NCBI GenBank assembly: GCA_973895155.1
Contig: OZ316897.1
Coordinates: forward strand, 5,287,976-5,351,975
Length of the DNA stretch: 64,000 nt
Source of the DNA: Marsupella aquatica
Taxonomy: Eukaryota; Plantae; Marchantiophyta
Direction: 5' to 3'
Each line of letters starts with the position of its first letter. Within the stretch, counting starts at the first letter, position 1. The translations under genes and the position numbers were made by a program. Below the pieces are notes generated by a model. It did not search any database, had not been told where the DNA came from, and saw nothing but the letters and a program-made list of their open reading frames with translations. Of this stretch, positions 1-64,000 are shown piece by piece.

Positions 1-656
1 CGGGGTCGACCCCGGCTTACGGACTTTAAGCCTTTGTGTTACCGCCTTCAATCTGGATCCATTAGTACAAGTGCTCAACCCTGGCTTGCAACCCCGTACC
101 CGTAACCTGCACCCCGTGCACGCTTGGCATAACGTGTTCGGCCCAACATTGCATGATACTTGCACACGAGACTCATACATGCATTCATACATAAACATAA
201 ATCTCGATTTACATGAAGGAATTGAGGGGAAGGGATTTCATTCATATATGATCATACACTTACAATTGGGTGACCCGACACCTCGTGAATGAACGGGCCC
301 AAGGCCAAGGAGTATACACTACAAGCTTAGTCGTATACCCTCCCCTTGGCACTCCGGCACTTCACCAAGTTTGGGACCTCCTGCGCCTACCGCGAATGGC
401 CAACTTCTGAGTCTAAAATCCCCCCCGCGTGCCTCTACCGGGGGGCTGCTAAATACTAAGGGCTGAGGACCAGCGTGGCCTCGTGCCCAAATCTACGTTA
501 ACTTATATCCTTGCTAAGCTGGTTATGGCTTGTCCTATTAGTCTAACCTATTCTACACAGGCTGGCTAATGTGTCAACGCCGCTATCTTCTGGCCGGCAC
601 TTGTCCTAATAGCATGTTTTAGCTACTCCTAGTTCTATTCTAATCCTAATCCTCTG

Positions 657-3261
657 CTAATGCCTGGTACGCTTGCCAGAGCCATCCGAGTGGGAGCGGC
701 CATCCCGCTGCCTACAGAGTCTGTCGTTGTCCATCTTGAGGAGCTGGACTTGGTCTAGCAGAGATTCGTTCTCTCGCTTCGCCGCGTCCGTCTCCTCAGC
801 TGCCTCATGGCATGCCTCTTCCAGTTGCTGGACGTCACTCGTCAGCTTGTCCACCATCTGGGTCTGCTTCTCGGCTTCGGTTTGAAGCCGTGCTACTTTG
901 GCCTTTAGAGCGGCAATCTCCGTAGTGTCATGCTGGGCCTACTCATCGGCCTCCTCTAGGTCTTCTACCAGCTGATAGTTTGATTCTTCAAACTGTCAAT
1001 CTGGATCCAGAGCCGAGCAATCTCGGCCTCCTTCCCAGCTTTGGCCTGTTTGGCTAAGGCGGTAAGGGCGCGCGCATTTGCTAACAACCATCGGCGGCTG
1101 CAACCTTGGTTCGTAGTTGCAGAAGCTCAGCCTCTTGAGTCTCAATTTTGCCTTTTAGGTACACGGACTCAACCCGGTACCGCTCTATCCTCTGAAGGGC
1201 CTCCGACTGGGCCTGGCCCGCCTTTACTGCAGTAACCAACTCCTGGTTGAAGAAGTAGGCTACCTTTCGGGCCATGAACTCCTCGGTATCCCGGGCAATC
1301 TGTTGGGAGAAATCTCCCAACAGCCCGTTCAGAAATGTACTCGGTACAAAGAGTTTTGGGTGGTCTGGAGTTGGGCATGGGCAGACGTCAACTCGCGCGG
1401 GAGCTAGGGTAGTGACATCCATCCTTGGGAATGTAGTGTTGGAAGGGGTTGGAGCGTCCTCCTCCATCATCGTGTTGTCTTCTAGAATAGCAATCGTGGA
1501 TCTTCTAGACCCTCGGGCTCAGGCAAGGCCTCCACCGCCCCGACTTCTGCGCTCGGCCCGGCCTGGTTGATCGCATCTAAGGTTGCGATCACTGCCTCGT
1601 CTGGTACCTCTTCGGCCACGGTTATGGCTACTTGTGAAGGTGGGCCGCCGAACTTTGGGCCTTGGGTTGAGGCCGTCTCTCCAAGGCCGGGAAGACCCAC
1701 CTAGTCGGGACCAACTTAGTTTTGTTGGCTCGGGGAAGGGTTCGTCGATCAAACCGGGCGTACCACTCGAGAATGATCTCGATGTGGCTTGCAAAATATG
1801 CCTTCCTGCCAATGTACAGTGCCTTCCTCCGTGATTCCATCTCTTCATGGAACTTCTTAGCAAAGTACGATGCCCATTTCCTAGGCTGATAGTTCTTGAC
1901 CTGGATAACCTGGGCAGCGGAGATCTCGCCCCGGGGTTCCATCATGTGGAGGGCGTACCTTTGGAACTCCAGCCGCTCGGCTATCTTAGGGATGAGGCAG
2001 GTCCTCATCACAAACCCGTTGTCCACTGACCCTTCGGAGGGGAAACTGAAGGATTGGTACTTGGCTCCTTTGCCCCCGGAAGCCTGTGATTTGACTCGTT
2101 GATCTCCCTTGGGTAGCCCAAAGATCATCCTGAGCCGCTCCTCTATGAGGGACATATTCCTCCCCCCTACCCGAGTATGCTGATGGACGTTGTCATAATT
2201 CTTGCCAAACTCCGTCATGTCCTCCCCGTAGTACCTGCAGCTATTCCAGGGGAGAGAGGCGAGGTGCTTGAACCCCTGAGTCTTCAAGTACACCGCATGT
2301 TTGGGGTGGAGGATGTTCTTATGCACGTTATCCCCCATGCGGTGTACTATTACCTTGGCCGTGACTACCGTGGCCATGGTTAACCCGGATACAGCTGCGG
2401 GTTCCTTCCTTTTCTTTCCCCGAGACTGGCTCCTGTGATGGGTCGGAGAGGGTGACATCACCCCATCCTCCCGATCGGGTATGGGTAGTGCCACCGCCGT
2501 TAGTATTGGGGCCGGGGCGGCTACGGTCACCGTGTTGTCCACCGGAGCCGCTACTCGGGTTCAGGCCTGGGGAGGGGGCGATGTAGTGTCGGCTCCCTGG
2601 GTGCTCGCTCCCCTGGGCCGCCTGAGCAAGGGTGGGGTACCTCGTCGTCATCGATGAGGTCCACAGCATTGACGACATATCGCACCTGTATGGGCGGGGC
2701 GATTGGCGGTGGGGATCGGCTAGACTGAGGTGGAGCCTGAGCCCGAGTCAGTGTTGGTGCAGGTACGGGCACGGGCTCGGCTGGGCCGACACTGGTGGTT
2801 GATGGTATGGTTGCCATGAAGTTCTGCAGGTGCCGGTAGAGGTTTTCCGAAGCAAGTGTAGACGGCCTTGTCGACCGGGTAGTGTTGAACTCGCTATTGA
2901 TGCTGGCCTCGACCCGAGCAGGGATGTGGTCAAAGTGGTGCCACTGTAAGTTGATCGTGCCTGGGATAGTGAAGACCAAGTCCGGAAGCTGGAGCAATGT
3001 CTCCCAGAAGCCGATGTATTTGTCCCCGTCATAGAAGTACCCTGATATTTTTTTGAGTCGGTAAAGCTCGCTATGGGACGGGTAATCAAAGTTAAGGAGA
3101 TAGTGGTGGCGGCCTGCTAGGCGGATGGCTCTCTCATACTTGCGTTTAATTTCATATCGGCGCGGGTTGGTGTGTTTTAATGAGTCGGCCAAGTGCCCCC
3201 CGATAAACAGGAATTGTGTCCAGAATCGTATGGCCAAACTGGAAAGGATCGTGTGCGATAT
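657..3261 (-). pseudogene. Family II ORF (N-terminal domain, Athila-ORF/Transposase_32-like core, coiled coil), disrupted
   Basis: ORF pieces 2551-3237, 1628-2542, 1081-1470 and 657-857 are colinear with the copy at 28448-32652. The start is ATA at 3261 here and ATG at 28448 in the other copy. Confidence 0.8.
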
Positions 3262-3360
3262 TCAGAGGAGATAGAAGGCAACTAAGGATGGGCGAGAGAA
3301 TTAGGGTCGAAGCTAGCGTGTGGACTGAAGAACTGGTGCACTGCAAAGGATCGGCCACCT

Positions 3361-3367
3361 TTTTATA
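3361..3367 (-). promoter_or_regulatory. TATA box upstream of the family II ORF
   Basis: GGGTATAAAA lies ~100 nt upstream of the ORF start and is conserved in copy c at 28342-28348. Confidence 0.5.
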
Positions 3368-3724
3368 CCCTGAGAGCTTTCAGTTGCCCAACGCCTCGTC
3401 GTTGCTTATAGGCCGAGCCTTTCACGCTTGCTGTGTACCGGTCAGTCCGCCAGTCCGGGTCAATGCATGTCAGTGGCCGCCTCCCGGAGTTCATTGTACG
3501 GACCCGAGGGGGGGCTCATTACATGCTCGCAACCCGGGCGTGCAAATGGAAACCCGCCGCCAGCCCAAACGCGAATGCCCCTTATTGACTAATGATTTCC
3601 TACTCATAATGGCTACCTAAATACTATTGTTATGCTAATAATTGCAGCCTAAGATACCCCTAAGGCGCATGCCAAGCGTGGTTAGGCCGAATCACTCATT
3701 ACCCGTCGTACTGGCGGTGTCACA

Positions 3725-6700
3725 CTTTACCACAAGGAAACAAGACTAAGGTAGAGCAGTGGAAGACGTTACCGGATAATCAGTTTTGATCGTTTCTAGG
3801 GCCCTCCACTAAGAATGGGTCCTTTAGAAATCAATGCACTAATCCACATGTGGGGCAGTTGATTGATTTCTTAAGAGTAACACTATACTGTAAATTGCCG
3901 AGAGCAGAGATCGGCAAGGTCCAGGTATTTTTAGTGGAGAATATCGATTCAAGCTGTGATTACAATGGCTATCTTTTAATGTAGTTGAAGAATGCATTGA
4001 ATGAGGAGAAGCAGAGCATTGGGGAGGGAGCGGTATCCAGACTAGGGTACCATTTGCAATTACTATGTTGGTATGCCAGAAGCCAGTCTTTTGCACCAGT
4101 GTTGCCTCTACAGGAGCGGATGCCAATCACAGCACCAATAATAGAGGACGAGGAACACATGCACAAATGGAGGCAAGAGAAGAGGCCGGCAACACAAGGA
4201 AGGGAGAATTCCCCTATCACAGAGCCGGAGGTGGTAACGCTGGATGTGGTGAGGACTCCGTTGCGACGGCCTACTCGGAATAACCCATATGCAGGCATTT
4301 ACCTTGTAGAAAGGAAGATGACTGCCGAAGAGAGAAAGAAATGAGACAAGCAAATGGATTCGGAGTCAGAGGAAGGAAGCCAAGGCCGAAGCCAGGAGAG
4401 GCCGGTACTTAGAGCTTCTAGTCGGGTCCAAGTAGAGGAACCTGTGGAGGAGAGTCAACCAGTGGCAGCCAGGCAATACTCAGAGGAAGAGATTGGGGGC
4501 TTTGTAGAAGAGGCAGGCATGCTCGGTAGTCAGGTTAATGTGGATGACTACGATGAAAATTATGTTGATCATGGGGAGAGGCCGGTGTCAGGTGTTAGGA
4601 CATTGGGAAGGTTTTGTAGAAGACTTCCATCGGTCTTTTATGGCAGGCCGGAGGACCAAAAAACCCCCAAGTCTCCTCCACCGGATGTGGCACCAAGGGA
4701 TTTTGATCGAATGAAGGAGGCCGAGGCAGGACTGCAGGAGAAACTCAACGAGTGGGAGGCCCATAATGAAATGCAGGAACAACAACTACCAGGTGGAGAT
4801 TGACCTGAGGAAATAAAATGGCTTAGTGAGAAGCAGGCCAAGCCTCTCACTGACTTTGATCAGCTACGGGCAGAGGCTTGGGAGAAACGGCCTCAATGGC
4901 ACATGCCAGTATCACCTGGGAGGTCAAATTATGCGAGAGATTGGGCTAGGGAGTATGGAGACATGTGTGGACTGTTAGCCTTAGAAATTTTTGCCAATGA
5001 GTTAGAATCCGGACCATTTCTCGGAAAGGAAATGGCTGATCAAACAAGGCTGGAGGAGGCAATGTTTTTGGAGCGATTGAAGAAAGAGGAAGTAATTGCT
5101 TGGCTTTGCCAGATGGAGGCTGAAGCTGCTAAGACAAAGGTTGATCAGCAGGTCCAGCAAGATCTCTTGGCTAAAAAACAAGAATTGGAGGTGGCAAACA
5201 ACCAATTGGAAAACTACCAATTGGACAACCAGCAAAACAAGGAGAAATTGACAAAGGTACAGTTGGATTTAGCCGATTCAAAAGAAGAAGTACAGGGTGA
5301 AAGTGAGAAGGCCTTGGCAAAATCCTAGAGGAAGCACGACAAGCTAATCGACCGACTGGAGGCCATGCGGGAAAAGCATGAGGAGGCCACTTGTATAGCT
5401 GCCAATGACCACCTGAACCACGTCCAGCAGATATGTAAGGAGCTTCAGGAGGAGATAACCAAGACAAAGCAGGCATGGACGGCTAAGGTAACGAAGTTGG
5501 AAGCCATCAACGACTCACAGAAAGCAGCTTTAGATAAGGAGTTTGAGATCGTGCAGATCTTAAATGAGGAGCTAAAGACGGCTAAGGATGAGGTACTACG
5601 GCTTAACGCAGAAGTCGAGGACTTATCCCAGGAGTTGGAGGAGGCTAAGGATAAGATGATCGGGTTGCAGATGCGTGCGGACAATCAAACGGAGAAGTTG
5701 AGGAAGTATGCCAAACCAGGACAAGGGTCACCAACTGGACGACTTCCCGCTAGTTACATGGTAGCCAGAAATACTGCGGTGCCGAAGCCGACCTCAATGT
5801 TGTCAAAGGTAACTGGAGGAAAGGCAATGCAATTGGTAGCGGATCTGGCCAAAACATTCATGGGGCCGACAGGTAATTATGGTATACCCCTTAAGGCCAC
5901 GCCAGAAGAGGTCGAAAGCATGGCCGCTCACATTTGTGGTACTGTTGCTACGAAGGCAGCTGTGGTAGAGATAAGTAATGCCGATGAACTTGGAGTTGCG
6001 ATAATAGGTTCAAACACGGGTATGGCTACCATGGATTACCGGAATGTGAAGCCGTGGGGGATTGAGACCGAGCGCATTGGAGAGCAGGCTTGGATTGAGG
6101 AAGTGAAGGCCAATGCTATCCAAGCCGTTTCCCAGGAGGATGCTGCCAAGGTCGATGCCGCTAAACCAGAACCCAAAGCCGAAGTAAAGGAAGCCGAGGG
6201 GAGCAAGCCAAAGCCAGATGCAGGAGAAGGTGTAGAGTCGGAAGATTCGGGTTTACCTCCGGTCATCTGACAATTAAGGAGGGCCAGTCATCGGTTGGAA
6301 GGAGGATGTGGCGGAAGAAGAAGGGCTTGGGCCAGAAGGGCGCCACCATTGTAGGATGAGGATAGGGCAAGTAGCGCCCTATCGGCTTATGTAGTATTAG
6401 GAGTCTGGGTCCCTCAGGGTTCCGGTTTAGCCAAATTGCTTTTTGTTTTAGTTAATAAGCAGGATTATCACGGTGGAAGGCCGTGATTGAGTGGTTTAGA
6501 TTTTTGCAGATTCTTGAGGATGCGCTGCAAGGATAAAAACCTGGGCAGCGTGGCTCGGGGGATTTTTCTTAGTCAAGACTTTAGTGTAAAATCTGTATTA
6601 CTGTGAGCATAGGAAGCTCTCGGCTAAATCTAGACCGCGGATTATATGTAAACCACAAGTTCCCATGGATTTTTGTGCAATTGTTTGAATTGAGTTGGCC

Positions 6701-7184
6701 TTGTTGCCTAGTTTGCAGATTCTTGCCAACCATGAAGTTGTGTGTTGTGATACTTGTTGCTTGAGTCGATTTGAGTCAGATAGAGTGAATAGTGGAAGCA
6801 AATACGATCGCATTATCTTGATTGGAGACTGCCAAACCAAACTCTGAGAGAAAAGTGAGGATTGAGAGTGTTTTGTTGGTTAAAGAGTGGGTTGAGCCAG
6901 TCTGAGAAAAACCTTCAGCCGACTTAAGAGATTAAGCCGTAGAGGTACATTCCGGGGGCGGAATACAAAAATACCCGACCAAGTCAAAGGAGGAATTAGG
7001 TGTCTCAGCTATGCACGATTCACAAGTCCAATGAAAGAATCGGTCCAGCAAAGTGTGGATCGAAGGTTAGGCCATGTTTCCAAGCCGGATAGCTGCCAAA
7101 CTGCCAAAAGCCGGCCATAAGTCAGTGGTTTAAAGCCGGTTGCTGGTAGTTCTTGGGGTTAGAGGTGCTGGGAAACGCACCACA
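3725..7184 (+). mobile_element. Family I unit, copy a (diverged; 5' part displaced by the family II insertion)
   Basis: Protein similarity to 33996-37628 (GNKTKV, VSRLGYH, SPPPDVAP, EYGDMCG). The 3' terminus ..GAAACGCACCACA at 7184 matches the terminus at 33084 (reverse complement ..GGACGCACCACA). Confidence 0.8.
3727..6270 (+). pseudogene. Family I ORF remnant with several in-frame stops
   Basis: ORF pieces 3985-4344, 4354-4803, 4903-5328 and 5365-6270 share one frame and align with the 1210-aa ORF. Confidence 0.75.
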
Positions 7185-8030
7185 GGAGCCAACAACAATT
7201 AAGGAGAGCTACTCATTGATTGGAAGGAGGATGTCAGTGGCAGAAGGAGGAGGGCTTGGGCCAAAAGGGCGCAACCATTATAGAATAAGCCAGGACAAGT
7301 TGCGCCCTGTCACTTGATTAGGATAGTTCTAGTCTGGAATTAGGTTCCACCTGTACTTTGGCTTAGCTGTAAATTGAATTAGACTTAGGGAAATAAATTG
7401 GAATATCATGGTGTAAGTTCGTGATTGGATTGTTAGGACTCTCACGGATCATGTGGGCATCAACGTAGAAGGGATAAAAACCTTGGCAACATGGATGTTG
7501 GGGTTTTTTCTTAGTCGAGTCTTTAGTGTATCAATTACCTTGTGAGTTAAAGAAGCTCTCGGCTAAGTCTGGAACGCTGGATTGATGTAAACAACAAGTT
7601 ATCTTGAATCTTTGTGTGATTTCTTGAATTGAGTTGTCCTTTCTTGGCCTAGTTTGCAAGTCTTTGCCAATAGACCAAGAAACACTATGAGTTGTTTGAT
7701 ATATTTTGCTTGATCCATTTAAGTCCGAAGGAATGGAACTAGTGAGCAAACTAAGTGTGAATTGCATTGGCTTGATTGGAGATTGCCCGTGCACCCAACT
7801 CAAACAAAATGTGAGGCATTGAGAGTGTTTTGTCGGTGAAGTGTGGGTTGTGTAAGTCTAAGAAAGACCCTTAGCCGGCTTAAGTGATTAAGCTGAATAG
7901 GTACATTCCGGGGGCGGAATACAAAAATAACCATTCAATTATGTCAAGGAAAAAGTGCGAGGGCTCTGCACAACAGGGTTTCACAAGTCTAGTGAAAGAA
8001 TCGTTCCACCAAGTGTGTCTAAGGAGGGTT
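7185..8030 (+). mobile_element. Family I unit, copy b (3' remnant; host of copy a)
   Basis: 7196-8030 is a diverged direct copy of 6271-7070 (CAATTAAGGAG...GTACATTCCGGGGGCGGAATACAAAAATA...). It begins immediately after the terminus of copy a. Confidence 0.7.
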
Positions 8031-9793
8031 AGCAGCAGTTTTCAGACCTATAATTATACAGCTGAAGTGCTATTACCAAGGTGCAAATCAGTGATAGACA
8101 GTGGTTTGAGGGTTGGAAAATGTGCCACACACTCTAATCCTTGTTGCCAGTATTTTCTCTGGTCAGCTCCATGGGCAATATCTGGCTTGGTCTGCTCCTG
8201 ATTATGGCTGGGTATCATGTGCGTTCTCTCCTTTCACCTTTGGGCAGCCTGCCTTGGCTGATTGGAGGTTTTGAGGGGCAGGGTCTGGTGCATGGGATCT
8301 CGAATTGGGGTTCTGTTCCCATTTCTTTGGATGTTTTATATGGTCATTGGGACCTGGATTATCTGGCCATTGAGTATCTGTCCACCTTGGTCATAAATTG
8401 CTTCCTCCTTTTTGCTTGCAGTCTCCAAGCTTCAAATTCTTCGTCCTCTATGGTAATCTGTCTTGATAAATATTCTGAGGATGGCTCTGTCCACAATGGG
8501 TCTCCTTTGGGGAGGGGTTATTTTGCACATATTCTCAGAGGGTGATCTGCTGGGCTGTATCTGGGGCTGATGTGTGGAATTGGTCTACAGGTTCATGAGA
8601 ATATTATGTGGTGGATGTCAGCATGAGTATCTTGGCCTCTGCTCACCCATCTAGTTATCCGGTGGAGTTGACGAGCTAGGAGCTGTGGCTCCTATTATGG
8701 AGAAAGTCTCCCTTCTTTTCCCTCCTGTTCACATTTTTTTTCCCCTCTTGTTCACTGTCAATGTTGTGGCTGACTATTCACTTTCTGTGAGATTTCATAG
8801 ATTTTCCTTTAAAATATTTAAAAACTGTTAAAAAAAATATTGATACAAGACCTATCAATCTCCACTCAAGTGAGCTTCCATGCAGCCATGCCTCTCTGGA
8901 GCAGATCCTAGTTATTTTTAACAAGACCTGATTGAAAAACATATATTACACTGTCAAAAAAACAATTAGCTCACAACTGTGACGCCAAAGAAGAGAGACC
9001 CAATAAAAGGGATGCAACCTGGAGAAAACCAAAGGAATATGAAGAAACCAAAAGACTCATAATTCCGAAGGCTACCCAATTAGGGGATGCAACAAGTGAA
9101 ACCCACAAAGACTAAGGAGCCAAAAGGCCCAAGAGTCAATGAAGACCGTAAATGCAACAACTACACTATTTTCCTAGTTTGATTAAAGTTTGTGGCAATT
9201 ATTGAAGCCAGGTTGGACCTCCACATTTGCCAAAAAGGCTTGATAGATTTCTTGCAACCCGGGTGGACTGCACCAAAACCTTATTTCTGCTCAAATAGTA
9301 CAGAATACACAAAAAAGCCAGATGTGACAAGAAAAAGCGACAGACATCTGGAAAATAGATCCCTCAACTCATTGGAATTTGAGTCTGTCAGGTTTATTAG
9401 AAAAGAAATTCAAACCATTTCTAACCAATCCAAGATTGTATAATTCCATTTGATATTGAGGGAGTGATTAATTGTCATTGGAAAGATTTCCCAAATATTT
9501 TCTAACCAACCTAACAAAATAATACCTGGTTGGGATATAAAATGAGATGCTAAAACAAGTTACTAGAGGAAAATGTGGATAGTGACTAAGGAGTGATCTT
9601 TGCAAATTCATAGTTCTCTCAATTTTTCATGAAAACATATTTCATTAGCAAAAGTTTCAAAGTTTGGGGACACTTTTTGAAAAGGATAAGGGTATACTCG
9701 AGTGAAGGTATAAGATGACAGGGTCGATGGGGTCGGGCTCGTCGATGGGAGATCGCTTTCAAAATTTGCCACTAGTGAAAAAAGATTCATACA

Positions 9794-9920
9794 GGACCTG
9801 CCACTCTCTTCCAGTTCTTGTGATCCTAAGGGTTTCCTAGTCTTCATGACTACGGACGTGCCACTCTCTTCCTGTCCTTGGCTCCTAAGGGTTTCCTAGT
9901 CTTCATAACTACGGACCTGC
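9794..9920. repeat. ~60-bp tandem duplication
   Basis: GGAC(C/G)TGCCACTCTCTTCC...CCTAAGGGTTTCCTAGTCTTCAT(G/A)ACTAC occurs twice, followed by a partial third start. Confidence 0.85.
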
Positions 9921-10357
9921 TTGTCCTACAGTTCTTGCAATCAGAAAAGGAGCTCTTCAAATCAGATAACCCCTTCCCGGAATCATCAATTAACAACCTT
10001 GGAGTCGATGACACCTTCCCCAAACCATTAGAGCTACCTTCGAGTCCGAAAGTCTTCCAGGAATCATGAGAGCTCAATTGTAGTAAGTAGAGTGGATCAA
10101 CACATTATTATTAAAAGCTCTCTGGCTATCGTAATCACTGAATGGGTTCTAATCGTACAAAGTCCTCAGGCCAGCGCTTCGCGATGTGCGGGGATTGTCT
10201 GGCGAATCAGCTTGTCACAGTTCAGCCTTGACAATACCAAGCCTCCATACACTAAGCTTAACGTTAGCCCCTGTACAGGTTCTATCTTTACAGTTCATCG
10301 CGGCTCCTAGAAGGAAAACTCATCTGACGGAGGTTCTCCCAATCTCAGATTATCACT

Positions 10358-13105
10358 CTATGGTAACAAAGGCGCGTCACTGGTCACACTAGGTGCTGCA
10401 ACTCGGTCTACGGAAGCTTTCCGACGTGACCGAAAGTAGGGAGGGGAAGGGGAGAAGTCGAATGGGAGAGAAGGAAGAGCAGACTCACCTAGGAGGATCT
10501 TTACCACCTCCCCCATTGTGGGCCTCACGGCTGGCAATCTTTGCAGGCAAAGAAGAGCTACGGTTATACACAGCACAGCTTGCTCCTTTGAATATTGCCC
10601 CTGAAGCATGCCATCCACGAGATCCAACACATTACCAGATTGGGCCAAATGCCTGGCCCAACTGATGAGATTCGCCCTCTCGAACTCTACTATGGGAGAT
10701 GCCATGACTTGGAGTGGTCGCCGTCCTGAAATGATCACCAGCATGAGCACACCAAAGCTGTAAACATCACTCTTCTCGTTGAGAATGCCTCCTCCTCCGT
10801 ACTCTGGAGCAACATAGCAGATAGTACCTCGCATGCTAGGAGTGCTGCTCACTGCTGCTCTGCCCAGAAAATCTCCGCTGAACCAGTCTCTGCTACGGGA
10901 TTTTTCTCGCCTGCCGCTGTCCTTCTTCAACTGTCCACTATGCCTATTGGAATTAGTGCGGCTCAGCTCTCCGCTATGTTCCTCTCTCCACCACTCCCTA
11001 CTCCGAGTCTTTTCCCGCTTACTGCCTTCCCTGCTTAGGCTAAGCAGTGGACCACTTTTGGGTAGCTTGTTTTGGCCCAGTTCGCCACTCTTGTCGTCTC
11101 GCCACCACTCCCGGCTCTTGGTCTTTACAACCTTGGAACTAACTGAATCACGGCTCTTACTCTTAGCGTGCTCTCGCTTGCTCTTCCCCAAGTCACCACT
11201 GTTCTCCTCCTTCCACCACTCTCGCATCGTGTACTTGTCCTTTCCCCGTTTATCTTCCTTTTTCTTCCCCGTCAACTCGCCGCTGAACTCACCCCACCCA
11301 TCAGAGCCCAAGGAACTTCTCGAGCCATGTCTCTTGAGTTCCGCGAGTTTCTTCTTGTCGACTCGGAGGCTCTGAGAAAGTGGCGTGATATCCCCACTAC
11401 TCTCTTTCCCACCTCCCCAATCTTTACCACTGGGAGTCTTTCGCTTGCCCTCTGAAGCAATGGACTTCGACGGCGTCCAGTTGATGAAATCTTTAATCGT
11501 CAGCTCCCCGCTGTTGGTGTCCTGCCTCCACCACCAATCCCTGTTCCACAATCTTTTCGACTGAGAAGTCCCACTTCCGTGGTGTATCTCTTTGCCACTG
11601 CGTCCGCTCTCCACACTAACATCGTCCCTGTAGCCCTCGGAGGGACTGAGGGTGCTCCAACCCTCTGGCTCCGTCTCCTCTTTCACAGAAACATCCGGTA
11701 AGTTGGAAACAGCATCATCCACCTGCTTCGCTCCTTTAGATGCACTATCAGCTAGTGAGGTTTCATGCGTCTCATTTTTCTTCCCATCTGCAGGACTTCC
11801 AGACTCGGATTTGCCCGCTTCACTGGGAACTTTTTCTACAATGCTTGCCGGACTATTTGCTGTGTCTGTCACCGGGCTGTCTTGCCGAATAGAGGGAGAC
11901 GATTGCATTGTTGCGGGAGATGGAAGCATAGAGAGTGGCGATTGCGCTACGGAAGGACCGGATATGTCAATCTCTATCTGATGGGGCGAAGGTTCCTCAG
12001 TTACGGTGACGGGCGAACCGTGAGTCGTCGCGTAGCCGTCGGCTCTAGTGTCCTCTGGTACAATGGACTCATTCACAGAAGTGGCAGGACTTCCTCCCAC
12101 CTCAATACTCAAGCTCTTTAAGAAGTCGTTACTCTGTGGAGCTGGAATGACAAGAACGTCATCAATCCTGCCCAGAGGACTTTTCTCAAACGAACCCTCC
12201 TTGTCGAGGTTTCCACCAGCCTTCGCATCCTGACTCCCTGCCAAAGTCCCCACAGATCTTTTCCGTTCCGCATCCTCCCGTCTTTTCCTTGCCCTGCGCG
12301 CTCTCTCCTTTTCCATGCGTTCATACCTGATCCTCTCCCTCTCGATCTGCTCTCTCTCTATCTCCTCGCTGCGCGTGGTGGTCCCTGTTTCCTCCGACTT
12401 GAGTCTTGCTAAGCCAAAGTCGGCAATCCTAGCAGAGAAATGCTTGTCCAGCAAGATATTACTTGGCTTGACATCTCCATGAATGATAGGAGGATCACAC
12501 TTGTAGTGTAGAAAAGCTAAACCTCGAGCAGTGTCGAGGATAATTTTGAAACGAGTTTCCCAATCTAAAGAAGCGGCGTACATCTCATCAAAGAGAGCTT
12601 CTTGCAAGCTCCCGTTCTCCATATACTCATAAACAAGCAACCGTTTCTTGCCATCTACACAGTACCCCAAGAGACCAACAACATGGGGAGAGTTCACCTT
12701 GCCTATTACGGACACCTCGTTCTGGAACTCCCTCTCCCCTTGCAAGCTCGAGGTGTCCAGCTTCTTCACTGCTATGTCTTTCCCATTGCTGAGTGCACCC
12801 TTAAACACCACTCCAAAGCCCCCTTGCCCAAGTCTCTGCGTCGGACTAAAGTTGTCAGTGGCATTCTTCAGCTCTCTGTAAGAAAACTTCTGTAATTTCA
12901 CAGGACTCGGTTGAAAACGATTTCGTTTGGTAGATCTCAGCCACCGATAGAGTACCAACAAAAAAGCCACGACGAATAACGCGACACAAGCTGCACCTCC
13001 GATAGCCAAGCCAAGTACCAGACCCTGATTGCTCTTCGAAGGTTGGTGAGAAGGTGGCTGAGCAGAATTCTGTGAGATACTTTGAAGGAGCTGCCTAGTT
13101 GGCAT
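10358..13105 (-). CDS. Receptor-like Ser/Thr kinase, RLCK-XI type (At2g45590/At4g25390-like), single TM helix, kinase domain split by a large insert
   Basis: Uninterrupted ORF with TM segment GLVLGLAIGGAACVALFVVAFLLVLY, then GQGGFG, IAVKK, HGDVKPSNILL and DFG. After a ~515-aa insert come SSTPSMRGTICYVAPEY and KSDVYSFG. The ATG at 13105 (MPTR, family-typical) is preferred over the track's GTG at 13189. Confidence 0.93.
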   Translation of the reverse strand: MPTRQLLQSISQNSAQPPSHQPSKSNQGLVLGLAIGGAACVALFVVAFLLVLYRWLRSTKRNRFQPSPVKLQKFSYRELKNATDNFSPTQRLGQGGFGVVFKGALSNGKDIAVKKLDTSSLQGEREFQNEVSVIGKVNSPHVVGLLGYCVDGKKRLLVYEYMENGSLQEALFDEMYAASLDWETRFKIILDTARGLAFLHYKCDPPIIHGDVKPSNILLDKHFSARIADFGLARLKSEETGTTTRSEEIEREQIERERIRYERMEKERARRARKRREDAERKRSVGTLAGSQDAKAGGNLDKEGSFEKSPLGRIDDVLVIPAPQSNDFLKSLSIEVGGSPATSVNESIVPEDTRADGYATTHGSPVTVTEEPSPHQIEIDISGPSVAQSPLSMLPSPATMQSSPSIRQDSPVTDTANSPASIVEKVPSEAGKSESGSPADGKKNETHETSLADSASKGAKQVDDAVSNLPDVSVKEETEPEGWSTLSPSEGYRDDVSVESGRSGKEIHHGSGTSQSKRLWNRDWWWRQDTNSGELTIKDFINWTPSKSIASEGKRKTPSGKDWGGGKESSGDITPLSQSLRVDKKKLAELKRHGSRSSLGSDGWGEFSGELTGKKKEDKRGKDKYTMREWWKEENSGDLGKSKREHAKSKSRDSVSSKVVKTKSREWWRDDKSGELGQNKLPKSGPLLSLSREGSKREKTRSREWWREEHSGELSRTNSNRHSGQLKKDSGRREKSRSRDWFSGDFLGRAAVSSTPSMRGTICYVAPEYGGGGILNEKSDVYSFGVLMLVIISGRRPLQVMASPIVEFERANLISWARHLAQSGNVLDLVDGMLQGQYSKEQAVLCITVALLCLQRLPAVRPTMGEVVKILLGESALPSLPFDFSPSPPYFRSRRKASVDRVAAPSVTSDAPLLP

Positions 13106-14370
13106 GCTGACTGAAATTCTGCACGCTTCCGCCCTCATAAGAAATAGTTCATGTGACAAGATACTCCCGGTGCTGCGTCGATCATTCACGGCGCTTTCCG
13201 TAACAACTCATCTCTTCGTTGGACCCTTTCCTTGTGCCCTTCCACAAGACGCACGTCCCGATCTGCGCATCCACAGCACCAACATACCCCAAACTCCTGC
13301 CCTCGCTGTACCCCTTTAACGCCGGAATCGTCAAAAGTCTTTCGACAATCAGAATACAACGCACCAACTTGCCTTTCCAACCCACAGCCCACTCTACCAA
13401 CTTTTGTCTCAGCCCTCTGCCCCCTTTTGAGCTTTCTGTCCGTCTCCTATTATGAGCTTCCTGTCCGTCATCCCGGGGTCGTCGGACACTAACTTGTCCA
13501 ACTTTCAGCCCGTTTGAGAAGATTTGGAATCTTGGAAAGAAACCGCTGACTGACTACAACAAGAGACACGGTCAATCGGCGGTCCAACAAGAGTCGCTGG
13601 TCTCCATGGTACCATCTCATACATATGTCCCATTTGACACGCATAAGTGCAATCCCCGAGGGGGCCTAAAAGTGTTTTCCGTAATAGATGACTTATCCCT
13701 TTTTTACTATCCTGTCCCCCAAACTCGTTGAACAACTAGGTTGACCCCCATTTTGTACACAGGTTATTTTTACATGTGTACTTAACCCAAGGTCATTCTG
13801 CATTGGTTGTCTGCCATGTGGCAAGGTGCTATTGGCCCCATCAAACCTCATCAGGTGATGCCCTGACTCAGGCCACCTCATTCCAACTATGAAATATGCA
13901 GGAGTACAGGAGGAAGTGGCTTGGAAAGGCAATGATACTCCTCTCATGGAACCTCCTTTGCGGTTTTCACTTGCTTATCAGTGTCTATGTAAATGTTACA
14001 TGATGTTACAATCTTCCCCCCTGACCGCACAGGTGGAGGCAGCACATCTGAAAGAGAAACTTCGTCTTCTTAAGATAACCATTATGGAGGACTACTCACC
14101 TGCTAGTGTTACAGATTTTATGGATAAAGAGGATTGTGTTTGGACAATGGAACTTGGAGAGGCACCTTATGTCGCACACTTTTTAGGATTAAATGGTAAT
14201 GGCACAGAGATGAACCTTCTAAGTTTTGCTTTTGACAGAAAAGGCAAAAAGACAAAGAGAAAAACTGGAGTTAGCACCTTGTTGTTGATGCTGGCAATGA
14301 GCTTCATGATGAATGGCTTATTCTAGGGGAAGTCCAACATTTCTGCAAGGAGCTCTACTCTCCCCTTACT

Positions 14371-14640
14371 TTGTTGGGAGAGGAACTCCCAGAACATAGA
14401 GCAGCACATAGAGTACTGAGCAATAACACTTGTTTTGCCCCCGGTTTTGCCCTCAATGCAGCAGAAGTTAAAATGCTAGAGGAACTCCCCTCTATAAGAG
14501 AATTGCATGAAACTTTGCTACTTCTCCCATGTGACAAAGCTCCAAGAATTGACAGAATGACTGCGGAGGCATTCAGGGCTTGTTGGGAATTCATGAAAAT
14601 GGACTTTGATTGATGACATGGAATGCAATTTTGGAGAACA
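14371..14640 (+). mobile_element. LINE (L1/Tx1-like) ORF2 fragment
   Basis: PSIRELHETLLLLPCDKAPRIDRMTAEAFRACWEFM is the KAPGxDG motif region preceding the RT domain; it resembles 63046-63441. Confidence 0.7.
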
Positions 14641-15445
14641 AGGCATCTAGTGTGATGCCCTTCAAGGATCCCTATATCAAAGACTATAAGACAAAGTTGC
14701 GCGTTTTGTCCCCCTGGTCGTCATTCAAATTTCCAGTGCAGTTTTGGGCGGATAAAATCAAAACTATTAAATGTGCAAGGAGTAATACAAGAGGAAAAAA
14801 ATTGCCCTGTGTGCCTCATGAAGGCCATTGCCTGCCTCGCCTACCACGGCCTGCCTCGCCCCTGTGTGCCTCGCGATTGATTCGGCAAACCTTGCCTGCC
14901 TCACGACTTGCCACAGCCTTCTGCCTTGACTCGCCACAGCCTGCCTGCAGGCGTCGATCGACAACCGGCCCAACACGCCTGGACCGACAATGATCTCCCG
15001 CCCGACAAGCACAAGACCCAACTCTAACTCTCCATCGCGACGAGCCTGGACTGTGCCAGACCCCCCCCCCCCCGCCAGATCGCCCCGTCAACACTTGCGA
15101 CAAGCCTAGACTCAGCAGCCAGCCTGACAGCCTGAGTCAACAGCCGCGGCCCAACGACCCTACTGCTGCCTGACTCGCCCCGGAGTTGGTCAACTCCGCT
15201 CCCCCTCCCGCTCCGCCACTCCCTTGCATTCAACCAGGCAATGGCGGCCGACAGTACTCAATGTTCTCACGCCCGAGCTCCCCCATGCACCCCCATAAGA
15301 ACCCATTTAGTGGCACGACAACTCATTTGCTACCTCGCGCTTTGCCATTGTCTTCGCCCAATTGCCGTCGATTTGCTCGTACACTCCAGTTCCACTCTTG
15401 ATCAAACTCATTTTTATCAAAGGAAACCAATGGATAAACATGCAT

Positions 15446-16488
15446 TGTAGTGAGATTTAGCCGGAGTAGCACACAAAGGCGATCAAGAGTTCTCCACAAA
15501 AGATTGCAGACCTGCAGTACTGCGAACAACAAAGGGGCATAGGGGACGGACTCAATCAACAGGTTGGTATGACCCTTACCGCTCTTGGATTTTGGACCCT
15601 GTTTGGGGAGGTAGGTGCCAAGTTTTCTGAAGGTTACTGGTATTCTTGCCCTGAGAAGCTGCGTACAAGCAAAGGTACGCTAAATTGGTGGTTAAAGTAG
15701 CACAAATCAACTGCAAGAAGGACGCACTCACCAAGGATGCAAGCTACAACAAGGTTTGGGATTACATTACCAAGCTACACATCAACAAAGAAGGCTTCCG
15801 ATTGTTAACTCAGACAATTTTAGTGGTACCAGCAAAGTATTTTAAGTTGAAGGGCGGCCGGAAGCTGACTCAAGCAAAGTTTGACAAGATCCCAGGTTAC
15901 ATTGAGCAGTAGCTTGCGGCTGAGTGGAGGGAGGAAGAAATCAACTATCAACAGGGAGGCAGTGCAAAATCTCACCTTCCTTGCGGAAAGCTCCACCGCA
16001 TTCAATTGGGAAATGGCTACTCCGCCAGATTCTATCGCCAACCGGCGCATCACCCCGGCCAAGCGAGTTCCGCCTAGTTAGGCCCGGGTACACGCTATGA
16101 ACAATGCAGATTGTTCTTCACACTCAGCAGGCAAAGGTAGTCTACACTTGACGTAGTGCTCACCAAAGCATACTAGAACAATGCAAGGACCTGAATCGTG
16201 TGCGCAAACTGCACCTGCCCCTATACCAGTTTCGGCCTCGGCCAACCCCCTGCCCAATGCTCATTCTAAGAAGAGACCTGCCCCCTTGCAGCAAAATTTG
16301 CTGCAGATAGTCCGCGTTCCCAAGGTGATCTGGGCAGCAATCAAGGACCCGTCCCACGCGGACGTTAACCTGGAGGCCTTCCGCCTTTGGGGCAAGGGAG
16401 ATGCATGAGTTCATCTCAAACTTTGACATTGATACATATGCCACAAAGGGGTTGAGACAAACCTTGTCCCTCACAGAGTATTGGTTAG
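15446..16488 (+). mobile_element. Family III unit, copy a (truncated, decayed)
   Basis: ATGACCCTTAC at 15569 and the downstream peptide match 47651-48585. Homology stops at the TGTTGG start of an LTR at 16489. Confidence 0.8.
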
Positions 16489-18148
16489 TGTTGGAAATCC
16501 ATGAGCCCAAGAATGTGAAAATGCGGGGTAATTGTCATTGAGTTGTGAGAGGTTTTATACATGGAGCGGCATCCCCTTGGAGGCCTGCTCAAGTCAAATA
16601 GGATTATCATGTATTCCCTCATACCACATATTCCCTCACATGTGCCTATTGCATAGCTTACCTCATGGTCTAGTTTAAGTCACTAACTTTGGACGGTGGC
16701 CTACCAAACCTTTTCTAATACTCCCACTTTAGTGACTAAATTAGGGCCCTAATAAAGCCCTAAAATTTTCTCAAATAAATGTGCTTGTCCTTTGGAAGTC
16801 CTTTGGTGAAATTTTCCGCTGTCATTTCTTCGGTGGGACAATAGATTACGTCTATCTCACCACTCTCAACTAGCTCCCTACTAAAGTGATATTGAATATC
16901 AATGTGCTTGCTCCTATCGTAAAGCCGAGCAAGCTAAGAGCACTTTAGTTATCACAATAAATGACGGCTCTTGCTTGTTGATGATCAGTTGCAGAACTCA
17001 AGTACCTTAACACTTAGCTCCGGCATTGCTGACTTTGACGCCGAGCTCCCCTATGGTCCAGGCGCGGAACAGCCATCCAAGGAGGACTTAGAACCTCTTG
17101 GGCCAAAGGAAAATGGAGTTTACTCTAAGTGCAATGGACGGTTGGGGCACTAGTTACGGCCCGACCCAGGTTTGGCCGATCCGAGGGCCGATAAGGGGTC
17201 CTGGGCGACAATGGGTTCTAAGGGCCTAGGCATGAGCACTAGGTTGGCCCAATCACAACGGGCTAAGGCACTCCCTATGGATGCCTAACAAGAAAGTTAT
17301 GGGCATAGCCAACTGGTAGCACGCCCAAACATGCGGGTCGGGGTCCAGGTGGGGGGCCAACATTTGGGGACCAAAGTAGGTCCAGGGGTGGAAAATCTCC
17401 AGAAGCATGTATGAGGGGAGTGGTGTCTCCCTGGGGGCTAAGGGCAAGCCAAAGTCGTGAGCCACGGTGGTCACAACACTAAGGGAAATTTTCAAACGGA
17501 AATGGCAATAACTTCCCAACAATAAGTCCGTTTGGAGGAATTCTTGGATGCGTTGGAAAGCTCTCAAGGAGGGCTACATCCTCCTGATCTGAACTAGGTC
17601 TAGGGGTGCTATGGGTTTGCGGGGTTTTAGGGGGCTATCTCACACGTTTCCCAAATCCTGTTGAAATAGCAGCCAAATTGCATTCAGTCTCCCAAGGGAG
17701 CTTGCGTTGGGGAGGCAAGGCCAAGTAGGCATGGAGGTTGAGTTCCAAGGGCACTTGGCCCCTAGGCTATTGTTAGGTATTTACTCAAGGTCTAGGGTTA
17801 CGACATGTAACCATAGTTAGGCTAACCGTAGTTAGGCTAACCGTAGTCAGAGACGTGGTTAGGTTAACTAGGATGCACACTATATGCCAAGTGGTGTTTG
17901 CTTGGATAAGTGGAACTTAGGCTCATTGTTACGGAGCCACTTGAGAGATAAGGAGAGCTTACACTGTGGAGACATGGTATAGCCGACAGGCTTAAAGTTC
18001 AACAAAGCTCTCTTGTGTGTTCCCGTGGACATAGCCTCAAGGAGGTGAACCACATATCTCTTGTGCCGACTACTTGCGCGTTGGATGTGTCATGTGCTTA
18101 CCACTGTAGTTGTCATCTATGCTCAATAGCTATTAGTGGGGTGAGAGC
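16489..18148 (+). mobile_element. Copia-like LTR followed by a degenerate tRNA-Met PBS
   Basis: Starts TGTTGG and contains the copia-type U5 motif TTCCCGTGGAC..GGTGAACCAC (~18020-18052). TGGGGTGAGAGC at 18137-18148 matches TGGTATCAGAGC at 9/12 positions. No partner LTR or TSD found. Confidence 0.45.
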
Positions 18149-19650
18149 CGGGAGTTGGTTGCTAGAGTTGGGGCTATTCTGGTTTTGATGTGTTGGGACA
18201 AGCTTTAGGACAAGCTATGCTACTTGGGCCATGAGCATGTCCCGGGGGCAGGGCGGTCAGTTGGTGATTGATAGGTACGAGGGGGAACCCGGGCTGCACC
18301 CAAAGAGGGTCTATGCTGGATGAACAGTGGGTGTCGGCTTTGGTTCTAGCTTATGGCAACGGGAGGACCTATTGCTGAACTACTTACCAATGTCTGTTGA
18401 GCTTGAGTTAGGACACTAGACTTGGGGAGATATAGATCCTGTTGGGTTACTTATCAAGGTACTTGGTTGCTTGTGTAGACAGTTAGGACCGTTGAGCAAT
18501 GGTTGTATTAGGGAGCAGGTGCGGCTTCGTATGGGAGTGGCCGCAAACGGTGCAAGGGGCATTGAGTTGCTTGCTCTTAAAGGAGTTCCATGGAGACGAT
18601 TGGGCACCAGGGCACTTAGGCATGGGTGCTAGGATTGGTGAGGGCGTTGGGTGGCAAGGTCCACCACTTGATGCAAGTCTTCAAGAAGTATTTTCAACCA
18701 CACCAGCTCAATGCGTGCCTTTGATTAGGCCATGTATTCTGCTTTGGTGCAAGACAAGGCTATAATTTTTTAATTTTTGCTTGCCCAACTTACAACTGCA
18801 CCTGAGAGCATGAAGCAATAACTAGAGGTTGATCTTCTTGTGTCAATATCTCCTCCTCAATCAGCATCACAATATCCATGTAAAGGAAGCAAAGATTTTG
18901 ATCTTTTATACACCAAACCCATACTTGATGTGCCCTTCAAGTATCAAAAACTCCGTTTCACAGCCATCCAATGCTTTGGACAGGGATTGGACATTGTCAC
19001 GCCAAAAGATCCATCCTTAATCAGATTTCAGCTTAGGCGGCCATAAACTCCGTTAATATTGTTCGGCAAGGAGGGACGTGCATACAATACCGTCTTCCCC
19101 TAACTTGACACTAAATGTGCCCAATCCTATTCTTACTCGTATCATAGGTATACTTTGTAGTCTGCCGCCGGAACATACCCCAAGTCGATAGGTAGATCAA
19201 CCCCGGCTTAGGGACTTATAAGCCTTTGTGTTGTTTGCCTCCGATCTGGTTCCGATAATACGGGTGTTTAACCCGGGCTTGCAACCATTATCCGTAGCTG
19301 TCACCCCGTGCGCAGCTTATACAATGCGTTTGGCCAAGTGTAATATAGTAGGTTAAGTAGGAATCATAAAAAAATAGTTAAATTTTAAATTTTTTGCAAT
19401 TAACAAGGACTTTATAACTACTCTGCGTAGTGTTATAGGAACTTAGAAGTTATTAGGAGTTAACACACCACTTACCCTATAAAGTAGAGATTAGTTGTTA
19501 GTATAGAGAGAAGATCAACCAGGAGGATTGACCTAATCCCCCTGCGCACCAAAGAAGATAACCACACAGTCGCGAACTCCTCTTGGTGCGGACCTCGCGA
19601 CATCTACCCCAGCGCCGCAATCTTTTCTTTTTCCCGATTGGAGGTAAGGC

Positions 19651-19766
19651 ACTTTTGCACCTTTGCGCTTTGGAGCTTTTGCGCCTTTGCGCTTTGGAGC
19701 TTTTGTGCTTTTATGCTTTGGAGCTTTTGTGCTTTTACATTTTGGAGCTTTTGCGCCCTTGCGCTC
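19651..19766 (+). repeat. 24-bp tandem array (~5 units) just upstream of the family IV ORF
   Basis: Unit GCTTTTGCGCCTTTGCGCTTTGGA; it translates as repeated LELLRLCA in the ORF track. Confidence 0.85.
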
Positions 19767-19780
19767 TTAATAAGATCATC

Positions 19781-22265
19781 ATGACTTCACCCACAGGAAG
19801 TGATGAAGACCTTGCGGTGCGCGACGGCCTCCCAAGAGCAGTACCAGCTCTACTTCCAACACTTCACCAAGATTTGATGGCACTTGCCGAGGCATTGGAA
19901 GCAATGCATCTAGGACGACTCCTTCTTATGCCTTGGAACACTATTTCCCCTACGTACTTGCAAGGATTTCAGGACCGTTCCCCACAGCTTGAAGGTATGG
20001 AGGGTACAATAAGGGCCAAACCAGAACAATGGGACATCGATTTATTTACCCGAGCTTTTCATTGTCCTTCAATTGCGATTAATTTGGTATCTGGAAGAGA
20101 CTCGATTTCCAAATCCATGTTTGCAGGGGTTCGACGAAGTAAACACGGTTGGAAGCTACATCAGTGTATTGACTACACATTCCGACTCATTCTTGATTTC
20201 CTCGTTCCTATCCTGCATCCGAATCAACCCCAGATGGTTCCTGTGTCTTTAGCGAATACTCTATACACTTCTTGGAAGAAGATTGCTGAGGTAAATTGGG
20301 CTCTTCTGCTACGAAGGACAGTGCTCTCACAAGTGAAGGAAGTTAAAGCTGGAAAGCTAAATTGCTTACCTGCTTATCTCAGCCAGCTTTACTTCCAGGG
20401 AGATTGCTTACTGCTTGAGGAGAAGATCAAGCGCCGAAGGCTACTTGGTGAACTCCCCTTTGAAGTTCTGGAAGAAAGAGATCTACCTGAAGGTGAAGGC
20501 GAGGAAGAGACACCAATTCCTTCCCCAATAGATCAGCAGCATGGTCCTACTAGTGAAGAAGGGGATCCCGTTCCACCACCAAGCTCACCTCTCCTTCCCG
20601 AACCTGCTGAAGTTATTCCCCCTGTAGTTGCTCCATTGACAGATTGTGTTGTGAGTCCCCAAGCTCCTATCTCCCCAATAGATCCTCTTGATCAAGAAGC
20701 AAGACAGATTTTCTATTACCAAGGTATTGTGGAAGCCTTGACCGAGATTTTATCTTGTGGCCCTGGAGAAGTAGTTACTCTCGTGCGTGACTTGAAGAGA
20801 ATCCCACAGAGCGAAGTTTCTCCTAATATTCCTATCTCTGAACCTCAGGACCTTACACCAATGTACTCACCTACCGAAGGACCTCTAGCTGTTATCCAAA
20901 GCTTGTTACAAGAACCACCTTCTCATGAAGTTGAAGAACAGGTTAATGGTGAGGATATGGAAATCAACATTGTGGGGATTGCAGAAGATCATCAACCAGT
21001 GGCTGATGCTAACCAACAGCAACCCCCGATCCTTTAGCATGCTCCAGAAGAGGTTCAGTATTATTCTGAATTAATTGCAAAGATTACCTCTATGTTAGAG
21101 TGTGATCCAGAGCACATAGTTGAGTGATGGAGGACGTATTACAGAGGGCCACCGTTGTTATAAGTCGAGATCATCACTTGGAGTATTGTGAGAATCTCGT
21201 TGTCAGGCTTGCCCAGATGTTCAACTGCGAACCTACTCAAGTATACGCTGCAGTACACTACCACACCTCTAAGTTTGGTTCTCCCCTTTCCCACTCTTCT
21301 TCTGATCATTCCCCCACCTCACCTTATAGTCCTTCGGACTGCCCTGATCATCATTTTCCTAGTTTTCCAATCCTTACCATCACGCCCACGGATGAAGCTT
21401 CCAGTTACCCTGATTCCCTACCTCCTAGGAAGAATAAGTCCTGCCAAGTCAATCTTATCACTACCATCCATATAGATCCTAAGACCCCCATAGAGAATAT
21501 CAAACTGTTTTCCGAATTTCTTAAAGTAGTAGATCTCAGAACCCCTCCCATCTTAGAATACTGGAATTACTATCACAAGAGGAGAATTGAATGCCTCAGT
21601 CTATATCTTGAAGCTACACTTGAGGGATACCACTCACTTGGAGATAGCGGAAATGGATGAAATCTGGACTGAAGCAGAATATTTCAGGCCCATCCTTGCT
21701 GCCATGATTCTGGTTGGTGACATTGTGTTGGAGAATGGAGATTTAGCTTTAGCTTATTTTGGAAATCTTTCTGCCTACCATCTTGAGTTTATTATTTCAT
21801 TTCTGAAGTAGACCAATAGGAAGAGTCGAGTTGATCCTCGTAACATTCCAGAACACCCTTTCATCAAACAGAAGTTTATCACTCCAGTTACTGAGAAACA
21901 AAGGATCTGGAACAACATCACTTCCCAGCGACTCAAAGATTATACTGGGAAATGGCGCGCTCTTTCTTCTACCATTTATCCACTTCTCGATTTGGTTGGA
22001 GACACTGAAGCATTCATTCAAAAATTTATGCATAACTATCATCCTTCCTACTGTTCCTATGACCTGGTTGGTATTTACATACAAGCTAGCAAGGTCAACA
22101 CCATGTTTACTAGGCCCAGAGCTAAACATGGAACGTCAGTGAAAATCACTTCCTCTCATTCGACATCACTCCAATGATATGGATACTATCCGTGAAGTCA
22201 TTCAGAGTGACACCTTCAGACGAGTACAACAACCAGACCCTAAAGCTCTAATGCAGCAAGATTGA
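19781..22265 (+). pseudogene. Family IV ORF (shared core domain, then Pro/acidic region); open for 418 codons to 21037, then stops and frameshifts
   Basis: ATG at 19781 (MTSPTGS). Core motifs LLLMPW, HGWKLHQC..LDFLVPILHP..P and VNWALL. Coding-like sequence continues past the TAG at 21035; the 3' limit is approximate. Confidence 0.7.
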
Positions 22266-24999
22266 ATTTTTGCAATTAGATTAGATTTGTTTAATTGTTG
22301 AAGTACTCAGGAATGCCTGAAACCTCACTAGTAGATAACCCTTATGTAGTGAAATTCTCAGCATTTTTAGTTTTGTAAAAAGCGTAAGTGCGCAAAGGCG
22401 CAACAGCGCTTCTACTCCAAAGCGCCAAAGCGCAATCGCGCCCCCAACACTTAGAAACTTTTTCCGGAGTTGTGTAATTTTTATCACACAACACTTATCT
22501 TCGATTTATTTGAGGTACTTCGACACCTCATAAAAGTCTGAAATTTTGCCAGCATGTAGCATGTATGTAAATCTTCCAACCTAGGAAAGTTTCACCCTAT
22601 TCTGACTTTTATGTTTAGAAACTAAAATTCAGAAAAAGTTGCTATTTATTAGTTTTACCACAAAAGTGCAAAAACATTTTCACTCCAGTTTACACTAAAG
22701 ATCATTTTTGATTAGTTTTTGATTCTAGGAGCCTTCTAGTGAACCTTAAGTACTCCTTGTAACATATTTTCATACTTTTAAACTTTAGTTTATGACCCTT
22801 AAGATATGAAAGGGCATGTCCTTTCATTATCTCTTTTCCCTGTAGCTCCTGCTAGCCTATATGTAGCAAACTTTGTGACACTTTTGTGTGAGAGGAAATT
22901 ATGTAGCCCTGTGTTGCAGTTTGCAACATGGCAAGTTTCACTTTGTAGAGAGAAACTCTGACTTTTGTCAAGAGTGAATGAATACAAAGGATTTCTTCCC
23001 CCTTCCTTGGCTTGGAATGTTGTGAATTTTGAGCAATGAAGTAAAACATAGTTTCATATCAAAATCTTCTGAATGTATAGAGATAGATTCCATAATGGTG
23101 AAGGCTATACATACTCAAGTTCTTGATGCATGTAGTTTTGGGATTTGACATTGCTTGTGCACGACCTGCAAAGAATGTCATTGACCAATTTTCCATGATT
23201 TAGTTTGTTGATGACGGTGATTGTGATTTGTAACTCGGACAAGTACCGATTGGATGCTGAAGTGATTGGTTGTTAATCCTAACTTAGTAGCTTGGAAGGA
23301 AAGGTTGAGATGTGTAGACGGCACCTTAACAACTATCCCAGTAAAGTATTCCATTCCAGAAATGCCCTTACAAGTCCAATACCTTAAATCATTACAAGTT
23401 AAGTGTTGTTGAGAAGTTACCTTGGTGTTTTTCCAGACTCTCTCATCATACCTCAAGATTTCCTTGTATTTTGTCAATTTCATCCATTTTATTAATTATA
23501 TTTACAATGTCAAGCAGACATTTAAATCTATGCCTTGCTGAGCATTCAAAGTAAAAGGCTTATTTTTGTGTTTTGTTACCTTAGTCAATCATTTGTGTTA
23601 AAGAATTGTAAATCATTCCTTACATGTTCTTCCATGGGAATGAATACCGAGTTTTGGATCTTAAATGTTTATTTATGTCTCTAGTGTGATACTACACCAA
23701 GCATTCTACACCCGTATACGAGACTAATGAACATAACAACTTACAAACATACAATCTTGGTTTACACAAAGAAAATGGCGGGGAAAGACTTTTAATTATG
23801 ACTCCGTCATACGTACATACACGGTTGACTCGACTTCTTTGGGAATAAATAGCCCAATGGCAATGAGGTGTACACTACAATGGAGCCCGGCTTTGCACTC
23901 GCCCGACAAGCTTAGCCGTACCCTCACTCCTTGTACTCTTCTATCCACTAAGGTCGAGACTCCCCGCATATCCACGGATACCCAGTTAAAAACCCAAAGT
24001 CCCCCCCCGTTGCCTCTATCGGGGGTGCACTAAATACTAACTAAGAGCCGTGGCTAGGAGTGGTCACTGCTCAAGTTCTAGCCTATGCTAATCCTAGCTA
24101 AACGCCAGTCCGCTAAATAGCTTGTCATTACCCTAGATGCTATGCTAAGAAAGGTTGTCAGCGCCGCTCTAACTAGTTTCAGCGCTTGTTGGTAGTGTCC
24201 TACTTCCGTGGCTAAACCTATGCTACTCTAAACTATCGACACTGCCTAATGCCTGGCCCGCTTGTTAGATCTGTTTGAGTGGGACTTGGATCGGTTGTCC
24301 CATTGCCTCCTCAGCCGGTCGACGGCTTGATTGAGGATCTGGACCTGGTCCATGAGAGAATTGTTCTCTCTCTTCATCGCGTCCGTTTCCTTCGCGGCCT
24401 CCTGACACGCCTCTTCCAAATGTTGACCGTTGCTTGTCAGCTTGGCCACCAGTTGGTTTTGTTTAGCGGCTTCTTGTTGAAGCCATGCCACCTTCGCTTT
24501 TAGGGCATCCATCTCGGCGGTATCTCGTTGGGCCCAAGCATCGGCCTCCTCTACATCCTTCTGCCAGATTCCAACTTATCCCTTCAAACTGTCAATCTAG
24601 GTCTGGAGTCGTGAGATCTTGACGTCCTTCCCAGCTCCGGCTTGCTCGGCCAAGGTTAACTTGGCCTTGGTATTGGTGACTTGGACAAGGGCCGTCACCA
24701 ATTGAGGACGGAGAAGCTCCAGCTCAGTATCCCAATGTGCCAATTTGCCTAAGAGTCGGTGGTCTCAACCCGGTACCGCTCAATCTTTGTTGTGGCGTCA
24801 ACCTATGCCTATCTCGCTTTCATTGCCGCCACCAGCTCCCTGGTTGAAGAAGTAGGCTACCTTGTGGGCCATGAACTTCCCCATCTCTTGGCTAATTTGA
24901 TGGGAGAATTCTTCCAGCAGCCCGTTCAAATATGTGCCCGGTGCGAAGAGTTCCGGGTTCACCAAGCTGTGCCCACTTGGGGTCGGGCAAGGATAGACC

Positions 25000-27900
25000 T
25001 GTGATGCCTAGCCAGGAATCACTAGGCCAGTTTAAATGATAAAATAAGGAGTAAACCCTGGAAACACATTAGTGTAGTAGCAAAAATATGGAAAATATAA
25101 ACAATTAAGGGTGGCTATGGAACCCGAGCCGAGGCCAGAAGTAAAAACACCGGGGGAGGGAACACAATTAGGGTTAGGGCGTGCTAAGTGCCGGTGGCTA
25201 TGGGTAACTAATGGGAAGGAAGACCAGTCAGGGAGGGGTAAGGATCGATCGCAAGGATCGAATGGCGGCTCATTTGCAAGCACGAACTAAGCAGATGACT
25301 ACGGGAGGCCAACTACTGTCTGTTTCTCAGGCAAGCACTCGGGTGGAAGCAGATACCAACAATCAACTCAAGAAGGGTATGAGCAACGTCAATCAAGCTG
25401 CTCATTTTTGGGGATGCCTGTCAGAATGGGCAACTAAGTACATTGGGACCTACGAGGACAAAGAATCAGAGAGAGCCGCTCGAGAACGGTAGGAGCTTGC
25501 TCGACTGTGGAAGCTGCAGAAGTCTGCCTTCTTAGGAGGAGAACTCATTACGGCTGAATTCTTGTGGACGCCTACTGCCGACGAACTCAACGATCTTCTA
25601 TTTTGTGAGAACAGAATAGTCAGCATCCGAGAGGCCATCAACCGCTGCAATGACATACACTGGGAGTTGAAGGGTAGCACGGAGGGGTGGACAAAGGCAA
25701 CCGTGCTAGGAGAAACATCCAGGGCAGCCGCTATGAAGAGGAAAGGGAACATCAATGAAGAGACCACCCCTGCAAAGAGAACGAGGTCGGCGGCACCAAG
25801 GAAGCCAGCCAAGCAAGGGAGCAGGAGGCAAGAAGAAGCCAAAGAAGAGGAGGTTGACCCCATCAATGCCGTTCCAACAAGGGATGACACCTGGAAAGGC
25901 TGGGCGGCGACCCTCCCCGAGCAAGTGCAATTACACTTTGCACGCAAAGAGGATGCATGCTTTACGGCTATGCAGACTTGGAAGTACCAGGGCTTCATGG
26001 CCGGATCCGGCTTGGAAGCCTTCGTAAAGTTACCATGGCTGAAGCCGGAGGTATCGGATTTAGACTTATTAGAATTCGTGGGATCTTGGGAGCTCAAGAC
26101 CAATTCCACAAGGGTGCATGCTTGGGAAAGAATTCTATCTCACTCCCCGAGTGATTGTCGAAGAGTTTGGCTTGCCGACGGGCAATAAGACCAAAGTAGA
26201 TACCCGGAAGACCTTGCCAGACAAGGAGTTCCGATCATTCCCAGGGCCATCAACAAAGAATGGCTTCTTTCGGAGCACTTGCACCAACCCGCACATAGGA
26301 GAGATAATCGATTTCTTGCGGGTAACCATGCACTGCCACTTGCCGAGGCCAGAGATCGGCAAGGCACAGGTTTACCTGGCGGAGAGGCCAGACCCCAGCC
26401 GGGACTACAATGGATACCTCCTCACCCAATTGAAGAAAATCTTGAAGGAGGAACAACAGGTGATCGGCAAAGGAAGCGTGTGCCGGCTTGGCTATCATAT
26501 GCCGCTGTTGTGCCGGTATGCCCGAAGTCAGATATTCGCCCCGGTACTTCCCTTGCAGGCAAGAGCACCAGAGGAGGTTCCGGAATAGAGGCCGACAACA
26601 GAGAAACCGACCCAGCCCGACAGTCCTACAATTGAGCAGGTGTTTAGGCCGAGGAAGGAGGACTTGCCGATGCAGCAACCAGGCATGCAAAATCTGCTAA
26701 AATTGCTGGAGAAGGAAAGGAGAACGGCAACGGCAACGGCAACGGGACCGATACAGAATACTGCTCCCAAAGTTGGCCTAAGCCAACTTACCAAGGAAAA
26801 CCCCTTTACCGGGGTCAAGGAGAGAAGGAGGTCGGACCACAAGCTGGGAGTCCAAATGTATGTAGGAGCCTCAAGTCCCAAAGCCAAGGAAAAGCAGCCC
26901 GAAGCTCCTGGTCGCGACAGGGAGAAGAAGAGATCAACGTGGAAGTTGGAGGAACCAGGACCCGTGATCTGTGAGGCCGTGTTCACGGCAAAACCAGGAG
27001 AGCAGCGGGGCGAGCTGGTAGTCCAAGCCGTAGAGGAGGCGATAGAAGACTACGAACATGATGACTCCGGCTACGGGTCGGACCATCATGTTCCAAGAGT
27101 AAGGACCTATGGCAGGTTCATCCCCACTCTTCCAAGAGTAGTTCGAGGGGACCCCACCCAACAGAGTAGCCCCGAGTCTCCCCCACCAGATGTCGCTCCC
27201 CCGAGCTTTGATGACATAAAACAGATGGCACAAGAGTTTCAGGAGCGACTCAGGGAGGAAGAGAAGGCAGCCCTGGCTAGGGAGAAAGATTTACCATGGG
27301 GAGAATGGCCAAAACACATCAGGCGGCTTGCAGAAAAATGAAGCAGCCCTCCAGCCACGATAGAAGAAATCCCCAAGGCGGCTTGGGAACAGAGGCCGCA
27401 ATGGTTGATGCCGATGACTTCTACTCACTCCGCCTATGCTTAAGAAAGAGCCATGGAGTACGGGGAGATGTGTGGGAAACTTGCGCTCAACATTTTTGGG
27501 GAGGAGTTGGAGCAGGGACCCTTTTTCCAGAGGGAGATGTTGGAGAAGCGCCGATTAGAAGAAGCGGTGGCTTTGGAGATAAGCAAGAAGGACGAGGTCA
27601 TCCATCGGCTTACGGCAAGGGAAACCGAGGTAGAAGACCTGAAGGCGGCCAAGAAAGCCCAAGATGAGTTGCGGATTAAGCGGCACGAGCTAAACATCAT
27701 GCAGGGGCAATTGGATACCGCGCAGTCTGATAATCAGATTATCAAGGATAAACTGACTCGGACCCAAGGAGAGTTGGCCGATGCAATCAAGGAGAAGGAG
27801 AAGTGGAAGTGAGAGCTAAGAGATGCAGAGGAGGCCCACATAGCAGCCAACAACCGGGCCATGGCGGAGACCCAGAGAAGGGAGAGGGCGTTGAAGGGGG

Positions 27901-28118
27901 AGCTCGAGGATATCCACGGAGCCCTTGAGCAGAAGGAGGCCGAGTTAGGAAAATCCTATCAGGCGATCATTGTGCTACGACAAGAGCTTGCATCCATGAT
28001 GGCCAGCTTCAAGGCCGACCTCCGTGAGAAAGACGACCAGCGCAACCAGACTTATGCCAAGATGAATAAAATGGAGTTTGAGGTCGTAACTGAGCTCGAC
28101 GAGGAGCTAAGAGCAACC
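25000..28118 (+). mobile_element. Family I unit, copy c (5' terminus intact, 3' deleted, ORF disrupted)
   Basis: Starts TGTGATGCCTAG as at 37743 (-). Peptides are nearly identical to the 1210-aa ORF. Homology ends at ..GAGCTAAGAGCAACC (28118), where family II sequence begins. Confidence 0.88.
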
Positions 28119-29809
28119 AGAATTCATGTTCAAACTGGCGGCAGGTCGCCATTCGCACGCTTGGGTTGCGAGCATGTAATGGGCCCCCTTTCCCCCTCCC
28201 TTGGGTCCGTATAACAAACTCCAGGAGGCGGCCACTGACACGAGCTGATCCGGACCGGCGAAGTGGCTGGTACACTATGAGCATGAAAGGCTCGGCCTAT
28301 AAGCAATGAGGAGACGTCAGGCAATCGACGAGCTCTCAGGGTATAAAAGGGGGGCCGATCCTTGGCAGTGCACCAGTTCTTTAGTCCACGCGCCAGCTTT
28401 GACCCCAGCTCTCTCGCTTATCCTTAGTCACCTGCTATCTCCTTTGAATGTTGCACACAATCCTTTCCAATTTGGCCATATGATTTTGGACACAGTTCCT
28501 GTCTATCGGAGGGCACTTGGCCGACTCATTGAAACACGCCAACCCACGCCAATACAAGATCGAACGTGAATACGAGAGAGCCATCCGCCTAGCAGGCCGC
28601 CACCACTATCTCCTTAACTTTGAGTACCCGTCCCAGAGCAAGCTTTACCGACCCAAAGAGGTATCAGGGTACTTCTTTGACGGAGGCAAATACATCAGCT
28701 TCTGGGAGGCATTGCTTCGGCTTCCAGACAAGGTCTTCAATATCCCGGGCACGATTGACTTGCAGTGGCACCACTTTGACCACATCCTCGCTCGGGTCCG
28801 GGCTATCATCAACAACGTGTTCAACACTACCCGGTCGACAGGGCCGTCTACACTTGCTTCAGAAAACCTCCATCGGCACCTGCAGAACTTCATGGCAACT
28901 CTACCATCAATGACCAATGTCGGCCAACCTGTGCCCGTACCCGCACCTACACCTCCTCGGCCTCAACCAAACCGGTCCCCGCCACCGGTCCCATCACCTC
29001 TCCGAGTACGATCCGTGGTGAATGCGATGAATATTAGCTCCAAAGACGAGGAGGCTCACCCTCCTCTGAATTGACGGCCGCGGGGTACGGACAACCCAAC
29101 ATCACTCCAGCAAGCCCGAGGGGATAACACGGTAACTCTAGCGGCCCGACACCAATACTCACGGCAGTCGCGCTACCACCACGTGACCGAGAGGAAGGAG
29201 AGATGTCCCCTTCTTCTAGTCACCCCGGGAATCAGTCTCGGGGTAGGAAGAGGAAGGAACCCGCAACCGTATCCGGGTTGCCGTTGGCCACGGTTGCGGT
29301 AGCCAAGCTGAGCATGCATCGCATGGGGGACAATGTTCACAAGAACATCCTCCACCCCAAGCATGCATGCTATCTGAAGACCCAAGGGTTTGAGCACCTT
29401 GCCTCTCTCCCTTGGAACGGAAGCAGGTACTATGGGTAGGATATGACGGAGTTCATTCAGAACTTTGACGAGGCCCATCAACAAACCCGAGCGCATGGGA
29501 GAGTGATGTGTCTCAATGAGGCACGTTTGAAGATGATTTTTGGCTTACCCGAGGGGATAAATCGAGTAGAGTCGCGGGCTTCTGGGGGCAAGGGAGCTAA
29601 GTACCAATCCTCTAGCTTCCCGGCCGAGGGGGTAGTGGACAATGGGTTCTTAATGAGGATGTGCCTCATCCCGGAGGTAGCAGAACGCCTGAAGTTCCAG
29701 CGGTATGCCCTCCACATGATGGAACCCAGAGGTGAAATATCGGCCGCCCAGGTCATCTAGGTGGAAAACTATCGGCCCAGGAAGTGGGCGTCCTTCTTCA
29801 TCAAGAAGT

Positions 29810-32069
29810 TGTGGAATGGCAAATCAGAGTTATGGAGTAAAACTGGTACAATTTAAGACTTTTTGTCACCACTTGAGAGTTTTTGGAAGCATCTGATCAC
29901 CCCTTAACATATTTCCTTGAAATTTTGTTTTTCATTTATTAATGAAGCCACGAAAGACCCCATAGCAGGGGGACACCGCAAACAACACCAAAAGAACCAG
30001 AAGCAGCCATGCCCCACATAAAGGACAGCCAGTGAAGCAAACTATGTTTGCCAAAAATCGGCGACAAGTGCCAGCAACAAGCCAAGCATGCCATGCGTGA
30101 CCAAAATTCAGAGGCCAATACCTAGCAAGGCGAACTAACCAACTAAACTAAGCTCTCATATGCCTGGGCCAGTAGCCAGAAACCAGGGGCCAATACTGAG
30201 CACGACAGACTAATAGCTATAAAATTATCACAAATGTCCACGCTAACAGTCGTGAGCCAAGGCATCAATAGACTACATCCATGAGGTCCAAAGATGACCT
30301 CAGCCAAACGTGATCCACACCTGACAGCTATTCAACCACACAACTCGCTCTTCATTAATAAGTTCTTTGACACGCATCATTCTGGTGCGACGCCTGCCCA
30401 ATGGCAAGCTCACACCCACCGCAGTAACATGGTCAGTTGCTTTCGATAGTATAAATCGAAGATCAAATTTCCTGCAGCCATTTGCCTGAAACTCATGCAC
30501 ATTCCGTCCTAACCATAATGACCAGAGGATCTGGTAAAAGATGAAAAGATTAGCAACTGTGTTGTGTTCTCTGCCAACTGTCAGATCCAACATGGATAGT
30601 AGCCTACTCGAGTAATCAGGAAAGGTGTCGTGGAAGCACCGAGCACCTAGGGCCCAGCATTTGTGTGCATGCTCACACTGAGCAAAGAGGTGGGGGATGG
30701 TTTCAGTGACACCGTGACACAGCTTGCAAAATCCATCTCCCTTGCCTATGCGAACCGCTCGGACTCCCGTAAATAATCTTGAGGCCAGGACTCTCCAGAC
30801 AAAAATTTTAGCCCGTGAGGATAGGTCAGACCTCCACAGTCCAGTCCAGGCCTCCTTCCATTCCTCAACTGATTTTGTGCTGCCCCAAGTGCGGTTCAAG
30901 CTACGAAAATCCTCTACAATAGGGCGAAGGATAGAGTAGGCCCTCCTGTTGGTGAGTCTAAAAGCATTCATCAGGGCCAGACCCCTTAACATATTTGAGC
31001 CTCAAAAGGAAGTTTTGGAAAGAAGTGAAGAAGTTGGGATTTCAGACTGAAGAATCGCTTCCTGCTAAATCCGGAGAAAATCGCTTTTAGCTAAATCCGG
31101 AGAAAATCACTTTTAGTGGATTTCGGTTTGAGGATTCTGCACCAACTTTGTCGGATGATTGCGGATCGGTCCGATGTCGTTTTGAGAAGATTTTTGGTGC
31201 ATTGGAAAGCTCTTTCCAAGGGTTGTAAGGAGAATTTTATTTTGGTCCCAAAAGACAAACTTCAGAATAATCCAAACCGATTCTCCAAGGTTTTTTGGCA
31301 TATGTTACTTAAATTGCTTCCTATCTCTTTTCTCACCTCTTGAGCTTTCCCATGAGTTAGATAGAGTAGGATATAGAGGGACATAGTTTAGTTTACCTTT
31401 AGGAATTAGATTTAGAGAGTCTTAGTCTTATTTTACCTTTTAGGACCTTAAGTTTAGATGAGAAAAGGTTTTTAGGCTTCTAAACCTTTTGGCATCTCAA
31501 ACCTTTTGAGGAAGCCTTACAAGTGGACTCCCAAGACCATGATTCATTGTCTTTTCTTCAACATTGATTTTTGACCAAGTGTGGGTTTTTTTCTCATGCC
31601 AAATTGGGCTTAGAAGAAAGAATTTAATGGAGAAGACTTGTACCACTCACATCAATTGAATTTCAAACATTTCATGGATCAAACTTCAGTATTCAAGTTT
31701 TGATGTTTGAATTAGTTGTAGGAAATAGATGTGAATGGATAACTAAGGTGTGCCTTTGAAATCTAGTTGAAATGGGAATTGTACCAACCTTCATGACGTA
31801 AAACTGATCACTACTAAGTGTATAAGGAAGTTAGAGGGAAGAGAAAACCTTTCAATCTATTGAGAAGAAGCCAAACCTAAGGAAATTCATTTCAGCATTT
31901 GTGACATAATAATCATTTCAGGATTATATAAGGAAAAATAGCAAAGAAATTGCTTGAAGATTTTGAACACCACAAAACCTTGGTAAATCGCTTTGTTTAT
32001 TCTTTAAGGGACCGAATCTTGGTATTTAAGGATATAATTACATACATTTTTATTATTCCACTTACCACA
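29810..32069. mobile_element. Solo LTR (non-coding, ~1.2 kb without the nested LINE)
   Basis: TGTGG...CCACA termini; perfect TSD GAAGT at 29805-29809 and 32070-32074. Confidence 0.88.
29915..30980 (-). mobile_element. 5'-truncated LINE (L1-like) with zf-RVT C-terminal ORF2
   Basis: 16-bp TSD ACCCCTTAACATATTT at 29899-29914 and 30981-30996. The ORF has KIFVWR..CKLC...ETIPHLFAQC..W..W..RN. AATAAA and an A-rich tail mark the 3' end. Confidence 0.92.
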
Positions 32070-33083
32070 GAAGTTCCACGAGGAGATGGAGCGGAGAAGA
32101 AAGACTTTGTACCTTGGCGGAAGGGCGTACTTCGCTAGCCACATCGAAATCATCATTGAGTGGTACGCTCGTTTCGACTGCCGCAGGCTCCCGCGTATCA
32201 ATGAGCCCGAGCTGACCCCATCAAAATGGGTGTTCAGAACAGGCCGGGCTTTAGCAGAACAGGCCGGGCTCGGAAAGGGCGTCGAGATCGCACGGCTCCG
32301 AACCAAGATTGACGGTTTGAAGGGACAAGCCGTCAGTTGGCAAAAGGATCTGGAGGAAGCTGACTCTAGGTCTCAGCGGGACACACCGGAGATTGACACC
32401 CTGAAGGCAGAGGTGGCGCGGCTTCAAGGAGAAGCCATGAAACAGGCCCAGTTGGTGGATAAGCTGACGAGCGACACCCAGCAACTGGAGGAGGCATGCC
32501 AGGAGGCCACGGAAGAGGCGGACGCGGCAAAGTGGGAGAATGAATCTCTACTGGACCAGGTCCAGCTACTCAAGCAAGACGTCGACAGACTCAGAAGACA
32601 GCGGGATAGCCGCTCCCACTCAGGCGGCTCTGGCAAGCGTGCCAGGCATTAGCGGCGGAGTAGGATTAAAATAGAGTTAGGAATAGCTAAATCAGGCAAT
32701 AGGGACAAGCACCTACCCTAGTTAAAGCAGCACTACCATGCTGTCCAACCTGCGTAGATTAGGATCTTCTAATAAGACAAGCCGTTTTCCGGCCTAACAG
32801 CCAGCTTAGTTAGGACCTTAGTTAGCAAATCTTTGGGCGCGAGGGCACTCCATTCCTCGGCCCTTAGTATTTAGTGCACCCCTCGGTAGAGGCAAGGGGG
32901 GTTTTTTAGTCTCAGTGTTGGACATCCGCGGTGTGTGCGGGGAGTCCCGACCTCTGGGAGTGAAAGAGTACCAAGGGGAGGGCGTAGGACTAAGCTTGCT
33001 GGGCGAGTGCGGAGCCGGGCTCCGTTGTAGTGTACACCCTCGGCCTTGGACTTGTTCATTCCAGAGCTTTCGGATCAACTAAG

Positions 33084-36000
33084 TGTGGTGCGTCCCATGG
33101 CTCCCTAAACCCAAGAAACCCCCCAGCTCAAGCCGATTCCCGCAGGTTTCGCGCTTGGCGAGGCCGTTTCCGCGGCTTAGCGGCATGGGACGCTGCTAAC
33201 CTTCTACTACTACTATTAACATTTTACACACATATACTGGACAGATCCTTCATCGGGTCATGAGATACGTAGCCGGCCTAATCTAGGCCTTCCCCTGTCT
33301 TCCCCTCCGTCTTGTTAGGTATGTTTGGATTCCGCCGCCCGAATGATCCCCAATAGGCTTGGTTAAGCCGCTAAGACCTCTCTCAGCTCGACACATCCAA
33401 CTCTCACTCCCCTGCTTACTTTCCTTCCTTTTGGTTGATGTGGGCACTCTTCACACAAGTTAATGCGACACACAAATAGCAAAATGACTCATTCTGACTG
33501 AGTCATACCATGCACTTGCCATACAAACAGTACATCTCATACACAAGTTCTGCGAACTAAGCCGTGAGGCCAACTCTATTCAGCTCTTAGGCATGAGGAA
33601 ACATGAATATACACAAGGGTCACTGTATGACTAACCGAGAGCTTCTCGTACTACTTGATCCCAGCCCGGCTGGTGCAAACTAAAAACTTGCTAAAGAAGA
33701 GGCCCTGAGCTCCCCGCTGCCCAGGTACTTATCCTGGTAGTGGATCCGCCATTCTTTGCATCGTAAGCCTAATCTACCTAACAATAATCTACTTGCCCGA
33801 ATCTACCTATGTACAGCAAGGCAGGAGCACAAGTGTTGCTCCTACCAGTGGGACCGCAATCCCACTAAGCTAAGTGTCAGGGCCGCTCCTGGTTCTGATC
33901 CTAATCCTAAACGTGGAGATCCGCGCCCGCCCTGCCCACTCACGCCTCCTCCCTCCACGTCCGCCCTCCCTAAAAGGAACGGCGCCCTTGCACCGTCACG
34001 ACACCGGTGGTGGATCCTTAATGGACGCCCCCAACGCTTCCTCCTCAGCCACTGCCGTAGGCTCATTCCCTGACAGATTACCTGCCCTTGACTGAGTCAA
34101 TTCTCCCTCGGCCTGACTGGGTCCACCATCGGCGTTGGCATCGGCTTGGGAATCGGTTACGGCCTCAGCCTCGGCTACGGTCTCCCCGGCCTGCTCAAGA
34201 GGCGGATCTGGAATACCGGCCTCATTACTGAGTAGTTTGGCTTGGGCCGCACCACCCCCACCTGTGATGATAGCGGGATCTATTGCCGTATTCATGCCGG
34301 AGGATGGTGCTGGTTCTACCTCTTTGGTCACCACGGCTTGTGGAGTCGGATTACTCCTTGACCCTGAAGGTTTCCGCTTTTTCTTCTTTTCTGGTTCGGC
34401 AGCTGGTCCCTTCCCCTTCCCACTTACTTCCGGCACTGGTGCAGTTGGCGCGGCTTTTTCTTCGGCCAGTACCACTCCTGGTAACTTGGTTGCCCCAATT
34501 GGAGTTGGGCCTGATGAAGACAAGCACTTAAATACTGCGGCTTGTTTCTTCAGCCGCTCCGTTTGGTTGTCGGCCCGCCGCTGGAGGTTCTCCATCTTCC
34601 TCGTGATTTCCTCCAACTCCTCCTGGGTCTCATCCAGGTCCTTGCGTGCCTCCTCTAGTTCCTTCTGGGCTTCCTCCCGTTCTTGTTTCAAGGTAGTCCT
34701 CTCCTCCGGGGTTGCTCTTAGCTCCTTGTCGAGCTCTGCAATGATGACAGACTCCATCTGGTTCATCTTGGCGTAAGTCTGTTTGAGCATCTCATCCTTC
34801 TCCCTTAGGTCGGCCTTGAAGCTGGCCGTCAGGGACGCAAGCTCCTGCTGCAGCGCCATAATCCCTTGATAGGATTTCCCTAACTCGGCCTCCTTCTGCT
34901 CAAGGGCTCCGCGGATTTTCTCGAGCTCCCCCTTCAACGCCCATTCCTTTCTTTGGGTCTCCACCATGGCCCGGCTGTTGGCTGTTATGTGGGCCTCCTC
35001 TGTATTCTTCAGCTCTTGCTTCCACTTCTCCCTCTCTTTGATCGTGTCGGCCAACTCTCCCTGCGTCTGAGTCAGTTTATCCTTGATATTCTGATTATCA
35101 GCCTGCGCGGTGTCCAACTGCCCCTGCATGATGTTCAGCTCATGTCGTTTAATCCGCAGTTCATCTTGGGCTTTCTTGGCCGCCCTTAGATCTTCAATCT
35201 CGGCTTCCATCCTCCTAAGCCGCCGAATGACCTCGTCCTTCTTGCTTCTCTCTAAAGCCACCGCTTCTTCTAATTGGTGCTTCTCCAACTGCTCCCTATG
35301 GAAAAAGGGTCCTACCTCCAACTCCTCTCCAAAGATGCCGAGCGCAAGTTCCCCACACATCTCACCATACTCCATGGCTCTATTCTTAGCGTAGGTGGAG
35401 TAAGTAGAAGTAATCGGCATCGCCCATCGCGGCCTCTGCTCCCAAGCCGTCTTGCGGATCTCTTCAATCGTGGCTAGAGGTTTGCTTCCTTTTTTGGCTA
35501 GCCGCCTGATGTCCTCCGGCCAATCTCCTCCTGGTAAATCCTTTTCCCTAGCCAGGGCTGCCTCCTCTTCCTGCTTGATTCGCTCCTGAAATTCCTGCAC
35601 TGTCTGTTTTATGCCGTCGAAGCTCGGGGGAGCAACATCTGGTGGGGGAGACTCAGGGCTACTCTGCTGGTTGGGGTCCCCTCGCACTACCCTTGGAAGT
35701 GTGGGGACAAACCGGCCACAGGTCCTTACTCCTGGGACGTGATGGTCCGACCCATAGCCGGAATTATCATGGCTGCAGTCCTCCACTGCCTCCTCTACTT
35801 CTTGGCCGTCCGGCTTCTCCCTCTCCTCTTCGGTAGGAGCTTCAGGCAATTCTGCCTCAGATTCGGAGCTTGAGATTCCCACATACATTCGAACACCTGG
35901 CTTGGATTCAGGCCTGATTCTCTCCTTGTCTCCAGCAAAGGGGTTTTCTCTTGTGAGCCGGTGTAGGCCTACCTCTGTAGTAGTGTCCTGTATTGTTGCC

Positions 36001-37743
36001 GTTGCCGTTGTTGTTGCCGATGCCGATTTCTTTTCTTTCTCCAGTAGTTTCAGCAGACTCTGCATGCCTGGTTGCTGCATCGGCAAGTCCTCCTTCCTGG
36101 GCCTAAACACCTGCTCGATCGTAGGGCTAACAGGTGGTTGAGGCTTCTTAGCCAACGGCCTCGGCGTTGGAGCTTCCTCGGGTGCCCTTACCTGCAGGGG
36201 AAGTACCGGGGCAAAAGTCTGACCTCTGGCATACCGGCACAACAGCGGCATGTGATAGCCAAGCCGCGACACGCTCCCCATGCCGATTACCTGCTGCTCC
36301 TCCTTTAAGATCTTCTTCAATTGGTTGAGGAGGTACCCGTTGTAGTCCCGGCTTGGGTCTGGCCTTTCTGCCAGATAGACCTGTGCCTTGCCGATCTCTG
36401 CCCTCGGCAAGTTACAATGCATGGTCACCCGCAAGAAGTCGATCATCTCTCCTATGTGCGGGTTGGTGCAGGTGTTCCGGAAGAAGCCATTCTTCGTTGA
36501 TGGCCCGGGGAACGACCGGAACTCCTTGTCAGGCAAGGTCTTCCTGGTATCAACTTTGGTCTTATTGCCTATCGGCAAGCCAAACACTTCGGCAATTACC
36601 TTGGGAGTAAGATAGAAATCCTTCCCATATATCCTCGTGCAATTGGTCTCGGGTTCCCATGACCCCACGAATTCTAATAGGTCTGACTCCGGTACCTCCG
36701 GCTTCAGCCATGGTAATCTTACAAAGGCCTCTAAGCCGGATCCGGCCATGAAGTCTTGGTACTTCTTGGTCTGCATGGCCGTGAAGCATGCATCCTCCTC
36801 CCGTGCAAAATGTAGTTGCACCTCCACCGGTAGGGTTGCCGCCCAGCCCTTCCAGGTGTCATCCCTGGTTGGAATGGCCTTGATGGGATCGACCTCCTCC
36901 TCTTCGGCTTCTCCCTGCCTCCTGCTCTGCTGCTCGGCTGGCTTCTTTGGTGCCGCCGACCTCGTTCTTTTTGCCGGGGTGGCTTCATCGTTGACGGCTC
37001 CCTTCCTCTTCATCTCTGCTGCCGTGGAGGTTTCTCCTAGCACCGTTGCCTGGGTCCACCTTTCCGTGCTACCCTTTAATTCCCAGTGTATGTCGTTGCA
37101 GTTCTTGATGGCCTCTCGGATGCCGACGATGCTGTCTTTGCAAAACAGAAGATCATCGAGTTGATTGGAAGTAGGCGTCCACACGAACTCGTCCTTGATG
37201 AGTTCGCCTCCTAAGAAAGCCGTCTTCTGCAGCTCCCACAATCGAGCGAGCTCCTGCCGTTCTCGAGCTACCCTTTCTGATTCCTCGTCCTCATAAGTCT
37301 TGATGTACTCAGTTGCCCGTTCGAACAGGCATCCCCAGAAATGTGCCGCTTGATTGACGTTGCTCATACCCTCCTTAGGTCGATCGTCGGTATCTACTCT
37401 CTCCCCGAGTGCTTGCCTAAGCAGCTGACAGTAGTTGGCCTCCCGTAGTCGTCTGCCTAGTTCGTGCTCGCAAATGAGCCACCATCTCCTGCAAGCGCTC
37501 CTTACCCCTCTCCTCTGCCGGTCCTTCTTCCCGTTGATCCTTCCTAGCCGCCGACGCTTAACGCGCCCTAACCCTAATCGAGTTTTCACCCTCAGCATCC
37601 TTACCTCCGGCCTCGGCCCGGGTTCCATGGTTGCCCCTAATGGTTTATATTTTCCTTGTTTTGTCCCTATACTAAGGTGTTCCTAGGGTGCCTTCCTGCT
37701 TTACCTACTTAACTGGCCGAGTGATTCCTGTCTAGGCATCACA
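33084..37743 (-). mobile_element. Family I TGT..ACA ORF-bearing unit, complete (4660 bp)
   Basis: Termini TGTGATGC...GCACCACA (7/8 inverted match). Perfect TSD CTAAG at 33079-33083 and 37744-37748. Removing it rejoins the family II 3' region. Confidence 0.93.
33996..37628 (-). CDS. Intact family I protein (1210 aa, or 1123 aa from M88 at 37367): N-domain, Athila-ORF/Transposase_32-like core, long coiled coil, basic NLS-like patch
   Basis: Uninterrupted 3.6-kb ORF containing FVRLPW..LLEFVGSW..IYGKDFYLTPKVIAEVFGLP, a heptad-rich region and PEKKKKRKP. Two homologous decayed copies lie in the window. Confidence 0.85.
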   Translation of the reverse strand: MEPGPRPEVRMLRVKTRLGLGRVKRRRLGRINGKKDRQRRGVRSACRRWWLICEHELGRRLREANYCQLLRQALGERVDTDDRPKEGMSNVNQAAHFWGCLFERATEYIKTYEDEESERVARERQELARLWELQKTAFLGGELIKDEFVWTPTSNQLDDLLFCKDSIVGIREAIKNCNDIHWELKGSTERWTQATVLGETSTAAEMKRKGAVNDEATPAKRTRSAAPKKPAEQQSRRQGEAEEEEVDPIKAIPTRDDTWKGWAATLPVEVQLHFAREEDACFTAMQTKKYQDFMAGSGLEAFVRLPWLKPEVPESDLLEFVGSWEPETNCTRIYGKDFYLTPKVIAEVFGLPIGNKTKVDTRKTLPDKEFRSFPGPSTKNGFFRNTCTNPHIGEMIDFLRVTMHCNLPRAEIGKAQVYLAERPDPSRDYNGYLLNQLKKILKEEQQVIGMGSVSRLGYHMPLLCRYARGQTFAPVLPLQVRAPEEAPTPRPLAKKPQPPVSPTIEQVFRPRKEDLPMQQPGMQSLLKLLEKEKKSASATTTATATIQDTTTEVGLHRLTRENPFAGDKERIRPESKPGVRMYVGISSSESEAELPEAPTEEEREKPDGQEVEEAVEDCSHDNSGYGSDHHVPGVRTCGRFVPTLPRVVRGDPNQQSSPESPPPDVAPPSFDGIKQTVQEFQERIKQEEEAALAREKDLPGGDWPEDIRRLAKKGSKPLATIEEIRKTAWEQRPRWAMPITSTYSTYAKNRAMEYGEMCGELALGIFGEELEVGPFFHREQLEKHQLEEAVALERSKKDEVIRRLRRMEAEIEDLRAAKKAQDELRIKRHELNIMQGQLDTAQADNQNIKDKLTQTQGELADTIKEREKWKQELKNTEEAHITANSRAMVETQRKEWALKGELEKIRGALEQKEAELGKSYQGIMALQQELASLTASFKADLREKDEMLKQTYAKMNQMESVIIAELDKELRATPEERTTLKQEREEAQKELEEARKDLDETQEELEEITRKMENLQRRADNQTERLKKQAAVFKCLSSSGPTPIGATKLPGVVLAEEKAAPTAPVPEVSGKGKGPAAEPEKKKKRKPSGSRSNPTPQAVVTKEVEPAPSSGMNTAIDPAIITGGGGAAQAKLLSNEAGIPDPPLEQAGETVAEAEAVTDSQADANADGGPSQAEGELTQSRAGNLSGNEPTAVAEEEALGASIKDPPPVS

Positions 37744-38215
37744 CTAAGTGTACGCATATGTCTCCTATGTAGTAAAATCCTTTCCCAATATTTCCTTCGT
37801 GTAAATCGAGATTGTATGCTTGTGCGTATGTATATGTGTGAATCTTGTGTATAGGTGCCAACGCTTGGCCGAATGGACTACCCAAGTCGTGCACGGGGTG
37901 CAGCTTGCAGGTAAGCGGTTGCGAGCCCGGGTTGAGTACCCATATCATCGAATCCGGATCAAAGGCGGACAACACAAAGGCTTGGAAGCCTGTAAGCCGG
38001 GGTCGATCCTGCTATCGACTGAGGTATGTTCCGGCAGCGGAACACAAACCATACCTAGGAGGTGTTTGTATATGACAATAGGCGCACTTAGCGCTAGTTT
38101 ACGTGAGTTAGGTGCAGTCCGTGCCTCCCTCCCTGCCCGAACCTTCATTTTGACGAAGGATGTGCCTGTCTAAGCCAAAGCCCGGGTTAAGGCCTAGGCT
38201 GACGACGTGACAACA

Positions 38216-40490
38216 TACCCCCGGGCTAGGCCTAGGTCCATCTGGTGGACAACACCGAGTGTTTGTCAAGCTCTGGGGCACAGGTTAGTCCTTAGCTAGA
38301 GCAACGTCCCCAAAAGTGAGCTAGGGCAACGCCAGGTCCAGATCCAACGATGCGGACTAACACTAGCCCCACACCGGCTCTAGTCCTATCCAACCAACCA
38401 ACCAACACCCAGTCCCAGAGGGCCTCAAACTACCGTCAACCAAACCTGCTGTAGGTAAACCGCGTCCCCGAGGTAGTCTGGACCGGTACCAAGAACCCTT
38501 TGCACGCGAATTATCTCAAGGAGCATCAATTGGAGCAATTTTCTCAACTAAACTGGAGGCCCACCGCCTTCGGACCAAGGGAGATATACGAGTTCATCTC
38601 CAATTTTGATATTGACATGCCTACCACCAAGGTATCAAGGCAAGTCTTGTCACTTACGGAGCACTGATTGGCCCAGATCTTTCGTCTACCAACTGGGCCG
38701 GTGCTGATCAAACTCCGGATCCGGGATAAGGAGTACACGCCAAGTACTTCAAACCAGAAGGCTCTTGATGGACAACGGGTACAAACAGGGCTCATGTACC
38801 AATCTAACCTGTATGGAGCGGCTAAACTTCATACAGACTACCCTGCACATGATCAAACCCCCGTCTGAGATTTCCCTTTGTACGATTGTGCAGGTGGAGC
38901 AATAGAAGCGGTGAAACTAGGCCCAATTCTTTAGCCACCGGTTTTTGGGAGAGCTCAAATGGGCATGCCTATCGGGAGAAGGATGTACTTGGGGAGTCAC
39001 ATTGCAATCATCCTAGACTGGTACAAACAGTGGCGTGAGACCAGAGGAAAGAATATGGCCACCTTGGCTCCAAGCAATGCCGCCACCACCCCCGGACATA
39101 CCGGCCTGAGCGCCCCGACTACTGCGGCTTGGGTAACCCCCAATCCCGTCATTCCTCAAACTACCCCTCCACCCTCCACTCTGTTAGGCATCATTATGAA
39201 TAATGGGCCTCCCTCGCCATTGAACCCCCACTGCCCTCAACGCAGCCACCTCCAATTCCACCACCACCTGAGGAACCCATTCCTTCCCCAGTGCAGACTC
39301 CAAAGGAGGTCATCGCTCCGACCGTGGACATACCCTTACCCAAGAGAATGGAGGATTACAGAGTAGTTATGGGGACCTTGACCCACGACCTAATCCAAAA
39401 GTTTAGCCAGGATCTATTGGGGGAACTAGCAACATACATTGGGCAACAGGTCGCCTAGTACTTCCAACTGGCCTTCTTCATGTTAGATCACCAACTGCGG
39501 ATTGTAATCCGCATGGAGGATGAACTCATGGCCAAGGGGAATGAGATCGGGGACCTCCAGATGACAATGGAGTGACTGGGGAAGCGGCCATCGCTCGCAG
39601 GGAGGAGTTAGTCCGTATCACCCAACAACTAAACGGACTAAACCAAGAGTTGCTTAAGGCTCGGGCTGACATCACGGGACTCAAATACACTGTACTCCAG
39701 CTTCAAATGGAGTCCTCGGCTCGGGTTGATAGCCTGACCAACCTAAATAACCAGTTTGTTCAGGCTGCCTAGCAGGTCAGTGCTATCACCGCCAATCGGG
39801 ATAAGCTGTTAGCCCAAAACCAGGCCAACCTTCAAACAATCGGCCAGCTCAACTTGGAGGTGGCCCGACTCTAGGCGGAGGTTGACAATGTCTCCAATGA
39901 AGCGGAGGAGGCGGTGCCGGATAACAAGGTCTTACAGGAGCGGATTACCCTATTGATAAGCCAGCGGAGCAAGGCGGGAAACGCCTCTGATCAAGGCGGC
40001 TTGAGGCACCAACCTGACAAGGGGACAAACCCTGGACCAATGGCGTGACGCGTGGGAGGGTGGTTAGCACTGGGGGCAATCAGGCGGCTGCGCAGTGCAA
40101 TCGGTGAGCCAGGGTTTCTTTTGGGGTTAACCGTAATGGTAGAGTAGCTGTCGTTAGGCACCAATTAGCGATGTGGTAGCAAGATTAGGACAAGTTAGTT
40201 AGCATCATCCAACGTAGGATAGGCGGCAATCAACGGGCTAGAACAATTGGCAAAAGGACTTAGGTGTTAGCGCCGCAGTCAGTAACCCTTGCCACTGACT
40301 ATCAACAGGACAATCGGCAAGCGGGTCAACCGCGTCAATAAGTAGTTAGGTAGGTAGGTCGTGGCCGAGGGAGGTGGCATCTCCCCCGCCCATCAGAAAA
40401 TAGTATTTAGGTTCTCCCTTCCACTAGTGAAGGGGAGAGGCTAGTGCCGTATTTCAATTAGGAAAAGAATGGCGCACGGGGAGTCCCAGC
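38216..40490 (+). mobile_element. Family III unit, copy b (heavily decayed, both ends missing)
   Basis: Colinear with 48141-50391 (YLGSHIAIIL.WYK, coiled coil, 3' CACGGGGAGTCCC). Confidence 0.82.
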
Positions 40491-42140
40491 TTTTTGAGCT
40501 TATTAAGACTTATAGTTACCTCTTTGTGTGTAATTTCAGTGTAGTTGAAGGCTTTAGCCTTGGTCAACTTTGAACCTAGAAGATTGAATGAGAAGTTAAT
40601 AGTGATAGTTTTAAGGTAGAGTAGCCTTTTGCAATATTTTAATCAAATCTTTGTAAGTCATGAAAAACTTTGATTTTTTGGTGAGTAGATAGAGTTTAAG
40701 ATAGAGAAGTCTACCCTAAAACTTTTAGGCAAAACGAACGTGTAGTTAGGAAGTTAGGCCATTACCATCTCCCAAGTTAACACTTTGGCTCTTTAACACT
40801 TAGAATAATTTTCTATTATTTGTGACTTTATACTATATTGACATCTTTCAGTATTTTATTGGTAGACTTAGATTAGTCTAAAAATTATGAAAATTTGCCA
40901 AAGGGGAGATTATATGTAGTAGAAGGCACTGGAAGAATTTAAGCACAAACATAGTTCAAGTTAGATTTTAAAAAATCACAAAGAATAGGTGTCTAATAGT
41001 TTTTCCGCGGAACCGCTAGGCTGCTAAGCCATTTAGCCGTTTTGTCGTGTGTTGATCAGGAGGGTACTCCTGAATGAAAAGGGGGTAATCAAATATAGTC
41101 GGAAAATAGATGATTGGGGTAATCTAAAACTTGGATAGGGTACTCTAATGTGGACGAGGATAATCATGTACACACGTGAAGTGACACCTAGGGTAATCTA
41201 AAACTGCCCAAGGTGTTATATTATGTTGGGATGTTCTACAAACATAGAGGGTATTCAAAAGAAGGAAAGAAAAGGAAGAGGGTAATCAAACACTAGTACA
41301 TTTTCGGGCCTTTATTCGATAGGATTTACATCGGATCCCTTCAGGAAAATTGACGCAAAAATTTCTATCATCCGATGCAATTCCCAACGTACTTTGCGAT
41401 GCGTAAACCATCGCATATTGACCATCGGACTTCCATCGGACTTTCCGATATTTTGGACAACGGACGTTCCGTTGTAACATGTTACGGATATTTTATGTCC
41501 GATGTAAAATGAATCGGATAACTAACACGCGACGGCACATGACGATTTCCTATGTCCGATACTATTTAAATCGGGATGTCCGATATATTTGATATGGCAA
41601 TTTGCGAAGTAATTTTTATCGGACATTGCGTTATTTATAATAACGGAAAGTGCGTTAGTTTTTGTATTGGACTATCTGATATATTTAAGATGGGAACCTT
41701 GAAGGAGGGGTCCGATGCGTTGGGGATGGGAAAGTTTGAAGGCAGCAGTAGCGGACACTGCTATATTACCGATATGGATGGTAACGGACTTGCAACGGAT
41801 TATCAAATGTTTTGGGGGTGGAATACAGGGTTTCATGGGTGGTTTTTTGGGGGTTTGGGTATTGGTTTAGGGTTGAAGGTGACATACACCAATTAGGAAC
41901 CAAAGATAATGCTATAAACACGAGGTCAAAATATCATATTCAAAAAGGGGATCACCCCAATATGTACAAAATGGATTAGGCCTATTGGGTAGACCCATCC
42001 TGGTCGTGATGGCACGATAGAAGATGTAAAGAGAGCTTTGACTAGAGACTACACTGAGCTATATACAAGGTACCTCCTAGTGAGTGTCTAATCAAAGCTG
42101 TCTAGCACTAGATACCCGGACACCTAAATGCAACTAACCT

Positions 42141-44497
42141 CTAAAAAGGTGTGTTGCGTCCCTTCTTCTTCTTTGGGCGAGAACGAAGGGTGGGTACAGG
42201 TCTAGCATCATGAGAGCCCTCCTCCCTCTGGCTGCCCACAACCGTGGCAGCCACCTCCTCACCAGATGGCATGGGTTGGCCTGATGCAGGCCTAGACCCT
42301 GACCCACTAGATGCACCGCTAGGGTGGTCAGGCAAGGTAGATGTCCCACCAACCCCCGACACGGCAGAGTGAAAGGACGCCTCAGCTCCTCCTGCAGACC
42401 TGCTAGAGTGATGGGATGGTGCACCGACAGATCCTGTGGGTGGCCCATGTCGTGCTGTACTCCCACCAGACTCACGAGATGGTGCGCGCCCTCTAGATCC
42501 ACCATCCGGCACGTCGCCACTACCTCGTCGAGAAGGGCCACATGCACCAGATACTCCTATGCAATCGCCTCGTCCCATGCCATCACCTCTACTACCCCCT
42601 GAGTGCCTGGGCCCCGCACCCTGTGATGCTCCAGAGCGATGGGAGCCCACACCATTAGCAACATGTGACCCACCCCTCCCTACTGATGGGGCAACGGCAC
42701 CAGATGGGGCAACAACACCTCGGACCTGAGGAGTAGGGGTGACTGTGGGCACCCTCCCCAACCCTGCCTCAACATCCTGCTCAGAATCTGAGTCCAACTC
42801 CTCCGACCCAGACCCCTCCTCATCCTGCTCAATAGGGTTTAATTGCAGTTAGAATGAATGGTCCCGACCATAACTCTAACAAATTCATGACAACCTTAAA
42901 CATTATATCACCCTAGGGTGAATACTTACCTCTCCCAACTCATCCTCAAGGTGGCGCTTTAGAGCGCGGGGTCCATCCGTCTTTGCCAAATTCCTCTCCA
43001 ACGGCGCAATAGGGCGACCATACTCTCGCTCCTGAAATTTAAAGATCCAAACCATAGAGGCCAGGTTAATATCAAATCTAGTATTAGCGTGCCCTACCCT
43101 AAACCAAGCCACCCTACATAGCCCTAATGTAACCTTAAACCTTAGTTCACCCTAACTTATACTCTACCCTTAGCTAGTAAAAAATTAACATTAAGTACAT
43201 TCATTCAAAAATTTAAATGTTTTTCTGAGGGGTCCGATGCAAAGTCCGATACAGCCTGCATCGGACGTCTATCGGATGCGTAACAAGAAAAATGGCATGA
43301 CACGGTGTCCGATGCTACTTCCGATGCAAAACCTATCGGATGAGTATCGGAAAGAACAGGCCCGAGAGCAAAAATGAGTTTTGCAAAGGGTTTAAACAAA
43401 AGACATAAGGCACAAACAACTCATTCTTCGTGCAAGGAGTCAGGTGATCAGGGAGTCGAGGTGGGGAGGAGAGGGAGGGCACTTACAAACTCAGCCTTCA
43501 ATCGATTGGAGCCGCCTTGCCCCATCCGGTGAGTGATGGTTGGCCTCCCCTGCACTCTCTCCAATGCTGCTATGATGTGCCTTGGTGGTTTGGGGAGTCT
43601 TGCTGCCTGAGCTGCCCATTGTTGCAGGTTCTGTTGAAGGGGGAGGATATCAACATTCTCCCCAGCCTTTTGCTTCTCCTCTGCCAGCCTAATTTCGTTG
43701 TCCCAATGTCTTCTTTTCAGCCAGGCACGGACTAAGAGTTCCTCCTCAAGCCAAGCCGCCCACTCATCCGGGGAAACATCGTCTGGACAACCCTCCTCCC
43801 TGATCACCTCTACATCCACTGCCATATCTCCAAGGTACTTTCTGAATTTCTCTCGCTGATGATTGCGCATGTCTGAGAGTGATGCTGAAATTCGTTTGTT
43901 TAGGAACCTGTCATCAATGTAGGCCCCGTTCCTGAACCGTTCCTTCACCTGCTCTCTGATTCTCAATCTCTCTTCCTCCTTCTTCTTGCCCCAGTAATCC
44001 AGTGGCCCCAAATTGGCCCTCAGCACCTGCTTGAATTGGCTTCGGAATAGATGGTAGCTCTTAGGCAATGGACCACCACCCGAATTGAGAGCTAGCTCAG
44101 GCCTGAGAGCTCTCTCTGCCTCCTTTCGCCTCTGCTCCTCCAATTGCACTTTCTCAATTGCCCTAGCTTCTTTTCGAAGCTTTTTCTCTCGTTTTCTTGG
44201 AGACAGTGTCTCCTCTGCATCCCCCTTGCCTCTCTTTGCCTCTTTCTTCCTCTTCTTTGCCTCCTTCTCACTTGCAATGCTTGCAGCAGCAGTCTTCTCT
44301 GCCTCACGCCGAGAGGCATCAATCAGCGTTTGGAGGAGTGGGACTACTCTCTCTGCGTCCTCCACACTCAGCCCTGCCTTGGTCACAAAAATGTCCCTCA
44401 TAACTTCATTGTATGGCTGGGACGGTCCCCCTTGCTCTCCACCACCACCTGATCCCCCTTCGTCTCCCCCACCACCTGATCCCCCGCCCCCCTCCAT
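42141..44497 (-). CDS. TnpA-like (Transposase_24/Ptta-En/Spm-like) accessory protein, multi-exon
   Basis: Open exon 44497-43487 with CPDDVSPDEWAAW...HRMGQGG ends at a GTAAGT donor. Probable further exons at ~43113-42930 and 42825-42141 (low complexity, RPKKKKGR). Exon phases are not fully resolved. Confidence 0.6.
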
Positions 44498-45134
44498 CTC
44501 TCCTCCTCCTTCAAGCTCTCCTCCTTGATCCAGCTTCAAAAAAATTGAAAAACACCAAGTGTGAAACGGGGCCCGACGCGCGGGTCTTCGCACCTGCATC
44601 GGTTCTTTTTTCCGAAACAAAACCTGCTGCTTCCGATTCTTTCTGTTTCGGACTTTGCGAAACCAACGGTATCGGACACGCAATTGGACTTTCCGAAACT
44701 ATCTGCTTTGGACCCCTCGTCCTTTTCTTGTGGCCGTGTATTTACCAAGTGTGGCCCGTTTCCTATTGCATCGGACCCCTCATGAAGTTATATCGGATAC
44801 CTCTTGGCTTTCCCAAAGGGGGTCCAATATAATGTTTTGAATTTGGGTTGGGTATGGGATTGGAGGGTTTAGAGTATAATTTAGGATAAGGGCACATGGT
44901 TGGAGTTATTATTTGCTTTCATATTTGAATCCGCGTTTTGTAGGGCTCTACATATGTGAACGGGACAGTGAACGTGTCATGCATGTAGAGGGACCTCTTG
45001 CAAGTTTCTTTGTTGCGGAGAACAAATTTTGGGGTTTGTACCGGACTATGTAATTTTTTTGATAAGCTATGGTCTTGCATGCTTAATATATTGGGCTCTA
45101 ATTAATGATGCAATTGTGTATAGAGTCTTGGTGT

Positions 45135-45845
45135 TTTAGGGGTGGTTGTGGTGATGGGAACTCAATACTATGATATGTAATATAGGATCAAGAAAATACT
45201 ACAAGAAGTTTTTGTATGAACCATTTTCGGGTGAAAGCCTTTTGTTTCATTTCTTTATAGGGGATTATGGGTGTACGTAGAGGTTTTATTAGTATAACAT
45301 TATACCTTTTGTTAGGATAATATTAAACCCCTTCATTAGGCTAATCTTTGTGTTTGGATTTGATGTGTAGTACCTTGCTTTTGGAGGGGTGGTTAACTTT
45401 TTTTGAGGGGGTAGGGAGGTTTCGATTTTGGACAATGCACTATGCATGAAACCGTGCATCCAGGAGGTATGATGTCCTCTTGCAAGTTCCTTGCAAGTTT
45501 AGGGATGGTTGTGGTGATGGGAACTCAATACTATGATATATGATAGACAAAATACTACAAGAAGTTTTTGTACGAACCATTTCTTGGTGAAAGCTATTTG
45601 GATCATTTCTTTGGAGGGGTTTATGGGTTAGGGTTATCGGGTTTTACTAGGATAAGGTTACACCTTTTCTTAGGATAAGGTTCAACCTCCATATATTAGC
45701 TAGGCTAATGGTTGTGTTGGATTTGATGCACAGTACCTTGCGTTTGGAGGGGTGGTTCAATGTTTGTGAGGGGGTAGATAGGTTTTGTTTTGGACAATGC
45801 ACTATGCATAGTGTGAGACCGCGCATCCAGGAGGTATGATGTCCC
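45135..45845. repeat. ~360-bp diverged direct duplication in the CACTA intergenic region
   Basis: GGTTGTGGTGATGGGAACTCAATACTATGATA...CATCCAGGAGGTATGATGTCC occurs at ~45135-45478 and ~45497-45845. Confidence 0.85.
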
Positions 45846-46163
45846 CGCTTCACGAGCTGCATCATTTACACTTAATTTGTATGTTGGAATTTTTTTATAT
45901 GTGGTGTGTTCTTCCTACACTCTTTCGCACTTACAGATTATGTATGCTCATTAGCAAAATGCTCACCCATATATGCAGAGATTTTGGATGTCCCACACCT
46001 TGTGTGTAGAAAATACGACACAGTAGGCTGGCAAAGCGCGGGTATCATTGAGGTACAACAGGACTTTTGTATCTCATGCATTAATTAATTCTATTTTGAT
46101 ACTCCAACACTTGTCTTCTTTTATGCAGCTTACATGAATTCAGAGTGTACTTCATGCATGCAG

Positions 46164-46394
46164 ATGTCTACTTCTGATAGTTCCACATCAGATTCAGACT
46201 CAGACACAAGCTCGTCTGAGGGGGAGGTTCCTCCACCCCCTCCTCCAGATCATCCTCGTGCTCCACTAGGACCCATACCTTGCTAGTGTGTGAGATGTAA
46301 GGGACTTGTGGTTCGACATGCGTGGGAGACTTGTGAGCACATCGAGAACTATGGCCGCCATGAGGGTGATATGCCAGGGTATTTGCCTAGCCAG
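46164..46394 (+). pseudogene. CACTA transposase first exon with a transposase-associated (CxCxxC...H) motif; one premature TAG
   Basis: MSTSDSS...GPIPC*CVRCKGLVVRHAWETCEHIENYG; phase-0 donor CAG|GTACAG after 46394. Confidence 0.6.
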
Positions 46395-47097
46395 GTACAG
46401 ATATGTTTATGTCCCCTATTCATTCCATATATGCATTCCAATTTAGGGTATTGCTTAATTATCTTGCATTTACATCCTGGCACTACTTAATTTATTGATT
46501 TGTGTAAAACCATTGTACGTGTGTTGAAATAGGTGCCTCGTAGGCCCCCACCTCCTTTGGTTCCTGAAGTTGTGTGGTTGGAAGGGTTTCTAGCAAGGGC
46601 CAGGGACTTGCTTGTAGTTCCTCCTGCCCAGATGCCTCTTAGCCCACCTGCTCCTATCCCCACTCCCGTGCCCACACATGAGCATGTAGAGGGGGAACCG
46701 GTCTCTCGGCCCGAGGTTGTGACTACTAGGGTCCTACGTACACGACCACGATCTGGTAGACGTAGACGGCAGTATGGGCTACTGGACCAGGTAGACAGAC
46801 GAGAGGAGGTGTTAGGTACTAGTGATTGACCAGCCGGTAACGTAGATTATATTTGCGTTGAGGGCAGGTTTGGACTATCCTATCTCACTGGTAGGGCTGC
46901 CGAAGTTTTGAAGGACTTTTCTCCAAGTCTCTTCAAATTTCCAGATTTTATTCCTATAGATGAACCAGTTCAAATATGGGGTCGCCCTTGGATAGTGAAG
47001 GCATCCTCTATTGGTCCTGATATAGGATATGGTCTTTTTGCTTTGGAGGATATTGTGGTCCCTCCAAAGCCATGGAGACGTGGTTATGATGGAGAGT

Positions 47098-50000
47098 TGT
47101 GACACGGGTAACATGTCACTTAACCGAACCCAGGTCATAGATTAGGTATTATACGGATGTTAGGACCGTAGCCGTAGCGTAGAATAGCACGTATAGCCGT
47201 CTGTTGCCATTATGAATAGATTAGGAGTAGGTTAAGATGACCAAATGATTACGAGTTCAAGAAGAGGATTATTACGCGCGACCGAGGTACGGTGGCGGCA
47301 GCGGAGTAAAAATCAGTTAGAAGAATCATGCTTGGACCGAGGTGCCGACTTCAACTCATTATCAATGACCCAAACGGCCTGGCCTTCTCACGCTCGGGCT
47401 CATCCTGGCACCCCCATAAGAGAGGAGCCGATGGCGCTGCGGGCCATTTGCTCATTTCCACCTTTTTGGAATTTGTAGACGTTGCCATCCACTCGCCTTT
47501 CTGATCGAATCAAGTCGACCTTTACAAGGAGATTATCGAGGGATAAGAGCGGAATGTGGCAAGATTTAGTCAAGATGAGAGAGGCCTCCACGAGAAAAAG
47601 GACCAACCGGGTGGGAACGTGGACTCAACGAACCGGACTATGAGGTTAGTATGACCCTTACAGCCTTGGGATTCTGGACCTTGTTTGGCAAGGTAGGTGC
47701 TAAGTTCTCCAAGACTTACTGGTACTCTTGTCCCGAGAAAGCCGCTTACGAACGAAGATACGCGAAGCTGGTGACCAAGGTAGCACTGGTTAATTGCGAA
47801 AGGACAGCCATCACCAGGGATTCCAGCTACAATGAGCTGCGAGACTACATCACCAAACTATATCTCAGCGAGGAAGGGCTTAGATCGGTAGCAGAGGCGA
47901 TTCTTGAAGTCCCAACGAAGTTCTTTAAGCTGAAGGGCAGCCAGCGGCTTACTCAAGCGGAGTTTGACAAGATTCCGGGGTACCTAGACCAGCAGATCGC
48001 AGCCGAAAAGCGTCAAGAAGACATCAGCAGACAACGGGAAGCGGCGCGTAATCTTATGTTCCTCGGGGAAAGCTCCAACGCCTTCAACTAGGATATGGCT
48101 ACCCTGATACCACTAGTGCCTCAGCCGATGACCATCGGCGTACCGCCGAACCGGTCCCAAGTCCGTCCAGTGATCAACATAGAGTGTTCTTCAGGTTCCG
48201 AGCGAGCTAGTCCGCAACTTGAACAACGTTCTCGTAAGCGGCCAAGGACGACGACGGCCCCCAAATCAACAACGCGAACCAACGCCACGCCTGCACCTAC
48301 CCCGGCAAACCCCCCGGCCAACCAGAACCGACGGCCCCCGGATAACCCGAAATCCAACTTATTACAGGTAATCCGCATCCCCGAAGTAGTCTGGATTGCG
48401 ATCAAGAAACTCGAACACGTGGACTATCTCAAGGAGCATCAGTTGGAGCAGTTCGCTTACTTGCTATGGAGGCCGTGCGCCACCGGGCCAAAGGAGATTT
48501 GTGAGTTCATCTCCAAGTTCGACACTAACGCATCGACCACCAAGGTTTTGGGGCAGGCCTTATCACTCACGGAGCATCGGTTAACGCAAATCTTCTGCCT
48601 GCCAACCGGGCCGGTGCCGGTTGAACTTCGAATTCGGGATAAGGAGTATACAGTGCGGCACTTCAAACCCGAGGGTAAGACGGACAACGGATACAAGCAG
48701 GGGTCGTGCACCAACTTAATCTGCATGGAGCGGCTTAACTTCATACGGACTACCCTACACATGATTGAGCCACGATCCGAGATTTCCCTCTGCACGATCG
48801 TGCAGGTGAAACAGTACAAACGGCGGAACTGGGCCCAATTCTTCTACCGAAGATTCTCGAGGGAGCTGAAGCGGGCTCAGGGTGGTATGGCTATTGGGGG
48901 GAAGACTTACTTGGGAAGCCATATCGCCATTATCCTCGCCTGGTACAAGGCACGGCGGGAGGCCAGAGGAAAGAATATGGCCACCTCAGCCCCAACTAAT
49001 GTCACCCCCGCCCCAGAGGAGGCAACCCCGAGCGCGCAAACTACCGTCCCTCGGGCAAACCCCGAGCCGGAAGCCCCGACTAATACTCCGCCACCTCCTC
49101 CTATGGAAATTCTGCCGCCCCCTTCCATCGAGCCTCCGCTACCCGCAATACAACCACCCCCAATCCCTCCACCACCTGAAGAAACCTTCCCCTCCCCAGC
49201 GCAGACTACGGAGGAGCTCATTGCCCCGCCCGAGGAACCACCGGTACCCGAGAGGATGGAGGACTACCAAGTAGCCCCGGGGACCATGGCCTACGACCTG
49301 GTCCAAAAGTTTAGCCAAACTATGTCTAGGGAGCTGGCGACGTACATCGGACAACAAGTCTCGGCGTACTTTCAACCAGCCTTCTTCATGTTAGAGCACC
49401 AACCACGGATCGTAAGCCGCTTGGAAGAAGAACTCATGGCGAAGGGGAATGAGATTGGGCGCCTCCAGATGCTGGTAGAGCACCTCGAAGAGGAGGCCAC
49501 TACCCGCCGTGAGGAGTTAGTCTGCACCGTCGAACAGAGGGACGGACTAACCCAGGAGTTAAGCGGAGCGCAAGCAGATCTCAAGAAGCTGGATGACACC
49601 GTGCTTCAATTATGCTCAGCATCTTCAGCTCGGGTTACCAGCCTGACCGACCTCAACAAACAATTCCTGCAGGCAGCGTAGCAGGTGGCGAGTCTCTCTG
49701 CCGAACGAGACAAATTGCTGGCGCAGGACCAGATCCATCGCGACTCCATTAACCAGCTCAACCTGGAGGTAGCGCGGCTCCAGACAGAGGCAGATGAAGC
49801 TGAAAATGAGGCGGAGGAGGCGGTGCGGGACAACAAGGCCTTGCAGGACCGCGTTACCCTGCTCGTCCTCCAGCGGGGAAAACCTGGGCCCACCTCTGAT
49901 CAAGGCGGCTCGAGGTCTCGCCCCGACAAGGGGACCAGCCCTGGTCCAACCACAGCACACACGTAAGGGGTAGTTAGCGAAGGGTGGAAGCAGGCGCCGC

Positions 50001-50865
50001 GCAAGGCAGTTAAGTCAGCGACATCTTTTGGTTAGGCGTAACGACAGAATGGCTGTCATTAGGCGCCGATTAGCGGCAGTAGGAAGAATTAGGGCCGGAT
50101 CAGTTAGGATCAGCCAACGTAGGATGGAGTCCATCAACGGACTTGATTTTTGTCAGTAGACTTGGCCATTGCCATTCCGGTCGGCACCCTTGTCGTCAAC
50201 GGTCAACCAGTCAGTGCGGCACGGCCAGTTAGTCAGAGGGTAGTTAGTCAGTAGGTAGTATCCCGGAAGGTAGTATCCTCCGGTTCTCTTCCGCGATTGT
50301 AGTATTTAGGCTTCCCCTTCCGCCATGGAGGGGGGAGAAGGCTTAGTACGTTATCTCAGCAGAAGAAAGGTGAGGCACGGGGAGTCCCGGCCTGAGCAGG
50401 GTCAGAGCGCACTAAGGAGTGAGAGCCAGAGTCGAGCTTGCTGGGCAAGTGCAAGGCGGGGCTTCGTAGAGACTGGGCATCGACTGCCGTTGGGCCTGCT
50501 AACCCCCTTTGAAGTCGAGTCAACCATGTAAACTGATGCTTCGCTGAGTAAATGTAGTCTTTTCCCTCTAATGTTTTTGCAAGTAACTGGTGTTGTGAGT
50601 ATGCTTTGTCTAGGCAAAGGCACCATTTTAAGGGACGTACCGGGTGCGGACTAATGGTAGGGATTGCCACCCATTGTATGTCACAAGGTTCTTTCGTGTC
50701 GATGGCTTGAAAAGCCCCAAGCCGGGAGTTAGTCCTAGTCACTAACTGAGGGAGGATTCCAGCGGTGGAAGATAAAAGATACCTATGACTAGTACAAATT
50801 GCTTAAGCTTTATACCAGTAAGTATATCGGCTTAGCCCGACTTAGGGCTAATCGGGGCCACTACA
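47098..50865 (+). mobile_element. Family III TGT..ACA ORF-bearing unit, complete (3768 bp), no visible TSD
   Basis: Termini TGTGACAC...GCCACTACA. The flanks are the two halves of the SET reading frame (GAG T|CA CCT). Confidence 0.85.
47651..49966 (+). pseudogene. Family III ORF (771 codons, two in-frame TAGs at 48089 and 49679)
   Basis: ORFs 47651-48091, 48095-49681 and 49685-49966 share one frame. Core NGYKQGSC..LNFIRTTLHMIEP, Pro-rich linker, coiled coil. Confidence 0.8.
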
Positions 50866-51476
50866 CACCTCCTTGCCCGAACCCTCACCCCTACTGGTGG
50901 TCGAGGTCACGCCATGGCACTAAACTGGATTTAAGGCCCAGGTTAGGGACACGACAAGAGCACCTCTTTCCTTACATTGGGGCTGTATATAACTCCAAGA
51001 GTTGGAATATTTTGTTGCATCAACACCCAAGTTGGGGGGTGTATGCATTGAGGATGGACTCAGACCCGGATGAGGTCTTCACTAGGCCGTGGCATTGCCG
51101 GATGATTGATGGTGACCCTATTCGAAACGGTAATTTAGCAGGGTACATCAATAGTACCACAGGTAGAGATAGAGGTTTGGAGGCTAATGTAGAGTGGATT
51201 CAAATGTTTGGTCCACCTAGACATCCATATTTTGTGAAACATATGGACGACCATATCATGACAGTAGCTGTTAGGACCATTAGAGCTAGTGAGGAGTTAT
51301 TGTGTGAGTATGAGTGGGATGCACCAAAATTGTCCTTGCATTGTCGTCCATGATAGTTTCTTGGACTTACATACATGTATATATATATGTCAGTTTATTT
51401 TACATGTTTACATGAGAATGATGTTGTTCAGCAGTGCATGTGTTGATGAGATTAATTAATTGATGTTGTATGATAG

Positions 51477-54400
51477 AATCAATATGTAATGCCTGATATT
51501 GGGGTAATATCACGAGCTATGCGACAACACCTTGTTGAGGCCATGGTGGCCAACCGTGGGCATGAACCGCAAAGGCAAGAGGATGGGGTACGACATGATG
51601 GTGATGATCCTATCCAAGACCATCTTGATCAGGAGAGGGCCATGGATGAGCTCATGGACCAATTCTATGATGATCACGATGACATTGGTTTGGAGGACAT
51701 TGGTTCAACCCATGAAAGGACTAGTCATCCACATCCTTCTAGGGGGTCCCAAGACAAGCAATGGGAGGAGGCGCAACATCATGCCCGTACTCGCATATTC
51801 GAGGGGAGTAGGTTATCTCGGCTCTCATCAATAATGTTGTTGCTCAACTTCCAGCAAAGACATGGGGCAAGCAATCTACTTTTGGATGATGTTTTCCGTA
51901 CCTTGCATGATCGTATTTTGCCAGTAGGCAATGCATTGCCAGCCTCTTGGAAAGAGGCTAAACAGGTGTTGAGGTCCATTGGCCTGAAGTATGAGGTGAT
52001 ACATGCATGTGTGGATGATTGCATTCTTTTTAGGGGTGAGCATGAAATGCCACTACATGTCCTAAATGTAAGAAGCCACGGTACGGTGATGACATGTTGA
52101 CGGGGAAGGTACCACAAAAGGTTATGAGGTACTTTCCTCTTATCCCTCGATTGCGACATCAATTCTGATGTGCAGAGTTGGCTGAGATGATGGTATGGCA
52201 CTCACAAAATTGTTCTGATATGGCTATACCCTCTAGTGCCATGCGGATGATGGTTGACTCTCATGCCAATCGATTTGTAGAGGATAGATGGGGAGAGTTC
52301 AAAATTGACCCACGACATGTTTGACTAGGCTTGGCAGCAGACGGTATCAGCCCTTTTGCATTGACAGGAAAAGCCAAACCATATTCGGTGTGGCCAGTAG
52401 TGTTGACAAACTACAACATCCCTCCTTGGATGGCCATGAAGAAAGGTCACCTACTACTCTCCATGATTATTCCGGGTCCTAAGCAAGTTAAAAAGATTGA
52501 TGTGTACTTGCAGCCATTGATTGATGAGTTGATACAACTGTGGAGAGGAGTGGATTGTTATGATGGACGTCACAACACAGGAGGTTTATCCCGCATATTT
52601 ACTCTAAAGGCCATCCTTATGTGGACCATGCATGATTTACCAGGTATGGTAAACCCTTATTTCCTCTAGTACCTAAACCTTGTATTTAATTGCAATTATG
52701 CAGATTTTTTCCTTGATGAACCTTATTTTATGAATGTGTTTTCTATGCACTGGGCAGGGTTTGGATATGTTTCTGGATTGCAAACATCAGGCTATCGAGC
52801 TTGCTCTACATGTGGACCCGATTTGGAGGGGGTGGCCAGGCCCAAGTCAAGTACTCTGCAAAAAATTGTTTACATTGGTCATACTAAATATCTTCCACCA
52901 GACCATCCTTGGAGGAGTGATCCATTCCTTTATGATACTGATGAGGGCCAACCTGATATTTGTCCTCAACCTCAGCGGAAGGATCCAGCATATTGGAGAG
53001 AGGTATGGGGGAGAATTCAGGATCCGAGTGATCCATTACCATTATTCAGATGTGGCATGACCCGTTTGTCTGCATTGTCACAATTGCCATATTGGTCAGA
53101 TATGCCCATTAATCACTTGTTAGACCCTATGCACATTGAGGGGAATGTGGGGAAATCATTGATTCGCCATCTATATGGGGAGAAAAATAACAATTGGAGA
53201 GAAAGTTGTGAGGAGATGGGGATGCATGGTCTTTTGGGTTTTTGGCCATCTTTGGACCCCCCTGGTGCTCCCCCTAGCATCCATCCTCCTTGGGTTTTGA
53301 CAAGGGCAGAGCGCATTGAGTTTCACAGACGTATTGGGTTGATGAGGTTTCCCATAGGTTATGGTACCAATCTTTGGAAGGCATTTGGGGGGGAGGATTC
53401 TCCAAAATGGCCATCTTTCTTGAAGACACATGATTATCATCGGTTGCTTGAACATGTTCTTCCAGTTGCTATTATTGGATTGGGTAGTGAGGAACTTCGT
53501 GATGCCCTTTGGTCATTGGGTAAGCTCTTAAGATGGGTATGTCAAAAGGAGGTACAGGAGGATGACATTGCTGCTATGGAGATATTTGGAGTAGAGGTTG
53601 TCTCCAAGTTGGAGAAGGCACTCCCTCCCTCATTCTTTGATGGTCAGGTTCATTTCCTCATACATTTAGTGCGCGAGGTTGCAATTGCAGGCCCAGTACA
53701 TTGTCGATGGATGTATTGGGTAGAGCGTTATATGGGGGTGATGAAGTCATATGTCTTTAATCGCGCTGTCGTTGGGATGGATAATAGAGGTAAGGAAGTG
53801 AAGGCCTTTTTCTCGAGTTGGAAATATTTGGTGAAGGGATTCAGTTTAGGAGTGAGTTTTGTTGTGTTGGAGAAAGTTCAAAAAGACAAAAGAGGAATAA
53901 ACAAGTGAAAGCTGAAGCTTAGACTTAAGGAAAAAGAGACAATTATTGTGGTTGAGACACATGGCATCCTGTGAGCACATTTCATAAGGGTCAGATTCAA
54001 AGTGAGACGCGAAGAGGAGGATCGGGAGGAAAATAACGGTCGATCAAAGAAGGAAGTTAGAGAGGAAGTTCGCGTGGAGAAAAAGAGGAAGGAAGTCGAG
54101 TGTGGTGTGCTCGATGGGCGGCAGGATTTTTTTGGAGTGAAAAAGTAACTTGGAAGAAGAGGGCGATGGTGAGGTTTTTGATGAGCAAAGGAAAAGGGCC
54201 GAGCTGTCGATCGTTGAGGCTGTTGAAAGACGTTTTGGAATGCTTAGAAGCTTGAGACATGGATGAGTGAGATTCAGCCGAAAGGGAATGTTGTTGTGTG
54301 TGTGGAGGTCTTGGGATTTACGAGAAGCAGAAGACGTTGGAGTGGACTTCGGGGAGAGAAGTCGATGGAAGTGACCGCGTGCTATGGGGTTCAGGAGAAA

Positions 54401-57400
54401 GGAACGGGCGAGTTGATTGGTGTGGATGGAGATTTGAGGATTTTCAGAAAGGCGACGGAGAACAGGCAATTCTCATCTCGACTGTATTCTAAGCGATGAA
54501 GGACAAGGAGTGGGGGCAATTTTTCTTTTGAATAGGTGCGATTTGATAAGAATAGAGGAGATGGTGATGAGATTCGGCGATGAGATGGTGCTGGCAACAA
54601 AAGCATGTGATTTATGTAGCGTGCACAGAAGGGGAGGTGGCGGGGACGTGAGATGAGATGAGGTAGAAAGAGGAGAACGAGAATTTCTGACGATGGCAAG
54701 GCGTTCAGAGTAAAGAGTGTGATAGACAGTTAAGGAAGAGAATCGAAGGGAGTTCATGAAAAGCTGATGTCAAGAGGAAGAAGCTATGGTGAGCTCGTAA
54801 GGGAGAGGAAGATTGACAGCCGGAGGCAGGAAATTTACTTTTTTTTAGGGAGTGAAAGCTTTTTTTTGAAAAGGAACGCGAGTGGTGAGAGGTGAAGCTA
54901 GGGTGAGAAAATAAAGGATCAAAGAGGACTTCTGGATCGGGGGAATAAAGAGAAGAACCGGAATGAGTGAACGGATGTACGAGGATAAGCAAGCCAAGCA
55001 GTAAATGCTCTCAGGGACGGAGCGAAGCGAAGGCGGAATGGAGAGGAATAGAAGGTTGATTGAATCGAACCCACATTTCCATTCCAGGCTTCAATTGAGT
55101 GAGAGCGTGGTTTTCGTGCTCTGAAACATTCCATTAGAGCATTTCCCTTTTTGCCGTTTGCCCAAAATCTTCGACTTCTTTTCGCGGTCATCTCGTCTGA
55201 CAACAAGGATTCCTATGCCGGAGGCTGCTAAGGGAGGCGCTGGAGCTCAAAGACGCCATCGACTCGAACGAAAGTAGATAAGGAGGAAAACGGCCGACAG
55301 TAAGCAGGAAGGGGAAGCGACTTGGAGAGACAGATTTATAAGTAGAAAGGTAGCGAAACAAAGCGCAGGGGCAGAGAGGACGAATGTACCGAAGAAATTG
55401 AGGAAGTAACCTGATGAATGAAGAAGAGCACATTTGGAGATTTTCAGGAGACAGAGTTCAAGCTGCAAACGCCCTTTGATAAGAATTAAAACCAAGAGGC
55501 TCAGAGTATTAAAGAAAAATGGTGGTGTGAATGATCAACCGTGTTCAGATGGAGAGCTTTCGAAAGAAGAAGAGAATTGAGGGACGATAAGCACTTACGA
55601 GCGGGTATCCCGGGCGAGAAAAGAAGCACAAGACAGGGAAAAAGCAATTTTGAAGCTTAGTTTAAAAGTAGGGAACCAGGCTTAAAGTAGGTTAAAGAAA
55701 AAGGAGAAAATTTAATAATAATAACCTAGAGGAAGGAAGCAGGATGGCAGGGAGAAAATTCTTCTTCCTTTGGGATTGGGAGGACAAGGAGATGGGGCAG
55801 GAAAGAAAGAATTATGGAGTGCTTAAAAAGGAGGAAAAGGAAGCCGAGAAGAAAGAGGCAAGACGACGTTTGAAGTTATGTAGTGAGTGCTTGGGGTTAA
55901 CAATTGATGATTAGCTAAGCAACCGTGAATAAGACCAGTTGAACCTGACCTGGAGACCTGACCTGACCTGAGTCGAAGCCCCATATGAGGAAGAACCGAC
56001 AATAATGACTTTGTAGACTAAAAAGATGTTGTAATTTCAAAACCTTAAAAGGGTTTAAAATGAATAAAAAGGAGAAGAAATAAAGAAGAGTGTTTCTGAA
56101 AAATCTTGGATGTTGCAAAAGTGTTGAAAATAGATTGAGTGAATTCTATCTATCCTGAAAACAAGGAATAAGAATAAGAGTTGAAAATTAAAATGACTTG
56201 ATTGATTTTTAAGGAGTGAACTAAAACAATTTTTGTTAAACCATCTATTATCTACAAAAAGCACCTTAGCTTGAACCAATAAGGAATAGAATGATTGAAT
56301 AGAGAAAATTGTTTGTTTTAAAGAAGCTAAAGTACGAAAGGAAAAATTATGCTAAATAGAACCTCTTAACTCGGATTGAAACACATTAAGAAAACTGATA
56401 CACATGTGATTAAAAGAAAGTAAGAAAGTCCCTAAACTATGTAAGAAACTAGTATTTCATACCGCCATTAACGGTTCCCCGGACAACGCTAGGGTGGAAG
56501 GTAGCATTGCGGAGCGTCATCTTGGAGTAGAGAGTATGTTTTACTGTACAAACATAGTTGCCACACTAGATCCTAGTGCTCCTAGGGGATGGATAGATGA
56601 GGCGGCACGAGAGGCTGACTACGAGGATGATAGACTCACTGGGGCATCTGGAGAGCGTCTCATAGGCTCAGCAGAGCGTTTACAGCTCACAACATTTATG
56701 TTGTATAACTCACCCAAGGTTGTCGGGGAGTGGACAACATTTTATGAGGAGGAGAAGCAAAACAGTCGACGCCCACGGTTATTTCCCAAGTTTCACCCAT
56801 ACATGAAGGAGAAGTTGTTAGAAGTGGATGCCCTAGTGGGTACCGGGGAGAGTGTATTACACTACCCAAACGTGACAGATAAACTTCGTACCTTGGTTCA
56901 TGGTCCACTACTTATAGTCACGACTCGGACTGCCATGTGGTCAAAGGGGAGACATTTTCGTGTGGAACGACTTGATGAGAAGAGGGCAGCTACACAGGAT
57001 TGTGGGGTGATGGGTTGGTTCACCCAAGATTCCCAGAGTAGCATGTCAGACATGAATCCCATTCGCTCCACCGTGGCCCATTATGGGAAGATTGAGGAGA
57101 TCCTAACAGTGAAGTACCATGCACATACTACTTTGGAGGAAGTGGTTTTCAAGTGCAAATGGTTCAAGATGAATCTTGTAGGCCACAATCGTACTTGTGA
57201 AGATGATGCATGCGGTTTTACTCGTTTGAAGACATCCGCAAATAGTGTCATCAGTTCCAACTGGAGGTCCTCAGATCCCTTTGCCTTCCCACATCACCTT
57301 GAGCAATGCTTTTACCTACCCTATCCCAATGACCCCAAGTGGTCCATTGTCATGCCGTATATTCCCAGATCACGGTCCATAGTCCAAGAGAGACCCAACG

Positions 57401-57441
57401 TAGTTGTAGTGGAAGATAGAGACATACCCCCCACGAGTTAG
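51477..57441 (+). pseudogene. CACTA TnpD transposase (Transposase_21, DUF4218, DUF4216), disrupted
   Basis: Motifs IHACVDDCILFRG, DGISPF..YSVWPV..YNIPPW, IDVYLQPLIDEL, DPMHIEGN, LKTHDYH, GPVHCRWMY.VER, NRA|RVEGSIAE and YGKIEEI..FKCKWF. Intron 52644-52757, a frameshift near 52045, premature stops and a solo-LTR insertion. Confidence 0.92.
53767..56485. mobile_element. Solo LTR (2719 bp) inserted in TnpD
   Basis: TGTC...GACA termini; 4-bp TSD GCGC/ACGC with one mismatch. Removing it restores AAT CGC GCT AGG GTG GAA (NRARVE). Confidence 0.88.
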
Positions 57442-58374
57442 TATAAATTGTAGACCCCACCATCTTCATGTATATTTTTACCGGCACTATCTTTTTATCG
57501 GCATTCTACGATTTTTCTCATTGTCCACAATTTCATGCAGTATACATATCTATTGCTTAAAGTATGCCCCATATCTGAATCCATTAATTCCATGCAACCT
57601 ATACATTGTAAAACACTAAAGTCCCATATGTCCCATTCAAATACCATCAAAAACATATCGGACACACATAAGTACTGCCAAAGCAAAAAACCCCTTCCCA
57701 TCCTCAAAGTATCAGATTTTCCGATACTATAACAATCGGAAGCCACTATCCGATACTCCACAGATCGGACGCTTAAGCCCGCAGCCGAGGAGGGGTCCAA
57801 TAGAAATTTCAACGGATAGTAACCGATACCTCAGCCTTCGCAAATGATTTCCGTTGTAACTAGTATCGGTAAATGTCCGAAACCAAACCTATTGGAATTA
57901 GCTTTCGATACTATTATTATCGGACGTCTGAAAAACATGTCGGCTCTCAATTTGCGATACAGGATGTTTCGGACATTGCCCGATATGATGGGTATTGGAT
58001 AAATTTTTCGATACAAAACATATTGGATAATAATGTCTGATTTTGGTAGTATCGGAAGTTCCGTAGCTGGGAGTATCGGAAGTTTTCCGTTGTGTTTAGT
58101 ATCGGGCGCGTTGAGAAACGCGTGTTTTTAGTATCGGAGAAGTGCCTAAAATGTACTAGTGAAAGGAGTCAAGAAAATTTAGAGAATTATTTAATCGGTG
58201 ATCAGCTTGATTGAGGCATGGAATTAGGTAGGAATGAAGACTCCATCAACAATTGTTTATAAAATATGGTGGATTAGGTAATCATCAGTTGCAGGCAACA
58301 AAGTGAAGCAGTCGTTGTCTAGAAAAACAAGTCGAATTGGAGAGATAATATCAAATTATAAGTCGTCAAAGTTG

Positions 58375-58930
58375 AAATTCGTGGAAAACGAATGGTAGGA
58401 AAACTCAGCGACACCAAATATTTTCTAGAGCCACATTCGCCTAACCAAATTGGCTGAAATTTGGTGTGAAGGTAAAAGGAAAGTAGGCGCAACTTTTGGC
58501 AAAGTATGAGCACCAATCAAGGTCTGGTTGGTGAGAGAAATATCAGATGCTAGAGGGGGTATGCAGCTCTTTATCTTTTGCTGAAAATCGGATTTCACTC
58601 ATTCAATCACACGAATGCGGCTATGGTCCATTGATTGGTGGGAAGGTGGTTGTTGTGATTAGTTGGGATTGTGAAGCACATGAGGAAGAAGGTAGGGGGT
58701 TGGAAAGGAAGGTCAAAATAGAGTTGGGAGTTTCAATCGCAAGTCGCCGAAACTGAAAATCGCAAAAATGATGAATAGAGAAAATTAGCGACAGTAAATA
58801 TTTTCTATAGCAACATTTGCTCAACCAAATTGACTGAAATTTGGTGTCAAGGTAGAAGGGAAGTAGACGCACCTTCTGGCAAAATATGAGCACCAACCAA
58901 GGTCTGGTTGGTGAGAGAAAAATCAGATGC
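58375..58930. repeat. ~175-bp diverged direct repeat inside the Athila-like LTR
   Basis: ..AAATATTTTCTA..CTGAAATTTGGTGT..CAAGGTCTGGTTGGTGAGAGAAA..TCAGATGC at ~58375-58550 and ~58755-58930. Confidence 0.85.
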
Positions 58931-60325
58931 CAAAAAGTTTGATGATAATTTTTCTACACAAATTACTGCGAGTTTGTTTGAAGTTCTTGAAGCACATGGA
59001 GAGTGTTATGGTGGAGGAAGACTACTCTTGTATGAATGAGACCTTCAAGGTGAATTATGCTGATTGATTGTGAAAGAAAGTGAGCTACTGTTGATCATTG
59101 GAGGATGAGGGGGAACTGATGTATAGCAGTAGACCAAGGGCAATCATCAATTGGATTGTAGTGGACAATTGATTTGAATTAGTGGACCAAAGTTTAAATG
59201 GAGGTTAGAAGCTTGATTAGGAGCTACATTGAGAGGGAAGCACTCAGCCCATGGTGAGGTTTGGATTGGAGTGGATTGGAGTGGTTGAAAAGTATTTAAG
59301 GATTGTAGTTTTTTGTGTTGGGGGACAAATGCCTTGTTGCTTAGTAAAAACTTTACCCGCATGGAGTGGAAACTAAGATCAACAAGCATATGATCCTAGA
59401 GTTGGATAGTTGTAGAGAAGTGAGAAGGACCTTGGACAAAGGTTCCATTTGTTTCAGGAAATTTATGATGTTACAAAAGTCTCTTCTTCTTGAATCCTTT
59501 TTTTGCTATGATTTCAATTCTTTAGTTAACATGAGAACTGAGCTTTAGAGAGATTGAGTACTTGGATGTTACCTTGTGCTCAAGCCGGTTGATTTCCAGA
59601 ATGTTTGATATGCTTTATGTGGTGTGTTTTGTTATTTATCTTTGGTGTTCCATTGGCCAAAGTTACCTCTGGGAGTGACACTCTAATTTCTAGAGCCGGG
59701 AGGTGATTTTTGACTAGGGAAGCTGCTATATAAAATCTTATGCTTGAGATTGTGTTGTAGTTGGGACCTATGGGCTCAGCCACTAGTTCCATTCTACAAA
59801 CCAATTGATGGTAAGAATAGCAACATAACAACAACAAAACTTATATATGGGGTACCCAATAGGGTTTTCTCACTGACCTATTGGTTTGTTGTTGGAATAT
59901 AAGATCAACTAGAAGTTGTGGTGTGACTTCAGGTTCTCCCTGGTCCGGGCAGTACACCTTGGCATCATATTGGCGGTTCCTTATGAAGCCTTGGTGCCTC
60001 TAGTTGTGAGATTTTAGTAGGGGCTTGCTTGCAGGTTTTCCCTAGCTACCCTACTTGAAGCATATTAGTAAAAGTTGCACTTTCATAGGGAAGGAGTCCT
60101 TGTGGAGAGTTAAGTTGTTTTGTCGTTGTAGTCTATTTCTTTTGAAGTGGAGAAAGCTCTTCAGCCTCTTGGAAGATAGAGGTGGGGTTTTGTTGGTTCT
60201 AAGAAGTATTTTCATCCATCTTTCGCTTGTGGTCCCACCCTAAGCTCTTCCATGGGAACAAACTGGTAGAAATAGATATTATGCTTGGGTTGTGTGCTAC
60301 CCGTGAGTTACCCACCACAACATTT

Positions 60326-60343
60326 TGGTGCCGCTGCCGGGGA
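60326..60343 (+). other. Primer-binding site, Athila-type (tRNA-Asp)
   Basis: TGGTGCCGCTGCCGGGGA directly follows CA-TTT and matches the Athila consensus TGGCGCCGTTGCCGGGGA at 16/18. Confidence 0.75.
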
Positions 60344-60597
60344 GTTGTGGCGTGAAGACAAGAAGTGGAAGACCTGGATGAGTGAACAACAGTAACGATA
60401 TTCAACAAGGAGTGTAAAAAAGACTATTGCAGATCAGGAGGAGGAAGGGAGAGCTTCATCGAGGGACGCTTTGGTGAAGAGGACCACACCTGCACCGACT
60501 GTAGCTGCGGTACCAGTTCAGATCACTCCTGCCCAGGTAATTCCAATATCAGCCTATTCATTAAAAGTGTATTTTCTTTTGTTCACAGATCAATCTT

Positions 60598-60680
60598 GAA
60601 ATGTACACTTTCATGTCCCCAAATGTACACTTTAAGAAACCCAAATGTACACTTTTTGGTCTCTAAATGTACACTTTAGA
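60598..60680. repeat. Four copies of AAATGTACACTTT spaced ~20-24 bp apart
   Basis: Directly visible in the sequence. Confidence 0.8.
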
Positions 60681-60819
60681 GGCCAAATCATATTAGTATT
60701 ATATTAATAAATAATACATATTATATCATTTATTGATTCACAAAGAATAATAGAATAGAGATCATTATTTATTAATTCACAAAGAATAGTAGGATAGAGA
60801 TCATACTTATAAAAACATT

Positions 60820-62061
60820 TCAGCACAAAGAAGCCCTTGAATATGTGTGAACAAAATGACATAACTCCATATAGATTATAAAATAATATACAATTATCTC
60901 CAAATTTATAATGTATTTCTTCTGTCTAAGGGGCTTAACATGAGTCAGATCTCTAAACAAAGTGCTCCTTACAATGTGTATTTGACACGTGCCCCTTTCT
61001 CCTTTACTATCTACCCTAGTGTCACGGTTGCAAGTCCCTTTATCTTTTGGGAGCTGAAACTTGGTGGTGTTGTTCCTAATGGCTATAATCTCCCGCAAAA
61101 AATGTCTGGGATTTTCTCTATACGGACTTGAATAGTCCCGTCCTACAAATGCTTTAGCAAGTGAGGTGACAAGTGCATCGTCAAGTTCTGCCTCAGGACG
61201 TAAACTACATATACGATGCTTCACGTTCCAAGAAATCTCATTGCTATTGAGGTCCAACACACTATGCGTAAACTGTGACTTCCAAATTTTTGTTGCGCAT
61301 CTCTTACTAAGTTGATCATAAGTAATTTCATTTTTTACCTTGTCTCTCTTTATGTGCAATAGAGACCACAGTGTAGAGTTAAGAAGAAGATAACATCTAA
61401 TGTCACTTGCATGTGATAGTTTCTCAAGACAAGGCCAAAGAATTATAAGAAGAAAATTATCTCCACGATTGGCATGCGTGTAGGGCACTGGAAATAGTCC
61501 GGTCATGCTTCGGTTGGCAAATGCCTTAAGGGGGGAGTCATCCACAAGGAGGGTGTTGGTTTCATCATATAGATTTCCAAATCCACTCCATACCACCCGA
61601 AAATCCTTCAGTAGAAGATTTTCCTTTCCGTTTGTAATGTCACGCCTTTGAATGCCTGTGTCAAAGGCTTCCACCTGTGTGAATACAAACTTAAGTTTCA
61701 ATCTCTCCTCAACAGTGAACATCATGTTCAGCATTTTCACTGTTCGTTGTACCCCAGCACATGTCCAAATTGCAACGTCAAATCGGTCAAAAACCAACTT
61801 TAGAAACTCATGGAGCCCTGGCCTTTCTGTATACATGCGACTAATTCCATTTTTTCTATCCCAATGCACTCCATTTGGGGTCACAACATTTCTGGATTTG
61901 CCCTTGCTTTGGAATTCAACTGAATCCCAAAGTATTTTGTTAAGATCCAAAATCAACAATTTGCGCTTGATGGAACAAGGTCTTGGTTCTGCAAGTGCAA
62001 CAAATACCAATCTTAGAGAAAAAACCACATTTGAAGTTTGGATAGAGATCATCTCTGTCAA
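60820..62061 (-). CDS. FCP1/NIF-type HAD phosphatase-like ORF (probably an internal exon or a captured copy)
   Basis: KLLILDLNKIL, RPGLHEFL..FDVAIWT, LLKDFRVVW and NTLLVDDSPLK. There is no ATG at the ORF start, but a TGCAG acceptor-like site lies just upstream. Confidence 0.75.
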   Translation of the reverse strand: MTEMISIQTSNVVFSLRLVFVALAEPRPCSIKRKLLILDLNKILWDSVEFQSKGKSRNVVTPNGVHWDRKNGISRMYTERPGLHEFLKLVFDRFDVAIWTCAGVQRTVKMLNMMFTVEERLKLKFVFTQVEAFDTGIQRRDITNGKENLLLKDFRVVWSGFGNLYDETNTLLVDDSPLKAFANRSMTGLFPVPYTHANRGDNFLLIILWPCLEKLSHASDIRCYLLLNSTLWSLLHIKRDKVKNEITYDQLSKRCATKIWKSQFTHSVLDLNSNEISWNVKHRICSLRPEAELDDALVTSLAKAFVGRDYSSPYRENPRHFLREIIAIRNNTTKFQLPKDKGTCNRDTRVDSKGERGTCQIHIVRSTLFRDLTHVKPLRQKKYIINLEIIVYYFIIYMELCHFVHTYSRASLC

Positions 62062-62265
62062 TCCTGCATACTGACCGTATTCATTGAGAAACCGTAAAGA
62101 GGAGATGGATATTGATACTGATGCTCTAATTGTTAAACTTGAAGTATAATTATACAGACTATATTATATCAAATTGATAAGGTCACATGGCTCAATCTAG
62201 ACCTTGGCTAACAATGAGATCCATATTCATCAATCAAGATATCATCACCGAGCTCTTGTTGGATC

Positions 62266-62552
62266 CTCGGGGGGTTAACTTAGTGTATATTTTGGGGTAC
62301 CACGTGCGATCCTAGCCTAATATAAACACACCTATTTTATAATGGGAATATTCTAAAAATATTCTCTATTTTCAATACTAATGACCTATTTTACTTTATA
62401 AAAGGTATACATTAGAGAATATTCTACAAATATAGGTTTATAATACCTTCTTTTGCTTCCTACACTTTTTAAAAATTTAGCTAATTTATATGAAAAATAC
62501 CTATTTTGGATCGCACGTGGTTCCTAAGATTGTTGATAGTCAACCCCCCGAG
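62266..62552. mobile_element. 287-bp MITE with an 8-bp TSD
   Basis: TIRs CTCGGGGGGTT...ACCACGTGCGATCC at both ends (~47 bp, imperfect in the middle). Perfect TSD GTTGGATC at 62258-62265 and 62553-62560. AT-rich core. Confidence 0.9.
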
Positions 62553-63045
62553 GTTGGATCTCATAATTGACATCGAAGGTACTCTCCTCTATCCAATAAG
62601 GTGCAGACCAAACCGGAGTTATCAATCCCAATCCTCCACTTCTATAAGTTGGATCTTTCTTGTGCTTTTTGTACGAGTCAATTGTTCAAAATTGATTGAG
62701 CAGCATCCAACGCAACTTCAGTTCCTACATCGGGTCCACTTTTCCACACGTAACATTGACAATCATATTCAAGTGACTTATATCCAGTTGATCCTACTCT
62801 CTTCCCTTTCTTTTTTGAGAGTGGAAGGATAACAGGACTTCTTGATGTGATCGAACAAACACCAATTTGTCATCAAAAGCGGAAAAGAGTGTATCGGGAC
62901 AAATTGAAGCACCTGCCTGGTTGTCAGCAGTCGTGGATGCACTTGCTTCATTCACGGGAATGTCAGCTATTTGGATGGGTTGTGGTCTCAATCCCAATGT
63001 GTCGAGTTCATTATGCCTCTCCGCACCTTGATTGAGAAGGTTGTT

Positions 63046-64000
63046 TTAAGACAATTTTTCAAATGTATCAACTTCTAGCTCACCGGCTATAATTTTCTCG
63101 GTGGTGGTGAGCATGGTCAAGGGGCGCCAGTTGCTGAGCTCTTGTACTTCTTGATTCTTGGGAATGAGTTTAATAACTCCTACAGAGGCCTTAGTAGTCA
63201 ACCAACCATATGTCCAGAATGCCTGAATCATTTCCACACACGCGAATTTCATGTACTCCCACCCAATGTGCAGCATTTCCAAGGTTACCCCATCAATCCC
63301 AGGAGACTTGTCCCTGGGTAGAGCTAGGACCGTTTTTTCAATTTTTGCTGCATCAGGTACAGCGGCCAACGCAGCATTCTTGCGCGATGTGATCTTAGTG
63401 GTGATGAGTTCCATCATGGTATCCCGGAGTCTCCCTCTCATTCACACTAGAATCATGAGCATAGAGTTCTGTGTAGAATGATGACACCTCCCGAAGAATT
63501 TGTTCTTCGTCTTCGCAATCTTCCCCATTTGCCAATGTTAGACGTTTGATGCTTTCTTTGGCTTGCTTAGCCTTAAGCTGGTTGATGAAGTATTTTGTGG
63601 GCACCTCCCCTAACTGGAGCCAACAAACCCTACTTTTCCGTCTGAGTTTGATTGCATCATCCTGGACAATTCTCCTCACTCGCTCTTCCTCCTTTTGTAG
63701 ATCCTTGATATATCGGGAGTGGCAACAAGACCAGCCTGGATATGCAAATCTTGTAGTTGGTTCCCGGGATGTTGTGACAACCTACCCTCCATTCTTTTGT
63801 GTTTTTCAGCTTGAAGAAACCGTTTCACAGCGCCCCATGCCAGGTCCCAATTTACCCGGGGATCCCTAGTGTCGTCCATGTGTTGATTCCATGTCTCCTT
63901 CAATGCATGCTCCATCTCAGGGGAGTCAATGATGCCGACGTCCATTTTGAAGTATGTGGATTTCCTTTGAAGTCCCATTTGGGATTTTTGTTTGAGAACA
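63046..64000 (-). mobile_element. LINE (L1/Tx1-like) ORF2 fragment with frameshifts
   Basis: KSRVCWLQLGEVPTKYF, KSPGIDG and IKLIPK..NWRPLTMLTT..KII. Confidence 0.9.

Follow-up and report, generated by a model that had tools for sequence, protein, structure and literature searches.

Nested gene-bearing units in the window

Nested mobile units of 4-5 kb make up half of the window, by which we mean the whole 64-kb stretch of DNA analysed here (Table 1). Self-BLAST together with tblastn recovered the 11 copies in four families that had been described in an earlier note on this DNA, and at least six units lie inside other units. The same nest also holds an ordinary non-coding TG..CA unit of ~1.2 kb that has a target-site duplication (TSD) and an empty site supported by reads. 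Three of the gene-bearing units are complete (I_d, III_c and the family IV unit), each beginning with TGT, ending with ACA and having short inverted repeats at its ends; in I_d and in the family IV unit, seven of eight terminal positions match. These same two units are flanked by perfect 5-bp TSDs (CTAAG on both sides of I_d, and CCAAG for family IV; the chance match of two random 5-mers is 0.0011), as the earlier note had reported, and III_c has no TSD. For family I, both ends were set independently by homology. Some details had to be corrected: the 3' ends of family II, formerly placed at 38215 and 18992, are each 3 nt off the actual ends at 38212 and 18995 (..CGTGACA), and the TGT at 15446 does not mark an end of family III, homology to III_c beginning only at 15561.

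Table 1. Mobile units of the window and features of the type copy I_d
Feature	Position	Strand	Remarks
I_a	3725..7184	+	divergent family I copy; 5' truncated, 3' end intact
I_b	7185..8030	+	older family I copy, 3' part only
I_c	25000..28118	+	family I; 5' intact, 3' truncated, frameshifted; inserted in II_b
I_d	33084..37743	-	family I type copy, 4660 bp; nested in II_c; putative solo LTR
II_a	1..3724	-	family II; 5' end TGTGACAC at 3724, TATA 358 nt in; runs past window edge
II_b	18995..24999	-	family II 3' part, end GGCGTGACA; hosts family IV unit and I_c; sits in copia-like pol remnant
II_c	28119..38212	+	family II without ~145 nt of 5' end; interrupted by I_d and by the unit at 29810-32069
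III_a	15561..16488	+	internal family III fragment; cut by copia-like LTR at 16489
III_b	38213..40490	+	truncated family III copy
III_c	47098..50865	+	complete family III unit; between two halves of a SET-like ORF
Family IV unit	19339..23696	+	4358 bp; TATA 140 nt inside the 5' end; its ORF of ~800 aa is broken and collinear with P0013
Fifth TG..CA unit	29810..32069		non-coding; TSD GAAGT; inserted in II_c; absent from the earlier note
I_d ORF	33996..37628	-	intact, 1210 aa
Shared domain	36159..36860	-	about 200-230 aa (aa 257-490); model matches 9lnk_A
Second conserved domain	36984..37451	-	FW...Y...G; common to families I-III and Calypogeia relatives
Predicted coiled coil	34539..35291	-	about aa 780-1030; E/K/Q/R-rich, proline-poor; weak coiled-coil Pfam matches
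TATAAA, putative promoter	37644..37649	-	95 nt inside I_d 5' end; also in I_c

In LTRs, TG..CA termini, TSDs and short inverted repeats are the marks of integrase (PMC3601003); 5-bp TSDs occur in 93.4% of plant elements (PMC6317226), and solo LTRs without a TSD are known (PMC7251063). Our observations support the view that the units are TG..CA units made by an integrase and that each holds one gene. An assembly artefact is ruled out by the presence of part of the unit in 10 studies and of at least half its words in five runs, and a host gene family is ruled out by the TSDs and the nesting.

The claim that the units contain neither paired LTRs nor gag or pol was borne out. We detected no internal repeat (hidden LTR pair or terminal inverted repeat, TIR) in any complete unit, and none of the 137 stop-free frames of at least 95 aa gave a gag/pol Pfam match (133 were scanned as frames and the other four as ORFs), a result that only partly excludes pol remnants in frames shorter than 95 aa. 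Nor did the Pfam scan find an integrase or a transposase within the units, and there was no tRNA or Rfam match. Within the 64-kb window we saw neither a same-family pair around gag-pol nor a full-length parent element, and internal retroelement sequence adjoins none of the 11 visible termini. The earlier note had further stated that no terminus touches a primer-binding site (PBS), a polypurine tract (PPT) or gag/pol. For PBS and PPT this stands at the five 5' flanks and six 3' flanks visible in the window, but for pol it does not: one terminus touches pol sequence, as its insertion target, because translation shows that the II_b end interrupts a decayed RT/RNase H remnant. We take this remnant to be copia-like by its motifs, and it had no Pfam or PDB match. 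II_b cannot be the LTR of the remnant, since the junction lies inside RT coding sequence.

An intact ORF and a predicted VANC-like domain

The 1210-aa ORF of the type copy is intact, as previously claimed, and encodes an N-terminal conserved domain, a putative VANC-like domain, a linker, a predicted coiled coil and a low-complexity tail. I_d alone has the full intact ORF; stops or frameshifts interrupt I_c, II_a, II_c, III_b, III_c and the family IV unit. The shared domain is present in all four families, and the ORF of family IV keeps it but has a different C-terminus. We obtained dN/dS values of 0.23 (0.19-0.29), 0.10 and 0.18 in three pairs, and of 0.11 for the shared domain of I_d compared with I_c, using a filter of 40% local identity that can itself lower dN. 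These ratios of 0.10-0.23 indicate that the shared domain is under purifying selection.

The named relatives of the shared domain are from liverworts. Genome annotations of liverworts probably list such units under 'unnamed proteins' of the host, as the entries from Calypogeia illustrate. Eight of the 64 relatives scanned (of 114) scored against PF20167 (Transposase_32), at 16-32 bits with a best E of 1.6e-7, and none of the four window domains matched. No scanned relative reaches the membership threshold of 45 bits, which rules out Transposase_32 membership and makes these proteins remote kin of that family. Word-indexed protein searches gave no match, which is weak evidence, and no relative turned up in viral contigs.

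A structural model of the shared domain (pLDDT 89.9) matched the crystal structure of VANC21 bound to DNA, 9lnk_A, over 206 residues with an rmsd of 4.1 and a Z of 8.4, a borderline score at the level that the tool calls a possibly common arrangement, and with 7% identity to VANC21. The next-best structural match had a Z of 2.1. A model from four sequences was unusable (pLDDT 42). Foldseek returned no VANC and nothing at E <=0.001 from the PDB, and nothing at that level from viral models, where the best row was unnamed (E 0.068); PDB profile searches with the shared and second conserved domains as queries yielded nothing significant and no VANC. The earlier note had offered no identity for the protein; we place it, as a probable member, in the VANC/MAIN/Transposase_32 group, whose domains are accessory to plant transposons. 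By its predicted fold it is a candidate VANC-like DNA-binding factor. The model suggests, tentatively, that its function may be anti-silencing. No 6-mers or 7-mers exceeded shuffles in the non-coding regions of families I-IV, a count that dispersed or degenerate targets would escape, and in families I-III we saw no array of recurring short motifs such as VANC targets. A VANDAL/MuDR host like that of VANC was rejected, the unit having TG..CA ends, a 5-bp TSD and no transposase.

Origin of the units

TATAWA occurs within the first 400 nt in three of the four families (chance 0.14 each) and is absent from the first 600 nt of family III; in the four 3' trailers scanned we found neither a TATA box nor AATAAA. 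Since the TATA lies 95-360 nt inside the 5' end, transcription would start upstream of the ORF, and the gene would therefore lie in R or U5.

Additional flanks were read from contigs. In the low-depth run X6, the sole contig over the 5' terminus (37743) extends 106 nt beyond it into sequence that is not from the window, and at the end of this flank, separated from the TG by 2 nt, is a G5 purine tract that looks like a PPT under a criterion set after the contig was seen; 0.1-0.4% of window positions have such an appearance. It is the only PPT-like flank among the seven readable 5' flanks (five in the window, X6 and X8), that of X8 not being a PPT, and the four contigs of X5 were mixed. The X6 flank had no match in viral contigs. 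Run X6 also assembles unique flanks, as four unrelated contigs at 33084; the read flanks at this end are mixtures, and a PBS is readable in none.

The earlier note had left a choice between giant solo LTRs and stand-alone units. LTR-type ends, the 5' TATA, the PPT-like flank, the ordinary non-coding TG..CA unit in the same nest and the lack of the terminal redundancy that reverse transcription on its own would need favour solo LTRs, whereas the stand-alone alternative gained no positive evidence. We regard a solo-LTR architecture as quite probable, and we favour, with somewhat less assurance, the fuller reading of the units as solo LTRs from an LTR retrotransposon of liverworts that has taken into its giant LTR an entire accessory gene, predicted to encode a VANC-like DNA-binding protein. 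The parent lineage is probably Ty3/gypsy: the LTR end of the rice gypsy element Retrosat2/RIRE8 has the same final 9 nt as the II_b end, GGCGTGACA, which is the one clue to lineage, as no parent pol was recovered. A full-length LTR-gag-pol-LTR parent would have been reverse-transcribed and integrated, creating the 5-bp TSD, and recombination between its two ~4.5-kb LTRs would have deleted gag-pol and left one LTR between the TSDs. The gene would be the first cistron in R or U5, with its start set by the 5' TATA, or alternatively would be read from a second promoter in U3; if the ~0.9-1.5 kb trailer contains the poly(A) site, the LTR would by itself suffice as a transcription unit. With its VANC-like fold the protein would bind the DNA of the element, and with its coiled coil it would oligomerise, helping the element to resist host silencing. 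The ratio of solo to complete elements climbs with LTR length (Du 2012, as cited in PMC7251063), and by hand calculation the chance that none of 11 termini meets internal sequence is 0.07 at the 2.6:1 ratio of Retrosat2 and 0.39 at 10:1. The gene alone does not imply an LTR host, because a homologue in another plant sits in a unit that starts with CACTA, at three independent sites.

The units may instead be solo LTRs in which the gene is a sense extra ORF of the Athila/SIRE type that was absorbed into U3, is read only from the full-length element and helps to assemble particles or to target integration; solo copies would then be dead ends. The relatives do resemble Transposase_32, 10 of the 11 copies are broken or truncated, and at least six units are nested within others; moreover, the usual place of extra ORFs is directly ahead of the 3' LTR (PMC7264820), and coiled-coil pentamers are predicted for VANC and Athila-domain proteins alike (PMC13547354). 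However, the TATA boxes precede the ORF, with none found in the four trailers scanned, and the one structure matched is that of a factor that counters silencing and is bound to DNA. We consider this explanation unlikely.

Less likely still is a stand-alone element consisting only of an LTR, copied by itself and inserted by an integrase acting in trans, whether from tandem or circular copies or once excised as DNA. Such a single gene-bearing LTR would be mobile through a borrowed integrase, its VANC-like protein keeping the family unsilenced, an idea to which we give equally little weight. If true, it would mean that a mobile gene made of an LTR only fills large parts of liverwort genomes. It fits the absence of internal sequence at all 11 termini, the TATA and ORF under selection that the unit has of its own, readable read-contig flanks that are mostly unrelated to each other, and a family I read depth 100-1000x that of neighbouring bins, which is not a copy number. 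A high solo ratio gives the same picture, however, and the unit has neither a terminal repeat for strand transfer nor a TIR, no end-to-start joint occurs among the joints listed, and one flank is PPT-like.

Ginger/TDD transposons combine TG..CA ends with a retroviral-like integrase and TIRs of tens of bp. A non-autonomous DNA transposon of this type with a VANC-like passenger, as in VANDAL, would suit the homologue in the CACTA-started unit and the known occurrence of VANC in DNA transposons (PMC5735166 and PMC13547354), but is very improbable given inverted ends of only 7-8 bp that differ between left and right, units devoid of integrase or transposase, and the PPT-like flank.

Implications and comparison with known systems

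I_d provides an intact test case for the role of the extra ORFs of plant retrotransposons. Solo LTRs are regarded as non-coding scars of element removal, and LTRs are normally free of genes. If the solo-LTR reading is true, removal would leave in place an entire accessory gene together with a TATA box, and deletion of the element could therefore disperse a factor that acts on chromatin. Were the VANC-like fold present both in retroelements of liverworts and in the CACTA unit of another plant, the VANC/MAIN/Athila group would extend well past dicot MuDR elements, and the proposed origin of VANC through capture of MAIN from the host would again be in question.

Animal retroviruses offer precedents for coding sequence inside an LTR: MMTV sag and HIV nef lie in U3 and encode about 200-320 aa, whereas the ORFs described here encode about 800-1200 aa and probably lie downstream of the main TATA. 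TRIM, LARD and TR-GAG elements also lack pol and obtain their enzymes in trans, keeping two LTRs with PBS and PPT; a TRIM or LARD is ruled out here by the lack of an internal repeat, and hence of two LTRs, within the units. Our literature searches brought up no LTR, from liverworts or other plants, that encloses a whole gene.

A close parallel is the rice Ty3/gypsy group Retrosat2/RIRE3/RIRE8/FRetro3 (PMC3485330), which has LTRs >3 kb with similar 9-10 bp ends, many solo LTRs (429, against 162 complete elements) and an extra ORF of unknown function; that ORF0 is reported upstream of gag-pol and not as a gene of the LTR, whereas here all 3.6 kb of the ORF fall within the TG..CA termini. The extra ORFs of Athila, Ogre and Retand (Athila ORF-1, PMD, Transposase_28) are likewise fast-evolving accessory ORFs of the plant-transposon domain group with a coiled coil, in elements with LTRs of up to about 5 kb, but they are described as internal (PMC6317226 and PMC7264820), whereas the protein here matches no Pfam family and its host is apparently a liverwort. 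Published accounts restrict VANC to dicots and to MuDR elements (PMC5735166 and PMC13547354), unlike the present protein with its 7% identity and, in families I-III, no tandem target array; yet with VANC21 of VANDAL21 and the MAIN/PMD proteins (PDB 9lnk; PMC5735166 and PMC13547354) it appears to have in common the predicted fold over 206 residues, a coiled coil and the position of a transposon accessory gene.

Ends, nesting and setting of the units

The units span about 50% of the window and are nested in one another: the type unit I_d lies in II_c, the family IV unit and I_c in II_b, and II_a in I_a; further, II_c lies in III_b and I_a in I_b. The TGT..ACA ends, CTAAG duplication and intact 1210-aa ORF that an earlier note had described for the type unit were all borne out, as was the CCAAG duplication of family IV; the family II 3' ends that it had placed at 38215 and 18992 were corrected to 38212 and 18995. 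A blind scan of the window turned up 204 TGT..ACA pairs whose 5-bp flanks agree by chance, and the chance of a 5-bp duplication at fixed ends is 0.0011; hence, such ends carry weight only because homology fixes them. III_c has both termini, without a target duplication.

The window content is that of plant DNA, judged by ORFs and Pfam domains, and includes a LINE zf-RVT fragment. A receptor-like kinase, its kinase domain split by a ~500-aa insertion, forms an island of host gene amid repeats. The CACTA-like region (40500-57500) has Tnp2 and DUF4218/DUF4216 pieces at 51489-57441. Just upstream of Tnp2, a SET-domain-like ORF (46980-47097 plus 50866-51350; right half, Pfam SET E 2e-4) is cut in two by III_c; the two are possibly a CACTA element with a SET domain.

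Units and other features of the window
Feature	Position	Strand	Basis
Family I: I_a; I_b; I_c; I_d (type unit)	3725-7184; 7185-8030; 25000-28118; 33084-37743		
Family II: II_a; II_b; II_c	1-3724; 18995-24999; 28119-38212		
Family III: III_a; III_b; III_c	15561-16488; 38213-40490; 47098-50865		
Family IV	19339-23696		
Fifth TG..CA unit, duplication GAAGT, inside II_c	29810-32069		
Receptor-like kinase, intact, intronless, 926 aa	10358-13138	minus	
Copia-like RT/RNase H end, decayed, with short 3' LTR ending at 16489	16489-18994	minus	sequence motifs
ORF, 383 aa, inside CACTA-like region	43448-44599	minus	
CACTA Tnp2 pieces	51-57 kb		
NIF (FCP1-like) phosphatase-domain ORF, 410 aa, intronless	60820-62052	minus	

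Probable solo LTRs and their presumed parent

We found no long direct or inverted repeat, and no integrase, in any complete unit. Reverse transcription requires a repeat at both RNA ends; hence, a lone unit with no internal or terminal repeat lacks what the process requires. A solo LTR from LTR-LTR recombination has exactly the anatomy of the lone unit, as described in PMC7251063, and the II_b end is identical to the final 9 nt of the LTR end of rice Retrosat2/RIRE8, documented in PMC3485330. Families I, II and IV each have a TATAWA box 95-360 nt in from the 5' end (chance 0.14 each); the four trailers scanned contain none. We consider a solo-LTR architecture for the units quite probable. The fifth TG..CA unit, with about 1.18 kb of non-coding DNA not counting a LINE fragment (29912-30994, zf-RVT), is likely an ordinary solo LTR; its empty site is present in three of four public read runs, and both empty sites are visible in read contigs.

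The solo-LTR model requires a high solo ratio, since 0 of 11 window termini reach element-internal sequence, an outcome with a probability (calculated by hand) of 0.07 at a solo ratio of 2.6:1 and 0.39 at 10:1. The claim that termini avoid pol stood in that respect and failed in another, the II_b end interrupting a decayed RT/RNase H stretch, which we take to be copia-like from its motifs; it had no match in Pfam or PDB. Besides II_b, other DNA of about 1.8 kb interrupts the remnant.

For a full-length parent, read contigs were placed on the family I 5' terminus (37743). In the low-depth run X6, the sole contig over 37600-37743 runs 106 nt past the terminus into sequence absent from the window; read on the ORF strand, this flank closes with five G's two bases before the TG. 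A polypurine tract is expected just before the TG of an LTR, where this G tract sits. The PPT-like flank is one contig, judged by a criterion applied after the fact for which 0.12-0.39% of window positions qualify; unrelated flanks were also assembled in X6 at the opposite terminus (33084). The 5' flank in run X8 was not a PPT, and the four in X5 were mixed.

Family I is clearly abundant: its depth in public runs is 100 to 1000 times that of neighbouring bins, summed read depth not being copy number, and flanks at its ends vary from contig to contig. Joints in run X2 link the family I interior (33928, 35680, 36244) to its own terminus 33084, suggesting that, at other genomic sites, family I has inserted into copies of itself.

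The encoded protein

A ~200-aa domain is common to all four families, and an N-terminal domain common to families I-III also occurs in Calypogeia proteins. A profile search gave 114 relatives. Among 30 looked-up relatives of the unit protein, six carry a taxon name (five Calypogeia fissa, one Riccia sorocarpa), which makes a liverwort the probable host. dN/dS was 0.23 (0.19-0.29; 948 codons) for I_d/I_c, and 0.10 and 0.18 for the family II and III pairs. Within the shared domain the value was 0.11; comparison of I_d with I_a was saturated.

A 63-sequence structure model of the shared domain (pLDDT 89.9), compared with 48,161 chains, gave a single clear match, DNA-bound VANC21 (9lnk_A; rmsd 4.1, 206 residues, 7% identity), at Z 8.4 (next, 2.1), where a Z near 8 can, according to the comparison tool, reflect a common arrangement. 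Foldseek did not recover this match. Window copies of the domain matched no Pfam family; Transposase_32 was scored by 8 of the 64 relatives scanned (of 114), all below cut-off, an independent sequence link that points to the same plant transposon accessory-domain group as VANC. VANC removes DNA methylation sequence-specifically from its own elements (PMC5735166). It has a structural relationship to MAIN, and both VANC and the Athila domain are predicted to oligomerise via a coiled coil (PMC13547354). The non-coding DNA of the units showed no conspicuous repeated target motif.

Proposed mechanism and known systems

We propose that the LTR of a probably gypsy-type element, ~4.5 kb long, bears an accessory gene downstream of the 5' TATA. 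The target duplication (seen for two units) would arise at integration, and LTR recombination would leave solo LTRs. The encoded protein is predicted to bind element DNA and counter silencing; most solo copies would then decay, and one of the 11 has an intact ORF. For plant LTR elements, PMC7264820 and PMC6317226 place extra ORFs in the internal region; PMC6317226 makes no mention of Marchantia. A literature search of published descriptions found no plant LTR with a whole gene inside. Coding LTRs of animal retroviruses are precedents.

Metagenome contigs of another, more AT-rich plant hold seven loci with a family IV-like gene. The surrounding unit starts CACTA at three independent sites, with unrelated DNA upstream; these loci, with the 5' side of the unit in view, offered nothing in favour of an LTR host. 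On contigs L001-L005, from about 9170, this unit carries subterminal TTTGCGA repeats and, about 565 nt in, an internal TAGTG; it may be a CACTA composite that took up the gene. Family IV itself has short TTTGCGC/GGAGC repeats before the ORF (19655-19770) and, inversely oriented, after it (22390-22450). These resemble the TTTGCGA repeats next to the L005 homolog but do not rise above shuffles. The CACTA-started unit implies that two or more kinds of element have carried the gene; PMD is likewise carried by more than one kind.
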